Virus record (IMG/VR): IMGVR_UViG_3300042988_001200
From: a virus
Lineage: Duplodnaviria; Caudoviricetes
Length of the DNA: 64,000 bases
Direction: 5' to 3' (one strand)
In this document: positions 1-64,000 of the stretch, in pieces
How positions within the stretch are numbered: position 1 is the stretch's first letter
Layout of the letters: each line of letters begins with the position of its first letter
The notes under the pieces: model-generated
Told to the model about the DNA's origin: nothing
Seen by the model: only the letters and a program-made list of their open reading frames with translations
Databases searched by the model: none
Translations under genes and position numbers: made by a program

Positions 1-2
1 GG

Positions 3-3000
3 GTAGATACTCCAGAACCATATATCCCTACTTATGAAATCTATAACTCTATATATGAACAAGGTAACTCTATCCTTAATCAATATTCAATCTCTAAAGG
101 TTTAATCCCTATAGAGATATATGATAACTGCTATGAAACTTGTTATCAAACAGAGACTATAGAGTTAGATAGAGAGTATTCATTTGTTATAAATAAGTCC
201 ACTTGCTATGAAGAGGGGGTCTATGAGAATTGTTATACAGAGGGTTATTTTGTATATTGGCAGACTTCTTTTATATATGAAGAATCCTGCTATGACTCTT
301 GTACAGTTAATAGTTTATTTCCTTTATTCTTCTTTACTAGAAGACAGGATACATGGTTATTAGAAGATGTCTTTTGTAAGGATATAAATACACCTACTAG
401 ATATATAGATAATGATGGTCATCTTATTAATATTGAAGTATCTAGTTGTATAGATAAAGAACCATTACTCTGGAATGATGATTTATTAATAGACCAAGAC
501 TGGTTAGAGTCTGATGGTAGTAGCTGCTTTGATAACTGCTATGAAAAGAGATATTACTATTATGATGAGGATAGGTATGTATACCAAGAAGGAGTTTATG
601 AAAGTGGTGTATATACTAAAAGAGCTCTTCTAATGTCTCTTCCCTTTATGGATGTCCAATGTCCAACCTGTAATATATCTTCTAATTGTTTAGTATCTTT
701 CTTAGGGAATATTATTCTAGAGCATCATTATAATTTAGAGGTAAGGGGAATGACAAGAGTACAGGATTACTTATATAGTAAATCTAGACCTCTAGAGATA
801 TTAGATTCTTGTTGTACTAGACCCTATGTAGTTAATGACCAGCTCGTAAGGATTAATGGAGATGTTATAGAGATATTCCAAGAGGGTTTATTAAAAGATG
901 ATTATCTTTATTCATTAGATATTGGATACACTATAGAGAGTACCAATGAGTTTATCCCTATTCAATCTAATGTTCCTATATCCCTTAATGGTTTCTACTC
1001 TTTATCTAGCTATATACCAGAGGGGATTAAGACTTTAATTCTATATAAATCTAATTATTACTTTAAGAAGGAAGTAGTAAGATTCTATGGAGCTTCATCT
1101 TCTAATCAATTTCTTATTCAGGATTCTTTATCTTTATTTAATAGTGTAACTAATACAACTACTATTGAGGATATAAGTATATCTCTTATATTGTTACTAT
1201 TATCTTCTTATAAAGAGTCTAAACCTTGTTCTACAGTTATATCTTTTAAGTCTTTACATCCATATATAAAGTCAGTTATAGATAATAATCTAGACATTCT
1301 ATCTACATTAATTGATAACTCTAATGATAAAAGAAGGGGTTCTATACCTAAGCAAGTAAGGTCTAATACTAAGCCAGAACATATATATGATGATAGTTAT
1401 TATCTAGAAAAGAGGGTTATTACTTGTTATGAAGAGGGGGTTTATAGTAATAAATGCGACTTCTTATGGGATGAATCCTTGATTATTGGGGATGAAATGT
1501 ACTGTTTATCTAGTTGTTTTAAGGAATCTATACTGGATTTCTCTATTAATAGAGAGGTGGATAATAGGTCTATAGCCTGGTTATTACTTGCCTATCTAAC
1601 ATATACAGAGGTTATTAATACAAATAAATATCAGTCTTCTATTGATTTATTATATGAATATCTCATTTCAGAAATAGATTATACTAATAAATTTATATAT
1701 AAAGGTTACTCTCATTCTGATATATATAGTAATTCCACTAGGTTAGAACTGATAGATACTTCCACTAACATAGCTGTTTGTATAGCCCTACTAAAGCATT
1801 ATTCAGTAACATCTAACTCAATATCCCTACTTTATGCCTCTAAACTAAAGAGATATATCTATCAATACCTTTATTCTAGAGATGATAACTTATTCATGGA
1901 TGAAGGTTACTTTACTTTAGATAGTAATTTATATGGTCTATGGCTATCTTTAGAAGTTAATGAAGCCCCTGCTGTAGAGACTATATTAGACTTCTTTACA
2001 ACTAGTCTTAATGAAGTATCTACTAATGTATCTATAAAGATAGATACTATAGATAATGAAGATATTCTTTTATTAGATAACTCCTATATCTATACAAATA
2101 TAGAATCTATATCCTTAAGAAATAATATAAAGGTTAATAATCTTTTATACTATCTGTTTAACTACTCTTTACAACAAGGCTATACCCACTCCTTCTTTAT
2201 ATTTAAAGATACAAGTCTAGATAGTAATATAGGTATTGCTAGTTGTTTATCTGATAGTTTATTTGAACATGAGTTGTTTAGAACTTATGGATATGAAGAT
2301 ATAGAAGTTTTAGAGACTAGTGAAGCTCTAATAGAAAATAGATTAAGGGATATGATGCCTATAGGATTTGACTGGTTTAGTAGAGAATCTTTAACTAGAC
2401 AAGGAAATATAGGTAATCTCTTAGGCTCTGTAAGTGGAAGTTTAGCTCTTAATAATGTTTCTATAAAGAGAATAAAGGATTCTATATCTTTAACTAATAG
2501 TAGGACTTATTCTATTAAGAGATGGGAACAGGATTTGAAAATGGTTAGATGGGAGTCTGAGACCTATACAGAATACAAGGATAGAGTGAGAAAGTTTATA
2601 AATAAGCCGTATATTATAAATCAAGCTATTCCTTATTTATTAAGTTTATATAAAATTGATGTAAAAAAACAATGGGATTGGAGTAGTAATATTACAAATA
2701 AATATAATTCTTTGTTCTTCTCTACTTCTAATGCTTATATTCAAGAAACAGATACAGTTATTAACACTCATATACTAGTAGTTAATTTCCCTATAACTCC
2801 CTCTCTTTATAGGTCTATAGAAGAGGTTAAACCTATAGGAACAAAGGTTATATTTGATTGGCAGTTAGATATAGAAACTTGTTTAATAGAACAAGAGTTA
2901 GAACCCTCTATAGTAGACCTTTCTACTGTTCAGAGAATACCTTCTTATTTCATAAATGAAGTATGTTGTAGTAGTAATAGTTGTAGAGTCTTAATGAAGA

Positions 3001-3128
3001 TAGAACTAGAGTTTGCTGTTCCCTACCCTCTTTATTTAAATAAGGATTCTATTCTAGGTCTAGAACAAGAAAGTGATAATCTAACTATTATAAGGGCTAA
3101 TAATCTTTATAGTTATTTTTATAAGTAA
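3..3128 (+). CDS. Baseplate wedge-like virion protein (C-terminal Mu gp48/YmfQ/P2 gpI-like region) with a central alpha/alpha-toroid-like region; 5'-truncated
   Basis: The frame is open without stops from base 3 (VDTPEPYIPT...) into the tracked ATG at 633, so the gene starts before the window (at least 1041 aa). The C-terminal IENRLRDMMPIGFDWFS...RWEQDLKMVRWESETYTEYKDRV resembles wedge proteins. It lies directly upstream of baseplate and DUF4815 genes. Confidence 0.6.
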   Translation, partial: VDTPEPYIPTYEIYNSIYEQGNSILNQYSISKGLIPIEIYDNCYETCYQTETIELDREYSFVINKSTCYEEGVYENCYTEGYFVYWQTSFIYEESCYDSCTVNSLFPLFFFTRRQDTWLLEDVFCKDINTPTRYIDNDGHLINIEVSSCIDKEPLLWNDDLLIDQDWLESDGSSCFDNCYEKRYYYYDEDRYVYQEGVYESGVYTKRALLMSLPFMDVQCPTCNISSNCLVSFLGNIILEHHYNLEVRGMTRVQDYLYSKSRPLEILDSCCTRPYVVNDQLVRINGDVIEIFQEGLLKDDYLYSLDIGYTIESTNEFIPIQSNVPISLNGFYSLSSYIPEGIKTLILYKSNYYFKKEVVRFYGASSSNQFLIQDSLSLFNSVTNTTTIEDISISLILLLLSSYKESKPCSTVISFKSLHPYIKSVIDNNLDILSTLIDNSNDKRRGSIPKQVRSNTKPEHIYDDSYYLEKRVITCYEEGVYSNKCDFLWDESLIIGDEMYCLSSCFKESILDFSINREVDNRSIAWLLLAYLTYTEVINTNKYQSSIDLLYEYLISEIDYTNKFIYKGYSHSDIYSNSTRLELIDTSTNIAVCIALLKHYSVTSNSISLLYASKLKRYIYQYLYSRDDNLFMDEGYFTLDSNLYGLWLSLEVNEAPAVETILDFFTTSLNEVSTNVSIKIDTIDNEDILLLDNSYIYTNIESISLRNNIKVNNLLYYLFNYSLQQGYTHSFFIFKDTSLDSNIGIASCLSDSLFEHELFRTYGYEDIEVLETSEALIENRLRDMMPIGFDWFSRESLTRQGNIGNLLGSVSGSLALNNVSIKRIKDSISLTNSRTYSIKRWEQDLKMVRWESETYTEYKDRVRKFINKPYIINQAIPYLLSLYKIDVKKQWDWSSNITNKYNSLFFSTSNAYIQETDTVINTHILVVNFPITPSLYRSIEEVKPIGTKVIFDWQLDIETCLIEQELEPSIVDLSTVQRIPSYFINEVCCSSNSCRVLMKIELEFAVPYPLYLNKDSILGLEQESDNLTIIRANNLYSYFYK

Positions 3129-3166
3129 TATTTATTTATAATATTATTAACCTATAAAAAGTTAAT

Positions 3167-4273
3167 ATGTTTGATTTAATAATTGTAGGGGCTGGACCTA
3201 GGGGTATAGGTTTAGCCCTTCAAGCTATAGAGAGAAGTTTATCTGTACTAATAATAGACCCAGAACCTTTATCTACTTGGAGGAATATCCCAATAGATAT
3301 AAATATGAGAAGTCCTATAGGATTTGATTTAGTATCCTTTATGCCAGAGTATAGACAATATAGTTTATCAACTTATCTAGGTTCTTATCAAGAGTTTAAT
3401 AATCAAGAGGATATAGAAAGGTCTACGAGTGTAGTAACTAGACAGCACTTTATTAACTATATGGAGTTTATGTGGAGTAGAGTTTTATCTATATGTAGTT
3501 ATAAACAGGACAAGGTTATTAACATATGGCCTAATAAAGTTATGACTACTAAGGAAGTATATAGAGGTAAGAATGTGGTTATAGCCTATTCCCCTATTAA
3601 GGCTAAGAACCCTAATTGGTTGAATCTAGAGTTAAAGAGAAAGCTAGTTACTGCTAAGGATATAGATTCTATAAATAACTCTCTTATCTGGGTTATAGGT
3701 AGTGGACAAAGTGCCGCAGAGTATGTTTATTCTTTATGTTCTAAAGGTAATACAGTCTATTGGTTTAATAAGAAAACTCCTAGAGTAGACCAGTACCCTG
3801 CGCCTAGTTATAATCATTGGGGTTATAAGAGTGCTCTAGGCCCTTACTATAGGAGTATTAAAGAGAATAAGGAGGCAGCTATGAGATATATGAAGGATAT
3901 AAAGAGATGGCAACCATCTATTACTCCAGATATAGATACTAAGTTATCTACAGTTAAAGATAGATATAAGGTTATACTAGATAACCCCTCTTCTATAGAG
4001 GTAAATATGGATTATATTTTTCTATGTAATGGAGTTAACTCTAGTGTTGATTTAGTACCATTAGCCTTACCAGTAGATAGACATATTTATAACAATGATT
4101 TACCTCTTTTACATACAGGATTTAGAAGCTCCTTATCTAACGAAAGGAGTGGAGGGAAGGGGGGTTATATCTTTACAGGGTTACTGGCTTCTTTATATGA
4201 TGGACCTAGGCAAGGAAGTTTAATCTCTATAGGGTTAACATCTAAAGAGATATTAGATAATATTAATTTATAA
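3167..4273 (+). CDS. FAD/NAD(P)H-dependent oxidoreductase, lysine/ornithine N-monooxygenase (IucD/SidA/PvdA)-like
   Basis: N-terminal FAD Rossmann motif DLIIVGAGPRG, an MRSP motif, a second dinucleotide motif WVIGSGQSAAE, and C-terminal FTGLLASLYDGP. Confidence 0.8.
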   Translation: MFDLIIVGAGPRGIGLALQAIERSLSVLIIDPEPLSTWRNIPIDINMRSPIGFDLVSFMPEYRQYSLSTYLGSYQEFNNQEDIERSTSVVTRQHFINYMEFMWSRVLSICSYKQDKVINIWPNKVMTTKEVYRGKNVVIAYSPIKAKNPNWLNLELKRKLVTAKDIDSINNSLIWVIGSGQSAAEYVYSLCSKGNTVYWFNKKTPRVDQYPAPSYNHWGYKSALGPYYRSIKENKEAAMRYMKDIKRWQPSITPDIDTKLSTVKDRYKVILDNPSSIEVNMDYIFLCNGVNSSVDLVPLALPVDRHIYNNDLPLLHTGFRSSLSNERSGGKGGYIFTGLLASLYDGPRQGSLISIGLTSKEILDNINL

Positions 4274-4277
4274 ATCT

Positions 4278-4781
4278 ATGGATAAGTATGAGTTTAACTT
4301 AAGAGATACTACCACTTATATATCTAGATATAAGAGGTTATTAGTTTATTTAGAGGGTTCCCCTAGTTTTTATATAGGAATAGGTTATTCTTCTGAGGCT
4401 AATAGTATTAACCCTTCTGAGAGTTTAGAGGATATAAAGGGGTTAATAGGTATAAGAAAGATTAATAAATTAATTCTAGTAAAAGAATCTTCCTGTGGTT
4501 CATATAAGATAAATAATAGATTATGGGAAGAGGATAATACTAAACCTACACATCTTTATATCAATGCTTTTATTAATAGAGATGACTTTAACTTCTCTTT
4601 CTTTAATATTATTGGTATTATAAGTAATCCTATTTTTAATGTAGAAAATAATAAGGATATCTATACTTCTTTAGAAGTTGTTAATCCAGGTATACTTCAT
4701 TGGGTGGCTTATATGACTACTATTTCTAGATTAGAAATAACTTATAAATTACCAGAACTTAATCTTTTAATTAAAATATAA
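4278..4781 (+). CDS. Baseplate protein (phage K/Twort-type, precedes the DUF4815 gene)
   Basis: FYIGIG...LEDIKGLIGIRKINKLILVKE...NRLW...HLYINAFI...GILHW resembles herellevirus-type baseplate proteins as recalled. Size and position before DUF4815 are consistent. Confidence 0.6.
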   Translation: MDKYEFNLRDTTTYISRYKRLLVYLEGSPSFYIGIGYSSEANSINPSESLEDIKGLIGIRKINKLILVKESSCGSYKINNRLWEEDNTKPTHLYINAFINRDDFNFSFFNIIGIISNPIFNVENNKDIYTSLEVVNPGILHWVAYMTTISRLEITYKLPELNLLIKI

Positions 4782-4783
4782 TT

Positions 4784-7700
4784 ATGAACTTATATAAGTA
4801 TAAAGAGAACTCTTTATATAAAGATAGATTTACTCCTGATTCTAATTGGTTAAAGGTTCTATTTACTCCTGGAAGACCTGTTCAAAGTGCTGAACTTATA
4901 GAGCTTCAATCTATTATTAGACATAGTTATAAGCTAGGGATGGATAAGGTTCTAGGAGCTTTATCTATAGTTCAAGGTCTGAACTATACTCTTTCTATAG
5001 AGGAAGACACCACTTTTATATCTATATCAGAAGGAATAATATATACAGAAGGCTCTTTTATACCAGTTAAATCTAAGGATTTAGAGTTTAGTCTTAATGA
5101 AGAGGTCTCTATTGGAGTTTTATTAAATGAAGTTATTATTACAGAGAATGAAGATAACTCTCTTAAATCTAACCATCCTTATGGTTTACCAGGAGCCCAT
5201 AGACTAGTTTGGGAAGGAGATATCACTCTTAATAATCCCTTATCCTTTGAGATATATAGATATGAGAAGGGAGAAATAATTCAATCTAATAATTATCCCT
5301 TTAAAGAATTACTATCTGAGATATCTACTTTTATAGATTCTATATATGGTTCCTTCCTTTTATATGGATTAAAAACCTCTTTTATCTCTACACAAGAACC
5401 CTTATCTGAATCTATTACTGTAGATAACTCTAGCCTTATATCTGATATAAACTCGATTGAATCTCAAATATCCTCTTTGAAGATAAGGAAGAGAGACCTG
5501 GAATCCTCTATTAATCAACTAATATCAAGTAACTTATCTAGTAATTTAATCCTAGCTGAGACCTATATTCAACAACTAAGAGAGGCTAATCAAGAAGAAA
5601 CTACCCTTTCTAACTCTCTATTAGAAAAGAGAATAGCTTTATCTAGATTAATAGAGCGTAATCCTATTAACTCTAGGAGTATAGTTAATTTATCTATTAG
5701 TCCAGGTTCAGCTTTTGTAAAAGGATATAAAACTATTAAACCATACCCATCCCTTATTCAATATCCTTATTCTATAGAGACTAAAGAGGTTAAAGGAGCT
5801 AGGTTTATTAATAGCTCAACCTATATTCCATCTAAGTTATCTCTTATACCTTCTATAGATTATGCAACTATAAAGGCAGCTTCTATTAATATATCTATTA
5901 AGTTTAATCAAATTATATTTAATAATCAGCTTGTAGATGTTGTTATACAAGCAAATACATCTTCTTTTTTATCTATAGAAGATATTATTAATAGCATAAG
6001 TGCTTTTGAATTAAGCTCTTTAACCCTTACTTCTACAGTATTGAATCAGGCTAATATTTCCTTATCTCCTATAGAAATAAAACAATTATTATCTCTTAAC
6101 TTTAATATTACAAAGACTAACTCTAATTCTATAACTATTCAAATAAAGGATTCAAGCTCTAGAACTTCTATTAGATTAGATACTTATTCTAGTTCTCAGT
6201 ATTTATCTTGGAGTCAATCTACTAGTTTTAGTTCTATTAGTAATATAAATAGATATCTATTACCTAGTGTAAATGTTAGTAAGATAACTAGAATAGTAGG
6301 AGAGTTAAAAGCTGATGGCTATAGATTAACTAGAGGGGAGTCTAATAGAGATTTTCTAGGAGAGGATTCTATATTCTCTTTACTATTAGTTTATCAGGAT
6401 AATACTATTTATATTCCAGGAGTGGATTATCGATTAGATACTCAACAATATATTAATTGGATAGGTAATAAACCTCAACCCGGAGATTCTTATTATGTAA
6501 ATTATATGTATACAGAAGAATTATCAAAAGATGAGTATTCTATATCTAATAATGAAATATTAATTAATATCCCTATTCCCCCCGGTTATGGGTTTGAAGT
6601 AGATTATCTCTATTCCATAGATAAGAAACTAACTGTAACTATAGATACTAATTCAGATATAGAAATCTATGAGACTTCTATACCGGAAGGGGTTCTCTCT
6701 CTATCTAATGTCTATATAAAAGGGAAGGAAGTAGAAGTAGTTGAACTAGATAATAAAATTCCTTCTCTATCAGATATATATTTATTATCTCAACAAGTAG
6801 ACCAACATACTAATCTTCTTAATACTCTTTTATCTAATCAAGAACAATATCTTGATAATCAAGAGAATAACCTATTGGCAACTTGGAATATAGATTTATC
6901 TACTTTTAATGATATTGATATAGATTTAACTACAGGGGCTATAGATGTATTTATTAAATCTTTTAATCCTTCATTTAGAACAAAAGAGATATCTATATTA
7001 GCTAATGACTGTTACAAGGATAAATTAAATCTATGTAAGTTCTACACTTTACCTTTTATATCTATACCTTTTATATCTAATAATAGAGCTACTAGGTATA
7101 TATCTAGTTATGGCTATAGTAATATATCTACTTATATTTATCCAGCTTTTCTATGGGCTAATAATGATAGTTCTTATCCTTATCTTGCTAATAATGAAAA
7201 TGTAGAGGGGGAAATAACCTGTTCTATATATAAGGAAATGAATGAAATATTAGATTCTATAGATAGTAAATACTCTGTAGATACTTATAATCCTTTAGGT
7301 AATATAGTTCCAATAGAGTATACCTTTTACCTTTTAGTAGAAGGCTTATTAACATATGAAGATGGAATAACTATTCTTTTTGATTCTAAATCTATACCTT
7401 CTATTAATCTTATTAAAGGTTCTGTAATTAATAATATATTAAGAGCTGATGTTAATGGCGTTATATACCTATCTTTACTTATATCTATACCCCAGCCTGG
7501 TAATTATTTAATATCTATATTTAACTCTAGATTTAATAAATCTATTAATTTACCTATATACAATAGTTATGAGTTACCTATATATAACAATTTAAGTAAG
7601 TATGATTATAGAAGTAGAAAGAGAGAGATAGAAATTAATAATGAGGGAGTTACTACTTCTTTTAGTGCTATAAATCAATACTTTAATACAACTAGGGACT

Positions 7701-8689
7701 TCTTTATAACTAAACTAGAACTTAGATTAAGAGAAATTGGTAACAATAATTTAATAGTTGGTATAGATAAACTAGGTCTAAATAGTATTCCAGAATTAAG
7801 GTTAGTGGAATCTAAACCTAATGATTATTATTACTCAAACGACTCTTCTGCTATTACAACTACAGAATTTCTATATCCTACTTTGATAAATAAAGGAGAT
7901 TATTCTATTGGAATAGATGGAGAAGAATATAAATTATACGCTTCTTTTAATCAAGAGAAGGATTATCTTACTGGTTCTTTATTTAACTCCTATAGTTTAT
8001 TATCTCAAGATAGGTTATTTATTAGTAAAGATGGTAAATCTACTAGTGAATTATTATATACTAATCTCTCTTATCAAATATATAGAGCCGAGTTTATAGT
8101 AGGTTCTAGTGTATATATTCCTTTAGGGGTCTACGGTTTATCTAATGGATTTACTAATATAAGTCATTTTTCTTATAATACTAAGGATATAGTACCCCCA
8201 GGAACCCTTATTCAATATGAATATAAAACAAGTTCAGATTGGATTCCCTTTAAATCTAATACTATAACTAGACTTATTTCCATAGCTCCTTCTATAGAGT
8301 TAAGAGTTTTAATTAATTCATCTTCTTCCTTTGTATCTCCAATAGTAAATATAGAAGGTTCTACTATAGCTTTATACTCCGATAATTCTACTTATAAGTT
8401 ATATACAGAGAGCAAATCCTTTCCCTTTACCTTTAATAAAGTTGTAGTTAAAGTAGATATATATAACAAGAAGGATGAAGATACTTTATCTTTATATAAC
8501 TTAAAGACATTAAATAATGAGATTCAGTCTCTTCAATTTGTATCTTCTATTAATAGAAATACCTATATAACCAGTGAGTATAAGCTGGAACAAGGTTCTT
8601 TAGATACTCTAAATCTAGTTTTTGATTGTTATTCCCCTGGTATTGATAAGTTAATCCTAAGAAATATAAGAGTATATATATATGGATAA
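4784..8689 (+). CDS. DUF4815-family large tail/baseplate adsorption protein
   Basis: N-terminal YKDRFTPDSNWLKVLFTPGRPVQSAELIELQSII matches the DUF4815 signature; also ISPGSAFVKGY and GAHRL motifs; 1301 aa. Confidence 0.85.
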   Translation: MNLYKYKENSLYKDRFTPDSNWLKVLFTPGRPVQSAELIELQSIIRHSYKLGMDKVLGALSIVQGLNYTLSIEEDTTFISISEGIIYTEGSFIPVKSKDLEFSLNEEVSIGVLLNEVIITENEDNSLKSNHPYGLPGAHRLVWEGDITLNNPLSFEIYRYEKGEIIQSNNYPFKELLSEISTFIDSIYGSFLLYGLKTSFISTQEPLSESITVDNSSLISDINSIESQISSLKIRKRDLESSINQLISSNLSSNLILAETYIQQLREANQEETTLSNSLLEKRIALSRLIERNPINSRSIVNLSISPGSAFVKGYKTIKPYPSLIQYPYSIETKEVKGARFINSSTYIPSKLSLIPSIDYATIKAASINISIKFNQIIFNNQLVDVVIQANTSSFLSIEDIINSISAFELSSLTLTSTVLNQANISLSPIEIKQLLSLNFNITKTNSNSITIQIKDSSSRTSIRLDTYSSSQYLSWSQSTSFSSISNINRYLLPSVNVSKITRIVGELKADGYRLTRGESNRDFLGEDSIFSLLLVYQDNTIYIPGVDYRLDTQQYINWIGNKPQPGDSYYVNYMYTEELSKDEYSISNNEILINIPIPPGYGFEVDYLYSIDKKLTVTIDTNSDIEIYETSIPEGVLSLSNVYIKGKEVEVVELDNKIPSLSDIYLLSQQVDQHTNLLNTLLSNQEQYLDNQENNLLATWNIDLSTFNDIDIDLTTGAIDVFIKSFNPSFRTKEISILANDCYKDKLNLCKFYTLPFISIPFISNNRATRYISSYGYSNISTYIYPAFLWANNDSSYPYLANNENVEGEITCSIYKEMNEILDSIDSKYSVDTYNPLGNIVPIEYTFYLLVEGLLTYEDGITILFDSKSIPSINLIKGSVINNILRADVNGVIYLSLLISIPQPGNYLISIFNSRFNKSINLPIYNSYELPIYNNLSKYDYRSRKREIEINNEGVTTSFSAINQYFNTTRDFFITKLELRLREIGNNNLIVGIDKLGLNSIPELRLVESKPNDYYYSNDSSAITTTEFLYPTLINKGDYSIGIDGEEYKLYASFNQEKDYLTGSLFNSYSLLSQDRLFISKDGKSTSELLYTNLSYQIYRAEFIVGSSVYIPLGVYGLSNGFTNISHFSYNTKDIVPPGTLIQYEYKTSSDWIPFKSNTITRLISIAPSIELRVLINSSSSFVSPIVNIEGSTIALYSDNSTYKLYTESKSFPFTFNKVVVKVDIYNKKDEDTLSLYNLKTLNNEIQSLQFVSSINRNTYITSEYKLEQGSLDTLNLVFDCYSPGIDKLILRNIRVYIYG

Positions 8690-10928
8690 TAAAATATTGT
8701 TCCAAGAAGGTACTAGTTTAACTTTTCTAAATAGGGTTCAAGATACTTTGAATCAAGACCTTTATACTCTTTTTAATACTCTATACTCTGTTTTCTTATA
8801 TATAAATAAACCTTTAGTTGTTATAGAAGAAGATAAAGGAAGAGTCTTTGTATCCTCTGGTTCTATTTATATCTATCTAGATAAGGGTTATTTTATTAAC
8901 TTCCCCTCTTCTTATATACCTATAAGATCTAATAACTTTATTATTGGGTTATCTATTAGAACTATAGAAGAACCTAGTGGGGACCCTCAATTAGAAGATA
9001 TACCCCTTTCCTCTGTTCTAGGTTCATCTAAATTAGTTATTGAATCCACCGTTTCATCCTTTCAATCTTCTAATGATGTTATTCCAATAGCCTTTATAGA
9101 AGATAATAAAGTTGTTTATATTCCTAATAGATACTCTAATATTCAATCTACTATTTATGAATATTGGAGTTCTATTTTTGGATTATATATATCTAAGGGA
9201 TTCTATTACTCAATTATTGATAATAAAATAAAGATTTCTCCTGGGTTGGCATATATAAATCAATTAGTTATAGTAAGAGTTCCCACTATATTAGAGTTAA
9301 AACCTGGGAATATTATGTTAAACTCTCTAGGTGATATTTATTATGAAGAGCCTGTTACTATACCTTTATCGGATATCTCTTATATATATTCAGACTTAGA
9401 TGAGGTTATAGATAATGATTATAATTCTTTAATAGAAGTAGATGTATCTTCCTTTAGTTATATAAGTGAACCATTATCTATACCTTTATTTAATATAGAT
9501 ACTAATTTAAATATAATTCCCACTTCTAATAGAGTTATAGACATTAAAACTCTTAAGGAGAATATAAATATTAATACTCAATTAATAAGTAAATATCTAA
9601 ATCTTTTATCTATAACTAGACAAATAAGTATTAAAAAAAGTAATTTAATAGTAGAGAGTTCTATTAAGGATACTAATAGTGACCCTTTCCATCCAGAATC
9701 TAAGTTTGAAATATCTAATAACCAGGCTATTCCTACTATAGATTATGAGAGTTTTAGTCTAACTTCCTTTGTTTCTATTAATACCTTTAGGTCTAATGGT
9801 TGGATAATACCTCTGCATAGTAAGGATGATTCTATATCTAAACCTAAACAAGAGGAGTTAATTCTTCCACCTTTATCTAGATTTCTACTTGTATATATAA
9901 GAGGATTAGATATAAATCTTGGTTTATATCAATTAGAAATTGTATCTACTCATAGTATTCAACTAGATAGAACTCTTGTTCAATCTCTTAATATAGGTCT
10001 TTATACCTCAATAAATACTTATAGTCCAGATGAGAGAGGTAGATTATCTATAACTATAAAGACTCAACTAGCTTATATAAAGATTAATTCTTACATATTA
10101 GAGTTAGATACAGAGCATCATCTATTAGAAAAGCAGGGTGAGGTTATATTAAAACAGATACAAGGTATAGTTTCTAGTACAGAGGATTACTGCTGGATTA
10201 CTAATAATAAAGACACTTTAGTTCCATTATCTATTAATCTAATAGGTTTTTTAAGTAAGGTTATAGATAGTAATAGTAGTTTATTTATAGTTAAATACAC
10301 TTTATTTAACCAAATAGCTATAGATAAGTTCACCTCTATAAGTGATAACTATTATATTCATGGTTCTAGATTAACTCTTTATGCTAATAAAGGAATTAAT
10401 ATAGATTACTCAACAGTTAGATTACCAATATCTAATACTAAGTTATATATAGATATTAATAGAGAATATGAAGTTAACTATACTAATTGGAATATAAATA
10501 AAGAGGGTTCTCTTATTTATAGGTACTTAATTGATGGCAAAGAAGTCCTTTCTATAGATAATAAGAGAAGGTTTAGAGCTGAAATAGAGATAAAACCCTT
10601 TGCTATTGTTAAGGAAAATTCTACTTTTAATATAGGTCAGACTAATGGAATTGGTATTTATATATCCAGAACTTATAGTGTAGAGATATATAAACAAGTA
10701 GAAGTTATATTAGAAGGTCTTGTATCTAATGCTTATATAAGTAGTAATGAGGGTCAAACCTGGGATGAGATGTTAACTATAGATAATAAAACCTTTAGTA
10801 TTGATAATCTCCCCCCTTTAGTTAATATAGAAAGAGGGGATGGAACTATAGAAGTCCTAGAGAGAAATACCATTAAGTTAAAGATAGAGATGACTAATCT
10901 TAAAGGTTTCTCTATATATCTATATTAG
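8682..10928 (+). CDS. Tail/baseplate protein, diverged DUF4815-like paralogue
   Basis: The N-terminus KILFQEGTSLTFLNRVQDTL and IKISPGLAYINQ echo motifs in the upstream DUF4815 protein; 8-nt overlap with it. Confidence 0.5.
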   Translation: MDNKILFQEGTSLTFLNRVQDTLNQDLYTLFNTLYSVFLYINKPLVVIEEDKGRVFVSSGSIYIYLDKGYFINFPSSYIPIRSNNFIIGLSIRTIEEPSGDPQLEDIPLSSVLGSSKLVIESTVSSFQSSNDVIPIAFIEDNKVVYIPNRYSNIQSTIYEYWSSIFGLYISKGFYYSIIDNKIKISPGLAYINQLVIVRVPTILELKPGNIMLNSLGDIYYEEPVTIPLSDISYIYSDLDEVIDNDYNSLIEVDVSSFSYISEPLSIPLFNIDTNLNIIPTSNRVIDIKTLKENININTQLISKYLNLLSITRQISIKKSNLIVESSIKDTNSDPFHPESKFEISNNQAIPTIDYESFSLTSFVSINTFRSNGWIIPLHSKDDSISKPKQEELILPPLSRFLLVYIRGLDINLGLYQLEIVSTHSIQLDRTLVQSLNIGLYTSINTYSPDERGRLSITIKTQLAYIKINSYILELDTEHHLLEKQGEVILKQIQGIVSSTEDYCWITNNKDTLVPLSINLIGFLSKVIDSNSSLFIVKYTLFNQIAIDKFTSISDNYYIHGSRLTLYANKGINIDYSTVRLPISNTKLYIDINREYEVNYTNWNINKEGSLIYRYLIDGKEVLSIDNKRRFRAEIEIKPFAIVKENSTFNIGQTNGIGIYISRTYSVEIYKQVEVILEGLVSNAYISSNEGQTWDEMLTIDNKTFSIDNLPPLVNIERGDGTIEVLERNTIKLKIEMTNLKGFSIYLY

Positions 10929-10966
10929 TTTTAATCATAATAGAGTAATAAATAGTAGAAAGTCCT

Positions 10967-11092
10967 ATGAGAATTATAAAGAGTAATAAATCAAGTCCTA
11001 GTAATGTAGTCATATATAAGAGTAATTTATATATAGAAGAATTAAAGAAAGAGATAGAAAGATTAAGGCATGATAAATCTAGTCTAGATTAG
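10967..11092 (+). CDS. Possible small 41-aa protein (below the ORF-track cutoff)
   Basis: ATG at 10967 reads MRIIKSNKSSPSNVVIYKSNLYIEELKKEIERLRHDKSSLD*. It fills the intergenic gap and has a coiled-coil-like end. Confidence 0.3.
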   Translation: MRIIKSNKSSPSNVVIYKSNLYIEELKKEIERLRHDKSSLD

Positions 11093-11656
11093 GTCTTTAC
11101 TCGGTCTAAGGATGTATTCTATAACACTTTTTATTCTATTCTTTAGTTTCTTATTTTGTAAAGGTAGATCAGAGACCTTTTTTAAGTTTATAATCTTATG
11201 AACTCTTAAATATTTTTTAGGACTATCTCTATATACATGAGTTTCTATATTGAAGGGTTTAATATAAGATTGAAGAATAAAAAGATTTTCTACATTTTTA
11301 TTCTCAATTTCCATATAATGCTCTTTCTTATTATTTTTATTTTTTATATGTATAATTTGAGATTTACTATCAAAGATTCCACATATAAACCCTATGTTTC
11401 TAATCTTTTCATCTTTAAATTTATAAGTTAAATCACTTAATAAATCTATCTTATAATTAGTCTTTTTTGCAGTAGAAATAACTAACTCAAATTCTTGGTC
11501 TAAATCTTTTAGAAAGTTTACAAATATGTCTAGAATATCCTTATCTTTTATATTAATAAGATTTTTTACTCTAGTAGCTATAAAGAAAGCTCCCTCTAAC
11601 CAACCCATTTTATAATCTAAATGGTTTTCTTCAGTAAGAATAAACTTCTTTCTCAT
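11084..11656 (-). CDS. Degenerate LAGLIDADG-type homing endonuclease (free-standing)
   Basis: Two LAGLIDADG-like helices (YKMGWLEGAF and IGFICGIFDSKS) followed by MEIENKNVENLFILQSYIKPFNI. Antisense to the operon, with more A/T homopolymer runs than the flanking genes. Confidence 0.55.
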   Translation of the reverse strand: MRKKFILTEENHLDYKMGWLEGAFFIATRVKNLINIKDKDILDIFVNFLKDLDQEFELVISTAKKTNYKIDLLSDLTYKFKDEKIRNIGFICGIFDSKSQIIHIKNKNNKKEHYMEIENKNVENLFILQSYIKPFNIETHVYRDSPKKYLRVHKIINLKKVSDLPLQNKKLKNRIKSVIEYILRPSKDLI

Positions 11657-11748
11657 TATAGTTTTTAATATGTTTCTTATTTATTATAACTACCTCTTAT
11701 TACCTCTATTAATTTATAAAGGTAATATTAATACTAATATTTATTTAT

Positions 11749-13839
11749 ATGAATAAAATAAAGGTAACTGTTCTTAAACCTTTCTCCTATATATTTGCTG
11801 GAACTACTAAATATATGAGAGAGGGTCAGATAGTGTATTTTGATCTTAATAATAGTTCAGAGTCACAGGAGGCTTCTTATGTTACTAGTTCCTCTTTCCC
11901 CTATAGAGCTTTTATATCTGTAGAGTTTGTTAACTCTAGTGAGAATTGTGGAGACTCCTCTTCTGGGAGTGGAGGTTCCACTGGAGGGGGTTCTGGTACA
12001 GGTGGAACCGGAGGTAGTGGCTCTGGAGGAACTAATCCTCTAGGTAGATGGTTAGGTGCCTATCCTACTGCTCCTAGTAATCCTAGTCTTAATGATTTCT
12101 ATTACAACACTTCTACTGGACAACTTCTATATTGGAATGGTTCTAGTTGGTCTCTCTTTAATTCAGGTACAGTGGGTACTGGGGGGGGCTCTAATGGTGG
12201 GGGTTCTGGTCAATTACCTCCTATACAGGGAGACCTTTTATTACTACCTAATAATGAGTTACAGATAAGACCAGGAGTTATATCAGATGCTGATATTAAT
12301 CCTAATGCTCGTATTAAGTTATCTAAGTTAGAGGTTAATCCTTTAGATAGGATTAATCATACAGGAGTACAGACTAGTAGTAGTATTGTAGATTTCGATT
12401 CTAGAGTAAGGTCTAATAGCTTATCTATGTTTAAACCTGCTACTAGTTCATTATCTATGGGGGGATATAGGATAACCGATTTAGATTACCCCTGTGATGC
12501 TGATGATGCAGTACCTAGAGCTTATGTAGATGCCAGATTAAATAGTATAGACTTCTGTTCTTTACTTCCAGTTTCATGTGACCTATCTCTTAATGGTTAT
12601 AAGATAACTTCATTATCAGAACCCTCTAATAATGAGGATGCTGTTAACTTAGGGTATATGAAGGAATATATAACCAAATCTCTAGGATTATATTCTAGTG
12701 TTAGATTATTAGCTAATTATTCGCTTAATAGTCCTAGTGGTACTTCCTATGTTATAGATGGTAAACAAGTAAGAATAGGAGATAGAGTTCTTTTATCCTG
12801 TGAAAGTGACCCTAGGATGAATGGAGTCTATATAGTTAGTAATGGTTTATGGTTTAGGTCAGAGGATACAGACTCTAATGTAGAAATAGCACCAGGTAGA
12901 ATATTCTTTGTTACAGATGGTAATCAATTTAATAACTCTGGGTATGTAACTTTCTCTCCAGATAATCCTATAGTTCTAGGTATATCTCCTATCTATTTTA
13001 ATAAATTCACTGGTCTATCCCCCTCTAATATTGGTCTGGGTCTTCATCTAGTTAATAATAGATTAGAAGTTAAACCTTCTATAGGTCATACTATTGTTAC
13101 TACTAATGGGGTGGAAATAGACCCTACATGGTCAGGTTCCTCTTCTATTTCTATACTAGGTAATATTACTCAGGGAAGATGGACAGCTAATCCTATAGAA
13201 ATAGCTTATGGAGGAACAGGGGCGGGAAATGCTTCTCAAGCTAGGATTAACTTAAGAGCAGCTTCTTCTGGAGTTAACTCTGATATTACTGCTATAGAAG
13301 GTTTAAGTGTACCCCTTAGTGTAGACCAGGGTGGTACTGGTGGTTGTACTCCAGATGAGGCTAGATTTAATCTACAAGCTGCTGATTGTATTAATGGAGT
13401 ATCTACTTGTATAACTCAATTACCTAATCTTGTTGGACCTATTGGTATTCATCAAGGGGGAACTGGAGCTACTAATAGAGATACAGCTAGATTTAATTTA
13501 TTAGCAGCTAAGAGTGGAGATAATTATGACATTACATCACTCAATGGATTAACCACTCCTTTGTCTATACTACAAGGAGGGACAGGTGCTACTACAGCAC
13601 TTCAAGCTCTTACTAATTTAGGAGGAGTTTCTAATGCAGCTAATATTGGTATTGGTTCTGCTATATTTGCACAGAAGAATGGAACAGTATTAGAGTTTAG
13701 AAATATAAGAGTTAATCCTGGTATTAGTATTCAGATAGTAGGTAATGATATAGTTCTATCTCCTAACTTAATAGCAGGGGCTGGTATTCAACTTAGTACA
13801 GTAGGTAATGCTATACAAATAGTTAACTTAAATCCTTAA
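11749..13839 (+). CDS. Fibre-like virion protein (tail or head fibre)
   Basis: Gly/Ser linker, FYYNTSTGQLLYWNGSSW, NHTGVQ, a fibre-type module (YVIDGKQVRIGDRVLL...NGVYIVSNGLWFRSED) and repeated L.I..GGTGA....AR.NL motifs. Confidence 0.75.
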   Translation: MNKIKVTVLKPFSYIFAGTTKYMREGQIVYFDLNNSSESQEASYVTSSSFPYRAFISVEFVNSSENCGDSSSGSGGSTGGGSGTGGTGGSGSGGTNPLGRWLGAYPTAPSNPSLNDFYYNTSTGQLLYWNGSSWSLFNSGTVGTGGGSNGGGSGQLPPIQGDLLLLPNNELQIRPGVISDADINPNARIKLSKLEVNPLDRINHTGVQTSSSIVDFDSRVRSNSLSMFKPATSSLSMGGYRITDLDYPCDADDAVPRAYVDARLNSIDFCSLLPVSCDLSLNGYKITSLSEPSNNEDAVNLGYMKEYITKSLGLYSSVRLLANYSLNSPSGTSYVIDGKQVRIGDRVLLSCESDPRMNGVYIVSNGLWFRSEDTDSNVEIAPGRIFFVTDGNQFNNSGYVTFSPDNPIVLGISPIYFNKFTGLSPSNIGLGLHLVNNRLEVKPSIGHTIVTTNGVEIDPTWSGSSSISILGNITQGRWTANPIEIAYGGTGAGNASQARINLRAASSGVNSDITAIEGLSVPLSVDQGGTGGCTPDEARFNLQAADCINGVSTCITQLPNLVGPIGIHQGGTGATNRDTARFNLLAAKSGDNYDITSLNGLTTPLSILQGGTGATTALQALTNLGGVSNAANIGIGSAIFAQKNGTVLEFRNIRVNPGISIQIVGNDIVLSPNLIAGAGIQLSTVGNAIQIVNLNP

Positions 13840-14011
13840 TCTTACTCTTTATATAACAACTATTATTACTACTATATTTACAGATTCTATCCTTTACTTG
13901 CTCCTCTTTCATTTCTTTATTCATACTGGTTACATAAATATCCCTAATTCCATGAATAATCTTAATAGAACAAACAGGACAAGATAAACAATCTCCAGGA
14001 AAAATAGACAT
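13823..14011 (-). CDS. Small Cys-rich protein (CPVC...RICKY...C), putative metal-binding
   Basis: 62 aa, CLSCPVCSIKI...DRICKYSSNNSC. It fills the gap between two fibre genes on the opposite strand. Confidence 0.55.
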   Translation of the reverse strand: MSIFPGDCLSCPVCSIKIIHGIRDIYVTSMNKEMKEEQVKDRICKYSSNNSCYIKSKIKDLS

Positions 14012-14044
14012 ATCTTTATATGTATGTTTTTATTTATGATAATA

Positions 14045-14066
14045 ATATCCTATTTGATTAGGATAT
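14045..14066. promoter_or_regulatory. 8-bp inverted repeat in a divergent intergenic region (possible operator or hairpin)
   Basis: ATATCCTA-tttgat-TAGGATAT between the divergent starts at 14011 (-) and 14098 (+). Confidence 0.3.
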
Positions 14067-14097
14067 AAAGAAATTCCATAGTACATAAGAATAATAA

Positions 14098-17000
14098 ATG
14101 AATACAAGAATAGCAGTTAATATATTAAAACCCTTTAGACATATCTATGGTAATAAAGATGTTCAGATGAAGGAAGGACAAGTCTATTACTTAGATATTA
14201 GTAAGCCTGATGATAAGAATGAGCTTATATATATGATGGGTGGTAGTTTTCCTTATAGATTCTTTATTTCTATAGATATAACTCCAGAGTTACTAGATTT
14301 ACTTAATGACTCTAAATTTGATGTCTATTCCGTTCCTCCATCAGCTCCAGTTCAAGGTCAAACCTACTTTAATGATGTAAGTGGTATTCCCTATATCTAT
14401 AATGGTAGTTCTTGGACGCCTATGACTGGTAGTGGAGGAGGGGGTGGAGGCACACCCACTGTAGTCCCTGCATTATTTGGAGATGTAACTTCCGATGGTT
14501 ATAGTAATAATGTACAGATAGTACCAGGGGTTATTACAGATGCTGATATTAGCCCTACAGCAGGTATTCAACTTAGTAAACTAGCTACTAATCCTTTAGA
14601 TAGAACTAATCATACAGGTACTCAATTAGCTTCTACTATATCTAATTTTATTCCAACTGTTCAAACAGTTCCAGTTAACCAATTAGCTCCTGCTACTGGT
14701 AACTTGAATATGAATAACTATAGGATTATTAACCTTGCTAATCCTATATCTGGTTCTGATGCAGCTAATAAACAATATGTAGATTCAGCTATAGCTGCTG
14801 TAGGGTTCACCTCCCCATTACCTCTTAATAAGGGTGGTACAGGGGTAGCTGCTACTACTGGAGTAGAGGCTCTTAACGCATTAGAAGGTGTATACTCTGG
14901 TAGAAATTTACCTGTTAGTGGCACTCCTCCTCTTAATAGTGGTAGAGTTTTTGCTCAGAAAAGTACAGGTACAGGTTCTACACCCTCTTATCTAGACTTT
15001 AGAAGAATAGTTGTTACAGCTCCATTAAGTATTATAGAGAGTGCTGATGCAATTACTATTGGCTTTACTGCAGGAGGGGGTACTACTTTAGATATAAACA
15101 CAGCTTTAAGTGGTTATCCTTTATCTATAGTTAATGGCGGTACGGGTGCTACTACAGCTACTAACGCTAGAGTTAATCTAGGGGCAGTAGGTAGAGGGGA
15201 GAACTCATTAGCACCTAGCACTACAGTAGGTAATGTGTTTAGAGATGTTGTTAATAGTGGTGGAGACATTACTATGAGATTTAACTCTCTTAGTGAAGTT
15301 CCTCTTGGAGGTATTGATATTAATGAAACAGGTGGGGTCATTCAACTATCTGTTAGACAATCAGACCTCTCCTTAGCTAATATTGGGGGTTCTATTGACC
15401 TTACTAGTAGTCAGGTTACAGGGGTACTACCTATAGCTAAAGGAGGTACTGGGGCTACTACTATTAGTGGTGCTAGAGATAATCTTAATGTTGTTTATGA
15501 TGCCAGACTTATTACTGGGGCTACTGGTCAATCAGTATTATCCACTCCTGCTGTAGTTCAACAAATAGGGGATGGGGGCATTATTAATATGAAAGGGATT
15601 ATTGCTGGTAGTAATATTACTATTACCAGTAGTGGTACAGATTTAACCATTAATTCAACTGCCACTTCTACTATCACAGCAGCTAACCTAGGTACAGGTG
15701 ATGGTAAACCCTATCATAGTGTTACTGGTACTACTCTTAACTTTAGATCAGTACAAGAAGGAATGGGTATAGATGTTGTTAATAGCATTAATGATATAGT
15801 TGTTAATCTAAGATCTTCATATATTGGTACTACTGGAGCTAGAATAGCTAACTTACCATTAGCAGCTAGCTCTCCTCTAGAGTTTAGAACCCTTCTTCAG
15901 GGAACTGGTATTACTATTACAGAGAACACTAATGACATCACCATTAGTTCTACTGGAGCTTCTACTGTATTTAATGTAGGTGGGAAGCCTGGACAGGTAT
16001 ATAGAGACCTACTTAATGGGATTCTTAATCTTAGAACTATAGGTGGAGCTACTGGAACTATTAACCAGGATGGTCTCCTAGTAACAACTGTAGGAGATGA
16101 AATTCATATTCAATCTAATATAGTAGATGCTGCTTCATTAGCTACTGGACAACATATCCTAACTAACACCACCCCCATTACTACTACTGGTAACACTCTT
16201 AACTTTAAAGGTGTACTAGCTGGTAAGGGTGTCTCTCTAGCCTCTTCCACTGGTACTGATGTAGTTATAGATGCTTTATTAGCTTCTGTAGGTCCAGGTG
16301 TACCCACCCTAGTATCAGCTAGCCCTGCTGTTGGAGCCCCTTATCAATTAAAGACTGTACAAGCAGGTACTGGTATTACTGTTACAGATAATGGAACTTC
16401 TATTACCATAGCTTCTAGTAGTACAGCTATTACTGGGGATTATGGGTTATTACTAACTGGTTCTGCTATGAAGGTAGAGGCAGTTAATCTAGGGGGTCAA
16501 CAAGTTGTATTAGCCAACCCCACTGGTGGTATTAATGACCCAATGAACTTTAAAGGGTTAACAGCAGGTAAAGGGACATCCCTAGCTCTATCTACTGGTA
16601 CAGAGATTATTATAGATACCCTTATAGCTTCTATAGGCTCTGGACAAACTCTATTAGGTACAGCTCCTACTAATGGTCAGCCCTTTAACTTTAAGTCTCT
16701 ATTAGCGGGTACTGGTATTACATTAACCCCTGCTGCTGACTCTATTACTATAAGTTCTAGTGCCCCCACTGGAGCTGTTAATGTAGGTACTGGTCAACAG
16801 GTCTATAAAGCTCTTAATGCTGGTGTCCTAGAGTTTAGAACTATTCTAGGGGATTATGGTATTAATGCTACTACTGTAGGGGATACTGTTAATATTGCTG
16901 CTCATGCAGAGAACTTACCTGGTGCTGGTCAATTAGTTCTATCTACTGCTAGTCAGGGTAGTGCTGACCCATTAAGATTTAAGAACATTACTCCTGCTCC

Positions 17001-17631
17001 TACTAACCCAGGTATTAGTGTTACTGCTGATGTAAATAACATCTTCCTCCAAGCTCATGTAAGTGGAGTAGCTCAAGTAGGGACTGGTGTATCATTAACT
17101 ACATCTGTTCTACCTTTAACCCCTGGTTCTATCCTTAATCTAAGAACTGTTCTAGGTGGATATGGTATTAATGCGGCTCCCTCTACTTCTACTAATGAAG
17201 TTCTAATCTCAGCCCATGCAGAGAATATTGGTACTGGTGTAAATGTTTTATCTAATCCTACATCTACTACAGATACGGACCCAATGAAGTTTAGAAAGAT
17301 TTTAGCGGGTCCTTCTGGAAGCATAACAGTAAATGTAGTTACAGATGATATTGTTATTGATTCTACTGGAACTGGTATTGGATACTCTACATCTGCTGCT
17401 CTTGCTCCTGTAAGTAATTTAGGTATCCATAGATGGACAGTTACTCATAATCTGGGTTTACCCTCACCCTTTACTCAATTTACATTCTCAGCTTATGATT
17501 CAGTAACTGGAGATTATATAGTAATGGATAATATTACAGGAGTAGATGGTAACACTGCTGTTTTTACTATAGTAACAGGTGGTGCTTCTCCATCCACAAG
17601 CACTCATTTCCGTATTACTAAAGCTCTATAA
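14098..17631 (+). CDS. Long repetitive fibre protein, paralogue of 11749..13839
   Basis: Shares the N-terminal domain and the NPLDRxNHTGxQ block with 11749..13839. Has about 14 repeats of the type (L/M)xF(K/R)xlxxGxGIxi and a C-terminal WTVTHNLG. Confidence 0.8.
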   Translation: MNTRIAVNILKPFRHIYGNKDVQMKEGQVYYLDISKPDDKNELIYMMGGSFPYRFFISIDITPELLDLLNDSKFDVYSVPPSAPVQGQTYFNDVSGIPYIYNGSSWTPMTGSGGGGGGTPTVVPALFGDVTSDGYSNNVQIVPGVITDADISPTAGIQLSKLATNPLDRTNHTGTQLASTISNFIPTVQTVPVNQLAPATGNLNMNNYRIINLANPISGSDAANKQYVDSAIAAVGFTSPLPLNKGGTGVAATTGVEALNALEGVYSGRNLPVSGTPPLNSGRVFAQKSTGTGSTPSYLDFRRIVVTAPLSIIESADAITIGFTAGGGTTLDINTALSGYPLSIVNGGTGATTATNARVNLGAVGRGENSLAPSTTVGNVFRDVVNSGGDITMRFNSLSEVPLGGIDINETGGVIQLSVRQSDLSLANIGGSIDLTSSQVTGVLPIAKGGTGATTISGARDNLNVVYDARLITGATGQSVLSTPAVVQQIGDGGIINMKGIIAGSNITITSSGTDLTINSTATSTITAANLGTGDGKPYHSVTGTTLNFRSVQEGMGIDVVNSINDIVVNLRSSYIGTTGARIANLPLAASSPLEFRTLLQGTGITITENTNDITISSTGASTVFNVGGKPGQVYRDLLNGILNLRTIGGATGTINQDGLLVTTVGDEIHIQSNIVDAASLATGQHILTNTTPITTTGNTLNFKGVLAGKGVSLASSTGTDVVIDALLASVGPGVPTLVSASPAVGAPYQLKTVQAGTGITVTDNGTSITIASSSTAITGDYGLLLTGSAMKVEAVNLGGQQVVLANPTGGINDPMNFKGLTAGKGTSLALSTGTEIIIDTLIASIGSGQTLLGTAPTNGQPFNFKSLLAGTGITLTPAADSITISSSAPTGAVNVGTGQQVYKALNAGVLEFRTILGDYGINATTVGDTVNIAAHAENLPGAGQLVLSTASQGSADPLRFKNITPAPTNPGISVTADVNNIFLQAHVSGVAQVGTGVSLTTSVLPLTPGSILNLRTVLGGYGINAAPSTSTNEVLISAHAENIGTGVNVLSNPTSTTDTDPMKFRKILAGPSGSITVNVVTDDIVIDSTGTGIGYSTSAALAPVSNLGIHRWTVTHNLGLPSPFTQFTFSAYDSVTGDYIVMDNITGVDGNTAVFTIVTGGASPSTSTHFRITKAL

Positions 17632-17640
17632 ATATAAATT

Positions 17641-17862
17641 ATGAAGAAACTAATTGTTGAATTAAGAAATTATGCTGCTTCCAAAAGTCTTAAGATGGAA
17701 GAAGTTGGTTGCTATAGAGTTGATATTGAAGGGGATCATTACTTAGAAGAAGAGTACCTAGCTCTAAAGGCTCTACCTTCTTCTAAAGAAGTTTCTACCT
17801 CTATCCCTTCTATAGGTGAATATCCAGTGGTTCTATATGTTAAATCAGAGGTTAATGACTAA
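17641..17862 (+). CDS. Hypothetical protein
   Basis: 73-aa ORF 9 nt after the fibre stop, with no competing ORF. Confidence 0.6.
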   Translation: MKKLIVELRNYAASKSLKMEEVGCYRVDIEGDHYLEEEYLALKALPSSKEVSTSIPSIGEYPVVLYVKSEVND

Positions 17863-17886
17863 TCAAATATATGAATAATTAACTAT

Positions 17887-17916
17887 AATAAGGGGGTATA
17901 AATACACCCCCTTATT
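17887..17916. promoter_or_regulatory. 11-bp perfect hairpin ending 3 nt before the ATG at 17920 (terminator or translation-control hairpin)
   Basis: AATAAGGGGGT-ataaatac-ACCCCCTTATT, followed by TCT and then ATG. Confidence 0.6.
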
Positions 17917-17919
17917 TCT

Positions 17920-18348
17920 ATGAGTTCAACTTTATATATTCAATCTTTTATATCTAAATTAGATAAATCTAAGGATACTCTAGAACTTAGACAAGAAGGT
18001 TTTAAAGTTAATAAGATATTTAATTATCTGTCTTCTAAACTTAAGGATTCTCTTTCAGAATATAAAATAAAGACCCTGGCTATCCTTTTACAACATCAGT
18101 ATGTAGAAGGTTTTACTATGGATGAACTAGTATCTGTAGGTTCCTTAAGAATAGACTTATTTAGTCATAATACTAATGAAACTATTAGACCTGCTATATG
18201 TGCTAATAGTTACCTCTATGATACAGGCTCTGGTAAAGTCTATGATGACCTCTATTCTAAAGGCTTATCTAGTTATCAAGTTAATTATTTGATATCTTCT
18301 AATAAACGCTCATTAACTAAGTTTGTTATAGATTGTTTATCTTTATAG
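17920..18348 (+). CDS. Hypothetical protein
   Basis: 142-aa ORF; no family recognised. Confidence 0.55.
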   Translation: MSSTLYIQSFISKLDKSKDTLELRQEGFKVNKIFNYLSSKLKDSLSEYKIKTLAILLQHQYVEGFTMDELVSVGSLRIDLFSHNTNETIRPAICANSYLYDTGSGKVYDDLYSKGLSSYQVNYLISSNKRSLTKFVIDCLSL

Positions 18349-18623
18349 GTAGATATTTCTTTTAGGTTATAGAGTTTAAGTATAACTCTATCTCTTATAA
18401 CTTGATATAACTTATCCTTTATATTTATCTCAGATATAGGGTAAGACTTGTTGTTATATATAATCCTATCTACCTTTATATCCTTAACCTGTATATCTTT
18501 ATAAGGATATCTATAAGTATAAATACTTAAACCTAGATGAATATATATAAGCCATACATCTTGATGATTAGTTAACCAAGATGGAGGGTTTTTATCTATA
18601 GTTATATTAGTAATTTTATTCAT
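18285..18623 (-). CDS. Hypothetical protein
   Basis: 112-aa ORF occupying an otherwise empty interval; its 3' end overlaps the convergent ORF by 64 nt. Confidence 0.5.
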   Translation of the reverse strand: MNKITNITIDKNPPSWLTNHQDVWLIYIHLGLSIYTYRYPYKDIQVKDIKVDRIIYNNKSYPISEINIKDKLYQVIRDRVILKLYNLKEISTYKDKQSITNLVNERLLEDIK

Positions 18624-18627
18624 ACAT

Positions 18628-21444
18628 ATGAGTTGTAGATTAGAAAAATCTCAAAAGGAAGAAATACTGAGAATTGTATCTGCTATCGTAGGTCCACCTG
18701 CTCTTTATAAGGGTAAAAACTATGGTTTAAGTTTACAAGATATTAATTTAAGATTAAGTACATCAAAATCTGATGGAAACCCTTTGTCAGATAATGTTAT
18801 AGAAGATTATCATAAAGGAGTTATAAGATTACTAAAAACAGCATATTCTAATATAATCAAAGATTATAATGCGGGTAATACTAAGGATAAAAATACTCTT
18901 AAGCCTATAGCTCAATCTTTATTTAATTTATTTAATACAATAACTAATAAAAACTCTTGTAAGGATACTATAGGTCAAATAGAGGATTTTAAGGCTATAC
19001 TGGCTGCTACTACAACTAATACTGGAGCTGCTACTTCTCCTGCACCTACAGCTCCATCTCTACCAAGCTCTACTACTTCTAATACCTCAACATCTACCGG
19101 AGCTACACAGGCCACATCTACAGCTCCTCAACCTACTATATCTCAATGTGCTAACCCATATAAGGATAGATGGGGTGTTAAGTTTAGATATCTAGATAGT
19201 AAGACTGGGGTTACATGTGGAACATCTACTAATACTACATCTACTCTTAAGGAATGGTATCTTACCCTTCTACCAGCTATGAGAAGCGTTATGCCTAATA
19301 ATGGAGGACAGGATGTACCAGGAGCATTACCAGGTCTTCAATTTCAAATAAGAAGTAATATAGCTAAACATAAGATTCCAGGATTCCAACCTCTTTATCA
19401 ACATCTAGGGGTAGATTCTATTATCATTACTCTAATAGGTACATTTACTGGGGATGGGGGTTTAGGTTCTACCTATGATGTATCTACTAAATCTTCTACT
19501 AGTCTAGGTGTTTCATATACACCTTGGGATAGTAGAACTCCAGTTAACCCTATATGGAATGAAATAGTCCCTACTCATAATAGAGCTGCTAGAGGTACTG
19601 TCACTTTAGATGCTAATGGTAATGTTGTTCCTTTAGCTTCTAGTTCTTATAATGCTACTACTGGAGGAGGAGTTAATGGAGGAGGTATAGGTATTAATGA
19701 CAGTATCACTAATGTATCTACAGGAGACCCCAATGTGTTTATGACTAAGGATTTAACTAGAAATGGTATGTGGAATAGAGATGGTTGTCCTGGTGATTGT
19801 GAGCCTTATAATAAGGAATATAATGCTTATTCCTCTAAGGATGGTTCTATTACTATGAATAATCCTAGACAAATACTTAATAAAGACCAGGATGTATTTG
19901 GAGCTTATACATTAAGAGAGCTAGCCGCCTATAATGACTCCTACCATGAGTTTATTTCCTTCTATAAAATGGCTATACATGAAGCTAGAGAACTAGAGAT
20001 AGAGATTAATCTAAGACGTAATAGTGATGGATTAAACCCCCAGGTTAATAGCTTTCTTCAATATGGTAGAGATGCTGTAGGTTATCTAAGGAATGATGCA
20101 GGTAATCCCTACTTTAAAGGAGTAGTAAAGAATATGAGAGTGTTCCATGCTAGAAGTGATAGAACTTGGTATTCTATGGAGATAGAGGTGACTGATTATG
20201 GTATGGCTGGAGGACAGGCTCTTAATCTTACTAATAGAATAGAAGAACAGGCTAAGAAAGCTATAGTTGCTAGTGTGGCTGCTGTTAATAAGAGTAGAGC
20301 TGAAGCAGGGTCTTTGGGGTTAAAAACATTTGAATTAAGTGTAGACCCTGAATGTTTAAGGAAATTTTTAAAAGAAAAGTATAATGGACAACTTCCGGCT
20401 TATGATTATACAGAAGATAAAAAGTTTGTATATGGTAAATCTTATGTATTATGGTTGTTAGAAATAGGTACTGAAATAAATTTAATAAGTGAAATAAATA
20501 ATTCTAGATTGACTATAAAAGCTAATTCTAATCAACCTAGTATAGTTACAACTCCTCTTAATACTAAAGGATACTTTTTTGATTCTAAAACTGGATGGGG
20601 AGCTAAAAATGAAGTTATATTAACTCCCGATTCTTTAATTTTAGAATTACTTAATTATTACAAAGAAGCTCCTAATTTCCTTACTAAAACAAAACAGGAT
20701 ATTATTAATATTGTTAATAATCCTAATGTAATAATTAATAGTGTAAATCTAGATAAAGTAGAAAAGGAATCCGGGTGTCCTCCAGCTAATAATAAATCTC
20801 CCTCTTCTTCAGAGCCTTCTACTCATATTCCAGCTTGGGGAGATAACACATTTGAAGATTATAATGAAACCACTCCTACTGAATCTAGACCAGTAACATC
20901 TGCTACTTCTAATCCAGAGACTAAACCCCAGGATAATAAGGATAAAAAAGATGGTTCAACAAGTTCTATTACACCAGAGGGGCTTCCTATGATTGCTGAA
21001 GGAGATGGAGATTACCCTCCATCTGAAAGACCCCTTCCATATAGTAATGATATAAGAAAATGTATTTTTAATGAATTTATAAAAGATTCAGGTTGGATTG
21101 ACTCTAGAACAAGACCTCTTTATCCTATAGGGGCTCTGCTTAGAGAAGGATTAGAAATGGATAAGGGCTATCTTGATTATGTTATAAGAACGCTGGATAA
21201 ATTTCCTCCCTCTGAATATAATCTTGTAAAAAATGTAATAGGAAACGGTAGTTTAACTATTGTTTTAAATGGTGAAGATATTTCTAAAGGAGTTTTAATG
21301 GAACTTCAAAAAATACATGATTTAAAAGATACTAATAATGAAGAGTCAGAAAGACTAAAGAACTCATTAGTAAATTATATATCAAACCCTTCTATTGTTG
21401 TTAGAACTAGAGAATATGAAAAATGGTTATCAAATTGCAGCTAA
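18628..21444 (+). CDS. Virion structural protein, possible tail tube initiator/hub (P2 gpU-like segment)
   Basis: QIRSNIAKHKIPGFQPLYQHLGVDSIIITLIGTF resembles gpU/tube-initiator motifs; Thr/Ser/Pro linkers flank the central domain. Confidence 0.4.
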   Translation: MSCRLEKSQKEEILRIVSAIVGPPALYKGKNYGLSLQDINLRLSTSKSDGNPLSDNVIEDYHKGVIRLLKTAYSNIIKDYNAGNTKDKNTLKPIAQSLFNLFNTITNKNSCKDTIGQIEDFKAILAATTTNTGAATSPAPTAPSLPSSTTSNTSTSTGATQATSTAPQPTISQCANPYKDRWGVKFRYLDSKTGVTCGTSTNTTSTLKEWYLTLLPAMRSVMPNNGGQDVPGALPGLQFQIRSNIAKHKIPGFQPLYQHLGVDSIIITLIGTFTGDGGLGSTYDVSTKSSTSLGVSYTPWDSRTPVNPIWNEIVPTHNRAARGTVTLDANGNVVPLASSSYNATTGGGVNGGGIGINDSITNVSTGDPNVFMTKDLTRNGMWNRDGCPGDCEPYNKEYNAYSSKDGSITMNNPRQILNKDQDVFGAYTLRELAAYNDSYHEFISFYKMAIHEARELEIEINLRRNSDGLNPQVNSFLQYGRDAVGYLRNDAGNPYFKGVVKNMRVFHARSDRTWYSMEIEVTDYGMAGGQALNLTNRIEEQAKKAIVASVAAVNKSRAEAGSLGLKTFELSVDPECLRKFLKEKYNGQLPAYDYTEDKKFVYGKSYVLWLLEIGTEINLISEINNSRLTIKANSNQPSIVTTPLNTKGYFFDSKTGWGAKNEVILTPDSLILELLNYYKEAPNFLTKTKQDIINIVNNPNVIINSVNLDKVEKESGCPPANNKSPSSSEPSTHIPAWGDNTFEDYNETTPTESRPVTSATSNPETKPQDNKDKKDGSTSSITPEGLPMIAEGDGDYPPSERPLPYSNDIRKCIFNEFIKDSGWIDSRTRPLYPIGALLREGLEMDKGYLDYVIRTLDKFPPSEYNLVKNVIGNGSLTIVLNGEDISKGVLMELQKIHDLKDTNNEESERLKNSLVNYISNPSIVVRTREYEKWLSNCS

Positions 21445-21760
21445 AAGGAACCCTCCAATATACATTCTTAAAAACCAACTATACAAAGAGTCCAACTCTC
21501 CTATTTATTCTTATATTCCTATAATTAAATATATAGAATACCCCTCTATTTTTAACTCTAAAGAACAGTATCTTACACCTTATGACTATTACTATTACCT
21601 TTTTAATCTAGGTACAGACACTAAAAAGACTCTTGAAGATATTAGATATAGAAGGTTCAAGGGTATAGCTGTAGATTTAGATGCTTTGTATAGGTACTAT
21701 AAAACTAATGTTAAGGTTAAGGAGAAATACTTTAAACCTATAGTTTATGGTAAGTTATAG
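21416..21760 (+). CDS. Hypothetical protein
   Basis: The tracked ORF starts at a TTG (21395); the first ATG is at 21416 (MKNGYQIAAK...). Tyr-rich. Confidence 0.5.
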   Translation: MKNGYQIAAKRNPPIYILKNQLYKESNSPIYSYIPIIKYIEYPSIFNSKEQYLTPYDYYYYLFNLGTDTKKTLEDIRYRRFKGIAVDLDALYRYYKTNVKVKEKYFKPIVYGKL

Positions 21761-22246
21761 ACTACATAAGTTATATAAATACTCCCTTAGAACCTTTAAC
21801 TTTTCATAATCTTTATCTATTAGATAAGTCTTCTTTATATCTTCTAATACTTTATTAGCTATTAACTTATCTTTAGATAATAGAATAAAGTGTCCATTTG
21901 TACTTTGTTTAAAGGAATATTCATAATCTATAGGACATTTAGTTATTAGAACTCTATTATCTTTATACTCTAATATGTCATAGTTATATATTTTAAAGGG
22001 TGTAATACAGAGTTCTAGGTCTATATAGTCCTTATTTGGAGATAGAGTTACATAACTTTCATCAGTTCTTATTGCTTCTATATAGGCTCTAGATTCCATA
22101 AAAGGGTATTTAGACTCTAGGATACGTAGGTTATTAATATGAGCAACTACCCTTTTAGCTTCATCTAAATCTCTATAACACCCTATTAACTCATTGAAAT
22201 CTCTTTCTATATAGACAGCATACTGGGTTATTTCTTTATATTCCAT
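21755..22246 (-). CDS. Hypothetical protein, tandem paralogue B
   Basis: Aligns by eye with the neighbouring ORF (QYxVYxE...ExIGC...DEAK...IN; YI(N/D)LEL; YL(L/I)DKD...L..YLYN). Start reassigned to MEYKEIT by that alignment. Confidence 0.7.
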   Translation of the reverse strand: MEYKEITQYAVYIERDFNELIGCYRDLDEAKRVVAHINNLRILESKYPFMESRAYIEAIRTDESYVTLSPNKDYIDLELCITPFKIYNYDILEYKDNRVLITKCPIDYEYSFKQSTNGHFILLSKDKLIANKVLEDIKKTYLIDKDYEKLKVLREYLYNLCSL

Positions 22247-22766
22247 CTTTCCTAAAGTTATATAGATAATCAATAAGGTCTTTTAATCTATTAAAATCTT
22301 TATCTAATAGATATTTATCTTCTAGTTCTTCTAACAGCTTCTCAGCTATTGATTTATTTCTAGCTATGATTACAAAGGGGTAGATCCCTTTATTAGGTTT
22401 AATTAAGTATTGAAAGTTAGAAGGTACATTAGCTTCTAGTATAGAAACATTACTCTTTTTAATTTTATAATCCTCTACTCTAAAGGATAAAACATATAGT
22501 TCTAGGTTTATATATCCCTCTTTATAAGGAATATTAATACATTCAAAGGGGGTATTTATTACATCTAAATAAACAGTATAAGTAGAATAAGATAACTTAT
22601 CATATAAAGTCTGACCATTAATATAAGCAATTAGGTTCTTAGCCTCATCAATATTATTAAAACAGCCTATTATTTCTCTAGGGTTAGGTTCATTATAGTT
22701 ATCTCCTGTTCCCTTAGAGTTGTACTCCATATAGACAATATACTGTTCAATTGTTTCATTAGACAT
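22236..22766 (-). CDS. Hypothetical protein, tandem paralogue A
   Basis: Paralogue of 21755..22246; likely start MSNETIEQ at 22766. Confidence 0.7.
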   Translation of the reverse strand: MSNETIEQYIVYMEYNSKGTGDNYNEPNPREIIGCFNNIDEAKNLIAYINGQTLYDKLSYSTYTVYLDVINTPFECINIPYKEGYINLELYVLSFRVEDYKIKKSNVSILEANVPSNFQYLIKPNKGIYPFVIIARNKSIAEKLLEELEDKYLLDKDFNRLKDLIDYLYNFRKDGI

Positions 22767-22831
22767 AGGATAAAACCCCACTTATACGTTAGTATTTAGA
22801 CTATAGAATAAAGATAAAAGAACTATTTAAT

Positions 22832-24160
22832 ATGAGTTTATATGAAGATTATTACTATAACTTAATAGATAAAGTAAAGGATATAGAAGAAAGACCCATA
22901 CAGAGTATAAGTTTATTCATTAGTGAAGTTAGATTACAAAGACTGAACCATCCAGACTTCCCTTTTTATTACAAAGATATACCAATAGATAATCTAAAAA
23001 GCTCATTAAGTTGGATGGAACTAGTTAGTATAGTTAAGAATGAGAACTTTGAATATCTTAATACTCAATATATAAATGAACTTTTATATGAAGATAGACA
23101 GATAATTGGTAATGAAGGTTTAGTCAATCAAGACAATATTATAGATGAATACTACCTTTATGGCGATAATGATGGGGAATATGTTTCTATCTATAACAGT
23201 AATACCACCTTCTTTACTAATAAGAATATAAAAGTATGGTGCTTCTGTGATAACACTTCTATATCTCTATCTAATAGAAGGTATATATATTTACCAGTAA
23301 GTGAGAGGATAAGTTCTCATTTATCGTCTATACCTAAATATAAAGAGTGGAATATTTCTAGTGGTTATATAGGATATAAGGAGCCTAATGACCCTTTTCT
23401 TATTATTGGTAGAGTAGAACAGTGGTATAATTGGTATTCCTTAGTAGGGAGTGCTAAGAGTCACCCCTTTAATAAACATCTAGAGTTTACTAATAGAGTA
23501 ACAGAACAGGGTTATGACAAGGAGTTACTTTATGAGTATATAGATAATAAAGGTTTATTAGGTAGAGTGGGTTCTAGATATTTATCTATATATAAACCTA
23601 TAGATTTAAGTGGTCCTATAGGTTTAGCTAGAACATTAATAAAGGACCCTTGCTATGACCAGTATATAGGAGGTATACCCTCTAAGGGTTACTACCCATA
23701 TGACATAGGAGAGTTCACTGGTTATATAACCCAGGAGGATTATTTAGATAAACCCTGTTTCTTATATAAGAAGGGTATAAACTCCTGTTTCCTTAGTTTC
23801 TCCCCTCCTTCTAACTATATAGACTTTCCATTAGAGACAGGGATATATATACAAGAACAATATTGTAAGGAGAAGGTTTATATACCAGACCCATCCTCTA
23901 GATGCTCATGGGAATTAGTTATACAGGATTTCACCTGTTCTCCCTCTTTGGATAACCAGGACTTAATAGACCAATGTTTGATACTAGGGAATAACTCTTA
24001 TATCAATAACCAAATAAGTGGGTTAATGAATGATATAACGTATATAGTAGATGAATTCTTTTATTTCTCTTGTGTAAGAGATTTATTAAATCTACAGGAT
24101 ACTTTATACTCTGATACAACTTTAATAAACAATAGTTATTATATAAATACTAAAAGATAA
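22832..24160 (+). CDS. Hypothetical protein, probably virion structural
   Basis: 442-aa Tyr-rich ORF; its stop overlaps the next ATG (TAATG). Confidence 0.6.
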   Translation: MSLYEDYYYNLIDKVKDIEERPIQSISLFISEVRLQRLNHPDFPFYYKDIPIDNLKSSLSWMELVSIVKNENFEYLNTQYINELLYEDRQIIGNEGLVNQDNIIDEYYLYGDNDGEYVSIYNSNTTFFTNKNIKVWCFCDNTSISLSNRRYIYLPVSERISSHLSSIPKYKEWNISSGYIGYKEPNDPFLIIGRVEQWYNWYSLVGSAKSHPFNKHLEFTNRVTEQGYDKELLYEYIDNKGLLGRVGSRYLSIYKPIDLSGPIGLARTLIKDPCYDQYIGGIPSKGYYPYDIGEFTGYITQEDYLDKPCFLYKKGINSCFLSFSPPSNYIDFPLETGIYIQEQYCKEKVYIPDPSSRCSWELVIQDFTCSPSLDNQDLIDQCLILGNNSYINNQISGLMNDITYIVDEFFYFSCVRDLLNLQDTLYSDTTLINNSYYINTKR

Positions 24161-26010
24161 TGTTTAATTTACAAGTTAATAAAGCAGTAGTAGGTTCAGC
24201 TAACACTCAGATATATGAGGATCCAGTAGTAGGTAGTAATGGTACTGCCGTTCTTATGAGATATAACCACCTTATAGATGATTTAGAACAAGCTCTACAA
24301 AGTGTAATACCTATTACTAGAGGAGGATTAATAACTCTAGATATTAACTCTAATCCCTATGAGATTAATAAAGGATTAGAGTCTTATTGTTTAGTAGTAG
24401 ATAATGGCACATCTAGTGGTTTATCTTATAGAGAGAGAGTGGACCTTACTTCTAATCAATCTATAGGGGGACTTAAAACCTTTACAGGGATTACTACCCT
24501 AGCCTCCGGGTTTGTATCTAATGCTACATCCTCTATTAATGGGGGATTAACTATAACCTCCACTCTATCGGCTGGAGCTACTATTATTAATGGCAATATT
24601 AATGTTAAAGGAAGTTCCTTATTAGAGACTAGTGTTACAGTTGGAGGCTTATTAACTACATCTAGTCTACAAGTAACTAATGTTTCTACATTAAATGGAG
24701 GGTTCACTTCTAATGCTAATAGTTTAATTAGTGGAGATTTAATTATAGATAACAATCTAATAGTTGACCAATCTATAACTTCTAACTCTCTTATTACTAC
24801 CTCTATATCTATACCCTCTGTATTTAGTTCCTCTTCCTCTGGTACTACAGTAATAGGTAACTTTACTTCTACCTCTATTACTACTGGTAATCTATCAGCC
24901 TCTACTACTACTATTACAGGACTTGCATCTATATCTAATAGCCTATCTGTTACTGGTAAGACTACAACTGGTAGTTTAGAGGTAGATAGTAATGCTTTAT
25001 TAGAAGGGGTTCTATCAGTAAATGGTAATAGTAACACTAAGGGTATAACTAATATAGGTAATATTACTAATACTGGTAATGTTAATATTACTGGTCAACT
25101 AATAGTATCTGGTTCTACTACTTTACAAGCTATTACAGGCACTAGTATTAGTGGAACTAATCTTAATATTAGTGCTACTGGGTTTATATCTTCTATTGAT
25201 AGTGATTCCTTAGAATCTAATTCTATATCTACTAATACTCTAACTGCTACTGGTAACTCTAATCTAGAGGATATAGAAGCTAGTAATATTAATTGCCAAT
25301 CTATTACTTCCTTAGCTAGTTATATAGGAGTAGCTTCTGGTACTTCTCTATCTCTATCTGGAAATCTATCTACTAACTCTTTATCAGCCTCTATCACTAA
25401 TCTAGCTTCTCTAACAGTTACAGGTATATCTAACCTTAATCAATTAAATATAACTAGTAACTTATCTGTTATAGGTAATGGTGTAATTAATGATTTAGAG
25501 ATTAAGGGAGACTGTTTAGTTAAGGGTAGTCAGGTTATAGAGGATGGGTTATTAGTTATAGGTAGTATACAGGGTAGTAATGTTAGTGGTACTAATACAG
25601 GGGATGAGGGTGAAGCTACTCCTATAGAGTTAGGGGTAGTAAGGGTTGATATTAATGAAGTTAATCCTTTAGTTTATACAAAGACTACAGTTGATTCTAC
25701 TTTTATAAGAGTGGATAATAAAGGTCAGATAGATGGAGTAGCTCCCTTAAACTCTTCTTCTAAAGTTCCTTTTATACATTTACCTTATATAGTAAGTAGA
25801 TATACTACTACTTTTAATGAGAGTAATAGAGTGAGTAATAAGGTTTTAATAGAACATTTACTTAATACTAGAACTCCTGCCTCTATAACTATATGGAATG
25901 ACCAGTATGAAGTAATGAGTTTACCCATTAGAAGTACAACATTAGACCATATAGAGATAGATATTAGTGTAATTATAAATGGAGACTGGACTATTAAAAT
26001 ATTAAATTAG
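24160..26010 (+). CDS. Fibre/spike protein with S/T/G/N-rich beta-repeat shaft
   Basis: VDLTSNQSIGGLKTF, long alternating-hydrophobic S/T/G/N repeats, NVSGTNTGD and GVAPLNSSSKVP..LP motifs typical of phage fibres. Confidence 0.7.
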   Translation: MFNLQVNKAVVGSANTQIYEDPVVGSNGTAVLMRYNHLIDDLEQALQSVIPITRGGLITLDINSNPYEINKGLESYCLVVDNGTSSGLSYRERVDLTSNQSIGGLKTFTGITTLASGFVSNATSSINGGLTITSTLSAGATIINGNINVKGSSLLETSVTVGGLLTTSSLQVTNVSTLNGGFTSNANSLISGDLIIDNNLIVDQSITSNSLITTSISIPSVFSSSSSGTTVIGNFTSTSITTGNLSASTTTITGLASISNSLSVTGKTTTGSLEVDSNALLEGVLSVNGNSNTKGITNIGNITNTGNVNITGQLIVSGSTTLQAITGTSISGTNLNISATGFISSIDSDSLESNSISTNTLTATGNSNLEDIEASNINCQSITSLASYIGVASGTSLSLSGNLSTNSLSASITNLASLTVTGISNLNQLNITSNLSVIGNGVINDLEIKGDCLVKGSQVIEDGLLVIGSIQGSNVSGTNTGDEGEATPIELGVVRVDINEVNPLVYTKTTVDSTFIRVDNKGQIDGVAPLNSSSKVPFIHLPYIVSRYTTTFNESNRVSNKVLIEHLLNTRTPASITIWNDQYEVMSLPIRSTTLDHIEIDISVIINGDWTIKILN

Positions 26011-26011
26011 T

Positions 26012-26554
26012 ATGATAACTACAACAAGTAGAGAGATATTAAATCATTTAATAGAGGATTATCTAATAGATAATCTAGGATGTTTTCTTATATATTTACC
26101 AGAATTAGGCATAGATGATACTCCAACTGTGTTGGAGTATGAGAGAAGAAGAGATTTAACTATGAGTGAAGCTATCAATTATGAGATAGGTAAATATAGT
26201 CTTAATGGTTACTCGAGGTATATATTTAGGAGAGAAGAGATAGATTTAAAGAGGACTAATAGTCTAACAAGTATAACTATTAAACCTTTTTTCCAAGCAG
26301 TTGGAGATTATATGGAACCTTTTACCCATATATGTTTAGCTAGAGGATTATCTAGTGGAACTATAACTAATGGAAATAATAGAGGGAATCCTATAGGTTC
26401 ACTTATATTAACTAAGCCAGTACCTACTAATATTCTTCCTTCTATACCGGGTAGATTTGATATTCCAACTGGTTCTCTAGCTTTATATTTAGCCAATGGT
26501 ACTAGATATGAGACAGATATAAGTCTAGTAATTAGTACAAAGAATATGTTATAG
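26012..26554 (+). CDS. Hypothetical structural protein
   Basis: 180 aa, tightly packed in the virion operon. Confidence 0.55.
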   Translation: MITTTSREILNHLIEDYLIDNLGCFLIYLPELGIDDTPTVLEYERRRDLTMSEAINYEIGKYSLNGYSRYIFRREEIDLKRTNSLTSITIKPFFQAVGDYMEPFTHICLARGLSSGTITNGNNRGNPIGSLILTKPVPTNILPSIPGRFDIPTGSLALYLANGTRYETDISLVISTKNML

Positions 26555-26556
26555 AT

Positions 26557-27516
26557 ATGTTAACTAAGAGGCATTTATTAGAGTTAAGAAGAAAGTTCTA
26601 TTATACTTCTAGTGCTTTTGGAGGACCAGAAAATCTAATAGAGATATTGGAAAGAACTAATATAACGGGTATAGAAGTAGAAAGACAGGTTTATAGAATC
26701 TTATCTCATCCAGGAGAAGTAAAGGTTATAAGTCCCTGGGGCTTAGTATTAGATTTAATGAATAGGGATTATACAGGTATAAGTAGAAGTGATTCTATAT
26801 TAATAAAATACCCCTATGGAGTATATAACTCTAGAGGAGAAATCTTATATAAAGTAAAGAATCATAATGGTTACTTTGGTCTTAGTAGTCTAGATAAAAC
26901 TCTGGTCCTTCAATCTAAGACAGGGGAGATGTTTTATCTTAGATATAGCTCTATAGAAGGGGAGATGGTAGTTCTACTTATAGTAAATAATCTGGCTCTG
27001 GAGAATGCTTATCCTAATGTTATATCTGATAGAGACTTTATAGAACCTCCTCCTCTTAGAGATGAACAGTCAGGATTTAATTTTGAGAGACCCGCTATAG
27101 AACCTTTTAAAAGATGGATTAGACTTAATACTTCTAGTCTTACTTCTAAATCTAATATTCTAGTTCATCAGTTAATAGGCTCCCCTACGGTTATACCTTC
27201 TATAGAACAACTTATAACCAATACTCAGGTAGTTACAGAGGAGATTTTAATAGATAAGGAAATAATCATTTACTTAAAGAAGTCTGGATGGTTATGTATG
27301 AGACAGGGTAATAACCTTTGTGTATTTGATAATTTAACAGGAGAAGGTGTAGATAGAGTTATAGAAGCTAAGAGAGGAATTTATTACATAGCTGTAGGAG
27401 ATGAGATTAAAACTAGTATTAATATAAGGCAGGAACTGGGTCTTGTTTCTAGAGTACCTGTTAATTTATCTACAGATGATTCTATTAGTCTAGTAGGGGG
27501 TATAACTTATGCTTAA
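26557..27516 (+). CDS. Hypothetical protein
   Basis: 319 aa; overlaps the terL start by 8 nt. Confidence 0.6.
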   Translation: MLTKRHLLELRRKFYYTSSAFGGPENLIEILERTNITGIEVERQVYRILSHPGEVKVISPWGLVLDLMNRDYTGISRSDSILIKYPYGVYNSRGEILYKVKNHNGYFGLSSLDKTLVLQSKTGEMFYLRYSSIEGEMVVLLIVNNLALENAYPNVISDRDFIEPPPLRDEQSGFNFERPAIEPFKRWIRLNTSSLTSKSNILVHQLIGSPTVIPSIEQLITNTQVVTEEILIDKEIIIYLKKSGWLCMRQGNNLCVFDNLTGEGVDRVIEAKRGIYYIAVGDEIKTSINIRQELGLVSRVPVNLSTDDSISLVGGITYA

Positions 27517-29278
27517 AAGGAATAAAAATAAAGGTAATAATACAAGTAGTTTACTAGCTTCATTAATAAGTGAGGCTAGTACCTCATTAGAGGCAGATAG
27601 CAATCTTTCTATAGTAGAGTTTGCAGAGGATATTTTATTTAATAGTAGAGTAAACTTGTTTCCTCAACAAAGGGCGGTGTTAAAGATATATAACAATGAG
27701 GATATAAATGAAGATGAGGAGAATATATTAAACGAGTGGTTTAATGAAGGTAAGACTACATGGAGGAAGGGTAGGGTATATAGTGATTTAGTTCTAGAAG
27801 CTGGTAGGGGTTCTGGTAAGAGTGTATTGGCAGCTATTATAGTTCTTTATGAGTTCTATAAGTTAATCTCATTAAAAGAACCTGCTTTATTCTATGGACT
27901 TATACCTAATGACCCTATATCCATATTTGTTATAGCTAAGAGTGGAGACCAAGTAAAAGAGACTTTATATGCAAAGATAAAGGGTTATGCTGAACAGAGT
28001 GAATACTTTAAAGCTCTAGTAGATAATGAAAAGATAACTATACAAGAAGAGATGATTAGATGTAAGGATAAGAATATAGCTATATATGCTAAACACACTA
28101 ACTCCTCCTCTCTAGTAGGTTATACCCTTAAGTGTTTAGTTCTAGATGAAGTGGCTAGATTTGATACTAGATTAGATGAGTATGGGGACCTTACTTCAGC
28201 GGCTGATGATATCTTTTATAACGTAGGTAAGGGTGTAAAGAGATTTGGAGCTAAAGGTAGAAGAGTAGCTATATCTAGTGCTTGGAGAGTTAATGACCCT
28301 ATAGAAAGACTTCTTAAAACAGCAGATAAGGACCCAGAGACTATTGGATTTAAATTATGTACTTGGGATATTAATAAAAGACCAGAGTCTACTAGACAAT
28401 CTCTTAACTCTGAATATCTAAAGGACCTTACTAGAGCTCAATTAGAGTATGAGGGCATAAGAATAAATAATAAGGGCTCTTCCTTTATATTAGAGGAACT
28501 TATAGATAAATGTACTAAAGGTTTATCTATGATAGATACAAAGGAGATAAATTTAGACATAGGGGATAGAGGTTATGTAGGACAAAAAGTATTAAGAATA
28601 GAAAAAGATAGAGAGACCCCTTGTTTTATTCATATAGATTTTAGTGTTAAGAGGGATGCTACTGGACTAGCTATAGCTTATCCTTATAAAGTAGATGATA
28701 GGTACTTAATTAATGTAGGAGGTTTAATTAAATGGACTCCATATACAGATGATAAAGGAAAGAAAAGGTTAATAAACTTTAATAATATAGAAGAAGTATT
28801 AATGATTCTAGCTCTTAATAGGAATATATTAAAGATGACATTTGACTCTTTTAGTAGTGCTCCAACTATTCAGAAGCTATATACATTAGGTATAGACACT
28901 CAAGAGGTGTCTGTTTCTAGAAGTAGTCAAGCTGAGTATTTTACTTTATTTAGGGATTTATTAAACCAGGAATTAGTTATTCTACCTAAAGATTCAATAT
29001 ACTTTTCATCTTTAAAGTCTGAGTTATTGGGCATTAAGATGAATGAAAATCTGTCTATAAGTCATGGACTACAAGGGAAAGATATATCAGATGCTGTAGT
29101 TAATAGTGTGTTTCAGTGCTATAACTATATAGTTAATTCTGGTTTAACCTTTAACAATACTAATAATATACTAGTTAATCCTAGTCTTAACTCTTTTATA
29201 AATATAATTAATTCCCCTTATAATATAGGTTCTAGTGTTAATAGATACCGTTCTCTTAAATATAAACGTCTTATTTAA
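27509..29278 (+). CDS. terL: Terminase large subunit
   Basis: Walker A LEAGRGSGKS, Walker B CLVLDE, coupling motif AISSA, RNase H-like nuclease FIHIDFSVKRDATG and a terminal KDISDAVV. Confidence 0.9.
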   Translation: MLKRNKNKGNNTSSLLASLISEASTSLEADSNLSIVEFAEDILFNSRVNLFPQQRAVLKIYNNEDINEDEENILNEWFNEGKTTWRKGRVYSDLVLEAGRGSGKSVLAAIIVLYEFYKLISLKEPALFYGLIPNDPISIFVIAKSGDQVKETLYAKIKGYAEQSEYFKALVDNEKITIQEEMIRCKDKNIAIYAKHTNSSSLVGYTLKCLVLDEVARFDTRLDEYGDLTSAADDIFYNVGKGVKRFGAKGRRVAISSAWRVNDPIERLLKTADKDPETIGFKLCTWDINKRPESTRQSLNSEYLKDLTRAQLEYEGIRINNKGSSFILEELIDKCTKGLSMIDTKEINLDIGDRGYVGQKVLRIEKDRETPCFIHIDFSVKRDATGLAIAYPYKVDDRYLINVGGLIKWTPYTDDKGKKRLINFNNIEEVLMILALNRNILKMTFDSFSSAPTIQKLYTLGIDTQEVSVSRSSQAEYFTLFRDLLNQELVILPKDSIYFSSLKSELLGIKMNENLSISHGLQGKDISDAVVNSVFQCYNYIVNSGLTFNNTNNILVNPSLNSFINIINSPYNIGSSVNRYRSLKYKRLI

Positions 29279-29283
29279 CTTTA

Positions 29284-29973
29284 ATGTTTACTTGCCCAAT
29301 CCCCAATTGTTACTCTTTAGCCTCTACTCCAGAGTGTATACCTGTAGTTTCTTATATAGATTCATGCTTTTCCTATGAAGACCCTCCCATATCCTTACCT
29401 ATATTAGAACCTATTATGTTAGCTCCTAGGTTCTATATAGAGGTTTCTACTAAAGGAGAAGCCTCTTTCATTTATAAGATTGATAAGTATGGGTTACTTA
29501 GTAATTATATTCAACTGCTTTTAAAACCTAATAAAGAGTATAAAGTTAAGTATTTTCAATGGAAAAAGGTTATATCTACTTCTATTAATACAAGTTCATT
29601 AACTAAAATTTTAATAAAAGAGGAGATATGGAAGATTCCTTCTTCCTATTTATTGCTCCAAAGTCTTAGTTTAATTAGAAAAGATGATGATTCTAGTTCA
29701 TGTATTGATGACTTTGATGTTATAGATAACCCTTTTATTCTTAATCCAACTATTAATATAGAACCTAAGTATAAAGGAAACCTTATTTATAAGACTCTTA
29801 ATCTACCTATTTGTACTTATACTAATGAAAGAGTTGTATCTTCTATAGGAATTGGATGGTCTAATGCTCCTAAACCTGGAACTAAATATTCTATTTCATA
29901 CTACCAACCACTAGATATTAAACAAGTAATAACTAATACTAATCATATAGATTTAACTAATATATACACCTAA
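29284..29973 (+). CDS. Hypothetical protein (Cys-rich N-terminus)
   Basis: 229 aa, in the operon after terL. Confidence 0.6.
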   Translation: MFTCPIPNCYSLASTPECIPVVSYIDSCFSYEDPPISLPILEPIMLAPRFYIEVSTKGEASFIYKIDKYGLLSNYIQLLLKPNKEYKVKYFQWKKVISTSINTSSLTKILIKEEIWKIPSSYLLLQSLSLIRKDDDSSSCIDDFDVIDNPFILNPTINIEPKYKGNLIYKTLNLPICTYTNERVVSSIGIGWSNAPKPGTKYSISYYQPLDIKQVITNTNHIDLTNIYT

Positions 29974-29974
29974 T

Positions 29975-30421
29975 ATGACTAATCTAACCTTTACAAATAA
30001 CCAATATGATATTAAAACCTATGCTGTTAGAACTATATTACCTAGTTTAAGTGTATTAGGTAAAGCTATAAAGATGGATATAGAGGACTCTAGATTTGTT
30101 CTTAAAGGAGTGTTTACTACAGAGTTCATTCTTAATAAAGCTATAATAAGTTACTTTATTCCCTCTAAACCTAGTCCTTTCTATGCTAATAAACCTGTAT
30201 GTCTAGTAGGTAATATTACTGGACCAGCCCCAGACTTATATATTCAAGCGGCTAACTCTTCTTTTATAGAAGGGACTATAAGTCGTTTAGTATATATAAA
30301 TGAGTGGTATCAGGGTGTAAATCCTTTTACTCAAGCTAGAAATCCATCTACTGCATTCGACTTTTTTAAACATCTATTAGCCTCTAACATAGAAGATGTA
30401 ATTAATTACCCTAATCAATAA
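29975..30421 (+). CDS. Hypothetical protein
   Basis: 148 aa, 1-nt spacing from the previous gene. Confidence 0.6.
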   Translation: MTNLTFTNNQYDIKTYAVRTILPSLSVLGKAIKMDIEDSRFVLKGVFTTEFILNKAIISYFIPSKPSPFYANKPVCLVGNITGPAPDLYIQAANSSFIEGTISRLVYINEWYQGVNPFTQARNPSTAFDFFKHLLASNIEDVINYPNQ

Positions 30422-30425
30422 CTAT

Positions 30426-30968
30426 ATGCCACACCCATGTACTAACTCTTGTTCTCCTAATAATAGATGTAAAGATAGACCTCATGCTGGTCTATCTTTT
30501 AGACTACATAAGGATGATTCTATTTATACCCCTATCATAGAAGCTAGAACTCTAAGAATAAATCATTTATATGAATGGGAACTAGAATCTGGTTCTGCCT
30601 ATGAGTCCTCATTCTTCTCATCTATAAAACTACAATATGACCAGATTCTATCTCCACCAGCTATGCAACCAGCATTTAATATAGAACCTCTTATCATATC
30701 CTTCCACTCCTCTGACTTCTATAAAGTAGATTTATCTAACGCCTCTTTACCTGAATATATATCTGGTATATATGTTCTCACTAATGTGGTTATTAAAGAA
30801 ATAGCTTTAGACCAGGACTGTTGTTGTAATAAGATGAAGGTAATAAAAGCTAGAGGAACGTTTGATTGTGTAACAAATATAGATACAGTACCAGATAAAG
30901 ATTGTAGGGTTGAGGTATATCCAATACCAGTTCCAGTTAGTATTAAAGAATGTAATAGTTGTGATTAA
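30426..30968 (+). CDS. Hypothetical Cys-rich protein, possibly tube-like fold
   Basis: 180 aa with CTNSC..C, CCC and a terminal CNSC; the beta-rich C-terminal pattern YVLTNVVIKEI...VIKARGTF is weakly tube-like. Confidence 0.55.
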   Translation: MPHPCTNSCSPNNRCKDRPHAGLSFRLHKDDSIYTPIIEARTLRINHLYEWELESGSAYESSFFSSIKLQYDQILSPPAMQPAFNIEPLIISFHSSDFYKVDLSNASLPEYISGIYVLTNVVIKEIALDQDCCCNKMKVIKARGTFDCVTNIDTVPDKDCRVEVYPIPVPVSIKECNSCD

Positions 30969-30970
30969 TT

Positions 30971-33900
30971 ATGTCTTCTTCTTCTCTTGATAGGTCTTTA
31001 AATTCTAGATATAATGAGGAGTCTTCTTTATCTAAGGCATTAAGAGACCCTGTTAGTATAGCACTAGCTGGAACTGCCGCTATGGGTGGTGTATTAGGAT
31101 CTATTAATTTCTTTAATAAAGTTAGAGATGATTATTATCATCCTTTTACTAGCTTCTTAAGAGATAGATTGAATGCTGATATTACACTAGAGGTTCCTTA
31201 TGACTATTACGATGAACCCTCAGCCTCCCGTTCAGAGAATACAACAAGAAAAACTAATAATCTAACAGAAATAGACCTTACTCCTACTCCTTCTTCCTCT
31301 GGTGATGTACCAGAGACTAATATCTTTATTAGGATAAATAATTGGATGACTGAGAGGAGACAGGAGCGTATGAATCAAAGATACGGTTCTAGTAATCCCG
31401 CACCTAATACTTCTAGCACCCCCTCTAGACCTACATCTAATACTAATACTCCAGCACCTAAACCCTCAATACCTCAGCCCATAACTCCTCCCCCAACTAA
31501 TCCCTCTTATTCAATACCAGACCCTTGGCTTGATACTTCAACTAGTAATACTCCCCCTACTAGACCTTCTATTGTTCCTGCTTCTGTTAATTCCCCATCT
31601 ACTCCAGTTAATAAAACTGTTCTTCCTTCTAATTCTGGAGTATCTATTAATCCTCCATCTATCTCTAGAGCAGCTCCTAGTGTACAGGTTAATAATGTTA
31701 TCCCTAATAAAAGACCGTTAAATCTTAATTCATTACCTCCTTCTAATAAGGTAATGGGTAGTATAGGTATAGCCGCTCTTAGTTATATAGGGTTAGGGGT
31801 TCTATTAAGGGGGCCTGATTATTTATCTTATACCTCTAGTGGGTTTACTAGTTTCCTAGGAGGATTAACTACAAATAATCCATATAAGGATGTAATACTA
31901 CCAGGGGGTCATAGAGTTATTCCTAGTCTATCTAATAGAACTCTTATGAGTAACTCTAGGTCTGATACTTTTATAGATGGTTATAAAGTAATGGATATAT
32001 CCATACCCTCTGGAGCTGACTCTAAGAATAAATCTATAGAGACTAACTACCTTCCAGAGGTACTAGCAGCAACTATAGGTATATCCTTTGGGGTAGGGGT
32101 TGATGTAGGGATGTCTAAGTTATCTAAGAGTATGGCTAATAGGTCTAACACCTTTAGACATGTATTTGATAGAGATAGAACAGGGACTTTTAGTAAGAAC
32201 TTCTCTCCTTTACTTTTAGGAGCTATAGCTGGAGCAGCTATATCAGATAACTCTATAGAAGATAAAGTACAGGGCACTTACCTAGGAGCTATGGGAGGAG
32301 GATTTATAGGGTTCCTAGGTATGAAAGAAGAGATAGGTCCCATGCTTAATAAAAGATTAGGTCTAGGTCTAATGGGTGGGGCTCTAGGTCTATTAATAGG
32401 TTCTAAGATAAGTGCTTCTAAAGAATCTAATAAAGTCACTTCTTATAGTATTAACAAAGGAGGAGAGTTAAGAGTTACTTATGATAACTTACAGGAGCTA
32501 ATAAAAGAAGATAAAGCTACATTACCCTATGACTTCTATAAACATCCAGAGGCTAATAAGTTAGTAGAGGCTTATCTAATAAGTAATCAAAGGGGTTTTA
32601 GAGGTATAGAAGATACAGGTAATTATGCAGATAGACATTTAATTTATCAGGTAAATAAAGATAAGCATGGATATAATACTCAAATAGGTAAGTTAAATAT
32701 TAAGTTGGATATAACTGTTCCTAGTTATTCAAAAGAGGAGGGGTTTATTAGAGTTAGTCAAGAGGAGGTTAGAAAGAAGTATTCTATTAAGGATACTGAT
32801 TCTATTGATAGAGCTAATGGTTTATTTAATGCTTATCAGATAGGTTTATTTATACCTTCTATGACCTTCTTTACTATAGGGACTATAGCAGAGGTTAAGA
32901 ATAAACCCGGGGTTAAGAAGATAGTAGATTTTATTACTAACTATACAGATAAGGTTAAGTATCTATGGCCAGGAGAAAGAGCTATAGGTGAGGGTATACA
33001 GGAGATAGGGCAGGGGAGTACAGCCTTTCTTACTAGAGGCTATTCTAGAGGACTTAATAGAGGTATAAGGAAACTAGGGGAGGGCATTAAGTATAAAGTT
33101 ATAGGTGAATCCCTTAGTTTAGCTAAGAAGACATTTATCTATGCTATACCTGTATCTATAATCTCCTCTATGTTTGGAAATATAGACAGAGATAATAATC
33201 AGAATATAGAGGTCTATAGTAAAGAGGTGTCTCACTATGAAGCTATAGAGACTATAATGCCAAAGGCTACAGGTAATAAGAATATAGACTCTAGAGTTAA
33301 TCTTCAGACTTATATGGAGGAGGGTACAGCCTATAAGTTAGGGGATGTTATTATCTATGATTCGGGCACTATAGGCCAAGGATTAAGGAACTTTCTAGAG
33401 ACAGCTCCAGATAAATCTGTTAAAGCTCTTTTATATAAGCTAGGACATGAACAGGGGTTACAAGAGGTAATAAGTAGAAAGGCTGCTATAGGGGGTATAG
33501 GTATAAGTGGTGGGGACAATATAGATACCTTTTCCTTTTGGGATGAGATAGGAAAAGGATTTCAAGGAGAGGGGTCATGGGCACAGGTTTTTAGTTATCC
33601 TTTAAGAGCTAGTAAACATGAATCATTAGGAGCTGGTATAGCTTCAATAACCAGTCCTATAGTAGGAGGGTTGTATAACAATCTAGCTACTAACCTAGGC
33701 TTTGACCCTATATATAACTATAAGTTTGATAAAGATGTTTACTCTCCATTAGCTCATTCTCTAAATACTCTTACTTATGGTGGGTTGGGAGCAGCAATAG
33801 GTATAGGGATACATTCATATGTAGGGGGAGCAGGTAGGATACCTATGAGGGGTAAAGGGAGATTCGTAGGAGGGTTAATAGGAGGGCTTATAGGTGTAGC

Positions 33901-36900
33901 TCTAGGAGCCACTCAACCTACATATATAGACTCTGGATTCTATGATTCCTTAAGTAAACAAACACAGTTATCCTTTGGGGTATTTAAAGAGAGTAGTGCC
34001 CATAAAGCTCTTACTAAAAAAGATTCTTCTATAGGAGACTTAGTATTAGGGGCTGGACTAACTGCTGGACTACCAGCATTGGTAGGTGTGGCTCTACCAA
34101 TGAAAGGGAGAGTTAATAGAGGTATATTCCTAGGGATAGTTGGTTATACCACTGGTATGATTATATCTACTATGACAGGTAATGGTGTATTACCATCTAC
34201 CTTACCTATGTCTAGAAGGTTCTTAACCAATGAGTATGACCTTAGTAATCAAACCTTTAGTGTTTTACCAGGGGCTAGAAGGGGTAGTGGTAAACAACAG
34301 TTATCCCATATTCACTCTAAGACCTTATGGAGTAGGGAAGAGGTGTTTATATCTACAGGTAACTTAGATTCTGTATGGAAGAATATATATGGAGATGAGT
34401 CCCAGTTTAATATAGCTGTTAGGGTTAAAGGAGATACAGCTAAGAAGCTAATACCTCAATTAGATATTCTCCATGAGTTTATGAAGAAAGCTACTCCAGA
34501 TTCTAACCTTTCTTCTATAGTAGACCAGATACCTGATTTGATACTAGGGGGGCAAGGTTCTAAATCTAATGAGAAGATATTAGAGTTTATTCAATCAGCT
34601 AAAGGGGATTTATGGATATCTGCTCCATATCTAGCAGGATTAAGTAGAGATGTAAGACCTTTAGTAGAAGCTATTAAAGCTCTAGAGGCTAAGGGACAAA
34701 ATGTTCATCTTATAGCTCAGAACCCTAGAGGAGTGTCTGCTGGGGGCCAACCAGAGATGTCTATAGCTTTACAAAGAGAGTTATTAGCCTCTGGAATAGA
34801 TGTATACACCACTCCATATACTAATACCACCCTAACCCATGCTAAGTTATTAGCTGATGATGTAAAGACCTTTATAACTAGCCATAACCTATTCTCTGGT
34901 AACTCTATGAATAAGGTAGTAGAGGTAGGTATAGTTCTAGAGGGGGAGGAATATGCTAAGGCTACTAAACAGGCAGCCCTTAGATTTATGATAAAGAATA
35001 ACTTCTCTAATATTAAAGATAGTCCTCAATTCTCTCCAGAGGTATCTAAAGGATTTAGAGGGGTAGAAAGAGTAAAGGCCCTAGATATAAACCCTCAGTT
35101 TGCTGGTCTATTTGACCACCATTCAGGCTATCTCCTTCTTAACTCTCAAATGGGAGCATCCTTTTTCTACTCTAGAGCTCTATATAATAATCTCCAACGT
35201 CAAGCAGGTTTCTATCATAGGATTATAGATGAAGAGTTTGGTCCAGCTACTAGCTTATTTAAAATAGCTTATCTAGCTCACATAAATAAGAACACTAATA
35301 CTCCTTTAAGTACGGACTTATCGTATATCCCCTACTTTGTTAGTCAATATGATAAAGAGTTACAGACTCAGGGGGTAGGTGGGGTATTTAATGAGTTTGT
35401 ATCCATGAGGTTAGGGATGGGTAGGATGTATAAAGATGAGTATGGGTTTATAGGTTCTATAGCTGGTTCTATAGGGGCTATTCTAGATAGAACTTACCTA
35501 TTCTTCCAGGGAGGTAATATAGTGGGAGTTCATAGTAACTATGATGATGTAGATAACAAGGATATGAAGTATAAGAATAGAATGTTTCAAGAGGGGACCT
35601 TTGAAGCATTATTTACTTATCTAGCTGTTACTGCTGAATCTGCTGTAGCTTCTATAGCCTTATATATCTCATTAGGAGAACCTATTAATTTATTAATAGG
35701 AGAGGGTTTTAAGACATCTACAGAGAACTTTATTAGAGATGCTATTAAAGAAGAAGATTTCCTATCCCCTTCATCTAGACTTAAAAGAGCCTCTAACCTA
35801 GGGTTATATGACTCTCAGAGTTCTATACAAGCTAGACTATCTTTATTCTCTTCTATTACATCAGGGGAGGAGTATTTCTCTGTATCTAACTTTAAGTTAA
35901 CTCCTTATCATGTAAGCAACTTCTTCCTTAGAGAAAGGTCCTACCATCTACAAAGAGAGGTATTAGAACCCTTCTTACTAGAGAAGATAAACCCCTATGA
36001 GAGATTTGAAAGGTCTCAACAAGGTTTTAGAGCGGTTATTAATAAGTTTATAGAAGAGATAAGAACCCCTCCAGAGATTAGATTAGTAGCTTCAGAATCT
36101 AATCTAGAAACTATATCTAAACTAGTAAAACAACAGAAGGAGATAAGTGAACACTTAAGTTCTATAGGGGTTAATAAAAAGCTAGTAGATGTAATTATTT
36201 CAGAGGCTATAGGTTATAAGGAAGTAAGGAGTCAATTAGCCTCTGCTCTAAATCTAGATCCTAATGCCTCCTTAGATGAAATAGTTAACACTCTTAAAGG
36301 ATTTAACTCCTCCTCTTATTTAGATGGTGTACTTCCATCTATACAAACTAGAAATAAACTAGGTACTTATACTTATACAGAAGAGGGTAAGTTAATATCA
36401 GGAGTTAATTTAGAGATAGGTAATGTAGGTGTAGAGAGAGCTACTAGGATAGCAAGAGCTGTACAGGATATATTAGATGAGATACCTCTTAATCCTATAC
36501 ATTGGAAGGTCTTTAATAGTAATAGTGTGGCTTCTTTATTAGGAGTAAAGGAAGGGGGTTATCAGAGAGTGGTTAATAGAACTAACTTTACTGTTATATC
36601 TAAGGTAGCTACTATAGGGGATATCCTATCCTTTACAGATTTAACTCAAACTATGTCAGAGATTATGTTTGGTAAAGGAGGGATATCTGCCTTCATAGCC
36701 GCTAATGAAATATATAGTACAGAAATAGATAAGAGTATAGCTAGACATTCAGTAGATAGGATTCATACTATATGGAATATGACAGCAGGAGCTGCTTATA
36801 GAGCTTCCTCTAGAGCATGGTCTAGATATAAGTTAGTTATGGGATTACCCTTTCAGACTGGATTAATGAAGGCTAGTGAGTCATTAAAGGCTATGGAGTT

Positions 36901-39900
36901 TAATCTATTTAATAAGATAGGGGATGATGGATTAAGAGGTATAACCTGGGGAGATGATGCAGCTATTATCTCTAAGAGAATAGAGGATTTAACTAAAGAG
37001 GCTAAAGCTATATGGGAACAGTCTATACAGTCTGGTGAGTATGAACGTATATCTAAATATGTATCAAGTCTAGACCAAAGAGGGTTTATAGCTGAGTATA
37101 TAGCAGAACAATTACAACCTCATGTGGATCCATTAGCCAGAAGAATTAATTATATAGATGAATCAGTAGTATCTGCATTACATCAAGTAGATGAGGTTCA
37201 TCAGGCTCTATCTAATAACCCTAGAATGGCAGGTACTTTCCTTATGGAGATGCAAGAGCATTTAAGGAAAGAAACTATGGATATGTTTGTTACTGCTACT
37301 ATGAGTGGTTCTAATCTACAGAAACGTCTTATTAAACTTAGACCAGGGGACCCCTATGGTCTAGCCTCTAAGAAGAAGATGGCTTCTGTAGCTATGTCTT
37401 TATTAGGTATAGGAACTATATTCCTAGAACAACTCTTTACTAATACTCAGGGAGTAAGTATATTTACTCAGGTAGCCACAGCTCTTACATTTAGTAGATA
37501 TAGTGATAAAGAAAGTGGTGTATCTACTACATTTACTAATAGTGCTTTCCTACCTGGTTCTGGTGTATCTAGATATATAACTAATATAGGGGTTAATATA
37601 GGGGTCCTTGGTCTATCTCATATAATAGGTTCTTCTATATTAAGGGCTCAGGCTCTAGATTACACCTTTGATAATGACTTGTTATATAGACATATAGATG
37701 AGACTAGGGGAGCTTCTATTAACATAAGACTCAAACATCTAGATGCTAATGGAGATGAGGTAATAGAGCTTGTATCTGATTTAATAGATGATTGGAAGAC
37801 AGAGGGTGTAGAGTCTGGAGCTGACCTTATTAAGAGATTAAAGGGGTTAGTTAATGAGGGTTACTCCCTTCAATACGCGGTTACTAAAGGAGCTTCCACT
37901 AAGTACCTATCAGCTTTTGTAGAAGGTAAATATCTAAAGACTAGGGCTATTAGATTTGTAGGTAATACATGGTTTAACACTGCTGTAACATATGCTGTAT
38001 TAACAATGGCTATAAAAGGGGTTAAAGGGGGTATAGCTTCTACTCTTAATACTCTTAGAGATACTACTGGAACCATAGACCCTATTCTATTTGGAGGTAT
38101 AGGTATGGGTATTGGAGCTATAAAAGGGGGATTTAGAGGAGGTCTAGCTGGATTAGCTGTAGGGGTATTTAGCTCTTTTATAATGAATAGTCTAGGGGTT
38201 AAACTTCTTAATATTGGAGGTAAAGGAGTTAAAGTAGATAATTTAGAGACTGGTATTTTATCAGAACTATCTAACTTTAGACATTATGTTATGGCTAATC
38301 TAGGAGATGCTAGTAGAGCAGAACTAATGGCAGCTCTATGGTCTAGAAATATGGAGTCTGCCTATTCTATTCTCTATAAAGAGCCTTCTGGTACAACCTC
38401 TAATGTATTAGCTAAACAAATAACCTTTCCAGTATTCCAATTCTTCTTTACTAGTAAGGTAATAGGAGAACAAATAAATAATGAAGGGATAATAACCAAT
38501 CCTGGGCAGATATATTATAGTACAGGGATTCAGGGTCCTCCTATAAGTGGTATATCCTTCTCTTTTGGTCTTCCTTTTAAGATAGTAAAGGGAAAGGGGG
38601 TGTTTGGTACAGGTATTGCCTATAATGAAGAGGCTAATGTTATGGATTATATTCATAGTGTTAGCTACACCTCTTTATATCTAGGAGCTAATAGTCTAGC
38701 TCTTGGGACTTTATATAAAGTAAGTAACTCATTAAAGAGTAAATCAGCTATTAAGGAAGTAGGAGTTCTAGAAATGTTAGCTAAGATGTCTAAGGGTACT
38801 GCTCAATTAGTAGATGATGTTTTAATGACTCCCGTAGAGTTTGGATATAGAGTAGTAACCTCTCTAGCTACAGTGGATATTCGTAATGCTTTCTCTGTAG
38901 CTTATAAGGAACAAGATAAGGCTGCTCAATTAGGTACTTTAAGAAAACCTGTAGGGGGTATAGGAGCTCTAGCATTAAAGACTTTACTAGGGTTATATAT
39001 AGGGGGTCAGATAGGAAGTTTATATCAAGGTATAGTCTCTAAGGATACTATTGAGTATCAAGATAAAGTGTCTTCTGCTATAGATGTAGGGGCTCTTATA
39101 GGTGGGGGTCTAGCAGTTGGTCATCATTTTATATACCCTAAGATATATCCGCATATACAGGGTAAGTTATTTAAATACAACTCTTTACCTAGACTCCCTA
39201 GATATATACCAGCTCTAGCTATAGGAATAGGAGTAGGCACTCTTATGGCTAATAGTAGCTATGGATTAAGTAGTGGTATGGATTTCCATGAGGATGAACT
39301 TAGTTTCACTAAATATGCAATTACTGCTGTAGGTTATGGAACAGTATTAGGAACTGTAGCCTATAAGGTGGGTAATATAGGATTAACAATGGCAGATACT
39401 CTCCAGAAGTATGTAGATTTAGATAGTAGGTTAGAGATGGCTACTGTTAAGAGTACAACTGGTAGTGGGTTAAATAGGATGGTTAATAAGGCTAAGAAGT
39501 TCTACTACTCCTTATTTATAGATAATGCCCAGAAGGAAGCTCAGATGGTAGTAGATACTATTAAACATAACCAGCAGGAGATAGATGTTAGATATAACCA
39601 AGTAAAGGGGGTAAAGGGAGAAACAGTAGCAGATACTTTACCAGATGGTTATGCTCGTAAAGCTGTAGAACTTATAGATAATAATACAGATGTTAAGTTT
39701 CTTATTCACTCTAGTGAGAACAAAGAGATTCTTAATAATATTAATAAAGCTAAGGGTTCGTTCTTAGAGTCTAGATTTCATAAAAGGATATTTCCTCATA
39801 GAGTTAAGAGAACAGTAGGTGGGATGATAGCTCTTGGAATAGGATTATCTATATTAATGGGAGGTAATGAGGGTCAGTTCTATGATTATATAGAGGGAGC

Positions 39901-42900
39901 TTCTCCTGATCAATCTAAGGTTAGAGCTTCAATGGGTAAGATGCAGGCTGTATTCAGGTCTTCTCTAGCAGATATATTTAGGTTAATAACAGGTAGAGAT
40001 AAGAAGCTAATGAGTCCTAACCAACTTAATAATGTCTTTAGGTCAGCATCTGAGTATACAGGTATAGACTATAAAGTTCAATATGAGAAGTTATTAAAGA
40101 CTAGACCAGACCTTATTAATTCTATTAATAGTAGTATTAATGGTTTCTCTCAATTAATGGTATTTGATAGCCCTAATGCTTTTATATCTATAGGGGTTAT
40201 AGGAGGAGCATTTAGAAGAAGTGAGTATGGTAACATCTTAACTCCTTATATTCAGATTCAAGGTACAGGGGCTGATATAAGTACAGCTTCCTACCAAATG
40301 GTCTCTAGGTTCTATTTCAACTCTGTTATAGGTGGAGCTAATAATCTCTACTTTGATATTATGAATGCTGTAAAGATAAGTAATCAGGCATTAAAAGCTG
40401 GTCAACCTATGTCTAAATTTATATCTAGACAGATAGCTATTAACCTTCTTAGTGTTACAGCTAAACAACAACCTCTACAGAAGAGGAGGAAGGTCTCTAT
40501 GTTAAATGAAGAGACTATATCAGCCCTATCTTCTGATAGCCTTCTAGGAGCCATATTAAAACATAGGGTTAATATTACTAAGAACCTTAGCTATCAACCA
40601 CCCCTCTCTTTAGCTACTAGACTTTTATTAAATAATGTAGAGACTAATCCTCAAATAGCTAATCCTGTACTTCTATATTTACTTTCTCCTGATACTTTAA
40701 AGGAACTAGGTTTAAATATTGACTCTACTGTATTTGAGTTGTTATCTAAGGACCCCTTCTTCTTATTATCTAAGTCCTTTGTTATTAATGGTATTAACTC
40801 TTTTGCTCTTAATAGAGATGCTGTAGGTAATTACCTTAAAGGTATATTCTTCCCAGCTCAGATACCTATGGACCATCAAGATATATGGAAGGGTGGGGAT
40901 TCCTCCTATATCTCCTCCTATTATCAACATGAAGGAGACATAGGCTTTGCTATTATGCAGGCTAGTAGAACCAATCCTATCCTTCAATTATTAGGTAATT
41001 TAACTAGAGGAGTTCCTAGTTCTATTAAGGCCCTAGGAGCTGGAGTCATATTTGCTTCTTTATTAGGGGTTATAACCTTTAATCTAGGGAGAAAGGGTCT
41101 AGCTATAGAAGATAGAGCTTTATATAAGGAGATAAATGAATACTTTCTATCTGGATGGTTTAAACAAAGTAGAGAGGCAGAGGGGTTTGCATGGACCTTT
41201 AGAACCTCTTATCCCTTAGTAGGTAAGAAGGCTAGTCTAAAGGTTAGTGGAGAGAACTATTCTATTATCTATAAGGGGGCATACCAGTTTGTTATTAATA
41301 ATAGGATAGGTAATAGTGTAGGTATAAGTAGACTATTAGCTAAAGTACAGGAGGACCTGTATGGAATAATTACTGAATCCTTTGGGGCTGAATATGATGA
41401 TAAAGGGGTGATGACTAAGAAAGGTACTAATCTAGCAGACTGGTTTTTATCTAGTAATAAACAAAAGGAGTTAATCCAGGCCATTGAGTCTATAGATAAA
41501 CCTACTAAGGCTGATTCTTTAACCATCACTCATTTAGATGAGAATGGTAACTCTACGGATAAAGTCTTTACAGTAGAAACAGATAAACCTATACTAGATA
41601 ATCTTAATAACCTTAAACACTTTGAGGATTCATTAGGAGAATTAGATGAGGCTCAGTCCGCTCTATTAATTGAGTTTAGAAGTAAACAGACATCATTATA
41701 TGAGAAATCACTTAGACCCTCTACTTTAGTAAAGAATATAACAGATGTTTTTATGAAGGATATGGAAGATTTAGTAGATAGATACATAGACACCCTTATT
41801 GATAATAGGATAAGAGTTAATGAGAACTATCTATTAAATTTACCTCAATTAGATAATGAAACTAAATCTATAAGTGAAATATTTGATTCATATCAAGACC
41901 CTAATAGTAGATATAAGGGGATAGTTAAATATGTAGATTCCTTTGGAGATGTAACTAGATGGACAGAAGTATCCTTTATAACTATACTTAACCCTAATAT
42001 GGGACTACAGGATATGATGGAAATTAGTTATCTATTAAAGAATAAGGATACAAGACCCGAGGGTTTAACTAGATTAGTAGCTGGAATGAGTGCAGAACAA
42101 AAAGCTCTTTATACTGTAAATATAGATGGGAAGGCTACTGTAGATATCCATAAGGCCCTTAAAGAACAAGCTAGGGTGGCCATTAGTGATGCTGTGGAGC
42201 AGTATATATCCCAGTTCCCAGGGTCAACAGAGGAAGCAAAGAAGGCTCTTCTAAAGCATTTCCAAGGTACTAATCCTAGACTAGATAATATGACTATAGA
42301 AGTTCTAGGGGGTTTAATTGGATTAAAGAAGGATAAAGATGCTTCCTTCTTTTCTTTACTTAGACATCATTGGGCTGGATTAGGAACTACACCTACTGCT
42401 GATGTAACTAGAGGTCTCTCTACAACTATGAGACGTATGGTTAATTTTATTAGAGGTAAATCTTCTATACCAGATGCTGATGAGACAGGGGTAGTATCTA
42501 CTACTAAGACAGACCCTTATCTAATCGGTAAGTCTAATAATAGTCCTATACCTATGGGGATAATGACTGAATCAGGAGATGAGGTTATTAATAGAGTTCT
42601 AGTAGCTCAAGATATGGCTAGAGCTGATGTAGGATTTGGTAATAAGATAGGTAAGGGCTTTGGTATATTACTAGAGTTCTTAGGCTTTGGAGTAGATGTA
42701 GTAGAGGGTGTATCTACTATGGCCGCCTTCTCTAGATTAGGTCATGCTTATACATCTGAGACATATACAGAAGCTCAGATTATGAATGAGGCTATGTACG
42801 CTGGTACTACCCTAGTTAACTCTGCTTTATCTATACTTATTCTAGGAGCTGCTTCTTATGCAGCTAATGTATTTGCAGCAGGGACTTTAGCTGCTTTTAT

Positions 42901-44143
42901 AGCTCCATTGGTTATTATAGGTGTAGCTTCATTAGCAGGCTTTGCCTTTAATAAATGGGCTCCAGACTCTATTAAGAGTAAAGTTCATGGAGGGTTTAAT
43001 AAACTATATGAAGGGGCAGCTAAGATGCTTAAAGGTGGTGGAGATTTCTTTAGAGATAAGTTTGGTAAAAGAGCTGCATCAGCATTCTCTCATGCTGTAG
43101 GTGGCATAATGATGGGGGGAATGATAGTAGCATCTCTAGGTACTATCTCATCTATCAGTGCTTTAGTAGGGTTAGGTACAGCTATATCTATGCCTGCTCT
43201 AGGCAGCTTCTTATTAGCAGGGGCAGCTATAGGTGGTGTAACAGCAGCAGCTATAGGGTTTCTTAATCCTGGTTTATTAGATAAAACTCTAGGTCCTATG
43301 GTAGAGTCCTTAAGTAATGTAAGGATAGGTAATGTTCCTTTAGGACGTTTATTTGTTATAAGACCAGACCAGTGGTTATATGAGTTTATGAAGACAGGAG
43401 ACCCTATAACTGGAGTAGATAAATATGGAGCTCCTATTAAAGCTATAACTGCTAATGATTTAATTAAACAAGATTATGCTGCTCAATTACTAGCTGCTGA
43501 TGATTATACCGGCTCTAGTGCTGCTTCTTTATTTATCCACCAAGGGATGTATGGAACTTATAACACTAATAACTCAATAGATAAATATGGAAAGGTAAGT
43601 ATAATAAGGCCCCCTTCTATACTTTCTCCCTTTATTCAAAAGGAGATTAAATATAGAGGTCAACTCTTTAATCAATCTATTGTAGGTAGATATGTATGGA
43701 ATACTCTACTAGCTAATAGTTCTAACCAAAGGCATGTAAGAAAGGTTATGGAATCTCCTATACTTAAACCCTCTACTAATGCTCTTAAACAAATAAGTAT
43801 TGATGCAGCTAGACATGCACAAGTAAAACAGTTCCAATCTAAGTCTGTGACCTTATTATCTAAGTCCTTTACTATCAGAAATATACCTATACTAGCCTCT
43901 ATAATTGATAAGTTTAATGATGCTAAAGCTAAGTTACAGGCTAAGATAGCTTACGCTAAATTACCCATCAGGGCTATATTTAGATTAGATAATATAACAA
44001 GTTCTGATAGAGAATATAAAAAGGATTTAAGATTAGCTCCAATGGAAGTAGCAGCTATTGTAGATGGTAATATTATAAGGAAGGTTACAACCTCTGAATC
44101 AGAGATTAAAGAGGAAGTTTTTAATAATATTAATTACAGTTAA
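30971..44143 (+). CDS. Giant (4390 aa) tape-measure/ejection-like protein with glycine-rich hydrophobic segments and a phospholipase D-superfamily module
   Basis: Pro/Ser/Thr linker (about aa 105-250) and many G-x3-G hydrophobic segments. PLD motifs: HSKTLWSREEVFISTGNL (His codon 34313) and HAKLLADDVKTFITSHNL (His codon 34838), plus ILEFIQSAKGDLWISAPYL. Confidence 0.75.
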   Translation: MSSSSLDRSLNSRYNEESSLSKALRDPVSIALAGTAAMGGVLGSINFFNKVRDDYYHPFTSFLRDRLNADITLEVPYDYYDEPSASRSENTTRKTNNLTEIDLTPTPSSSGDVPETNIFIRINNWMTERRQERMNQRYGSSNPAPNTSSTPSRPTSNTNTPAPKPSIPQPITPPPTNPSYSIPDPWLDTSTSNTPPTRPSIVPASVNSPSTPVNKTVLPSNSGVSINPPSISRAAPSVQVNNVIPNKRPLNLNSLPPSNKVMGSIGIAALSYIGLGVLLRGPDYLSYTSSGFTSFLGGLTTNNPYKDVILPGGHRVIPSLSNRTLMSNSRSDTFIDGYKVMDISIPSGADSKNKSIETNYLPEVLAATIGISFGVGVDVGMSKLSKSMANRSNTFRHVFDRDRTGTFSKNFSPLLLGAIAGAAISDNSIEDKVQGTYLGAMGGGFIGFLGMKEEIGPMLNKRLGLGLMGGALGLLIGSKISASKESNKVTSYSINKGGELRVTYDNLQELIKEDKATLPYDFYKHPEANKLVEAYLISNQRGFRGIEDTGNYADRHLIYQVNKDKHGYNTQIGKLNIKLDITVPSYSKEEGFIRVSQEEVRKKYSIKDTDSIDRANGLFNAYQIGLFIPSMTFFTIGTIAEVKNKPGVKKIVDFITNYTDKVKYLWPGERAIGEGIQEIGQGSTAFLTRGYSRGLNRGIRKLGEGIKYKVIGESLSLAKKTFIYAIPVSIISSMFGNIDRDNNQNIEVYSKEVSHYEAIETIMPKATGNKNIDSRVNLQTYMEEGTAYKLGDVIIYDSGTIGQGLRNFLETAPDKSVKALLYKLGHEQGLQEVISRKAAIGGIGISGGDNIDTFSFWDEIGKGFQGEGSWAQVFSYPLRASKHESLGAGIASITSPIVGGLYNNLATNLGFDPIYNYKFDKDVYSPLAHSLNTLTYGGLGAAIGIGIHSYVGGAGRIPMRGKGRFVGGLIGGLIGVALGATQPTYIDSGFYDSLSKQTQLSFGVFKESSAHKALTKKDSSIGDLVLGAGLTAGLPALVGVALPMKGRVNRGIFLGIVGYTTGMIISTMTGNGVLPSTLPMSRRFLTNEYDLSNQTFSVLPGARRGSGKQQLSHIHSKTLWSREEVFISTGNLDSVWKNIYGDESQFNIAVRVKGDTAKKLIPQLDILHEFMKKATPDSNLSSIVDQIPDLILGGQGSKSNEKILEFIQSAKGDLWISAPYLAGLSRDVRPLVEAIKALEAKGQNVHLIAQNPRGVSAGGQPEMSIALQRELLASGIDVYTTPYTNTTLTHAKLLADDVKTFITSHNLFSGNSMNKVVEVGIVLEGEEYAKATKQAALRFMIKNNFSNIKDSPQFSPEVSKGFRGVERVKALDINPQFAGLFDHHSGYLLLNSQMGASFFYSRALYNNLQRQAGFYHRIIDEEFGPATSLFKIAYLAHINKNTNTPLSTDLSYIPYFVSQYDKELQTQGVGGVFNEFVSMRLGMGRMYKDEYGFIGSIAGSIGAILDRTYLFFQGGNIVGVHSNYDDVDNKDMKYKNRMFQEGTFEALFTYLAVTAESAVASIALYISLGEPINLLIGEGFKTSTENFIRDAIKEEDFLSPSSRLKRASNLGLYDSQSSIQARLSLFSSITSGEEYFSVSNFKLTPYHVSNFFLRERSYHLQREVLEPFLLEKINPYERFERSQQGFRAVINKFIEEIRTPPEIRLVASESNLETISKLVKQQKEISEHLSSIGVNKKLVDVIISEAIGYKEVRSQLASALNLDPNASLDEIVNTLKGFNSSSYLDGVLPSIQTRNKLGTYTYTEEGKLISGVNLEIGNVGVERATRIARAVQDILDEIPLNPIHWKVFNSNSVASLLGVKEGGYQRVVNRTNFTVISKVATIGDILSFTDLTQTMSEIMFGKGGISAFIAANEIYSTEIDKSIARHSVDRIHTIWNMTAGAAYRASSRAWSRYKLVMGLPFQTGLMKASESLKAMEFNLFNKIGDDGLRGITWGDDAAIISKRIEDLTKEAKAIWEQSIQSGEYERISKYVSSLDQRGFIAEYIAEQLQPHVDPLARRINYIDESVVSALHQVDEVHQALSNNPRMAGTFLMEMQEHLRKETMDMFVTATMSGSNLQKRLIKLRPGDPYGLASKKKMASVAMSLLGIGTIFLEQLFTNTQGVSIFTQVATALTFSRYSDKESGVSTTFTNSAFLPGSGVSRYITNIGVNIGVLGLSHIIGSSILRAQALDYTFDNDLLYRHIDETRGASINIRLKHLDANGDEVIELVSDLIDDWKTEGVESGADLIKRLKGLVNEGYSLQYAVTKGASTKYLSAFVEGKYLKTRAIRFVGNTWFNTAVTYAVLTMAIKGVKGGIASTLNTLRDTTGTIDPILFGGIGMGIGAIKGGFRGGLAGLAVGVFSSFIMNSLGVKLLNIGGKGVKVDNLETGILSELSNFRHYVMANLGDASRAELMAALWSRNMESAYSILYKEPSGTTSNVLAKQITFPVFQFFFTSKVIGEQINNEGIITNPGQIYYSTGIQGPPISGISFSFGLPFKIVKGKGVFGTGIAYNEEANVMDYIHSVSYTSLYLGANSLALGTLYKVSNSLKSKSAIKEVGVLEMLAKMSKGTAQLVDDVLMTPVEFGYRVVTSLATVDIRNAFSVAYKEQDKAAQLGTLRKPVGGIGALALKTLLGLYIGGQIGSLYQGIVSKDTIEYQDKVSSAIDVGALIGGGLAVGHHFIYPKIYPHIQGKLFKYNSLPRLPRYIPALAIGIGVGTLMANSSYGLSSGMDFHEDELSFTKYAITAVGYGTVLGTVAYKVGNIGLTMADTLQKYVDLDSRLEMATVKSTTGSGLNRMVNKAKKFYYSLFIDNAQKEAQMVVDTIKHNQQEIDVRYNQVKGVKGETVADTLPDGYARKAVELIDNNTDVKFLIHSSENKEILNNINKAKGSFLESRFHKRIFPHRVKRTVGGMIALGIGLSILMGGNEGQFYDYIEGASPDQSKVRASMGKMQAVFRSSLADIFRLITGRDKKLMSPNQLNNVFRSASEYTGIDYKVQYEKLLKTRPDLINSINSSINGFSQLMVFDSPNAFISIGVIGGAFRRSEYGNILTPYIQIQGTGADISTASYQMVSRFYFNSVIGGANNLYFDIMNAVKISNQALKAGQPMSKFISRQIAINLLSVTAKQQPLQKRRKVSMLNEETISALSSDSLLGAILKHRVNITKNLSYQPPLSLATRLLLNNVETNPQIANPVLLYLLSPDTLKELGLNIDSTVFELLSKDPFFLLSKSFVINGINSFALNRDAVGNYLKGIFFPAQIPMDHQDIWKGGDSSYISSYYQHEGDIGFAIMQASRTNPILQLLGNLTRGVPSSIKALGAGVIFASLLGVITFNLGRKGLAIEDRALYKEINEYFLSGWFKQSREAEGFAWTFRTSYPLVGKKASLKVSGENYSIIYKGAYQFVINNRIGNSVGISRLLAKVQEDLYGIITESFGAEYDDKGVMTKKGTNLADWFLSSNKQKELIQAIESIDKPTKADSLTITHLDENGNSTDKVFTVETDKPILDNLNNLKHFEDSLGELDEAQSALLIEFRSKQTSLYEKSLRPSTLVKNITDVFMKDMEDLVDRYIDTLIDNRIRVNENYLLNLPQLDNETKSISEIFDSYQDPNSRYKGIVKYVDSFGDVTRWTEVSFITILNPNMGLQDMMEISYLLKNKDTRPEGLTRLVAGMSAEQKALYTVNIDGKATVDIHKALKEQARVAISDAVEQYISQFPGSTEEAKKALLKHFQGTNPRLDNMTIEVLGGLIGLKKDKDASFFSLLRHHWAGLGTTPTADVTRGLSTTMRRMVNFIRGKSSIPDADETGVVSTTKTDPYLIGKSNNSPIPMGIMTESGDEVINRVLVAQDMARADVGFGNKIGKGFGILLEFLGFGVDVVEGVSTMAAFSRLGHAYTSETYTEAQIMNEAMYAGTTLVNSALSILILGAASYAANVFAAGTLAAFIAPLVIIGVASLAGFAFNKWAPDSIKSKVHGGFNKLYEGAAKMLKGGGDFFRDKFGKRAASAFSHAVGGIMMGGMIVASLGTISSISALVGLGTAISMPALGSFLLAGAAIGGVTAAAIGFLNPGLLDKTLGPMVESLSNVRIGNVPLGRLFVIRPDQWLYEFMKTGDPITGVDKYGAPIKAITANDLIKQDYAAQLLAADDYTGSSAASLFIHQGMYGTYNTNNSIDKYGKVSIIRPPSILSPFIQKEIKYRGQLFNQSIVGRYVWNTLLANSSNQRHVRKVMESPILKPSTNALKQISIDAARHAQVKQFQSKSVTLLSKSFTIRNIPILASIIDKFNDAKAKLQAKIAYAKLPIRAIFRLDNITSSDREYKKDLRLAPMEVAAIVDGNIIRKVTTSESEIKEEVFNNINYS

Positions 44144-44148
44144 TTTAT

Positions 44149-44841
44149 ATGAATGAAGAATTAAAAACTCTTTTAATTGGTTTAAATAAATCAATAGAGA
44201 ATATAGAAGAGGCTATAGAGTTTAAGAATAGTAAAGAAAGAATCATAGAAGAACTAGAGGTTATGAGAGGTTTAGTAGAGGTAATAGATAATAATAATTC
44301 CTCTATTGTCCCTTTATCTGTATCTAATAAAGTAGACTCTTATAATCTAGGAGCTATGGTAGTTAATATGGCTAATAGTGGATTTACTCATATGGATATA
44401 GCTGAAGAATGCTCTAAGGAATGTGGTGTAGATTTTAATATTAGAGAAGTGAGTGATTGGTTAAATAACTATGTCTCTCTAAGTAGTAGTAAAAAAAGTA
44501 AGGTTCTTAGAGGTTCTGTATTTGATTCTAGAAATAGATTAGAGGAACTATCTTTACTTCTTTATTCTCTATTAGATACTATTAATGAAAAGGATGATAG
44601 TTTATTTAAATATAATAAGATTACTAAAGAAGAGGTCTACCTACAAGTAATAAAAGAGATAAGACAGCTTACTAAACAAGCAACAGACCTAATAGAAAAA
44701 ATAGATGATAGGTCTAGGATACAAGAGTTTCAGAATACAGTTATTGAGTGTTTACAAAGAGAGGCTCCATTAGTAGCTTCTAAGGTTATTAAGAGTCTAA
44801 GAGAACAACAGACTATACAACAACTAGCAGGTCTTAAATAA
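44149..44841 (+). CDS. Helical protein with an HTH-like segment, candidate terminase small subunit
   Basis: GFTHMDIAEECSKECGVDFNIREVSDWL is HTH-like and is followed by coiled helices; no specific family match is certain. Confidence 0.35.
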   Translation: MNEELKTLLIGLNKSIENIEEAIEFKNSKERIIEELEVMRGLVEVIDNNNSSIVPLSVSNKVDSYNLGAMVVNMANSGFTHMDIAEECSKECGVDFNIREVSDWLNNYVSLSSSKKSKVLRGSVFDSRNRLEELSLLLYSLLDTINEKDDSLFKYNKITKEEVYLQVIKEIRQLTKQATDLIEKIDDRSRIQEFQNTVIECLQREAPLVASKVIKSLREQQTIQQLAGLK

Positions 44842-44857
44842 ATTAATATACTTAAAT

Positions 44858-45217
44858 ATGTCAAAAGCTCATAAAGGAAGAGAAACTGTTTATGTATATC
44901 TAGCTCATAATTTTCCTTGGAAAGAAAGTCTAGTTCTAGATGGTGAAGTTTATGTATATGAAGAGGTTCTAGAAGCTATATCTAAATTAAAAAGGAATGA
45001 CCCCCTCTCTCATAAAATACTGGCTTATAGATGGTTGACTACTAGAACTAGAGCAGATATATCTGCTGGCTTATTTATGGATAGTTCCACTCTTAAGAGA
45101 ATGTGGGACTATGCTATTGATATATTAGTTAATTATCTTAGACATAAACATAATAGAGAAGGGAATATAGCCCCTTTACTAGAACCTATTGACCTTATAT
45201 ATAAGATTAAGAGCTAA
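44858..45217 (+). CDS. HTH transcriptional regulator (sigma70 region 4/ArpU/RinA-like)
   Basis: KILAYRWLTTRTRADISAGLFMDSSTLKRMWDYAIDIL fits the region-4-type helix-turn-helix pattern. Confidence 0.6.
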   Translation: MSKAHKGRETVYVYLAHNFPWKESLVLDGEVYVYEEVLEAISKLKRNDPLSHKILAYRWLTTRTRADISAGLFMDSSTLKRMWDYAIDILVNYLRHKHNREGNIAPLLEPIDLIYKIKS

Positions 45218-46271
45218 AGGTAAAAGAGGAACTAATATCTCCCCAACATAACTTTAAATAAGGACAAGGAGCTCCATACATTGATAAACAAGGACTATAG
45301 GGCTCTGGAGTATGTTTATAAAATAACTCCTGTTCTATTATTTTATGGTTATCAAATAGGCATTTAACTATCTGTTTAATATGATTATCTGAAGGAGTCT
45401 TTATAACTACTAGATTCCCAGAGCTTAGATTATTTATTCCTATATAACCTACATCCTCTTTATTTAACTTCTTATATGCCCAGGCATAGGCACATAGTTG
45501 TACATTATGATAAACATCCTGTTGAGTAAAGTCCTTACTACTAGTTTTATGGTCTATAATTACTACCTTATTATCCTTGTCTCTACCTATTAAATCTATA
45601 TAACCCATAAAATAGATATCTCCTTTTTTTCTATAACTATTAGGTAAGAGTAAAGGATTAACTATTTCATTACCATCTCTACTAGAGATTGGATACTCTA
45701 TGGCTTCTATAGTTTTAATAATACTAGGGTGTTTATACCTTTTAACTATTTGATATCCCTCTATATAAGCATCTACTATAGTCTTATCTTTTTTAGAGGT
45801 AGGAGGAAAACATTGGTCTAATGTATATTTATATGTCTCTAAACCTAAATCTTTATATAACTTCTTCCACTTGGAAGTTAACTCTGGATGCCTAGTTATA
45901 TCTCCATTCTGCTTTCTTATAGAGTCCTCTTCATTATATTCAATAGAGGCTTTAATGTATAACTGCTCCACTTCTTCTAGATAAGAATTTAATAACTCAT
46001 AGTTATAGTTCTTTAGTTTATAACTATCTAGTACCTCTTTCCCAGTCTGATGGTAATAATCTAAAGGTTTAAACCTCTTAGAGTATTCACTATAAGCTAA
46101 CTCTAGACAATTATGTACCAGTGTTCCTACTAAGGCCCCATAACTTATACTCTCCTCTACAACTACTTTTTCTACGTATTTCTTCTTATAATATTCCCCA
46201 CATAGAGATAATGTCTTTAATTTACTTACACTATAATGCTTAAAATCATTAGGTATATTTATCCTATTCAT
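45207..46271 (-). CDS. PD-(D/E)xK exonuclease, RecB/Cas4-like, with probable Fe-S cysteines
   Basis: YSVSKLKTLSLC, GTLVHNCLE, MGYIDLI...IIDHKTS, QLCAYA and a C-terminal PC...CPYLKLC. Confidence 0.85.
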   Translation of the reverse strand: MNRINIPNDFKHYSVSKLKTLSLCGEYYKKKYVEKVVVEESISYGALVGTLVHNCLELAYSEYSKRFKPLDYYHQTGKEVLDSYKLKNYNYELLNSYLEEVEQLYIKASIEYNEEDSIRKQNGDITRHPELTSKWKKLYKDLGLETYKYTLDQCFPPTSKKDKTIVDAYIEGYQIVKRYKHPSIIKTIEAIEYPISSRDGNEIVNPLLLPNSYRKKGDIYFMGYIDLIGRDKDNKVVIIDHKTSSKDFTQQDVYHNVQLCAYAWAYKKLNKEDVGYIGINNLSSGNLVVIKTPSDNHIKQIVKCLFDNHKIIEQELFYKHTPEPYSPCLSMYGAPCPYLKLCWGDISSSFTFSS

Positions 46272-46326
46272 AATATAAATTTATATTTATTATTAATAAT
46301 ATAACAATAAATTTATATTATGAATA
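46265..46326 (-). promoter_or_regulatory. Perfect 20-bp inverted repeat covering the nuclease start codon
   Basis: TATTCATAATATAAATTTAT (46265-46284) and ATAAATTTATATTATGAATA (46307-46326) with a 22-nt spacer; the nuclease ATG (46271-46269) lies in one arm. Confidence 0.7.
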
Positions 46327-46331
46327 TAAGA

Positions 46332-46634
46332 TTAAGGTAGTTCTATAATAAAACCTTTAGGTAATTCTTTTAAACCTAGTTCCTTAGCTATAGCTTCTTT
46401 ATCTAGCCATTCATCTAACTCATTAGCATCATTATTTATATGTTTTTTAACTACATCAATAATATCTGGATGAATATAAAGACCCCACCAATAGGGTACA
46501 TCCATTAAGTAATCTTCTATAGCTATATATCTATATTCCTTTAGTAGTGTTTTTAAGGTGTTAGTAGCATAGAAGGCAGTGGCCTGAGCTTCATTTAATA
46601 GATAGCCCTGAGAGTAACTAGTAGGTTTAATCAT
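46332..46634 (-). CDS. Hypothetical protein
   Basis: 100 aa; 4-nt (ATGA-type) overlap with the upstream gene. Confidence 0.6.
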   Translation of the reverse strand: MIKPTSYSQGYLLNEAQATAFYATNTLKTLLKEYRYIAIEDYLMDVPYWWGLYIHPDIIDVVKKHINNDANELDEWLDKEAIAKELGLKELPKGFIIELP

Positions 46635-47110
46635 AAGTTATTCATATACCAAATATACATAGCAATAGAATCAGTTAATCCATCAAGTAGTCTCCCTCTC
46701 TTAGTAATAATATTAAGATTAGGGAACAATCTTTTACATAAAGAGGCAGCTTTTAGTTTAGTAGATTTATGTTTAGAAGTTAAACTAGAGAACTCTATAC
46801 TTATTTCCTCTTTCTTTATAATAGATTGCCATACTTGAGGTCTAACTATAATATAAGGAATAGATAAGGTTTCTAGAACTCCAATCCAATATCCATAAGA
46901 TTTAGCTATATTAAATGTACTTTTAACATGTTGTCCTATCCTACAGCTCTGTTCCTCTAATATAGCTTGTTTTATATTAAGCTCCTTTATCTTAAGGATT
47001 AGACTATTATCTTCAGGGGTAGGTAAGTAGTACATAACTTCTAATTTCTCGGAGTTTCCTAGGCAGATACCCCCTTTAAGTCCTACATCTATAGTTAATA
47101 TGTAACTCAT
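46631..47110 (-). CDS. ruvC: RuvC-like Holliday junction resolvase
   Basis: ILTIDVG, AILEEQ, F...YG.W.G.L..L.IP...V.PQ.WQ and DGLTDSIAM give the four-acidic-residue pattern. Confidence 0.8.
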   Translation of the reverse strand: MSYILTIDVGLKGGICLGNSEKLEVMYYLPTPEDNSLILKIKELNIKQAILEEQSCRIGQHVKSTFNIAKSYGYWIGVLETLSIPYIIVRPQVWQSIIKKEEISIEFSSLTSKHKSTKLKAASLCKRLFPNLNIITKRGRLLDGLTDSIAMYIWYMNNL

Positions 47111-47490
47111 TTCTTAATAAGAGTTTCTATATAAGTGATATCAAAGGTTTCTCTCATTACTTCCTCCCTTTTCTCTTGTAGTTTCTTTATATTTGATAGA
47201 GTTTTACTACTATTAGAGTTAAAAGATGTTTCTGTAATCTTATTAAAGAACTCTTTAATACTCTCATTAGAGTAGCATTTGGGTACTTCTTTATCAAAGA
47301 ATAGGCTTACTACTTTATTTAAATCTATTAAATAATCTTTGAATAGTATAATTTCTTCATATGTTTCTATATCAACTCTACATAATTTAAGATTAATTAA
47401 AAGGATTAAATCTCTTAAAGAGATGTCTTTAATCGTATTAAGAAGCTCTTTACCTTGTTCTCCCAGAAGGAATTGAGATGTAGTATTCAT
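47107..47490 (-). CDS. Hypothetical protein
   Basis: 127 aa with 4-nt overlaps on both sides. Confidence 0.6.
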   Translation of the reverse strand: MNTTSQFLLGEQGKELLNTIKDISLRDLILLINLKLCRVDIETYEEIILFKDYLIDLNKVVSLFFDKEVPKCYSNESIKEFFNKITETSFNSNSSKTLSNIKKLQEKREEVMRETFDITYIETLIKK

Positions 47491-47939
47491 ACTTGTATAG
47501 CTTTAGTTATTGAATAACAGCAGTAAGTCCAGTATCTATATATGAAGTTAGAGTAGTAAGAGTTTATGAAAGATTCAAAGGTTATTGGTAATATGTTATT
47601 TCTATAAGGGAATATCTCTACATTTTGGAAGTAGTAGAGTACAAATTCATGTTTATAGGATAATAACTCTATTTGTTTTATTAATATATCTTCTAGAGAA
47701 GATTTACTTATATGAGAATACTTTAGTAATCTAAATCTAATATAAGTATCTTTATCTTCTTTTAATAGACCTATTTCTTCATAGAACTTCTTATAAGTTT
47801 TTCTACTTGGAGTAATACTAGAGCTGTAGAGATTAGGTTTAGGTTTTTTAGTATTACCCCAACAAAGAAGATATGGTTGAATTAATTTATGAGTAGAAGG
47901 TATAAAGTCCCCGTATATAAATATAGGTTCTTCTTTCAT
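47487..47939 (-). CDS. Hypothetical protein
   Basis: 150 aa, immediately downstream of the primase gene. Confidence 0.55.
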   Translation of the reverse strand: MKEEPIFIYGDFIPSTHKLIQPYLLCWGNTKKPKPNLYSSSITPSRKTYKKFYEEIGLLKEDKDTYIRFRLLKYSHISKSSLEDILIKQIELLSYKHEFVLYYFQNVEIFPYRNNILPITFESFINSYYSNFIYRYWTYCCYSITKAIQV

Positions 47940-47946
47940 ATAGATA

Positions 47947-49233
47947 TTAGTAATTAAATACCTTTATAACATAATCAATTGTAGATAAATCTTTAAGAAT
48001 AGATATTTGAGAGAATGATTCTTTACCTCTACCTGTTTTAGATATTAGAGTAAGGATAGTTTGATGGTAAGATATATCCTCCCCATGATTAGATATAAGG
48101 TAATCAATAATATCTATAGCTTCTTCATATATTTGATTCTTTATAGTAGAGGGGTCTATATTATTTTTAATACAGTATAAAAGAGTGTCATTTATATCTT
48201 TACCATATTCTAAGGGTGGGGTCCATATAGATACCTTAGAGTCTATAAGACTTAGTTGTAAATCTATAACTTGAGGAATTAGAACTCTCCAACTTTTATA
48301 TTGATTAGGGAAATACTCATGGTCTGATGGGAACTTATCATTATCCCCAATAACAAGAATATGTTTAAAGTCTTTAATCTTAGACGTATGCTTTAGTAGA
48401 TTGCTAAGACCTAATATACCTACAGAGGGTAAACCCATTTGAGCTAGAGAACAAGTATCGGGAGCCCCCTCAGCTATAACTATAGTAGGATGAATAGATT
48501 TATAAACATTAAGTTTCTCCTCTAGAAAGAGAAAGGAAGTTATAGGCGGTACTAGAGAACTAAGAGTGGCCTTATACTTAGAGATTAAATCCTTTTTATC
48601 CTCTGGTATAGGTAGAATGTATCTTCCTTGAAGGTGTACAAATCTATTACAGTTATCCTTTATAGGAAAGATGATTCTATTAGAGAAGAACTCTCTATCA
48701 GTTATAGGATTATATAAACCTTCTCTTTCTAGGTCTATAGATTTAAAACCCCTACTTCTTAATAAAGCTCCATAAGAAGGAGCATAACCTAATTCCCAAT
48801 TTCTTATATTTCTTTCAGTAAAGCCTCTTTCTTTTAGATAATTAATAGCTTTATTATTACTATTCCAGAGTTCTTGTTGATATATATACATAATCTGTTT
48901 TAGAAACTCACTTCTTTCGTTTAATCTATTAGAGTGACCTTCATAATCTAAGGAAGATATTAATTCAGATATAGCTTGAGAAAAAGAACAATTATGAATA
49001 ATACAGTATATATCTATAACATCTAGAGACTTTCTTTTATCTTTAATATATTTATAAGAAGGACAAGAAGTAGAATAGCACCATCCATATTGATTATTTA
49101 TAGTTCTCCATTTCTTTATTTTATTACAAAAAGGACAGGTGGATGTCCCTTCTTTATTTACTTTTATTAAAGAGTCAATACTAATATTAGATTTGATTAA
49201 ATCAACCTTTGTTTGTAGAGAAGTAGATATCAC
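47947..49233 (-). CDS. dnaG: DnaG-type DNA primase
   Basis: Zn-binding CPFC...CYSTSC, YLKERG...LGYAP, NRIIFPI, TOPRIM IAEGAPD, GDND and KDIND. Confidence 0.9.
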   Translation of the reverse strand: MISTSLQTKVDLIKSNISIDSLIKVNKEGTSTCPFCNKIKKWRTINNQYGWCYSTSCPSYKYIKDKRKSLDVIDIYCIIHNCSFSQAISELISSLDYEGHSNRLNERSEFLKQIMYIYQQELWNSNNKAINYLKERGFTERNIRNWELGYAPSYGALLRSRGFKSIDLEREGLYNPITDREFFSNRIIFPIKDNCNRFVHLQGRYILPIPEDKKDLISKYKATLSSLVPPITSFLFLEEKLNVYKSIHPTIVIAEGAPDTCSLAQMGLPSVGILGLSNLLKHTSKIKDFKHILVIGDNDKFPSDHEYFPNQYKSWRVLIPQVIDLQLSLIDSKVSIWTPPLEYGKDINDTLLYCIKNNIDPSTIKNQIYEEAIDIIDYLISNHGEDISYHQTILTLISKTGRGKESFSQISILKDLSTIDYVIKVFNY

Positions 49234-49236
49234 AGT

Positions 49237-49707
49237 TTATTTACCTTCTTCTATTCTTATAGATGGTATAGGATTATCTTTTTTTTGTTCAAATAAAAGC
49301 TCAAAACCTCCTAATATTGAAGATAAGATCATAATAAATATTACAGAAACATAAAGAGCCACTTCTTTATAATCTGTTAATAATTTAAATAAAGCTAGTA
49401 TAACATTAGGTTTATCACTATTATTAATAATAAGGGGTAGGGCTCTTTCTTTGGATTCATTTAAATCTTCTTTAAGAGAAGTAAGTCTAGTTTCTGTTTT
49501 AAAAGTTAGAGTTTCATATTTTCTTTCTAGTTCTATTAAACTATTTTTTAGTTCTTCTTTCTTTTCTATTGAATCCTTTAGAAATAATTCTATCTCTTGA
49601 ATTTTTGATTTGAGGGTTTTAATCTCCATAAATAAAACGATAAAACTTATTTCTGGAGTTTTATTCTTTAATAAGTCTTCTATATTTATGTAATCATCGT
49701 TATTCAT
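49237..49707 (-). CDS. Coiled-coil protein with a C-terminal transmembrane helix
   Basis: Heptad-rich central region, then the hydrophobic VALYVSVIFIMILSSILGGFELLF; 8-nt overlap with the response regulator stop. Confidence 0.6.
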   Translation of the reverse strand: MNNDDYINIEDLLKNKTPEISFIVLFMEIKTLKSKIQEIELFLKDSIEKKEELKNSLIELERKYETLTFKTETRLTSLKEDLNESKERALPLIINNSDKPNVILALFKLLTDYKEVALYVSVIFIMILSSILGGFELLFEQKKDNPIPSIRIEEGK

Positions 49708-50218
49708 TTTTCCTTATTATAGATTTTATATGGCATTTAAAATCTTTTATAAAGCTGGGTAGTCCTTTAAAAAAAGGACTACTACAACCTTTAATAAATT
49801 CTAATCTTGCTATACTTTTATTTATAGATTCTTTTAGAATTAATTTATTATTCATTAATGTTTCTTTATTTATATAATCTTGACATCCTAATTCTAGACA
49901 AATATCTCTATGAATATCATTGTTATATCCCGATACAACTATAATAATAATATCCTTAATCCTCCCTTGTAGAAAGAGTAATAGATTATATATAACAATT
50001 AACGGGTAGGATTCTAAATTATTAGAGTTAGGAGCTATATGAAAATCTTTTATATCTAAGTCTGTAATGATGATATCTACTACATTATTATTAAGAATAT
50101 CTATAGCTCCTCTCAAGGAAGTTGCTGAAAAGAGAGTAAAATCTTTTAGTAAATACTTCTCTATTTCCAGGTCATCTTCATTATCTTCTATAATTAATAC
50201 TTTTTTATTCTTTCTCAT
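49700..50218 (-). CDS. Response regulator (receiver domain with short helical tail)
   Basis: KVLIIEDN acidic pocket, phosphoacceptor IIITD, VVSG (Ser/Thr) and DYINK (conserved Lys). Confidence 0.85.
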   Translation of the reverse strand: MRKNKKVLIIEDNEDDLEIEKYLLKDFTLFSATSLRGAIDILNNNVVDIIITDLDIKDFHIAPNSNNLESYPLIVIYNLLLFLQGRIKDIIIIVVSGYNNDIHRDICLELGCQDYINKETLMNNKLILKESINKSIARLEFIKGCSSPFFKGLPSFIKDFKCHIKSIIRKNE

Positions 50219-50841
50219 AAGGTTATTTGAATACTAAACTCCCCTTTTTCATTAATGAAACTTATAGTTCCCTTTATTATTTCTACTATAAAACTAACTA
50301 TATATAGCCCTAGACCTACACCTTCTGTATTTAAATCTTCCTTTTTAAAGGGTTTAGATAGATAAATATTAAAGGATTTATCTATCTTTTTATTATTACT
50401 TTTGTAATCTATATAGAGCTTATCCTTTACTTTATAAGTATTAATACTTATAACAGTAACTTGTTCCTCTTTAAATTTAAAGCTGTTATCTATTAGTTGT
50501 TCTATTAGAAGTTGAAATAATAGATAATCACTTTTAATAATAAAAGAATTAATATTTAATTTATATAGTTGATTATATTTATAAAGAGTTTCATTAACAA
50601 TATCTTTAATATTAAACTCTTTATAAATAACTATGTGTTCTTTTATTTTATTAACAACTTCTAGTTGAGTTATATATCTTTTTATTCTATTGTTATTAAA
50701 CTCTATCTTATGAATAAAAGCATCTCTTTCTTCACTGATTATACTTTTATTTCTTAATATATATAAATTATTATTTATATTTCTATATATTTGATTAAGA
50801 GTATGAAGAGATAGAAAAGTAAAGTCTGTTGGTTCTATCAT
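50215..50841 (-). CDS. Sensorless, degenerate histidine kinase core (DHp-like plus HATPase_c)
   Basis: H-box-like FLSLHTL, N-box QLIDNSFKF, F-box KPF and G2 box GVGLGLYIV; G1 (DxGxG) is replaced by SNNKKI. Confidence 0.75.
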   Translation of the reverse strand: MIEPTDFTFLSLHTLNQIYRNINNNLYILRNKSIISEERDAFIHKIEFNNNRIKRYITQLEVVNKIKEHIVIYKEFNIKDIVNETLYKYNQLYKLNINSFIIKSDYLLFQLLIEQLIDNSFKFKEEQVTVISINTYKVKDKLYIDYKSNNKKIDKSFNIYLSKPFKKEDLNTEGVGLGLYIVSFIVEIIKGTISFINEKGEFSIQITL

Positions 50842-50857
50842 TGATTTAAATAATAAA

Positions 50858-50885
50858 TTATAGGTAGAGTAGTCTCTACCTATAA
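50858..50885 (-). terminator. Rho-independent terminator-like hairpin after the helicase gene
   Basis: 12-bp perfect stem TTATAGGTAGAG/CTCTACCTATAA with a 4-nt loop, followed on the - strand by TTTATTATTT. Confidence 0.65.
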
Positions 50886-50901
50886 CATTATAGATATAAT
50901 A

Positions 50902-52068
50902 TTAAGCCCATTGAGAGTAGATAGGGTCAATATAGTTAGACCTAATAAACTCCTTTTTAGTGCCTACAAATCTAAGGAGAGATGGACTCTTTACTCTAGA
51001 TAAGATTACATATAAAGCTCCATGAAGCCTTCTTAAGAAGTAGTCTCCTAGTTTACATTGAAGAGTAGAGTCTAGAGTAAGACCTTGGCAAGCATGTACT
51101 GTAAGAGCATATGCCGGTTTAAGTGGTAGATACTCTACTGAACCTACTATACCTAAAGGAGTTTCATTATAAATAGTTTTATATTCAATATCTACTTCAG
51201 CTCCAATAGATAGTTTCACTTTTACATAATCTTTAGCTAGTTTAATTACAGTCCCTATAGAACCATTAGAGTAACCCTCCTTTAGATTATTAGTCATAAT
51301 AATAACCTTACAGTTAGGTTTTAGATATAACTCTTTAGGTATCTTAGAGGAAACAGGAGGAGGATTCCCCTTAGTGTAATAAGTATACTTAGTAAATCTT
51401 CCTTTAAGTTCTAGTAGTTTCTGATAGTTATAGCTATGGACATCAGCATTCTTAGAAAATATAGTAGTTCCCTCAATACTAGAATCTAACTCTTTATGGA
51501 AAGCTCCTATCTCCTCTAACCAATCAGCACACTCTGTAGCTTCACCCATTCTTATCTTATTAAGTAGTTCGATAAAAGTGGGGTCTGATTGTCTATGTAC
51601 TGTAGATAACTTTTCTATTGTAAATCTAGACCAATTAACACTCTTAAAGGCTGGTAGTACAGGATAATCCTCTTTACCAGTAACTACTATAGGTAGTTGT
51701 AGGAAGTCTCCTACTAGAGTTAGACCCAGGGGTTTATTAGATATATCGTTATTAAAGTTATCTAAAGCCGCTAAGATTAAATCTAGTTGAATAGCGTTTA
51801 GCATAGATACTTCATCTATACAAATACCATCATATCCCTTAGATATATATCTAAGATTTTTATTAATAGCTCCAGTCTGTACTTTCTTAGATAAATCTTC
51901 TACATCAAAGAAACCTAAAATACTATTAATAGTCTTGCCATTACCTAATAAAGCAGCAGAACCTGTAGTAGCAGTTCTATATAAACAACTAGGGTTTTCC
52001 TCTAGAAGTTTATTTATATGAGTGCTTTTACCACTCCCAGCAGGACCTACTATAACTTTAAATTCCAT
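50902..52068 (-). CDS. SF1B PIF1/RecD-like helicase
   Basis: GPAGSGKS, IDEVSM, VGDFLQLP, HRQ, AYALTVHACQG and LYVILSRV. Confidence 0.9.
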   Translation of the reverse strand: MEFKVIVGPAGSGKSTHINKLLEENPSCLYRTATTGSAALLGNGKTINSILGFFDVEDLSKKVQTGAINKNLRYISKGYDGICIDEVSMLNAIQLDLILAALDNFNNDISNKPLGLTLVGDFLQLPIVVTGKEDYPVLPAFKSVNWSRFTIEKLSTVHRQSDPTFIELLNKIRMGEATECADWLEEIGAFHKELDSSIEGTTIFSKNADVHSYNYQKLLELKGRFTKYTYYTKGNPPPVSSKIPKELYLKPNCKVIIMTNNLKEGYSNGSIGTVIKLAKDYVKVKLSIGAEVDIEYKTIYNETPLGIVGSVEYLPLKPAYALTVHACQGLTLDSTLQCKLGDYFLRRLHGALYVILSRVKSPSLLRFVGTKKEFIRSNYIDPIYSQWA

Positions 52069-52097
52069 ATTTAACCTATATAAGTTGTAAATAATAG

Positions 52098-52127
52098 TAT
52101 CCTCCTTCCATTACTAGAAGGAGGATA
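52098..52127 (-). terminator. Hairpin (11-bp stem), probable terminator or processing site
   Basis: TATCCTCCTTC-cattacta-GAAGGAGGATA, between the putative SSB stop and the helicase start. Confidence 0.55.
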
Positions 52128-52140
52128 TACCTATTAAATG

Positions 52141-53313
52141 TTACCAGTTCTCATCATCTTCTTCTACATATGTAGCAGTAATGCTACTTTCAATAGAAGT
52201 GGGAGTAGATACAGGATATGGAACATTCTTAATCTCTAAATTAGGGATAGAACCTTTCCATAAGGACATAGCCTCCTCATATTCTTTATCGTTATGAGAT
52301 AAACGCTGGTGAATAGCTACAATAGGTTTCATACTAGGAGTATTGTCTTTGTTGTAGTATCTCTTAGCAACTATTTGAATAGGAGTCCAAGCTAGATTCA
52401 TTCTAGGGTCTCCATCCTTAAGAAGATTAGGTTTCTCATCCTTCTCAGTAGGTTCATATCTTAAGGACTTATGGTACTGAGTAATATTCTGAATACGAAG
52501 ATTAGATTCTGTATGCCAACCTCTAGATAAACTACTACCAGTTAATCTAATGGCTACAATAAAGGGTTCTACTGTAGAGCCATCTGCATATTTTAGTTGG
52601 CTAACACTTCTATCCTTAACACTAAATTGTTCTACTCCATTAACAGTTTTAGCTACTACGATAGGGATACCAGTTACTACCATATATAGAAAACCAGTAA
52701 CTTCACATTGATGTTGTTTACCCTTTTCATCCACTTCTAAGGATTTACCACTAGTAATACAATCTGCACACATCTGACCTCTAGAACCCATAAGACCTAG
52801 AGCTTGTACTTCATTAGAGGGTTGATTATAAGTCTTATTCTTAATACTATCCCAGTTATACATAGTATTAAAGGGAATCTTAGGGAGAGTATTAATTAAA
52901 GTTCCATTATATTCACTAGCTATTACACTACAAATATTATGGAACTTCTTCTCCTCACTGTTATACCACTTAATCCCTGGTTGAAGTTCAATAAGAAAGG
53001 GAGTACCAGTAAATCCAAGGATAGAAATAGGTTCCTCTTCTTTATTATAAAGTTTTACCTCTTTATCTGAACCTTTAGGAGCTAGAGGGTCATTTAAAGT
53101 AAATAGGTCATTTAGAGTAGCTAGTAGAGCCCAGGGTTTATCATCCTTTACTTTCTCAGAGGGATATACGTAAAAGGGATAAAGGTTAGAGGTAGAAGAT
53201 TTAAAATTATCAACTGGTGCTGGGTAATTACTAATATGCTCTCCTAATAGGTCATCTGAGGATGTAGGAATAAAAATTGAGCTAGAACCATCTTTCTTAA
53301 TAATGTTAGACAT
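52141..53313 (-). CDS. Putative single-stranded DNA-binding or replication protein
   Basis: Acidic-aromatic C-terminal tail EEDDENW, a CADC...QC cluster and a location among replisome genes. Start moved to MSNIIKK (53313) to reduce overlap with the upstream gene. Confidence 0.4.
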   Translation of the reverse strand: MSNIIKKDGSSSIFIPTSSDDLLGEHISNYPAPVDNFKSSTSNLYPFYVYPSEKVKDDKPWALLATLNDLFTLNDPLAPKGSDKEVKLYNKEEEPISILGFTGTPFLIELQPGIKWYNSEEKKFHNICSVIASEYNGTLINTLPKIPFNTMYNWDSIKNKTYNQPSNEVQALGLMGSRGQMCADCITSGKSLEVDEKGKQHQCEVTGFLYMVVTGIPIVVAKTVNGVEQFSVKDRSVSQLKYADGSTVEPFIVAIRLTGSSLSRGWHTESNLRIQNITQYHKSLRYEPTEKDEKPNLLKDGDPRMNLAWTPIQIVAKRYYNKDNTPSMKPIVAIHQRLSHNDKEYEEAMSLWKGSIPNLEIKNVPYPVSTPTSIESSITATYVEEDDENW

Positions 53314-53323
53314 TAGATTACCT

Positions 53324-54091
53324 CTAAATTGATAAAACAAACTCTAAAGTGGAATTATAATTATTACTCTTGTCTATTTCTATAGAAGTATCTACTAATA
53401 ATAAATACTCCTTTAGATTATCTCCATAAGTAATAACCTTGTCTCTAATTAAAGAGAAGACCTGTTGATACTCATCCTTAATCATTCTATAGATAATAGG
53501 AGGATGAATATCTGTACCAATAAACATTAACCATAACTCTTTGTTTGAACTTTCATATAATATCCTTCTCCCTTTCTTTGAACCCATGTACTTAACATAA
53601 GACCTAAGATTACTATTTATACCTTCATATTTAGTTCTTAACTCCTCTTCTGTTAATAAACCCTGTTTCTCTTTATATAAAATAGCTAGAACATCTATTT
53701 CTAACTTAACCTTACTTGGATAGTTATAGTATCTATCTATAAAATAATCATACGCTTCTGGAGTTAATATTTTTCTTAATCTCCCTATCCATTTATTATA
53801 CTCTTTTAAATCTATTTTTAGAATCTCTATCCAATTCTTTTCTTTTACTAGTTTTTTCCAACCCTTACCTATAGACTCTAAAAGTATATAAGTATTATTC
53901 CCTTTTATATGCTCAATAGAAGTTAAGTCTATAGAACAATACACTATATTTGTTGAGTTAGGAGTACATGTAACTATCTCTAACTCCCCCTTTGTCTTTA
54001 TAGCATTATTACTTGTATAACTAAATGAAATCTCTCTACTATTTAAATATTCAATAAGAATATTTGATGAATAGTTAACTAGATATATCAT
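53324..54091 (-). CDS. DNA polymerase III delta (HolA)-like clamp-loader subunit
   Basis: ILTPEAYDYFIDRYYNYPSKVKLEIDVLAILY...LTEEEL resembles the HolA lid domain; directly downstream of dnaX. Confidence 0.55.
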   Translation of the reverse strand: MIYLVNYSSNILIEYLNSREISFSYTSNNAIKTKGELEIVTCTPNSTNIVYCSIDLTSIEHIKGNNTYILLESIGKGWKKLVKEKNWIEILKIDLKEYNKWIGRLRKILTPEAYDYFIDRYYNYPSKVKLEIDVLAILYKEKQGLLTEEELRTKYEGINSNLRSYVKYMGSKKGRRILYESSNKELWLMFIGTDIHPPIIYRMIKDEYQQVFSLIRDKVITYGDNLKEYLLLVDTSIEIDKSNNYNSTLEFVLSI

Positions 54092-54100
54092 TTATTTATA

Positions 54101-55408
54101 TTAGGAGTAATAAAGTTTAAGAGAGGATATAGATTTAATTAGTAAGAAAGGAATATCCTCTTCATTGAGATTAATAGATTTCTTATATAAAGACATAGGA
54201 GATAAAGGTTCTTTAGATACTTTTTCTAATTGAGTGGCTATATCAGTTATATTCATGGACTCTTCTTTAATATCTTCATCCTTAATACAGTCTTCCTTAA
54301 TATAATCTTTAGAATCTACCTCTTCTATAGTCTCACTCTTTAACTCTATCTCAACTCTTGGAATAGATTCTTCCTTAATAGATATAGATTCTTTAAAAGT
54401 ATCAATAGGTAGAACTGAACATAGAGCTGCCTCTAATGGGTATTTATGCTTACATCCAGACCAATGTATAAGAAGAGATAGAAGGGCTCTAGTATATGTA
54501 GTGGAAGGTTGTTTTATTAAATCTTGTATAAGCAGGTCACATATAGTTCTATCATTACTAGAGGTTCTCCATTGATTTATTAGATTAGTAATTATAGAGT
54601 AGTTTCTTTCTTTAAGAGCTATAAAGAGTTCTTTCCTTTTATCCTTAGTAGCTCCCCCTCCCTTTAGTTCATATATAAGATCTGGAGTTATATCTTTAAT
54701 AGCGTATTGAGGATATAAGCATTCTAATATACTCCAGGCAACCCTCATTCTATTATTAGAGAACTGAGCTATAGCCTCTGCACTTTCTGGATTAAGGTCT
54801 GGATAACAGGTTAATAATCTATTACATATATCTACATTACTATTAGGGGTAAGATTAATTTCTAGACATCTACTTTTAAGAGCTTCTAATACTGTTTTAT
54901 TACTCTCTTCCATAGATACAAGTATCCATGTAGTAGATAAGGGGGCCTGTTCTAATGCTGGAAGTATAAGTCCCTGAGCGGCTGTAGAAGCATTTTGAAA
55001 CTCATTAATAATAATTACCTTTCTTCTTATGCCACTTTTAGAGTTATTAAAATAGGGATTACTATAGCTTTCTACTATTAGATTATTAATCTTATCTTTA
55101 GCTTCTGTAGCATCTGTAACATTATATTCATATATATTTAATCTATCCTTACCTAGACAGACATCACATTCATTACAAGGATTATAATCATCAGCCTCTC
55201 TATTTCTACATAATAGACTTTTACTCCATATATTAACTAAAGAAGTCTTACCAGAGCCAGGGGGACCATCTATCCATATTCCTCTAACTGGTAGATTCTT
55301 TTGTATCTTATATTGTAGAGTCTTAATATAAATATCATTACCTAGATAGTCTGACCAATTAGAAGGTCTATGTAATTCAGCTAGAGAGTTGTGTATAGGA
55401 TTTGACAT
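54101..55408 (-). CDS. dnaX: DNA polymerase III gamma/tau-like clamp-loader ATPase
   Basis: AELHRP..W....G, GPPGSGKTS, Zn module C...PCNECDVC, KVIIINE, LEQAP and SRC motifs. Confidence 0.85.
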   Translation of the reverse strand: MSNPIHNSLAELHRPSNWSDYLGNDIYIKTLQYKIQKNLPVRGIWIDGPPGSGKTSLVNIWSKSLLCRNREADDYNPCNECDVCLGKDRLNIYEYNVTDATEAKDKINNLIVESYSNPYFNNSKSGIRRKVIIINEFQNASTAAQGLILPALEQAPLSTTWILVSMEESNKTVLEALKSRCLEINLTPNSNVDICNRLLTCYPDLNPESAEAIAQFSNNRMRVAWSILECLYPQYAIKDITPDLIYELKGGGATKDKRKELFIALKERNYSIITNLINQWRTSSNDRTICDLLIQDLIKQPSTTYTRALLSLLIHWSGCKHKYPLEAALCSVLPIDTFKESISIKEESIPRVEIELKSETIEEVDSKDYIKEDCIKDEDIKEESMNITDIATQLEKVSKEPLSPMSLYKKSINLNEEDIPFLLIKSISSLKLYYS

Positions 55409-56108
55409 AGTTTTCTACTAGAGATTTAACTAATAAAAGGTCCTGTATTAAACACCATTTAGGGTCTCCTATAATAGGTTCTAGTATCTCTCCTGGACCT
55501 CTAGGCATAGTAATTCCATCTGTTCTCCTTTTATAAAAAGTCTTGACCTCTCTAACACTATATCTACTACCTTCTATAAAGTTATTACATACTACTACTG
55601 GATGAGACTCATAATACAATATAGTTCTTCTTAAATCCTTTATCTTAGCTTTATCACCAAAGAAGGAGGTTACAGCTTTAGAACCAGAGAGTAGTATAGG
55701 TACATTAGGATTAACTATACTAAGGTCTTTATTAACCCAATCCTTGCAAGCCAATATATGTTTATTAGATATCTCCTTATTCTTCCTTTCTTCTTTATCA
55801 AAGGGTAAGCATCTAATAACATTTCCCATTAATATATGATGAGTTATTGGTTTATAAGTAATGGGAATGTCACTATCTTCCATTACTTTATCTATAGTTT
55901 CTCTAAAGAATTTACCAGCATTATATATATGAGACTGGGGAGATGGGAATAAAACCTGGTTGTTTCTCTCCTCTTCTTGTCCTGGATAATCTGAATAAAC
56001 TACTAAGATAGCCTTAGAAAACTTGTTTAAACAATGGGAGTGTACTGCTTTACCTGTCTGTAAGTTACATTTATTACAGTCTCTATCGCCATTTGGTGTT
56101 CTATACAT
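55377..56108 (-). CDS. Family-4 uracil-DNA glycosylase-like protein (SPO1 polymerase N-terminal type)
   Basis: CNKC, NVIRCLP and LAC give four Fe-S cysteines; also SDYPG..EE, AGKFF and LSGSKAV. An AGGAG RBS lies upstream. Confidence 0.75.
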   Translation of the reverse strand: MYRTPNGDRDCNKCNLQTGKAVHSHCLNKFSKAILVVYSDYPGQEEERNNQVLFPSPQSHIYNAGKFFRETIDKVMEDSDIPITYKPITHHILMGNVIRCLPFDKEERKNKEISNKHILACKDWVNKDLSIVNPNVPILLSGSKAVTSFFGDKAKIKDLRRTILYYESHPVVVCNNFIEGSRYSVREVKTFYKRRTDGITMPRGPGEILEPIIGDPKWCLIQDLLLVKSLVENYVKSYTQLSS

Positions 56109-56124
56109 ATACTTCTCCTATTAA

Positions 56125-56163
56125 ATAAAAGAGCTATAAGTCTTATTTATATAGCTCTTTTAT
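56125..56163 (-). terminator. Terminator-like hairpin after dUTPase
   Basis: 14-bp perfect stem ATAAAAGAGCTATA/TATAGCTCTTTTAT with an 11-nt loop; the - strand exit reads TTTTATTT. Confidence 0.65.
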
Positions 56164-56175
56164 ATCATTTATTAC

Positions 56176-56727
56176 TTAATTAGTAGAACCAAATCCACCT
56201 CTATTCTCTTTAATATCCCAATCTTCAACTACTTGAACTAAGGGGTTATGTAAAGAATGAATGATTAATTGAGCTACTCTTTCTCCTTTAAGAATAAATA
56301 TAGGGGAGTCATAAAGGGATATTAGAGGTAATAGAATCTCATCATTAGGTCCACAATAAGAGTAATCTATAACCCCTACATTATTAATAAGTGACACTCC
56401 TAGCTTACTAGAGGTACTACTACGAGGATAGATTCCATACCAACAGGGCTCCTCATTCTTAATAATAATCCCAGTTTTTACTAGATTTAACTTATATTTC
56501 TTCCTTTTGATATAGTCTTTACCTACTAATCCTAGAGATTCTAACTGTGGAAGTAACTCTTTATTCTCTAAACTAATAATCTTTATATATTCATATTCAA
56601 ACTTCACATCCTTAAAACTAGGGATAATACAATCTTCTGCTACACAAATATCATATCCACAATCTGTAGGAGAGGATTTAGATAATTGATTAGAGGGACA
56701 ATGAGGTAGTTTAAATACTTTAAGCAT
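56176..56727 (-). CDS. dut: Trimeric dUTPase
   Basis: Motifs GYDI, PRSS, GVIDYSY.G, GERVAQL and RGGFGST. Confidence 0.95.
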   Translation of the reverse strand: MLKVFKLPHCPSNQLSKSSPTDCGYDICVAEDCIIPSFKDVKFEYEYIKIISLENKELLPQLESLGLVGKDYIKRKKYKLNLVKTGIIIKNEEPCWYGIYPRSSTSSKLGVSLINNVGVIDYSYCGPNDEILLPLISLYDSPIFILKGERVAQLIIHSLHNPLVQVVEDWDIKENRGGFGSTN

Positions 56728-57046
56728 CTATATTACTAGGTAAAGAACACATTATAATGGGAATTTGATTTAGATAACAATAACTATAAGGAATTATATA
56801 ATCATAGTTCAGGGGTTTATTTTTTCCTATCCTTAAAATAATAACTAAATCTTTATCTATAAAACTATAATTAAGTTTTATAGATTTATTTATTATTTTA
56901 TCTATATCTATAGGATATGAGTTGAATAAACTAGAGCTTATGGTTATATCCTTTTCATTTATCTTAGGATAAGTTCCTTTTATGATTTCTATAACATCTT
57001 TATATTTAACTTTAAGGTGGGAAGGGTAGAATAGACCTACATTCAT
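56720..57046 (-). CDS. Hypothetical protein
   Basis: 108 aa with short overlaps at both ends. Confidence 0.55.
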   Translation of the reverse strand: MNVGLFYPSHLKVKYKDVIEIIKGTYPKINEKDITISSSLFNSYPIDIDKIINKSIKLNYSFIDKDLVIILRIGKNKPLNYDYIIPYSYCYLNQIPIIMCSLPSNIDA

Positions 57047-58200
57047 ACTAGATAAAAAGAGGGACTAATTAAACCAGTTGGGTGTCCGTTGAAATTAATA
57101 GAAGGATTAATAACTAACCATATAGATTCTAGAGTATTAATATCTACTTCTGTATTTTCTTCATGGGATACAAGTTTAAGAGATAAATTATGGTTATTAA
57201 GTTTAAGTGTGGATAGAAGTTTAATTAGAAAAGAACTATTTATATCTATATTCTTCCATTGTCCTGTTAGAGATAGAAGTTGTATAGCTGCTGGTTCAGT
57301 GGAATATTTCCCTTTAATATTTAATTCTCCATTAGATAAAGATAGAGATAGAACATCAATAGGAGATAACCCAGTAGATTGCCAATCGCATGCAGCTAGT
57401 AATTGTTGATATGATATCTGTATCTCTCCTAGTGGTTGTAGGTCCATTAAGTAATTATTAATTTTATATTCACTACTTAGACTAGGAACAGACCTGAATA
57501 TAAAGTTAATTCTCTCTGTTACTATTTGAAATATATCAGGATACTGAGATTTATATAAAGAAAAGTGTTCACTATTCTTTATAAAATCAGCTATATACCT
57601 CTTGATAATAACCTCTGTAGAGTTAGAAGGATTGTCATCTAAGTTCTGTGTATATCTAATCATAGAGTTTCCTAATGGGTCTCTACACATAAATCTAATA
57701 GTAGAAGACTCTATATTTATATTAATAAGAGCCTCTTTATTAGAGAAAGAGACAATGTTATTAAATAGAAAGGGGGTCTCTACATTATCTATAATAATAG
57801 GTTCCCAATCTATCTCCTTAGATAAAGGGCTATCTTCAAAGGGAACTCTCTCTTTAGAATATTGATAAGTAGGCTTTTGGATAGTACCTAATGACAATAA
57901 ATCAAAGGTAATAGTATCCTTATTCCCAATAATATATAGCTCTACATCATTAGGTAATCTCTTTACTAGTTCGGATATATAGTTAGATTGAACTAATATA
58001 TGCCCCTCTTCTATACAGCTTCCAGTTAGTTTAAGGATTACATTATGACTATTAGAGTTAACTACTTGTGCAAATATCCCATCCTTTGTACTCTTAATAG
58101 CTATACACAACTCTTCAATACAACTATTCATATCATTAACTAAAGGTAATAGCTTAGCTAAATAGTTCTTTAGTTGAGTAGATGTTGTTTGAATCTTCAT
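57043..58200 (-). CDS. dnaN: DNA polymerase III beta sliding clamp
   Basis: 385 aa; EEGHILVQSNYISELVKRLP and IDINSSFLIKLLSTL match DnaN patterns, and dnaX lies nearby. Confidence 0.75.
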   Translation of the reverse strand: MKIQTTSTQLKNYLAKLLPLVNDMNSCIEELCIAIKSTKDGIFAQVVNSNSHNVILKLTGSCIEEGHILVQSNYISELVKRLPNDVELYIIGNKDTITFDLLSLGTIQKPTYQYSKERVPFEDSPLSKEIDWEPIIIDNVETPFLFNNIVSFSNKEALININIESSTIRFMCRDPLGNSMIRYTQNLDDNPSNSTEVIIKRYIADFIKNSEHFSLYKSQYPDIFQIVTERINFIFRSVPSLSSEYKINNYLMDLQPLGEIQISYQQLLAACDWQSTGLSPIDVLSLSLSNGELNIKGKYSTEPAAIQLLSLTGQWKNIDINSSFLIKLLSTLKLNNHNLSLKLVSHEENTEVDINTLESIWLVINPSINFNGHPTGLISPSFYLV

Positions 58201-58210
58201 ACTTTACCTC

Positions 58211-58666
58211 TTATAAATACTCTTTTAACTCTTCACTTAATACCGATTCATCTTGCTGAGATTGCTCATATTTAATTAAAGAGAAGTTCTGTATTATAGA
58301 TGAACAGTCTAGAATAATAGATAAATGTTTATTAAACTCTTCTATTACTTGTTTACATTTCTTATTTATTTTTTCTATATCTATATAATTAAAATGGGAA
58401 ATAGCTACTATCTTTATTCTTTCATCTTCTAAATTGAGAGATAGAGTAGCATTACTAGGTCTTAATGTTAATAAAGATATAAGTAATGGGGTGGGAATAT
58501 TATACTTAAGGTCTATTAATGGTAGTTCAAAGTATGAGTTTTCTTCATTTATATGTATAGATATTACATATTGGTTATCTAATAACTTAATAACTTGTTG
58601 GTTATTAGAGGATTCTATAGAGAATTTATAGTTATTAAGAGAGGAAATAATAGATTGTAAATCCAT
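58211..58666 (-). CDS. Hypothetical protein, possible YbjN/CesT chaperone-like fold
   Basis: The alpha-beta3-alpha-beta2-alpha residue pattern is suggestive only. Confidence 0.35.
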   Translation of the reverse strand: MDLQSIISSLNNYKFSIESSNNQQVIKLLDNQYVISIHINEENSYFELPLIDLKYNIPTPLLISLLTLRPSNATLSLNLEDERIKIVAISHFNYIDIEKINKKCKQVIEEFNKHLSIILDCSSIIQNFSLIKYEQSQQDESVLSEELKEYL

Positions 58667-58674
58667 ATTTATAT

Positions 58675-59601
58675 TTAGTGAATCCAGGATAAACCTATAT
58701 TAACAGAGGCTTTAGAAGGGAAATCCTCATTAATTAAAGGAGAAAGTAGATAGGATTGAGCTTCCTCCATTAAGGATTTAATAAGATTAGCTTTATTCTT
58801 TACTTCCTCTGGTATAACAATCTTTAATGTATCTTCTTTTTCCCCTTCTATAACATTCATATTAGGTGGGGGTCCTGGAACTAATAGATTAATCTCATCA
58901 TGTACACATATAGAAGCTGGAAAGATAATATCTTGTAATCTAGGGTCTTCTTCTATATATTTAAGTCCTAACTTAATCATAATATTGCCAGTACCCTGGA
59001 TAATAGCATTAGGGCCCTTTCTACCTATAGCATTAGCATTAGAAGCTCCCTTAGCATTATCCTCTCCTACAAATATTAATCTATTACCTACAGTTCTTAT
59101 CCTATTAGTAATCTTAGAGGACTCTGAATGATAGTCTAACCACTTCTTTAATCCAGGGAACTTCTTAAAGTAATTATTAAGAACGACCTCCGCCTCTTCT
59201 ATAGACATTCCAAAGTCTGATGCAAATCCCTCTGCTCCTTTTCCATATATAGTAGAGAAGTTAATTATCTTACCTAACTGTCTATAGTTAATACCATCTA
59301 AACCTCCCTTAGCCATCTTAGCTACATTCCAGGGTTCTATACTCTCTAAAGCCTTATTTAATCCAATGGCAGCAACTAAATGTAAATCAGTATAAGGATT
59401 CTCATAACTCATACCAGTATCATCTATTAAATAAGGTCTCTCCCTTTCTTCTTTAAATACATCTAGGAGAGCTGAGCATTTATACTCATTAAATACAATA
59501 GCTGATACAATCCTTAACTCTTGACCAGAGAAGTCAGCAGATACCCAATAGTAACCCTCTGGAGCTATAAAAGCGTTTCTTAGATTAACTTTATATTTCA
59601 T
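58675..59601 (-). CDS. polA: Family A DNA polymerase, C-terminal part (palm and fingers)
   Basis: Motif A SADFSGQELR, DLH, motif B RQLGKIINFSTIYG and motif C VHDE. Confidence 0.9.
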   Translation of the reverse strand: MKYKVNLRNAFIAPEGYYWVSADFSGQELRIVSAIVFNEYKCSALLDVFKEERERPYLIDDTGMSYENPYTDLHLVAAIGLNKALESIEPWNVAKMAKGGLDGINYRQLGKIINFSTIYGKGAEGFASDFGMSIEEAEVVLNNYFKKFPGLKKWLDYHSESSKITNRIRTVGNRLIFVGEDNAKGASNANAIGRKGPNAIIQGTGNIMIKLGLKYIEEDPRLQDIIFPASICVHDEINLLVPGPPPNMNVIEGEKEDTLKIVIPEEVKNKANLIKSLMEEAQSYLLSPLINEDFPSKASVNIGLSWIH

Positions 59602-59774
59602 ATCTTTAAATAAAGGGGTTATCTGATAAATAAGGTAAATCAGCTACATTATCTACTATAGAGCTTATTACCATATTTGTAATCTTAGATTTTAATATAT
59701 ATAACCCCCTTTTATTTGGCATTAAAAATAACTCTACCTTACAATTTTTATCCTCATGTATCTTATATTTCATA
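59591..59774. repeat. 12-bp direct repeat TTATATTTCATA at 59591-59602 and 59763-59774
   Basis: Identical copies (reverse complement TATGAAATATAA) span the start codons of the mini-ORF and of polA-C. Confidence 0.8.
59606..59773 (-). CDS. Unannotated 55-aa ORF between the two polA halves
   Basis: MKYKIHEDKNCKVELFLMPNKRGLYILKSKITNMVISSIVDNVADLPYLSDNPFI*; starts 3 nt after the polA-N stop and ends 4 nt before the polA-C ATG. Confidence 0.6.
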   Translation of the reverse strand: MKYKIHEDKNCKVELFLMPNKRGLYILKSKITNMVISSIVDNVADLPYLSDNPFI

Positions 59775-59776
59775 AT

Positions 59777-61189
59777 CTATCTAGTTTTATTTATAAGTTC
59801 TAATGGGATATTAACAATAACAGATTGTCTACCTGATACGGCTAATAGATTAGTTTTATCTTGATTAGATGCTTCATCTTGAGAGGATGTCATTCTACCG
59901 GTACTAGCACCTACTGAGTTAATAGGATAGTGTACAGCCTCTGTATTATCATCTATAGCTGATAGATATTTAGAAGCTTCTCTTCTTAGAACCTCTTTAT
60001 TCTTATAGTTAATATATTCTTTAACTAGAAATATAAGTTTGTTTAGTTCTTCCTTACTTTCTAATTCTTTATATCTATTAGAGTTATCTAGATCTATATC
60101 TATTTCACTAGGTTCTTCCTCTGTATCTATAGATTTCTCTATTTGTTCTAAGTCCTTAAGTAGAGTTTCAATAGAGTTCTTCTGAGCATTGGTTAGTTTT
60201 AAACCTGTTTGCTTTAATTGAATATTAAATAAATCTACTAGTTTCTTACTATTATTAAGAACTGTAGATATCTCATTAGGTATAACTATTTGTCTTACTA
60301 ACTTATCTTCTATAAGATTAAGGGAGTATTGAATAGGTAATTTAAGAATCTTACATAGACTAAGAATAGACTTATTAATAGAACTTTCACATTCTTTAAC
60401 AATCCCTTTAAGAATATGAGTGTTCATATAACACCCATTATATTCAGATAGAGATAAGATAGGAACCATCTTTTGGTCTAATAAGAACACTTCATGCTGA
60501 TTAAGTTCTATAGATAAATCCTCAAATAGTCTATACCCTTCTATAACAATAGAGTAAAGGGGTTTATTCTTATAAGGGTTCCAACTACCTTTAGGGGCTC
60601 CTACATCTATAGCTGAGTATATAAGCTGTTCTTTAGTTAGATTAGTCTCTTCCCAATTACTAGTTTGCAGAGATTTATCTAGGACTAGACCATATCCTCT
60701 AGAGTTATTAAAATAGTCCTTAGCTAGAGTATATAGACTAAATCCCTTAGCTCTAGCTGCTTTCCACCCGGTAGATACAGCATGAGAACACATAGCTGTT
60801 TTAGAGTCCTTTATATTTCTAAATTTAATATTGAAATTAGATAGTAACATCTTATATTCAAAGGAAGCACTATGAGCTATTAGAGTTATATCCTGTAGAT
60901 GTTTATTATAAAGAGTCTCAATAAAGAATAGGCTATTAGATAGACCTATAGATTTAATATCAATAACCCAGGGTATAGCATTCTCCTCTATGTTTATTTG
61001 TAATAGGGCTATAAGAGAGTTATGAGGATTTAGTCCTTTATTCTTCCCTGGTTTATTAGGATTACCATAAGTTTCTGTGTCTATACAGGCATATCCTTTG
61101 TAGGAATTAATAAATGAATCTAGTTCTTTTAATTCATCTATATCCTTAATCAAATAGAAATCTATAATATCCGACTCAATTAACTTCAT
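59777..61189 (-). CDS. polA: Family A DNA polymerase, N-terminal part (3'-5' exonuclease, thumb and TGR motif)
   Basis: ExoI IDTET, ExoII-like HSASFE, ExoIII YSAID; ends shortly after ASTGRMTSS...NL. Confidence 0.9.
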   Translation of the reverse strand: MKLIESDIIDFYLIKDIDELKELDSFINSYKGYACIDTETYGNPNKPGKNKGLNPHNSLIALLQINIEENAIPWVIDIKSIGLSNSLFFIETLYNKHLQDITLIAHSASFEYKMLLSNFNIKFRNIKDSKTAMCSHAVSTGWKAARAKGFSLYTLAKDYFNNSRGYGLVLDKSLQTSNWEETNLTKEQLIYSAIDVGAPKGSWNPYKNKPLYSIVIEGYRLFEDLSIELNQHEVFLLDQKMVPILSLSEYNGCYMNTHILKGIVKECESSINKSILSLCKILKLPIQYSLNLIEDKLVRQIVIPNEISTVLNNSKKLVDLFNIQLKQTGLKLTNAQKNSIETLLKDLEQIEKSIDTEEEPSEIDIDLDNSNRYKELESKEELNKLIFLVKEYINYKNKEVLRREASKYLSAIDDNTEAVHYPINSVGASTGRMTSSQDEASNQDKTNLLAVSGRQSVIVNIPLELINKTR

Positions 61190-61227
61190 ATTTATTAATA
61201 ATACTAAAGGTAGTAGTAATAAAACTT

Positions 61228-61695
61228 ATGGAAAATGAAATAAGAGGTATAGGATTAAACTCTGCTGGGTTTATGGAATTATTATGTGGAGCCTGTGATA
61301 TTAGATTAATCATAGATATGAAGTGCTGTGAGATTAGATTAATAGTTGGGACTATATGTAGAACAGTTATTGTTTGGTCTGGAGAGGAGGCTGTTAGAGA
61401 TATAAATAAACTAACAGTAATATTAAAACAAGCCTTTGCTTTAGGGTGTGTTACTTTAAGTATTATACCTTGTAGTTCTAGTGTTTGTAGAAATGCTTCT
61501 ATGGTTCAAGGGGCTGTATCAACTATTGACCCTTTACTTCAAAGTATTAAGACTCAGATATATACTTCTCTTCTTACTCAACTTAATTCTTTATCTAATT
61601 GTTCTTCTGATGACCCTATACCTCCCCCAATCGATCCATCTAACCCTGTTACCATTAATCCTAATATAGGTTCATACAGGTCTTCCTGTTGTTAA
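61228..61695 (+). CDS. Cys-rich hypothetical protein
   Basis: 155 aa with many Cys including a terminal CC; divergent from polA-N. Confidence 0.6.
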   Translation: MENEIRGIGLNSAGFMELLCGACDIRLIIDMKCCEIRLIVGTICRTVIVWSGEEAVRDINKLTVILKQAFALGCVTLSIIPCSSSVCRNASMVQGAVSTIDPLLQSIKTQIYTSLLTQLNSLSNCSSDDPIPPPIDPSNPVTINPNIGSYRSSCC

Positions 61696-61740
61696 TAAAT
61701 AAAAAAGAGATAGACTAGTAACCTATCTCTTTTTTATTTA
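61696..61740. terminator. Bidirectional rho-independent terminator
   Basis: Perfect 18-bp inverted repeat TAAATAAAAAAGAGATAG/CTATCTCTTTTTTATTTA with a 9-nt loop, filling the gap between convergent stops. Confidence 0.9.
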
Positions 61741-62052
61741 TTATACTGTTTTTACTACTTCTTTATCCTCTACAACGAATAGCTGTTCTTTAATAAATTT
61801 AATAGCTTCTTTAACTTGCTCCCTTTCTTGTTCTGTTAGTCTAATAGTGGGAATATACCTTTCATTAATAATATCTAATTTGGTAGATAATGATTCTTTA
61901 TCCTCTTTAATCTCTAAAGGACTAAAGTATTCATATAAACTATTTAAGAAAGTAACAACACCCTCATGTGTTGGTCTATTAGCCATAAGTTCTTTAAGAA
62001 CTGTATTTACAAATTCAATATTGGTCTTAATAGTCTCTAATGGTAAACTCAT
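61741..62052 (-). CDS. Hypothetical protein
   Basis: 103-aa helical ORF ending at the terminator. Confidence 0.65.
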   Translation of the reverse strand: MSLPLETIKTNIEFVNTVLKELMANRPTHEGVVTFLNSLYEYFSPLEIKEDKESLSTKLDIINERYIPTIRLTEQEREQVKEAIKFIKEQLFVVEDKEVVKTV

Positions 62053-62171
62053 ATATTTATATTTCTTATTAACTATTGTTTTATTATAATATATTTATTT
62101 ATATTAATAGATATAAATTACCTATTGATATAAATAAGAAATTATATTATAAATAGTAATAAGAAAAACTA

Positions 62172-62408
62172 ATGAGACCAGACTTAGAGATAGATGTAGA
62201 GATTATAGCTAATAATCCTTATAAAGAACCTTTATTAGTTAGTAATGAACATGGATTAAGAGTTTTATTACAACCTGGAGATTCTATAAGATTCCCTTTT
62301 AGATTTAATCCTAAAGAGTATCAAATAACCTCTGTTCTTTGTAAAACAAAGGCAGGTGGAGTATTTATTAAGTGTAAGAAATTTTATCTAGTATCTATTG
62401 ATTTTTAA
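62172..62408 (+). CDS. Hypothetical protein
   Basis: 78-aa ORF after an AT-rich divergent intergenic region. Confidence 0.55.
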   Translation: MRPDLEIDVEIIANNPYKEPLLVSNEHGLRVLLQPGDSIRFPFRFNPKEYQITSVLCKTKAGGVFIKCKKFYLVSIDF

Positions 62409-62409
62409 T

Positions 62410-62958
62410 ATGTATAGTTCTTTACCTGTTATTAATATTAATGAATCTAATACAACAGAGTCTAATAGTATTAACTTTAATATTACTAGTCCTACATCCA
62501 CTCCAGATGAATGTAATTTATTAACTATAGAGTATGGCAATTATATAAATATAGAGGAAAATAATATATGTGGTAATCCCCATTCTTCTTTAAACAGGTC
62601 AGTAGTACCCCCTTCTAGAGTTTCTATATCTAATGGTAAGAGTTCTAGAAATACTTATGATATACCTCCTTGCAAGGTTAAGGAAATAGACATTTCTTGT
62701 TTAGGTATAGAGGAATTACTTATGTTGCAAATAAAAGCTCTATGTGGCTCCTTATCCATTAGTTTTGATTGTAGTACATGGATTTCTGGTAAAACATTTT
62801 TTATGGATTTAATACCTCCTTTAATTATTAATGGTTGTGAAGGAGACACAAGTAGTCAAGTAGAAAGTAGACCTAAAAAAGTTTATATGAGAAATAACTC
62901 TGTTGATTGTATTAAGGGTAAACCTGTTAAAGTAGAGTTTATAGCTGTAGGTCAATAG
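62410..62958 (+). CDS. Cys-containing hypothetical protein
   Basis: ATG at 62410, 1 nt after the upstream stop, preferred over the tracked start at 62398. Confidence 0.6.
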   Translation: MYSSLPVININESNTTESNSINFNITSPTSTPDECNLLTIEYGNYINIEENNICGNPHSSLNRSVVPPSRVSISNGKSSRNTYDIPPCKVKEIDISCLGIEELLMLQIKALCGSLSISFDCSTWISGKTFFMDLIPPLIINGCEGDTSSQVESRPKKVYMRNNSVDCIKGKPVKVEFIAVGQ

Positions 62959-62959
62959 T

Positions 62960-63430
62960 ATGGATAATTGCCCCTTTGAATATAAATTAAATTGTAGAAA
63001 TAAAGATATTAAATGTAATAAATGTATAGCTAAGGACTCCTCTAATAAAGACCTTTATTATCTACCTATAGGCTCTCACTTAAAGGAACATATTCTTAGT
63101 GAACAAATAAAGGAAAAAAAGAAAAAAGATAAAGCTATAGGTAGAAACTATTATAGAAAGGGTAGAAGTAATGAGATTAAGATTGCTAAAGAAATGGGTG
63201 AGTTTAATCCAACATCTAAGAGTAATGATGGTTATATAGATAGTAAGAAAGGGAAGCTGTATTTAGAGATAAAGACTAGGCTAAATAGTAAAAGAGTCTG
63301 GCCTAGTAAAGAGGAGTGGGATAAGTTTAAGACTAAGGGACTAGATATCTTTGTAGTAGATACAGGAAAGGATATTAGAGTTATACTTAGTAAAGAACTG
63401 TTCTTATCTTTATTGGATTTAGATGTATGA
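62960..63430 (+). CDS. PD-(D/E)xK nuclease, Hjc-like resolvase, with an N-terminal Cys cluster
   Basis: RKGRSNE...NDG...LEIKTR (E...D...ExK) and N-terminal C..C..CNKC. Confidence 0.6.
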   Translation: MDNCPFEYKLNCRNKDIKCNKCIAKDSSNKDLYYLPIGSHLKEHILSEQIKEKKKKDKAIGRNYYRKGRSNEIKIAKEMGEFNPTSKSNDGYIDSKKGKLYLEIKTRLNSKRVWPSKEEWDKFKTKGLDIFVVDTGKDIRVILSKELFLSLLDLDV

Positions 63431-64000
63431 CTATTGAAATAGAAAAGTTAGAGCAACTAGATAATCTCTTAAGTAAAAGTTGTAAAGGCTTATATAAAGG
63501 ATTTACAAAGTCTAAAGAGGATATTGACTTAACTGTAGTTAAGACAGGTATATTCAGTATTGATTTAAATATAGGAGGATGGCCATTAGGTAGGATAGTA
63601 GAGATTAGAGGGGCTACTTCTAGTGGTAAGACTAGTTTATCTCTATCTCTTATAGCTAAGTTACAACAGAGGCACTATAACTCTTTATGGATTGATGCTG
63701 AATCTGTATATACAGATAAGTATGCTAGAGCTTGTGGTGTAGATACTGAGAGATTAGGAGTTTTAAAACCTAATAATATGGAAGAGTGTCTAGAGGCTCT
63801 TAGGATTGTTACTAAGAGTGGGGCTGTTCATTTTATATGGGTAGATTCTCTAGCTGCTTTAATTCCATCAGAGCAGGAGGATAAAGATATAACTGGGGGG
63901 CAACTAGGTAGAAGAGCCGCATTAATGAGTAAGATTCTTCCAGAGTTATCTAGGAACTGTGGGGCTAGTGAATGCTCTATTATTTGGTTAAACCAGGAAA
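63427..64000 (+). CDS. recA: RecA recombinase (3'-truncated; not in the ORF track)
   Basis: The ATG overlaps the upstream TGA. Translates to KTGIFSIDLNIGGWPLGRIVEIRGATSSGKTS...WIDAE...GVD..L...P...E...VDSLAAL.P..E...A.LMS.IL...WLNQ. Confidence 0.95.
   Translation, partial: MTIEIEKLEQLDNLLSKSCKGLYKGFTKSKEDIDLTVVKTGIFSIDLNIGGWPLGRIVEIRGATSSGKTSLSLSLIAKLQQRHYNSLWIDAESVYTDKYARACGVDTERLGVLKPNNMEECLEALRIVTKSGAVHFIWVDSLAALIPSEQEDKDITGGQLGRRAALMSKILPELSRNCGASECSIIWLNQE

Follow-up and report, generated by a model that had tools for sequence, protein, structure and literature searches.

A predicted two-lobed phospholipase D domain with a glycine-rich insertion in a giant protein of a freshwater cyanobacterial virus

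Does a giant protein of a freshwater cyanobacterial virus contain a complete phospholipase D (PLD) enzyme whose first half is split by a hydrophobic insert and, if so, on what and at what stage of infection might it act? The question is raised by an ORF at 30971..44143 (+ strand) of the 64,000-nucleotide stretch of viral DNA analysed here (the window; IMG/VR record IMGVR_UViG_3300042988_001200). The ORF is a single reading frame encoding a 4390-aa protein (P0001) that holds the PLD module, has collinear homologues at 26-81% identity, lacks cysteine altogether, and carries ~20 hydrophobic segments of the glycine-zipper type, which are moderately hydrophobic and unlike classical transmembrane helices. 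No competing ORF of at least 80 aa was found on either strand within 33370-35000.

Motifs and homologues of the giant protein

Two HxK...G(S/T)xN motifs in P0001 supply the two His, two Lys and two Asn that mark the PLD superfamily: motif 1, HSK(x)10STGN, with His1115, Lys1117 and Asn1131 (34313..34363, +, starting at His1115), and motif 2, HAK(x)4D(x)6TSHN, with His1290, Lys1292, Asp1297 and Asn1306 (34838..34888, +, starting at His1290). The segment FLETAPDKS starts at aa 808 (nt 33392). The translated ORF bears out the sequence-only reading both in its numbering of the two His, which matches exactly, and in its description of motif 2 as canonical and motif 1 as keeping His and Lys but not Asp. 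Pfam PLDc_2 (PF13091) matches aa 1203-1333 (E 9.7e-10, 38.8 bits against a cut-off of 27; 45.3 bits in the genome-level search) and is matched by all ten aligned homologues (best E 4e-18). Pfam detects no match in lobe 1; motif 1 aligns in register with motif 2 in hhalign (E 0.006).

Searched exhaustively, a set of 1.84 billion representatives yielded no more than eight relatives, of which seven are giants (3653-5131 aa). The H, K, G and N of motif 1 are kept in all nine homologues covering that region; in motif 2, H and K are invariant (10/10), S-H-N is kept in nine of ten, and a Glu after it, at aa 1318, is likewise invariant. Conservation of the motifs spans 23-81% identity, the surrounding sequence drifting at 23-40%, and the N-terminal segment of lobe 1 (aa 780-849) is conserved as well. 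Loss of the two HxK motifs in homologues had been named beforehand as grounds for abandoning the PLD assignment, and both persist down to 23-27% identity. The alignments point to a PLD family that is extremely narrow, yet with its catalytic residues under clear selection.

These data bear on whether the fold might be catalytically dead, serving as a structural or ligand-binding plug in a giant scaffold or tape-measure-like protein. The Asp of the classical HxK(x)4D signature is not found in both motifs, with no conserved acidic residue at the motif 1 position in any homologue and Asp1297 of motif 2, present in P0001, varying across the family; moreover, in Ma-LMM01 gp120 the positionally equivalent region gives no Pfam match and its second motif is disturbed, and some PLD-fold proteins, F13 among them, are doubtful catalysts or inactive. 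Nevertheless, the HKD Asp is not catalytic and is absent from active PLD members such as Tdp1, and nearly every homologue at 23-40% identity retains the His, Lys and Asn residues of the two motifs as well as the Glu that follows motif 2. We therefore consider an inert module very unlikely.

Predicted fold and the insertion within lobe 1

An AlphaFold model of aa 780-1400 of P0001 (pTM 0.67, core pLDDT mostly 80-97) brings aa 780-850 (pLDDT 83-96) and aa 1089-1369 together in one two-lobed PLD fold. The N-terminal part of lobe 1 (aa 780-849; 33308..33517, +), which includes FLETAPDKS...AAIGG, is modelled at pLDDT 83-96 as a β-hairpin/β1, αA, β2, αB and β3 (DSSP in model numbering: E8-11, E14-17, H22-32, E38-42, H49-58, E59-66). 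Its C-terminal part (aa 1089-1174; 34235..34492, +) supplies β4, β5 with HxK, β6, GxN, β7 and αD (E316-318, E338-341, E346-349, H353-361, E370-373, H375-393), at pLDDT 81-97 except in a short loop preceding motif 1. Lobe 2 (aa 1184-1369; 34520..35077, +) contains the PLDc_2 match, and its pLDDT is mostly 83-93, dropping to ~61 at the C-terminal end. Strands and helices follow one another in the same order in the two lobes, and where lobe 1 has the insert, lobe 2 has one helix (model residues 482-494).

In structure comparison with VIA-align, the best match of the model was PLD4 (8v08_A: Z 28.7, rmsd 3.0 Å over 313 residues, model range 12-578), and Z values of 20-27 were obtained for SpPLD, F13, PssA, PLD1/2 and Streptomyces PLD (27.4 for SpPLD 7e0m, 26.8 for F13, 26.6 for PssA). 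The superpositions take in aa 780-849, the model range starting at residue 10-12. Bacterial PLD models of 287-395 aa from ESM Atlas clusters aligned over query residues 1-620 with rmsd 2.7-3.3 Å and TM-scores by target of 0.68-0.87. The segment ~250 aa upstream of motif 1 is hence modelled, as had been proposed, as the first part of lobe 1 (β1-αA-β2-αB-β3), and the two halves superpose as one fold on two-lobed PLD enzymes across both lobes. In silico, aa ~787-1369 are predicted to form one complete two-lobed PLD-superfamily (HxK...GxN) phosphodiesterase/phosphotransferase domain with all catalytic residues present; from the global superposition, His1115 and His1290 would be neighbours in a shared active site.

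Between β3 and β4 of lobe 1, aa 850-1088 (33518..34234, +) are looped out as long glycine-rich helices, with no other secondary structure, modelled at pLDDT 41-68 and bearing conserved PTxID and GNG motifs. The whole β3-to-β4 stretch comprises 247 aa in P0001 (aa 846-1092; G+A+S+T 39%) and 194-248 aa in seven homologues aligned across it. Only 35 residues occupy the site in P0006, a natural orthologue whose collinearity with the giant extends past the PLD module, and the model of this insert-free protein is a compact full PLD (Z 23.0 to 7e0m over 305 aa, model range 9-394). Since P0006 folds as a PLD in the model with so short a connection, it supports the view that the insert splits the first half of the domain, in line with the joining of both parts in the P0001 fold.

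The glycine-rich, hydrophobic character ascribed to the insert was also recovered. Kyte-Doolittle means over 19 residues, for which the classical transmembrane threshold is 1.6, peak at three segments: segment 1, of the glycine-zipper type (aa 963-981; 33857..33913, +; mean 1.43), with an equivalent peak in most insert-bearing homologues; segment 2 (aa 1024-1042; 34040..34096, +; 2.04), with an equivalent in most homologues; and segment 3 (aa 1051-1069; 34121..34177, +; 1.37). Because only one of the three passes 1.6, the hydrophobic glycine-rich helices are confirmed as such, and we take them to be candidate membrane helices. Gly-zipper Pfam families match one homologue. In silico, lobe 1 is thus predicted to be interrupted between β3 and β4 by a ~240-aa helical insertion with three conserved glycine-zipper hydrophobic segments. 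The insertion is absent from all of the 287-395-aa bacterial PLD models aligned to the module, and hydrophobic helices inside the catalytic lobe were found in no other PLD among the solved and predicted structures retrieved.

Substrate, gene context and proposed role

In PLD chemistry one His attacks the phosphodiester to form a phospho-histidine intermediate and the other donates a proton to the leaving group, with the phosphate held by the paired Lys and Asn residues; by analogy, catalysis by the module would follow this two-His mechanism. Its neighbours point in two directions as to substrate. The highest Z values were those of the 5' exonucleases PLD4 and PLD3 (28.7-28.1), with lipid enzymes within 1-2 Z units; PLD3/PLD4 share 13-15% identity with the module and gave no sequence-level match to it in a PDB sequence search. 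In Foldseek searches SpPLD and PssA headed the PDB matches and cardiolipin synthase A the Swiss-Prot models (E 4e-13), and F13-type proteins took rank 1 in BFVD, where a NucT-like phage nuclease was among the weaker matches. In NCBIfam, DrmC was the best profile in nine of ten members (best E 9e-23), with NucT matched in two, DpdK in one and cardiolipin synthase in three. The curated profiles nearest to lobe 2 (DrmC, NucT, DpdK) describe single-lobe proteins that are called nucleases or presumed to act as such. Comparison with cardiolipin synthase and nucleases, as had been suggested, upheld the PLD fold, and neither fold nor profile neighbours separated lipid from nucleic acid.

Two specific identities were rejected. 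The module is not a cardiolipin synthase equivalog, as lobe 2 of P0001 scores 20.9 bits against a cut-off of 290 (TIGR04265) and the helices are set within lobe 1 instead of preceding it; nor is it a DISARM DrmC equivalog, with 42.1 bits against 133 (NF038319) and phage terminase and structural genes as neighbours.

A membrane-tethered nuclease, like PLD3/PLD4, Nuc/NucT or DrmC, could, near the membrane at entry or takeover, cleave nucleic acid of the host or of a competitor, or process the end of a nucleic acid. The top structure matches, to ssDNA/RNA 5' exonucleases that are themselves membrane-anchored, the predominance of DrmC among the profiles and the NucT-like BFVD match all argue for it, and the first two of these nuclease resemblances count against a lipid substrate, as does the scarcity of phospholipid in cyanobacterial membranes. 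However, the profile scores are far under the family cut-offs, the Z gap to lipid enzymes is just 1-2 units, an unspecific nuclease carried by a protein that delivers DNA would put the phage's DNA at risk, and a hydrophobic insert within the catalytic lobe better suits an interfacial lipid enzyme. We regard a nuclease as unlikely, if far from negligible. A lipid role is favoured by the leading places of SpPLD/PssA and ClsA in the Foldseek lists, and a membrane role by the recurrence of the hydrophobic peaks in most homologues; against a membrane role stand the two insert segments below threshold and the low confidence at which the insert is modelled.

Gene order bears on when the protein would act. 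The large terminase subunit gene (TerL; 27509..29278, +; PHROG TerL families), noted here as context, is separated from the giant by three small ORFs, and its product is 48% identical to Ma-LMM01 gp118 and 42% identical to the product of the Microcoleus phage ORF preceding that phage's giant. The order TerL, small ORFs, giant is common to three phage lineages, represented by this genome, Microcoleus phage My-WqHQDG and Ma-LMM01. In the window a long run of head, tail and packaging genes on the same strand ends with the giant, whose start at 30971 directly follows the stop of the preceding gene at 30968. The same genome encodes a second giant, of 5372 aa, likewise with PLD-like motifs. The giant lies at the far end of the module, after TerL, and a 668-aa ORF sits where a tape measure is expected, after the sheath and the gene in the tube position; Pfam and PHROG searches of the giant gave no tape-measure family match. 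Its gene is hence not in the tape-measure position, and it may still have a tape-measure-like role. Its place after TerL in a late same-strand module makes it a candidate virion protein; a literature search found no proteomic evidence for this giant or Ma-LMM01 gp120 in the virion.

The giant could instead be made late and, unpackaged, inserted in the host cytoplasmic or thylakoid membrane, its PLD remodelling lipids for assembly or lysis. Poxvirus F13 acts in envelope wrapping, and F13-type proteins are strong fold matches; besides, ~20 hydrophobic segments would be hard to keep soluble within a capsid. In Ma-LMM01 most genes, packaging and lysis genes included, are of the middle transcriptional class and only five are late (PMC5780444), which also counts for such a protein. 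Against it are the position of the gene at the end of the structural block, an N-terminus with no signal peptide evident by eye, and the moderate glycine-zipper segments, which are not classical transmembrane helices. Ejected tape-measure and pilot proteins have segments of just this kind. We hold late membrane insertion to be improbable, albeit a substantial minority possibility.

The explanation we prefer, tentatively and at a little under an even chance for all its parts jointly, is a PLD domain split by its insert, held at the membrane, acting on lipid and delivered by the virion. The insert, like the ~20 similar segments of the giant, would dip into or lie on the host membrane and so hold the catalytic domain at its surface. 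Lipid head-group phosphodiesters would be the most likely substrate, cyanobacterial phospholipid being chiefly phosphatidylglycerol; the module could either hydrolyse it to phosphatidic acid or carry out a transfer of the cardiolipin-synthase kind, and so alter local membrane curvature or stability. Delivery at DNA entry is favoured over late synthesis and insertion because the gene ends the late same-strand structural module after TerL. A fuller scenario, which we consider rather doubtful, is that Fukuivirus-like cyanomyoviruses package one or two PLD-bearing giants whose ejected glycine-zipper helices enter the envelope or thylakoid, where the clamped PLD rewrites phosphatidylglycerol to phosphatidic acid or cardiolipin, opening or stabilising a DNA conduit.

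The PLD superfamily is well understood, and none of its retrieved solved or predicted structures sits inside a ~4000-aa phage protein. Were the fuller scenario true, the giant would provide the first case of a PLD delivered by a virion, and the first of one with a membrane module inside its catalytic lobe; ejection of the giant into the host would define a new class of entry enzyme in phages of bloom-forming cyanobacteria (Microcystis, Microcoleus), parallel to the PLD effectors that type VI secretion systems deploy. If nuclease or inert, the module would be a structural curiosity within an otherwise unannotated giant gene. The insert-free module of P0006 is a ready-made soluble construct for activity work.

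Comparison with known systems

Among PLD enzymes, SpPLD of Serratia plymuthica (PDB 7e0m; PMC8004604) resembles the module in its single-chain two-lobed fold of the compact class (~330-390 aa), the P0006 match covering nearly its whole 388-aa chain. It differs in being a free-standing soluble enzyme with no insertion, whereas the PLD is a small part of the giant; identity is 11-14%, and sequence searches gave no link between the two. The lysosomal 5' exonucleases PLD3/PLD4 (PDB 8v08, 8q1x), the best structure matches, have two HKD motifs and both lobes but are eukaryotic, act on nucleic acid and have a single N-terminal anchor outside the fold. Like the module, ClsA has hydrophobic helices and two HKD lobes on a single chain, but its helices precede lobe 1, and alignments that take them in have an rmsd of ~23 Å. 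DrmC of DISARM and Nuc/NucT, nearest to lobe 2 by profile, are single-lobe and dimerising, and the genome has no DISARM gene context.

Among phage proteins, the nearest known counterparts are the Fukuivirus giants (Ma-LMM01 gp120 and gp080, and their MaMV homologues) and WOL31340 of My-WqHQDG, which share the position after TerL and collinearity with aa 1391-4390; all are annotated as hypothetical, and no experimental study of them was found in the literature. WOL31340 has the same PLD module, insert included, at 38-40% identity, whereas gp120 (2898 aa) has no Pfam-detectable PLD and gp080 belongs to the other giant family, its PLD resembling the module at the level of the motifs only. The literature searched reports no PLD domain in a tape measure. 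As to delivery, the Tle5 proteins of the T6SS are PLD effectors delivered by a contractile machine, an idea shared with the giant with no homology between them. The tape measure of phage TM4 carries a peptidoglycan-hydrolase motif (PMC1796659) and, though not homologous, is like the arrangement proposed here in placing an envelope-active enzyme in a long, partly hydrophobic, machine-delivered protein.

The giant ORF and its conserved motifs

The PLD module lies in a protein of 4390 aa (P0001), the product of a 13,173-nt ORF at 30971-44143 on the + strand; no further ORF of at least 80 aa overlaps 33370-35000. The sole Pfam domain in the whole of P0001 is PLDc_2 (aa 1203-1333; E 9.7e-10; 38.8 bits, against a cut-off of 27), PHROGs provided just one unnamed family, built on the giant protein gp120 of Ma-LMM01 and matching aa 1390-1703, and a language-model look-alike search with aa 1391-3400 had an uninformative top score of 0.76. 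Motif 1 (HSK...STGN) starts at His1115 (nt 34313) and motif 2 (HAK..DD...TSHN) at His1290 (nt 34838), exactly as numbered in the sequence-only reading, and an FLETAPDKS segment starts at aa 808 (nt 33392), all on the + strand. Near the P0001 N-terminus, a long low-complexity stretch rich in Pro, Ser, Thr and Asn (~31240-31750 in the window, aa ~90-260) precedes the first strongly hydrophobic segment.

Five giant relatives, 27-81% identical within the module, were found by word-indexed search, and an exhaustive phmmer search with aa 780-1400 against 1.84 billion representatives retrieved only eight proteins: seven giants (3653-5131 aa) and one single-lobe protein of 170 aa. In the giant protein of the Microcoleus phage (4151 aa) the module recurs at 38-40% identity and also matches PLDc_2, as do all ten aligned sequences individually. 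Both HxK motifs, on whose conservation in homologues the sequence-only reading depended, are kept throughout the alignments: motif 1 retains its His, Lys, Gly and Asn in 9/9 sequences covering it, and motif 2 its His and Lys, together with a downstream Glu, in 10/10, with Ser-His-Asn of motif 2 in nine of the aligned sequences. Motif 1 was correctly described as retaining His and Lys without the Asp, which is missing family-wide; motif 2 has its Asp in P0001, in keeping with its description as canonical, but that residue varies across the family.

The region had no megablast match among 50,697 phage records, neither the core nor the family profile found more than chance-level matches among PDB sequences, and none of the 129 matches to two conserved peptide patterns in an IMG/VR scan was confirmed. 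The core profile, run against 5.8 billion proteins, yielded only two weak matches (a 209-aa PLDc_2 protein and a 479-aa Cls-type protein), and the nearest cellular subfamily therefore cannot be named from sequence. The module is a divergent lineage of long standing rather than a gene captured recently from a host. The 170-aa metagenomic protein (P0010), the only relative from the exhaustive search that is not a giant, consists of one free-standing lobe aligning to lobe 2 (HPK...GSAN), and may be an example of the ancestor type that gave rise to the module.

Predicted fold and the insertion in lobe 1

We modelled aa 780-1400 with AlphaFold, using a ten-sequence alignment as input (mean pLDDT 73.7, pTM 0.67). 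Model residues 1-70 (pLDDT 83-96) and 310-590 (pLDDT mostly 80-97) flank a stretch that is helical throughout (74-306, pLDDT 41-68). Lobe 1 runs β, α, β, α, β (14-66) and, beyond the helical stretch, β, β(HxK), β, α, β, α (316-393); lobe 2 (411-563) repeats this order of elements, with a single helix (482-494) at the site of the long stretch. In the model the two halves form one two-lobed PLD fold, in line with the pseudo-dimer considered earlier. Foldseek matched it exclusively to two-lobed PLD enzymes. In VIA-align the best match was PLD4 (Z 28.7, rmsd 3.0 Å, 313 residues over model range 12..578), followed by PLD3 (Z 28.6-27.5), Serratia SpPLD (27.4), vaccinia F13 (26.8) and PssA (26.6), with PLD1/2, PPK1 and Streptomyces PLD at Z 20-23; compact PLD proteins of bacteria (287-395 aa) from the ESM Atlas aligned over 284-313 residues (rmsd 2.7-3.3 Å) spanning query residues 1-620. 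Since the 313 aligned residues correspond approximately to the model range once the helical stretch is left out, the N-terminal segment at aa 808 is part of lobe 1, into which the helices are inserted, in agreement with the split first half noticed earlier. Aligned by hhalign, the two lobes had their motifs in register, but only with E 0.006 and low probability, so the case for internal duplication is structural rather than sequence-based. Profile, motifs and predicted fold all place the module in the PLD superfamily, and in silico this structural claim is solid.

An insert-free orthologue (P0006, 3653 aa), on a 12-kb contig with two neighbours that both lack annotation, has motif 1 almost directly after the N-terminal segment, its β3-β4 stretch being 35 aa compared to 194-248 aa in seven homologues aligned across the site. 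It is collinear with P0001 and Ma-LMM01 gp120 far past the PLD region, and is therefore an orthologue rather than a different protein. Its module (aa 140-560) was modelled with lower confidence (pLDDT 64, pTM 0.70), and superposed on the whole 388-aa SpPLD chain with Z 23.0 over 305 residues (model 9..394).

In the P0001 insert (aa 850-1088), Gly+Ala+Ser+Thr make up 39% of residues and charged residues only 14%. The insert carries the short conserved motifs PTxID and GNG, and has hydrophobic peaks at aa 963-981, 1024-1042 and 1051-1069, with equivalents in most homologues; one homologue matched Gly-zipper Pfam families. Its earlier description as glycine-rich, hydrophobic and helical stands, but as to membrane helices, a single segment out of the three lies above the classical hydrophobicity threshold of 1.6; that these helices enter a membrane is plausible. 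About 20 similar hydrophobic segments occur along P0001, most densely in the last 450 aa.

Genome setting and the second giant

The window is a portion of a 171,917-bp virus contig. Upstream of the giant gene on the same strand are baseplate and fibre genes and the large terminase (27509-29278), and farther upstream in the genome are the major head protein, the sheath, a tube-position gene, a 668-aa ORF, a baseplate protein and an M23 peptidase. Gene order agrees with that of Microcystis phages Ma-LMM01 and MaMV-DH01 and Microcoleus phage My-WqHQDG; TerL shares 48% identity with its Ma-LMM01 counterpart and 42% with that of the Microcoleus phage, and in all three lineages one to three small ORFs separate TerL from a giant ORF downstream. 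This makes the phage a contractile-tailed cyanophage and a distant relative of Fukuivirus. The 668-aa ORF (L006:9898-11904, genome 37897-39903; phrog_34291, with no function assigned there) is conserved as ORF115 of MaMV-DH01 and, coming after the sheath and tube-position genes and before the baseplate genes, occupies the usual tape-measure place. Within the baseplate and fibre block, a lysine/ornithine N-monooxygenase-like flavoprotein is encoded at window 3167-4273; such a gene is annotated at the equivalent place in MaMV-DH01 (ORF129) and is therefore a conserved feature of the phage group. Another large ORF, encoding 1652 aa (L007:2528-7486, genome 161527-166485), had no significant Pfam match.

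Outside the window, the minus strand holds another giant ORF, encoding 5372 aa (genome 6355-22473, L005:356-16474). This second giant is a homologue of Ma-LMM01 gp080 (blastp E 1e-31), had no significant Pfam match, and has motifs HPK...GSFN at His402 and HVK...GSSN at His745. Comparison of the two giants ruled out that it is a paralogue of P0001, its likeness to the P0001 module being limited to motif level. Cysteine is absent from both giants. As gp080 matches PLDc_2 (24.6 bits) and the second giant has two HxK motifs, PLD-type modules may exist in both giants of the phage group. The BFVD entry A0A7J4_1, a "PLD phosphodiesterase domain-containing protein", is gp080 of this other giant family and not gp120, because its piece length is 1187 = 3562/3 and it matches PF13091; a PLD domain in gp080 has thus already been flagged by automated annotation.

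The positional equivalent of the module in gp120 (aa 1-467, L002:7594-9000) has no Pfam match, and retains an N-terminal segment resembling that at P0001 aa 808, HSK at residue 156 and SASHN farther on, with a hydrophobic stretch after motif 1, not before. With MAFFT, gp120 was not reliably alignable to the module, and the sequence of the region suggests a degenerate or rearranged form of the module.

Possible substrate and site of action

On the choice posed earlier between a lipid enzyme and a nuclease, structural comparison points both ways: lipid enzymes lead Foldseek (SpPLD and PssA among solved structures, cardiolipin synthase A among Swiss-Prot models) whereas the PLD3/4 exonucleases have the top VIA-align Z values. 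Cardiolipin synthase alignments that take in the helices have an rmsd of ~23 Å, and are therefore untrustworthy for the helical part. The nearest curated lobe-2 profiles are DrmC (for 9/10 members; 42 bits for P0001), NucT and DpdK, ahead of cardiolipin synthase (21 bits for P0001), all with scores far under family cut-offs, and the module falls outside cardiolipin synthase, DrmC and every other curated subfamily tested. A hydrophobic module within the catalytic lobe suits an interfacial enzyme. Taken together, activity on lipids would be the leading candidate, at slightly under even chances, with a nuclease a distinctly less probable alternative, an inert module improbable, and other phosphodiesters making up the rest.

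Literature searches found no study of any of these giants, no proteomic or expression statement on P0001 or its Ma-LMM01/MaMV homologues, and nothing relevant on PLD in tape measures or cyanophages. Gene position and segment type allow us only to infer where and when the module acts. The giant gene is the last of the late structural block and directly adjoins the gene upstream. Moderate, glycine-rich hydrophobic segments are of the kind found in ejected tape-measure and pilot proteins, and those of P0001 are likewise moderate and glycine-rich; because its gene is outside the tape-measure position, a pure tape-measure reading is not favoured. Relative to the solved and predicted structures retrieved (VIA-align, Swiss-Prot, BFVD and ESM Atlas matches), none of which has it, what is new in this purely in silico structural claim is the large insertion between β3 and β4 of PLD lobe 1.

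Follow-up and report, generated by a model that had tools for sequence, protein, structure and literature searches.

Introduction

Bacteria sense their environment mainly through two-component systems, and receivers that consist of a single domain occur as partners in the DivL-DivK and ChpT-CpdR pairs. Phage-borne two-component systems have hardly been studied. The agr cassette of the Clostridioides phage phiCDHM1 encodes an AgrC-type membrane kinase together with AgrB and AgrD, lacks a regulator, and is thought to act on host signalling (PMC3901668). A fuller set is present in Microcoleus phage My-WqHQDG (GenBank OR578706.1, WOL31350-WOL31353), where the space between a PIF1 helicase and a DnaG primase is taken up by genes for a sensor kinase of PAS-HisKA-HATPase build, a pair of receivers and a coiled-coil protein that has a transmembrane segment at its C-terminal end; the paper on this phage does not mention the cassette. 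Here we analyse a three-gene cassette from an equivalent slot, flanked by orthologous helicase and primase genes, in a related virus. Its kinase-like protein has lost the G1 box of the ATP-binding site.

Results

A three-gene cassette between helicase and primase

The window, i.e. the whole stretch of 64,000 nucleotides that we analysed, belongs to a viral record of 172 kb (IMG/VR IMGVR_UViG_3300042988_001200) related to Microcystis phage Ma-LMM01 and to My-WqHQDG. The virus is a member of a freshwater cyanophage lineage that has these two phages as kin. The features of the locus, all on the minus strand, are as follows.

50902..52068, minus strand: helicase of the Dda/PIF1 type, upstream border of the cassette slot (35% identity to the My-WqHQDG helicase, E 1e-62)
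50857..50886, minus strand: terminator-like hairpin between the helicase stop and the kinase start (13-bp stem, 4-nt loop, then a T-rich run)
50215..50841, minus strand: histidine kinase-like (HK) gene, sensorless histidine-kinase core of 208 aa
50803..50805, minus strand: codon of His13, predicted phospho-acceptor
50386..50400, minus strand: degenerate G1 box, S-N-N-K-K for D-x-G-x-G (residues 148-152)
49700..50218, minus strand: response regulator (RR) gene, stand-alone receiver of 172 aa
50060..50062, minus strand: codon of Asp53, predicted phospho-acceptor
49237..49707, minus strand: third gene, coiled-coil protein of 156 aa with one C-terminal membrane helix
47947..49233, minus strand: primase of the DnaG type, downstream border of the cassette slot (33% identity to the My-WqHQDG primase, E 2e-70)

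The layout agrees with that of the first-pass annotation of this DNA, which had proposed three coupled genes between the helicase and the primase: HK and RR overlap by 4 nt, RR and the third gene by 8 nt, and the cassette is real and translationally coupled. The terminator-like hairpin that had been placed after the helicase is there as well, with a stable predicted fold (50886-50857; -18.1 kcal/mol, z = -3.8), and a TATAAT sequence (50862-50857) overlaps its 3' arm. A diverged relative (contig L003) carries a hairpin of different sequence at the equivalent position, again followed by TATAAT. As had also been noted, the cassette is richer in A/T than its neighbours, with a GC content of 20.6% (HK), 24.1% (RR) and 23.8% (third gene) as compared with 29.3% in the primase and 33.4% in the helicase gene.

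The kinase-like protein retains its fold but not its G1 box

The HK protein scores 34.0 bits with the HATPase_c model (Pfam gathering score 26.4) and reached 36.4 bits in the genome search. It is built of a DHp helical hairpin (residues 4-67) and a CA/HATPase_c domain (residues 73-208), and its AlphaFold2 model has a pLDDT of 91.7, with the two DHp helices (4-29 and 36-67) above 90. The best Foldseek matches of the model are WalK/YycG, HK853 and CusS (E 1e-13), and DivL (4q20) and RetS (6dk7) are also among the matches. Since the longest possible open reading frame is only 208 aa (228 codons from stop to stop), the protein is sensorless. The proposal that it consists of the DHp and ATP-binding parts alone is thus borne out. 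The Pfam HisKA model (PF00512) gave no match at E ≤ 1 in either the window HK or its relative, as opposed to eight of the nine nearest homologues scanned. Nor did the window HK match the HPTransfase (PF10090) or Spo0B models at E ≤ 1, or any defence-system model of PADLOC (e.g. Detocs), and NCBIfam yielded no equivalog.

His13 falls in a column that is invariably His in alignments of 57 and 150 sequences, and the N box (N119), the F box (F165) and the G2 box (G174/G176/G178) are likewise retained. The G1 box, in contrast, is lost: its three diagnostic positions are S148, N150 and K152 in the window HK, while 147, 147 and 148 of 150 kinases, respectively, have D, G and G. Both halves of what had been proposed for the motifs, that is, a retained His with N, F and G2 boxes and a missing G1, are therefore upheld. 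The relative has an intact G1 (DSGIG), so the loss is specific to the window phage and not a property of the cassette. The lid sequence around the replaced pentapeptide is nearly identical in the two proteins (IDKSF, PFK-ED, G-GLGL), and the length of the ATP lid is retained. A frameshift at G1 is ruled out, the change having been made by base substitutions. An assembly error is ruled out too, because the same stretch recurs in contigs from three runs of two other studies, three of them without a difference and one with a single unplaced difference.

Throughout the GHKL ATPase superfamily the Asp of the G1 box is essential for adenine binding. With this residue gone, the window HK can hardly be expected to bind ATP and would no longer be an autokinase. 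The position after the phospho-acceptor His is altered as well. HisKA kinases use an acidic residue at H+1 for autophosphorylation, and this residue has also been implicated in phosphatase activity; it is D or E in 125 of 150 kinases, as against Thr in the window HK and Phe in the relative. The absence of this residue from both phage kinases makes even a role as phosphatase uncertain. At H+4 the window HK has Gln.

An intact receiver and a putative tail-anchored partner

The RR protein scores 34.7 bits with the Response_reg model (PF00072; gathering score 30.2). Aligned to solved receivers, it has E11/D12, D53, S96 and K118 at the canonical positions, with D53 matching their phospho-Asp, and all of these residues are invariant in A8; the claim that the receiver keeps its full catalytic set holds good. 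The AlphaFold2 model (pLDDT 72, pTM 0.71) has the (βα)5 fold of five strands and five helices, with an insertion of about 15 residues after β3 (residues ~57-72) and a long α5, past which there is only a low-confidence C-terminal helix. Neither the Pfam search, which gave no further domain, nor the model revealed an output domain. The only PADLOC match of the RR was a weak one to the candidate PDC-M60B (E 1.7e-5, residues 3-65).

In the third protein, a conserved motif near the N-terminus is followed by a helical central region and by one hydrophobic helix towards the C-terminus (residues ~113-141, window 49285-49371); identity with its relatives is 46% and 41%. In Pfam, PHROGs and NCBIfam it gave chance-level matches only, with no known family (holins, spanins or others) among them, and its Atlas feature score of 0.87 lies under the 0.9 line of that resource.

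The predicted complex of HK and RR scored 0.33 (best control 0.01), a weak result that we do not take as evidence of binding: this mark was met by 58 of 80 solved complexes and by 2 of 110 mismatched pairs, and scores of 0.60 or less were obtained for only 7 of those 80 solved complexes, plus both mismatches. At least 75% of the contacts agree between runs, with a partner pLDDT of at least 72. The score could reflect memory of solved HK-RR complexes.

Related viruses keep the cassette and it diverges faster than its flanks

The first-pass annotation had named co-occurrence elsewhere and the absence of relaxed selection as checks on its proposal. The three genes do occur together in the diverged relative, and the order helicase-HK-RR-third gene-primase is kept in the related contigs L002-L004. 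Cassette proteins of the window and the relative are 39–53% identical. Over this long range dN/dS is 0.39 for HK, 0.28 for RR and 0.39 for the third gene, i.e. indicative of purifying and not of relaxed selection, the kinase value coming from two sequences only and being not assignable to the window's own lineage. An unsaturated comparison of the third gene gave 0.29 at a dS of 0.59. Short gene overlaps are present in all three of the window phage, the relative and My-WqHQDG, and in two other studies, fragments from three sequencing runs partly cover each of the three genes without disruption. On this comparative evidence the cassette, retained as a set in related viruses, is real and under selection. 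In a strain close to the relative, the C-terminal tail of the receiver has a 5-nt deletion and a stop. The sequencing runs that hold the stretch include no RNA run.

At two time scales, divergence in the cassette far exceeds that in its flanks. Two distant relatives, G001 and Ma-LMM01, have a primase gene but lack both a receiver and a kinase cassette. The locus is best read as a rapidly evolving accessory island lodged between helicase and primase. A contig join (X3) that skips 49181-50637 was not trusted, having only 21 letters on one side.

Searches for homologues and donors

A tblastn search of 50,697 GenBank phage records returned no match for the window HK or RR, and IMG/VR scans found nothing, whether the query was the HK, the RR, an alignment of the RR or the second receiver of My-WqHQDG. 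All that the metagenome scan gave were ordinary receivers at the N-termini of large bacterial proteins (27-31% identity). Since the matches of the genome scan were just two chance Reinekea kinases (23-26% identity), no donor can be named. In an exhaustive profile search only the window HK and its relative fell under 1e-30, the best matches after the relative being at E 5e-18. The short soluble kinases that are nearest in sequence have no viral context, with one lying amid bacterial genes and two on contigs of ~1.2-1.4 kb. GenBank entries named as phage that match the My-WqHQDG kinase, its own record aside, are mostly unannotated fragments or carry bacterial names or gene annotations. Several HK-like and receiver families exist in PHROGs; those that match are, bar one ('kinase'), labelled 'unknown function'. 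A phrase search of about 8.4 million papers and preprints found none using terms such as 'phage-encoded histidine kinase'. The earlier statement that kinase plus regulator pairs are rare in phages is upheld for sequenced phages by the GenBank search. Phage-borne kinases and receivers are nevertheless not unprecedented, as the PHROGs families and the fuller cassette of My-WqHQDG show.

Discussion

We read the cassette as a selected, phage-owned phospho-signalling module in which the kinase, here ATP-dead, would serve the receiver as a phosphatase, a phosphotransferase or a scaffold, and in which the output would be passed on by protein contact, probably at the membrane. This is a plausible account that we put forward tentatively. 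Of the roles suggested in the first-pass annotation, those of phosphatase, phosphate sink or decoy, and that of the third protein as a membrane partner, stay plausible as proposals. The module would derive from a two-component system. Its kinase-like protein probably still docks on the receiver, as suggested by the retained phospho-His, the Gln at H+4 and the highly conserved ATP-lid/G2 region, and it might then act as a phosphatase, as a His-phosphotransferase similar to ChpT and Spo0B, or as a scaffold. Phosphoryl groups might be supplied by host kinases or by acetyl phosphate. By analogy with CheY and DivK, the receiver would work through protein contact, and its likeliest partner would be the co-translated, tail-anchored coiled-coil protein, which would place the output in some step of infection at the membrane. 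This putative link between receiver and membrane protein is drawn from gene order, gene overlap and the recurrence of the architecture.

The lost G1 box and the missing sensor would also suit a decoy acting in the manner of RetS, whereby the ATP-dead core would join a host histidine kinase in a mixed DHp dimer or sequester a host response regulator, the receiver would be a phosphate sink, and a host pathway would be silenced or rewired. The pseudokinases DivL and RetS are indeed among its structural neighbours, and divergence outpacing that of the flanks at two time scales is what one expects of a gene for host interaction. The relative, however, has all the ATP-binding boxes, so decoy action cannot be the ancestral or general function, and we found no close host homologue that would point to mimicry, the next-best match after the relative being as distant as E 5e-18; we consider this reading unlikely. 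The complete kinases of the relative and of My-WqHQDG lend some weight to a pair that is still active, with an HK that binds ATP in spite of its altered G1, is either constitutive or controlled by the membrane protein as a sensor in trans, and times receiver phosphorylation during infection. The N, F and G2 boxes, the ATP-lid length and the strongly conserved lid flanks would fit such activity, and kinase control by accessory membrane proteins has well-known examples (LiaF-LiaS, YycHI-WalK). Yet the missing Asp, found in 147 of 150 related kinases and essential for adenine binding in GHKL proteins, is accompanied by the replacement of both G1 glycines and by an H+1 position without a catalytic acid, which makes an active pair improbable.

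The G1 loss could be a first step of decay. If the cassette had been acquired as cargo and were no longer needed in the window phage, with this loss as the first lesion, one could understand why it has the lowest GC and the fastest divergence of the region, why G1 is lost only here, why a strain near the relative has a truncating lesion in its receiver tail, and why G001 and Ma-LMM01 do without receiver and kinase cassette. We nevertheless regard a decaying passenger as quite improbable: all three reading frames are intact with their overlaps retained, the dN/dS values of 0.28-0.39 include 0.29 in the unsaturated comparison, every other kinase and receiver motif is intact, and the fragments from the three runs of the two other studies are undisrupted. 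Very improbable, finally, is the suggestion in the first-pass annotation of a transcriptional switch gating the downstream primase and replication genes. The cassette does share its strand with the primase gene, which it immediately precedes, and it follows a terminator-like hairpin, but control of the primase is disfavoured because the receiver has no DNA-binding (or RNA-binding) output domain and because in My-WqHQDG the cassette and its two flanking genes, helicase and primase, are on different strands; moreover, G001 and Ma-LMM01 have the primase without receiver or kinase cassette.

The module that we favour, phage-owned and ATP-dead in the window, might form part of a longer history, which we offer as a speculation with a small chance of being right. 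A freshwater cyanophage lineage would keep its own phosphorelay in a hypervariable slot of the replication module and remodel it stepwise inside phages, from a membrane PAS sensor kinase with two receivers, through a bare core with one receiver, to an ATP-dead pseudokinase. The constant end-point would be a new tail-anchored coiled-coil membrane protein. Through host kinases or acetyl phosphate, and hence light, redox or nutrient status, the virus would read the phosphorylation state of its host to control a step at the membrane, such as lysis timing, superinfection exclusion or pilus-dependent motility.

Two related phages share the three-gene module, in one case with a complete kinase and in the other with its ATP site erased, and they amount to a natural experiment, to which My-WqHQDG, a third relative listed in GenBank, adds the full sensor version. 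A three-way comparison would reveal what a virus gains from a phospho-switch, and whether a kinase can become a phosphatase, a transferase or a decoy inside a virus. In bloom- and mat-forming cyanobacteria this could bear on how the timing of phage infection is matched to the physiological state of the host.

Comparison with known systems

In both the window and the My-WqHQDG cassette the genes overlap and run from kinase through receiver(s) to a coiled-coil protein with C-terminal transmembrane helix, and the GC content is under that of the flanks. Alignment of the second My-WqHQDG receiver (174 aa) with the window RR spans the full length (hhalign probability 96.5%). The differences are considerable, however: the My-WqHQDG kinase (545-569 aa) has a hydrophobic N-terminal segment resembling a membrane helix, a PAS domain, a recognisable HisKA domain and an intact G1, while the window HK is sensorless; there are two receivers instead of one; and the cassette runs opposite to helicase and primase, unlike that of the window, which shares their strand. 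The third proteins of the window clade and My-WqHQDG have no detectable sequence similarity. With a profile of the window clade the My-WqHQDG kinase scores 26 bits, to which amino-acid composition bias may contribute, and 148 cellular kinases reach 63-82 bits; a shared origin of the two kinases, and with it of the two cassettes, is therefore not supported.

Class I HisKA pairs such as Thermotoga HK853-RR468 (3dge) and WalK/YycG (4u7o) resemble the window pair in the DHp hairpin and CA fold (TM-scores 0.65-0.77), in the His column and the N, F and G2 boxes, and in a partner receiver with the full catalytic set, which in the window has no output domain. Unlike them, the window HK has neither sensor nor linker, a HisKA domain that Pfam does not detect, a non-acidic H+1 and a replaced G1, and the set is phage-encoded and includes a membrane protein. 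With the His-phosphotransferases ChpT and Spo0B and the pseudokinases DivL and RetS, the window HK shares the build of DHp and CA-like domains and a defective nucleotide site, and its partner is a receiver of one domain, an arrangement known from DivL-DivK and ChpT-CpdR. It has no specific sequence relation to any of these four proteins, the resemblance to ChpT and Spo0B being one of logic only, and it keeps the phospho-acceptor His, which is Tyr in DivL, along with the N and G2 boxes. As for phiCDHM1, both are phage-borne gene sets with a histidine kinase, but the window set has a soluble core of the HisKA type and a receiver of its own in place of signal-synthesis genes.

Results

Gene layout of the cassette

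The IMG/VR virus record that contains the window is 171.9 kb long and about 89% complete. Three consecutive minus-strand ORFs, encoding a kinase-like protein (HK), a receiver (RR) and a third protein, overlap by 4 nt and 8 nt, and the GC content of the three genes is 20.6-24.1%, compared with 29-33% in neighbouring genes. The slot is laid out as follows.

Features of the cassette slot (window positions unless a contig is named)
52098-52127, minus: hairpin after a replication gene, 13-bp stem, 4-nt loop, T-rich tail
50902-52068: Dda/PIF1-type helicase, one border of the slot
50857-50886, minus: hairpin between helicase and ORF 1, 13-bp stem, 4-nt loop, T-rich tail
50215-50841, minus: ORF 1 (HK), 208 aa, HATPase_c match above the Pfam gathering score
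49700-50218, minus: ORF 2 (RR), 172 aa, Response_reg match above the Pfam gathering score
49237-49707, minus: ORF 3 (third gene), 156 aa, without family
47947-49233: DnaG-type primase, the other border
L003 1721-1747: hairpin in a contig of the relative, a diverged phage; positioned as after the window helicase, different in sequence

Every element of what the first-pass annotation had observed here (ORF coordinates, overlaps, domains, hairpin, low GC and motifs) was confirmed. TATAAT overlaps or comes after the post-helicase hairpin in both the window phage and the relative, and 8 terminator-like sites were observed in 4.5 kb versus 1.2 expected. Long perfect hairpins with T-rich tails come after successive replication genes.

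A contig from sequencing run X3 seems to join window position 49180 to 50638, omitting most of the cassette, with 21 letters on one side; this join is probably spurious, a deletion variant being less favoured. Elsewhere, a giant ORF of 4390 aa lies at 30971-44143 on the plus strand; its counterpart in L010, a contig from a strain near L003, encodes 4284 aa with a PLDc_2 domain.

A kinase-derived core with a replaced G1 box

The longest possible ORF for HK, 208 aa, is too short to include a sensor, linker or membrane segment, in line with the original description of the kinase as sensorless. Its AlphaFold2 model (57-sequence alignment; pLDDT 91.7, pTM 0.85) pairs an alpha/beta CA domain with a DHp helical hairpin formed by residues 4-29 and 36-67; the catalytic cores of WalK/YycG, HK853 and CusS match it best in structure, and the pseudokinases DivL and RetS are also among the matches.

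We searched 1.84 billion representatives exhaustively and took motif columns from an alignment of the 150 best proteins. H13 occupies the phospho-His column (His in 147/150) and N119 the N box (150/150), and F165 (F box) and G174, G176 and G178 (G2) are kept. At the G1 positions HK has S148, N150 and K152 versus Asp (147/150), Gly (147/150) and Gly (148/150), and no other protein among the 150 has all three changed; the columns thus agree with the earlier reading that the His and the N, F and G2 boxes persist without G1. The G1 Asp contacts adenine N6 in all GHKL ATPases, and the G1 glycines are the hinge of the ATP lid. Judged from its sequence, HK would have lost autophosphorylation. The replacement consists of multiple base substitutions, a pattern that rules out a frameshift as its source, and two other studies (three runs) yielded contigs with the stretch, three of them identical and one showing one unplaced difference.

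The residue after the His (H+1), usually Asp or Glu, is Thr in HK and Phe in the relative; H+4 is Gln in both, with one other case among the 150, and the Pfam HisKA model matches neither protein. HK shares its fold and most boxes with class I histidine kinases. It fails on three of the features tested (HisKA model, H+1 acid and G1), and we therefore term it a kinase-derived core rather than a kinase.

An intact receiver and a predicted tail-anchored third protein

In RR, E11/D12, D53, S96 and K118 line up with the catalytic residues found in solved receivers and are invariant across a seven-sequence alignment, bearing out the claim that the receiver keeps all its catalytic residues. The model (pLDDT 72) is a (beta-alpha)5 receiver in which alpha5 is long, the terminal helix has low confidence and some ~15 residues inserted after beta3 are poorly modelled. 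Neither the domain search nor the model revealed an output domain, and RR has every defining feature of a single-domain receiver.

The third protein combines a conserved N-terminal motif with a helical middle part and a single hydrophobic helix (residues ~113-141) near the C-terminus, followed by a short conserved tail; no explanatory family was found in Pfam, PHROGs, NCBIfam or the ESM Atlas. Run X9, a freshwater metagenome generated in a different study, contains a variant at 49222-49371, over the third gene's 3' end, with 21 of 150 bases different; it points to a further diverged strain.

The cassette is conserved and under selection

A word search of 5.8 billion proteins returned no relative of HK besides itself, and a search of the same number with RR returned one, at 53% identity. 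This receiver sits on contigs L002-L005 (one ENA assembly and three sequencing runs), where the gene order is that of the window: helicase, HATPase_c protein (204 aa), receiver (173 aa), a 164-aa protein and primase. The three genes do, then, co-occur elsewhere.

Window versus relative (Nei-Gojobori; dS 1.0-1.5, near saturation)
Kinase: identity 39%, dN/dS 0.39
Receiver: identity 53%, dN/dS 0.28
Third gene: identity 46%, dN/dS 0.39
Helicase: identity 69%, dN/dS 0.16
Primase: identity 70%, dN/dS 0.21

In the relative G1 is canonical (DSGIG), and the two kinases are nearly identical on either side of the replaced pentapeptide; at the sequence level, G1 loss is limited to the window phage.

Between L003 and its near strain (L010/L011), the primase and three downstream genes are 97-100% identical (dS 0.03-0.14). 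The third gene is 69% identical (dS 0.59, dN/dS 0.29), and the cassette therefore appears to be a local hot spot of divergence or recombination under purifying selection; it looks like a strain-level hypervariable island. The relaxed selection that the first-pass annotation had named as a sign against its proposal is not borne out, either here or in the cassette values of 0.28-0.39. L010 and L011 are independent assemblies and both contigs break within the receiver tail; a 5-nt deletion and a stop there would cut ~25 residues from the receiver.

A fuller cassette in a related cyanophage

The large terminase shares 48.7% identity with its counterparts in the Ma-LMM01/MaMV group of Microcystis phages and 41.8% with the one from Microcoleus phage My-WqHQDG, whose primase and helicase are 33% and 35% identical to those of the window. 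An NblA-like match beyond the window (G000:C1:171030-171131, in a 116-codon frame of the same genome) scores 22 bits, below the 25-bit cut-off, and metagenomes from freshwater, freshwater sediment and the subsurface contain the stretch studied here. Together these place the phage in a freshwater cyanophage lineage. In My-WqHQDG the orthologous helicase and primase enclose four overlapping genes that run on the opposite strand and likewise have lower GC than the flanks.

Cassette of My-WqHQDG (GenBank OR578706.1; L020 1951-5041)
Kinase: 545-569 aa; hydrophobic N-terminal segment, PAS, HisKA, complete HATPase_c
Receiver 1: 138 aa
Receiver 2: 174 aa
Fourth protein: 179 aa, a coiled-coil membrane protein by its features; helical N-terminal part, one C-terminal hydrophobic helix

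RR aligns over its full length with the 174-aa receiver (hhalign probability 96.5%, E 9e-10). Against the window-clade profile the My-WqHQDG kinase scores 26 bits and cellular kinases 63-82 bits, a low score that may partly come from composition bias, and the two phage kinases do not appear specifically related. No sequence similarity was detected between the two membrane proteins. The cassettes may share descent with rapid divergence, or may stem from several captures at a single hot spot. Both receiver and kinase cassette are missing from Ma-LMM01 and from G001, a 252-kb relative. The My-WqHQDG genes are labelled only 'hypothetical' and 'response regulator receiver domain protein' in GenBank, and the preprint describing this phage mentions no kinase, receiver or two-component system.

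Discussion

The cassette is intact, coupled, conserved and selected. We tentatively favour a selected, phage-owned module in which an ATP-dead core serves the receiver and output runs through protein contact. HK most likely still engages RR, since its His is kept, its lid and G2 are strongly conserved and its gene is open and selected; it would do so as a phosphatase, a ChpT/Spo0B-like phosphotransferase or a scaffold, with phosphoryl input derived from the host. RR would act through protein contact, and the co-translated, tail-anchored third protein is the obvious candidate partner because all versions of the cassette end in a protein built this way. Complex modelling of HK with RR, suggested in the first-pass annotation, scored 0.33 versus 0.01 for the best control, with at least 75% of contacts agreeing between runs and partner pLDDT of at least 72. 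Among 80 solved complexes 58 attained this mark, as did 2 of 110 mismatched pairs, and scores of 0.60 or under came from 7 of the 80 together with both mismatches. The support is weak, and we gave it no weight because memory of solved HK-RR complexes could explain the score.

That the cassette is instead a decoy or sink directed at the host is unlikely. A still-active kinase is distinctly unlikely: the His and most boxes are in place, and all three G1 positions are changed. The shortened receiver tail in the near strain and the dN/dS values both bear on a decaying passenger, which we consider highly unlikely. The earlier interpretation holds in part: the coupled cassette stands, and its alternative of a switch for the adjoining primase is scarcely tenable.

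Phrase searches of the literature returned nothing on phage-encoded kinases or phage-encoded two-component systems, and the sole mention in the Aravind-group survey of jumbo phages is of a divergent receiver linked to NAD-processing systems, never in two-component systems. PHROGs does hold phage-borne kinases and receivers (families 857, 10912, 731 and others); family 10912 is labelled 'kinase' and the other matching families carry no function. HK is predicted to work like ChpT, Spo0B, DivL and RetS, the non-phosphorylating relatives of kinases, without being a member of that set. Within one phage lineage, a full sensor kinase, a bare core and an ATP-dead core form a natural series, which makes the neglected question of how phages use two-component proteins of their own directly testable.

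Follow-up and report, generated by a model that had tools for sequence, protein, structure and literature searches.

In the Microcystis phage Ma-LMM01 (NC_008562), as well as in MaMV-DC and relatives, the two halves of a family A DNA polymerase are already separate genes, annotated as '3'-5' exonuclease' and 'DNA polymerase', with a 51-aa ORF between them (gp180/gp179/gp178), and gp176 of this phage has been identified as a homologue of the Pol III beta clamp (PMC3201878). The literature that we searched, which did not extend to the 2008 genome paper, contained no discussion of the Ma-LMM01 split. T7-like cyanophages of clade B, such as P-SSP7 (PSSP7_017A/017B), also encode a family A polymerase in two ORFs (PMC12695635). 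The split products of gene 43 (43A/43B) in the Aeromonas phages 25 and 44RR and of nrdA in phage Aeh1 reassemble without splicing, and for Aeh1 nrdA the terminal tails at the cut are required for activity (PMC2988022, PMC3045599). The PhiKZ replicase is an experimentally stable complex of DNAP-N, DNAP-C and the clamp-like Rhc (PMC13648687). Finally, loop inserts located on the palm or thumb of family A polymerases, including Insert 2 of Pol theta, Insert 2 of SP15-like enzymes and the thioredoxin-binding loop of T7 gp5, add contacts with DNA or partner proteins (PMC9962433, PMC13697223).

Here we describe a split polA in a 64,000-nt stretch of DNA (the window; IMG/VR record IMGVR_UViG_3300042988_001200) from a large freshwater phage related to Ma-LMM01.

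Organization of the split polA locus

PolA-N, a 55-codon ORF (mini-ORF) and PolA-C follow each other head to tail on the minus strand (Table 1), in agreement with the preliminary description, which had noted that a previously untracked ORF occupies the gap of 175 nt between the PolA-N stop and PolA-C, i.e. between motif 2 and motif A. The gap is no assembly artefact, since contigs of independent metagenome studies reproduce it exactly: a contig from another study (run X4) spans positions 59491-59812 with zero differences, and a run X3 contig spans 58622-59693. The PolA-N stop (TAG) and the mini-ORF ATG are separated by 3 nt, and the mini-ORF stop (TAA) and the PolA-C ATG by 4 nt, which is within the few nucleotides, or overlap, characteristic of coupled cistrons; judged by their spacing, the three cistrons appear to be packed tightly enough for coupled translation. 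A scan of the region for promoters and terminators revealed nothing beyond shuffled sequences. Among the downstream genes, the 151-aa gene has a dN/dS of 0.475 and the clamp gene a weak match to phrog_29400.

Table 1. Features of the polA region in the window
Feature	Position	Strand	Description	Basis
PolA-N	59777..61189	-	470 aa, stop TAG; 3'-5' exonuclease domain, thumb, first palm motifs (TGR...NLL)	
Last conserved polymerase motif of PolA-N, GASTGRMTSS...DKTNLLAVSG	59831..59911	-		Alignments
PolA-N tail SVIVNIPLELINKTR	59780..59824	-	Putative first hairpin strand and short helix, preceding motif A	
Mini-gene (mini-ORF)	59606..59773	-	55 aa	
Proposed RNA stem, 5' arm	59701..59717	-	Present, not supported as functional	
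Mini-protein tail motif VADLPYLSDNPFI	59609..59647	-	Family signature [VI]AD[LI]PxYSDxP	
Proposed RNA stem, 3' arm	59608..59622	-	Overlaps conserved tail codons of the mini-gene	
PolA-C	58675..59601	-	308 aa; remaining palm and fingers	
PolA-C head MKYKVNLRNAF	59569..59601	-	Putative second hairpin strand	Alignment, P0005 model
151-aa gene	58211..58666	-	Conserved, function unassigned; between PolA-C and clamp in all relatives	Synteny
Pol III beta-like sliding clamp homologue	57043..58200	-	Positional counterpart of Ma-LMM01 gp176	Synteny

Residues 33-196 of PolA-N constitute a 3'-5' exonuclease domain (Pfam PF01612, E 6.6e-11), and the protein matches phrog_31382 end to end (E 2e-31). PolA-C corresponds to positions 138-342 of PF00476 (Pfam, E 6.8e-29), matches phrog_35406 end to end, and can be aligned with Klentaq from IRRAFIA onward. 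Of the motifs that define a family A (Pol I type) polymerase domain, namely A (DxSxxE), B (RxxxKxxNFxxxYG) and C (HDE), PolA-C contains all three, as DFSGQELR, RQLGKIINFSTIYG and VHDE. Unlike in the family in general, thumb, palm and fingers do not reside on a single polypeptide, as a stop codon and the gap intervene. The domains and catalytic motifs of both halves are intact, and the dN/dS values indicate strong purifying selection (0.22 for PolA-N, compared with the relative L003, and 0.10 for PolA-C).

The segment GASTGRMTSS...DKTNLLAVSG of PolA-N is the equivalent of TGRLSS...PNLQNIP of Pol I, with invariant G427 and R432, and tails resembling that of PolA-N in pattern recur in all split lineages and in the fused relative P0005. 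Between the TGR/NLQ motif and motif A lies a variable beta-hairpin, and the cut is at its tip; thus, the break does not fall at a conserved-core position, as had been thought, because the alignments and the P0005 model place it in a variable loop between two conserved motifs. We take Insert 2 of Pol theta to occupy this same loop.

The mini-protein family and its distribution

The mini-ORF of the window is a real gene. It aligns without gaps to its counterpart in the 71%-identical relative L003 with a dN/dS of 0.32, and the probability of a gap ORF of such length arising by chance, as estimated from shuffles, is 0.004 in the window and ranges from <0.0002 to 0.02 across all eight lineages tested. 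Modeled alone with AF2 (pLDDT 80.8), the mini-protein forms a four-strand beta meander (residues 2-40) followed by a tail, ADLPYLSDNPFI, of lower confidence (pLDDT about 50-70). Fold searches gave nothing more specific than beta-meander or propeller-blade matches of a generic kind (Foldseek E >=0.68; VIA Z <=5.4), and we assign the model to no fold family. A likeness of the hairpin to GIY-YIG, noticed by eye, was dropped, as no such Pfam match was found.

We define the mini-protein family by two elements, a beta hairpin with the pattern N[KR]xGx[FY]xL and, after it, a tail with the pattern [VI]AD[LI]PxYSDxP, in a gene between PolA-N and PolA-C; by alignment and HMM the window protein belongs to it. 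The family was evaluated using leave-one-lineage-out HMMs searched against 15,726 ORF fragments, and in each search the left-out member was the best non-training match (L106, E 6.6e-7; L109, E 1.7e-6; L085, E 4.7e-4). With the window lineage left out, the HMM recovered L003 (E 3.7e-4) and the window protein (E 0.012) ahead of all non-family fragments; the L111 mini-ORF is a marginal member (E 0.67). The family is present in at least five lineages, which form one polymerase subclade (support 91/93), and was found only between split PolA halves. This micro-protein family, which is linked to the polA cut and had not been described before, has been inherited vertically under selection and follows the polymerase tree.

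Searches with single sequences were less productive. In phmmer against 1.8 billion representatives the mini-protein retrieved only its L003 copy and one weak match, the 636-aa P0009 (E 6.6e-4), aligned in five stretches; a viral contig scan with the single protein as query gave no match and ESM Atlas no usable match. Pairwise comparisons of single mini-ORFs were not significant by BLASTP or by hhalign (E 0.0088, probability 4.6%), and homology of the mini-ORFs surfaced only after more lineages had been added. Searching the whole Ma-LMM01 and My-WqHQDG records with the family HMM returned an empty answer, which carries little weight.

At least nine lineages of the Ma-LMM01-related clade have polA split in this way, invariably with a small ORF in the gap, the layout of N half, small ORF and C half being found in Ma-LMM01, L003, L004, L085, L106, L108, L109 and L111. 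In two lineages polA is contiguous; both uninterrupted genes and other inserts exist at this site, the two outcomes for which a comparison of relatives had been proposed. The split lineages share one replication module (X, clamp, dUTPase and clamp loader) and form one clade (support 100/100), whose inner branches leave the order of splitting and fusion unset. The gap-encoded proteins range from 54 to 125 aa. Those of L004, L108 and Ma-LMM01 (gp179) are not detectably members of the mini-protein family, hence a family member is not obligatory for the split enzyme.

The fused relatives P0005 and P0006 carry a short motif, SLPGYNLPK, in frame within the very loop where the cut occurs, whereas in the My-WqHQDG lineage polA is uninterrupted and lacks the insert. 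The AF2 model of P0005 (pLDDT 84.4) shows the insert flanked on one side by a strand (443-447) and a helix (449-453), the equivalent of the PolA-N tail, and on the other by a strand (483-487), and its 10-residue blocks have pLDDT values of 76-92. The pattern [DST][LIV]P.Y.{2,3}PK, searched in 954,000 residues with 0.49 matches expected, hits the family members and residues 458/460 of P0005/P0006, which are exactly the loop insert, and nothing else; the significance of this result is overstated, because the pattern was relaxed once P0005 had been seen. The family HMM detected neither the P0005/P0006 inserts nor gp179 of Ma-LMM01 at E <10. At the level of sequence, the conserved tail of the mini-protein appears to resemble the in-frame loop motif of the single-chain relatives.

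Alternative explanations and the preferred model

The preliminary description had proposed either a new small insertion element, with a 12-nt duplication at its target, or an mRNA stem gating translation of PolA-C through the mini-ORF. Indeed, TATGAAATATAA is present at both the mini-ORF and PolA-C starts, and the pairing of GGGGGUUAU with AUAACCCC is part of the minimum-free-energy fold of the junction, where the short stop-start distances would also suit such a gate. However, the genome contains a third copy of the 12-mer outside this locus, ATGAAA shares first place among the ORF starts there (17/162 ORFs), and L003 has the same insert with no duplicated 12-mer and with stem arms changed to non-pairing bases. 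The fold of the 211-nt junction is no more stable than shuffles (z -0.23, with 80/200 shuffles at least as stable; z +0.06 in L003). The stem and the repeat are present but most likely incidental. Moreover, stop-start spacing varies from -26 to +236 nt among lineages (19 and 2 nt in L003), the gap sequence and mini-peptide are single-copy in the genome with no paralogue, the ORF belongs to the vertically inherited family described above, and the split is common to polymerases that are just 25-35% identical. This mechanism is very improbable and appears largely refuted by comparison with relatives; the polA split, shared with Ma-LMM01, is old, and neither a recent insertion nor an RNA switch.

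The possibility that RNA splicing, protein splicing, stop read-through or frameshifting unites the pieces in a single chain might be suggested by PolA-N and the mini-ORF lying in one frame with only TAG-ATT between them, and by L085, in which all three ORFs share a frame. It is contradicted by several observations. An Rfam search (E up to 5) of positions 58000-61500 yielded no intron or ribozyme model, the chance-level matches to SNORD81 and K10_TLS lying inside PolA-C and outside the gap, while the same search detected a true group I intron (RF00028) in the relative L011. A split intein comprises an IntN of ~100 aa after the N-extein and an IntC of ~35 aa that ends in His-Asn and is followed by Cys/Ser/Thr, whereas the PolA-N tail has 15 residues and the PolA-C head ~6 beyond the conserved alignment; across lineages the tails are of 10-25 residues, without intein blocks. 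Pfam detected only PF01612 and PF00476 in the halves. In addition, the frame relations of the three ORFs differ in every lineage, TAG is a common stop here (31/149 long ORFs), and several different stops separate the L085 ORFs. Joining is thus extremely unlikely, and the earlier proposals that neither an intein nor a group I core is present and that the polymerase is encoded as separate chains are upheld. Even less credible is a decaying pseudogene in a phage relying on the host polymerase, for which nothing speaks except the interruption itself, given the dN/dS values of 0.10-0.22, the retention of every catalytic motif, and a layout conserved over deep divergence in synteny with the clamp and clamp loader.

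A more serious alternative, which we still regard as unlikely, is a functional two-chain polymerase with an unrelated small ORF, which would be either cargo or what decay has left of the mobile element, whether homing endonuclease or intron, by which the gene was first split, and would have been retained for independent reasons. Gap ORFs do vary by lineage: that of L004 encodes a resolvase-type, HTH_7-like peptide (PF02796, 24.3 bits) and is followed by another, non-polymerase ORF, and the gap sequences of L108 and Ma-LMM01 are unrelated. Mobile elements also hit polA, as a group I intron lies inside motif A in Ma-LMM01-like variants, and Aeh1 nrdA/mobE (PMC3045599) and gene 43 of Aeromonas phages 25 and 44RR (PMC2988022) provide precedents. 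Yet no intron, intein or homing endonuclease was found in the window, with no mobE-type gene (GIY-YIG, HNH or LAGLIDADG) between the halves, and Pfam and PHROG revealed no nuclease in the five gap ORFs scanned (window, L003, L004, gp179 and L085; those of L106, L108, L109 and L111 were left out), of which only that of L004 encodes the HTH_7-like peptide. The window mini-ORF has no nuclease or DNA-binding domain and no paralogue, its family, which is under purifying selection, has been passed on together with the polymerase in five or more lineages, and the confidently modeled in-frame counterpart of its motif in single-chain relatives is hard to explain for a passenger.

We therefore favor, with a probability of about 0.6, a functional replicative polymerase of family A that is inherited as a gene in several pieces, the mini-protein being a likely polymerase-associated piece. 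In this model, PolA-N (exonuclease, thumb and TGR/NLQ motif) and PolA-C (motifs A, B and C) would be made as separate chains from adjacent cistrons, the 3-4 nt spacings being consistent with ordinary termination-reinitiation coupling; tight spacing is not a clade-wide rule, because L085 and L109 have 75-236 nt. The chains would reassemble non-covalently, and, because the cut is at the hairpin tip before motif A, the last strand of PolA-N and the first of PolA-C may rebuild the hairpin in trans. Most likely the enzyme has two or three chains, with the mini-protein as a polymerase-associated module, a detached hairpin tip; a role as third piece is suggested by the restriction of its family to split halves and by the similarity of its tail to the loop motif of single-chain relatives. 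It could pack on the enzyme or recruit a replisome partner, e.g. the phage beta clamp. The stronger version, a natural three-piece enzyme in which the gap protein is an obligatory third subunit, sits beside the active site as the hairpin-tip module, and docks on the palm or tethers the beta clamp through its DLPxYSDxP tail, is tentative and falls somewhat short of even odds. If true, this clade would preserve a record of one and the same active site changing between a one-chain and a three-chain form.

Significance and comparison with known systems

The extent to which an active site can be partitioned without loss of function is illustrated by split replicative polymerases, which also inform the design of split or modular enzymes of this kind. 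Within the present clade, one family A enzyme exists naturally as a single chain, as two chains and possibly as three, the cut falling immediately ahead of the catalytic motif A. In Ma-LMM01-type cyanophages, the separate annotation of 'exonuclease' and 'DNA polymerase' can mislead polA phylogenies, as well as counts of genes, where phages of cyanobacteria that form blooms are concerned.

Ma-LMM01 belongs to the same clade as the window phage, and has the same split point and the same downstream genes, including gp176 (PMC3201878); in contrast to the window mini-ORF, gp179 extends into the two neighbouring halves and shows no detectable relationship to the mini-protein. In P-SSP7 the cut (177 + 423 aa) falls between the exonuclease domain and the polymerase domain, in overlapping ORFs with no gene between, whereas the window polymerase is cut inside its polymerase domain, immediately ahead of motif A. 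PhiKZ resembles our model in having two polymerase fragments and an accessory subunit, but the PhiKZ enzyme is of family B with another split logic, its third subunit being a large RNase H-clamp protein rather than a gap-encoded 55-aa peptide. The inserts of Pol theta, SP15-like enzymes and T7 gp5 are in frame in a single chain, unlike the mini-gene. Gene 43 of Aeromonas phages 25 and 44RR and Aeh1 nrdA/mobE share with the window an essential replication enzyme in two cistrons with a short insert, but they encode a family B polymerase (PolB) and a ribonucleotide reductase, respectively, and what interrupts them is either a spacer that is not translated or a homing endonuclease that is still intact. 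The window insert, in contrast, encodes a conserved non-nuclease micro-protein, and its motif, unlike those inserts, has a counterpart inside uncut relatives.

Organization of the polymerase locus and its relatives

The locus is part of a 171.9-kb phage genome (31.6% G+C) that is closest, among named phages, to Microcystis phage Ma-LMM01 and Microcoleus phage My-WqHQDG. In the protein database the two polymerase halves are placed on a 204,120-base contig, as compared with 171,917 bases for the genome used here; either part of the genome may be missing here, or the longer contig may represent a concatemer. The N-terminal half (PolA-N), the mini-ORF and the C-terminal half (PolA-C) are head-to-tail ORFs, and distinct existing PHROG families each match one polymerase half end to end. 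The gap in the polymerase gene is genuine, since contigs from two other studies carry the identical junction with zero differences. Downstream of PolA-C lie a conserved 151-aa gene and then a clamp of the Pol III beta-like type, which corresponds in position to Ma-LMM01 gp176. Every relative, also those phages with a fused polymerase, has a gene of 137-276 aa at this place between clamp and PolA-C; in the window it is fast-evolving, and its product is a candidate replisome accessory.

Features of the polymerase locus in the window and in relatives
Feature	Coordinates	Strand	Description
PolA-N	61189..59777	-	470 aa; 3'-5' exonuclease domain, thumb, up to the TGR...NLL motif
Mini-ORF	59773..59606	-	55 codons
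Identical stretch	59624-59646		23 nt at the mini-gene 3' end
PolA-C	59601..58675	-	308 aa; begins shortly before motif A; contains motifs A, B, C
151-aa gene	58211-58666		between PolA-C and clamp; function not assigned by any family match
L004, content of the gap	2940-3302		HTH peptide of 53 aa, then a second ORF that is not PolA-C
L011, group I intron insert	about 2994-3503		RF00028 over full length, 37.4 bits, E 1e-7, below gathering score
L011, HEARO RNA match	3029-3224		RF02033, 29.6 bits, E 5e-4, far below gathering
L085, polymerase pieces	1557-4400		PolA-N, 125-aa family member, PolA-C in one frame

The same layout of N half, small ORF and C half was found in Ma-LMM01 (gp180/gp179/gp178) and its metagenomic variants (small ORF of 51 aa), in the sister lineage L003 (54 aa; N half 71% identical to the window) and in the lineages L004 (53 aa), L085 (125 aa), L106 and L108 (73 aa each), L109 (109 aa) and L111 (64 aa), always within the same replication module. 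Gap ORFs of the observed length are improbable in shuffled sequence in every lineage tested (P <0.0002 to 0.02). The comparison with relatives proposed in the preliminary description recovered both contiguous polymerase genes and other small ORFs at this site. Split and fused forms constitute one clade (support 100/100), the inner branching of which has little resolution and would fit one or several origins of the split and either ancestral state.

Position of the cut and the mini-protein family

In the contiguous polymerases of My-WqHQDG and its partial relative L086, the NLQ motif is connected to the LRxAF strand by a short hairpin-like segment, KVVTLKDGRKTSLRG. Every split N half terminates in a strand-like stretch and, after it, a short segment that is mostly acidic; every C half has a few residues ahead of the [LMI]Rxx[FI] strand. 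Two single-chain relatives of 800 aa, P0005 and P0006, carry an in-frame 45-residue insert at the cut site. The AlphaFold2 model of P0005 (pLDDT 84.4, pTM 0.85) contains a strand (443-447), a helix (449-453), the insert (pLDDT 76-92 in 10-residue blocks) and a strand leading into motif A (483-487). Together, this model and the alignments of relatives place the cut at the tip of a variable hairpin, a predicted permissive surface site outside the conserved core, rather than at the conserved-core position originally assigned to it. The N tail and the C head would then rebuild the hairpin in trans.

The mini-ORF is single-copy in the genome and has no match in Pfam, PHROG or Atlas; pairwise searches revealed no relatives other than L003, to which its gap-free alignment shows 56% identity. 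The same comparison gives a dN/dS of 0.32, inside the range of the neighbouring genes (PolA-N 0.22, PolA-C 0.10, clamp 0.21, 151-aa gene 0.475). The 3'-end stretch GTAGCTGATTTACCTTATTTATC is identical in L003, as compared with ~70% identity over the rest of the ORF; constraint on the tail motif may account for this, or an expression signal for PolA-C that overlaps it. With more lineages added, an alignment unites the window's small ORF with those of L003, L106, L109 and L085 and, marginally, L111; N[KR]xGx[FY]xL is the shared hairpin and [VI]AD[LI]PxYSDxP the shared tail. In leave-one-lineage-out profile searches against 15,726 ORF fragments, the omitted member was the top non-training match (L106, E 6.6e-7; L109, 1.7e-6; L085, 4.7e-4; L111, 0.67; for the window lineage, L003 3.7e-4 and the window 0.012). 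The polymerases of the family-carrying lineages form one subclade (support 91/93), which points to vertical inheritance of the mini-protein family with the enzyme.

In its AlphaFold2 model the mini-protein forms a meander of four strands (residues 1-40 at pLDDT 86-90) and a conserved tail of low confidence, which would fit a putative docking peptide; fold searches with the model were uninformative. Among 954,000 six-frame residues, the relaxed tail pattern [DST][LIV]P.Y.{2,3}PK is confined to family members and to residues 458/460 of P0005/P0006, within the hairpin-tip insert, against a chance expectation of 0.49 matches overall, a raw figure that overstates the true significance because the pattern was loosened after P0005 had been seen. 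The short tail-like motif is modelled in P0005 at pLDDT 76-81, and the family HMM does not reach the P0005/P0006 inserts. Even so, this matching motif at the same structural site is the best clue to mini-protein function, and the mini-protein resembles a polymerase-owned module in detached form.

Mobile elements, proposed RNA signals and expression of the halves

A rival reading that we keep alive takes the gap ORFs for passengers, either in origin or to this day, because the polymerase gene is a target of mobile elements. In the Ma-LMM01-like variants L011-L013, L089 and L090, PolA-C is interrupted in motif A by a ~510-nt group I intron between the Ser and Gln codons joining DFSS to QELR; in L011 the exon has a terminal U and the insert a terminal G, and removal of the insert restores the reading frame. 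The weak HEARO match inside this insert is probably due to chance. The heterogeneity of gap ORFs, with other small ORFs in three split lineages, also favours passengers: L004 encodes a 53-aa resolvase-type HTH peptide (PF02796, 24.3 bits, just over the cut-off), the 73-aa ORF of L108 has no detectable relation to the mini-protein family, and family membership of Ma-LMM01 gp179 was not detectable. The second L004 ORF runs off the end of the 3.3-kb contig, so that the insert is larger in L004 and may be a mobile element. At the cut itself, no intron or ribozyme model from Rfam matches the polymerase region (two chance-level matches fall outside the gap), and the length of the N and C tails falls far short of a split intein, in agreement with the preliminary description.

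That description had recognized the split correctly, and its interpretation is partly supported. The 12-nt repeat at both starts, taken as an insertion signature, is missing in L003, has a third copy elsewhere in the genome, and opens with ATGAAA, one of the joint commonest ORF starts in the genome. Minimum-free-energy folding does give the long-range mRNA stem, but the stability of the region does not exceed that of shuffled sequence (z -0.23); bases of both arms are changed in L003, the pairing is lost, and the junction there has a z of +0.06. Between stop and start there is anything from an overlap of 26 nt to a gap of 236 nt, and the frame relations of the polymerase pieces differ in each lineage, which argues against a clade-wide coupling device and against programmed frameshifting or read-through. 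At the mini-to-C junction, spacings of 4 nt in the window and 2 nt in L003 are compatible with ordinary reinitiation. The polymerase pieces of L085 share one frame with several stop codons of different kinds between them, and in the window PolA-N and the mini-ORF are in frame with TAG-ATT between; both arrangements are judged to be chance, since other lineages differ.

Comparison with known split polymerases

Phage polymerase and nucleotide-metabolism genes that are split and work without splicing are established (PMC2988022, PMC3045599, PMC13648687). They include gene 43A/43B of Aeromonas phages 25 and 44RR and the Aeh1 nrdA gene, split by mobE, in which the terminal tails are essential (PMC2988022, PMC3045599), as well as the DNAP-N/DNAP-C complex of PhiKZ (PMC13648687). 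In clade B T7-like cyanophages (PMC12695635), such as P-SSP7, the split falls at the exonuclease-polymerase boundary, a site other than that of the window. Ma-LMM01 has three genes in the same layout, listed in GenBank as separate products. What appears to be new is the cut just before motif A, the conservation of that cut across a clade, and a micro-protein family that goes with the cut and has a putative counterpart inside uncut relatives.
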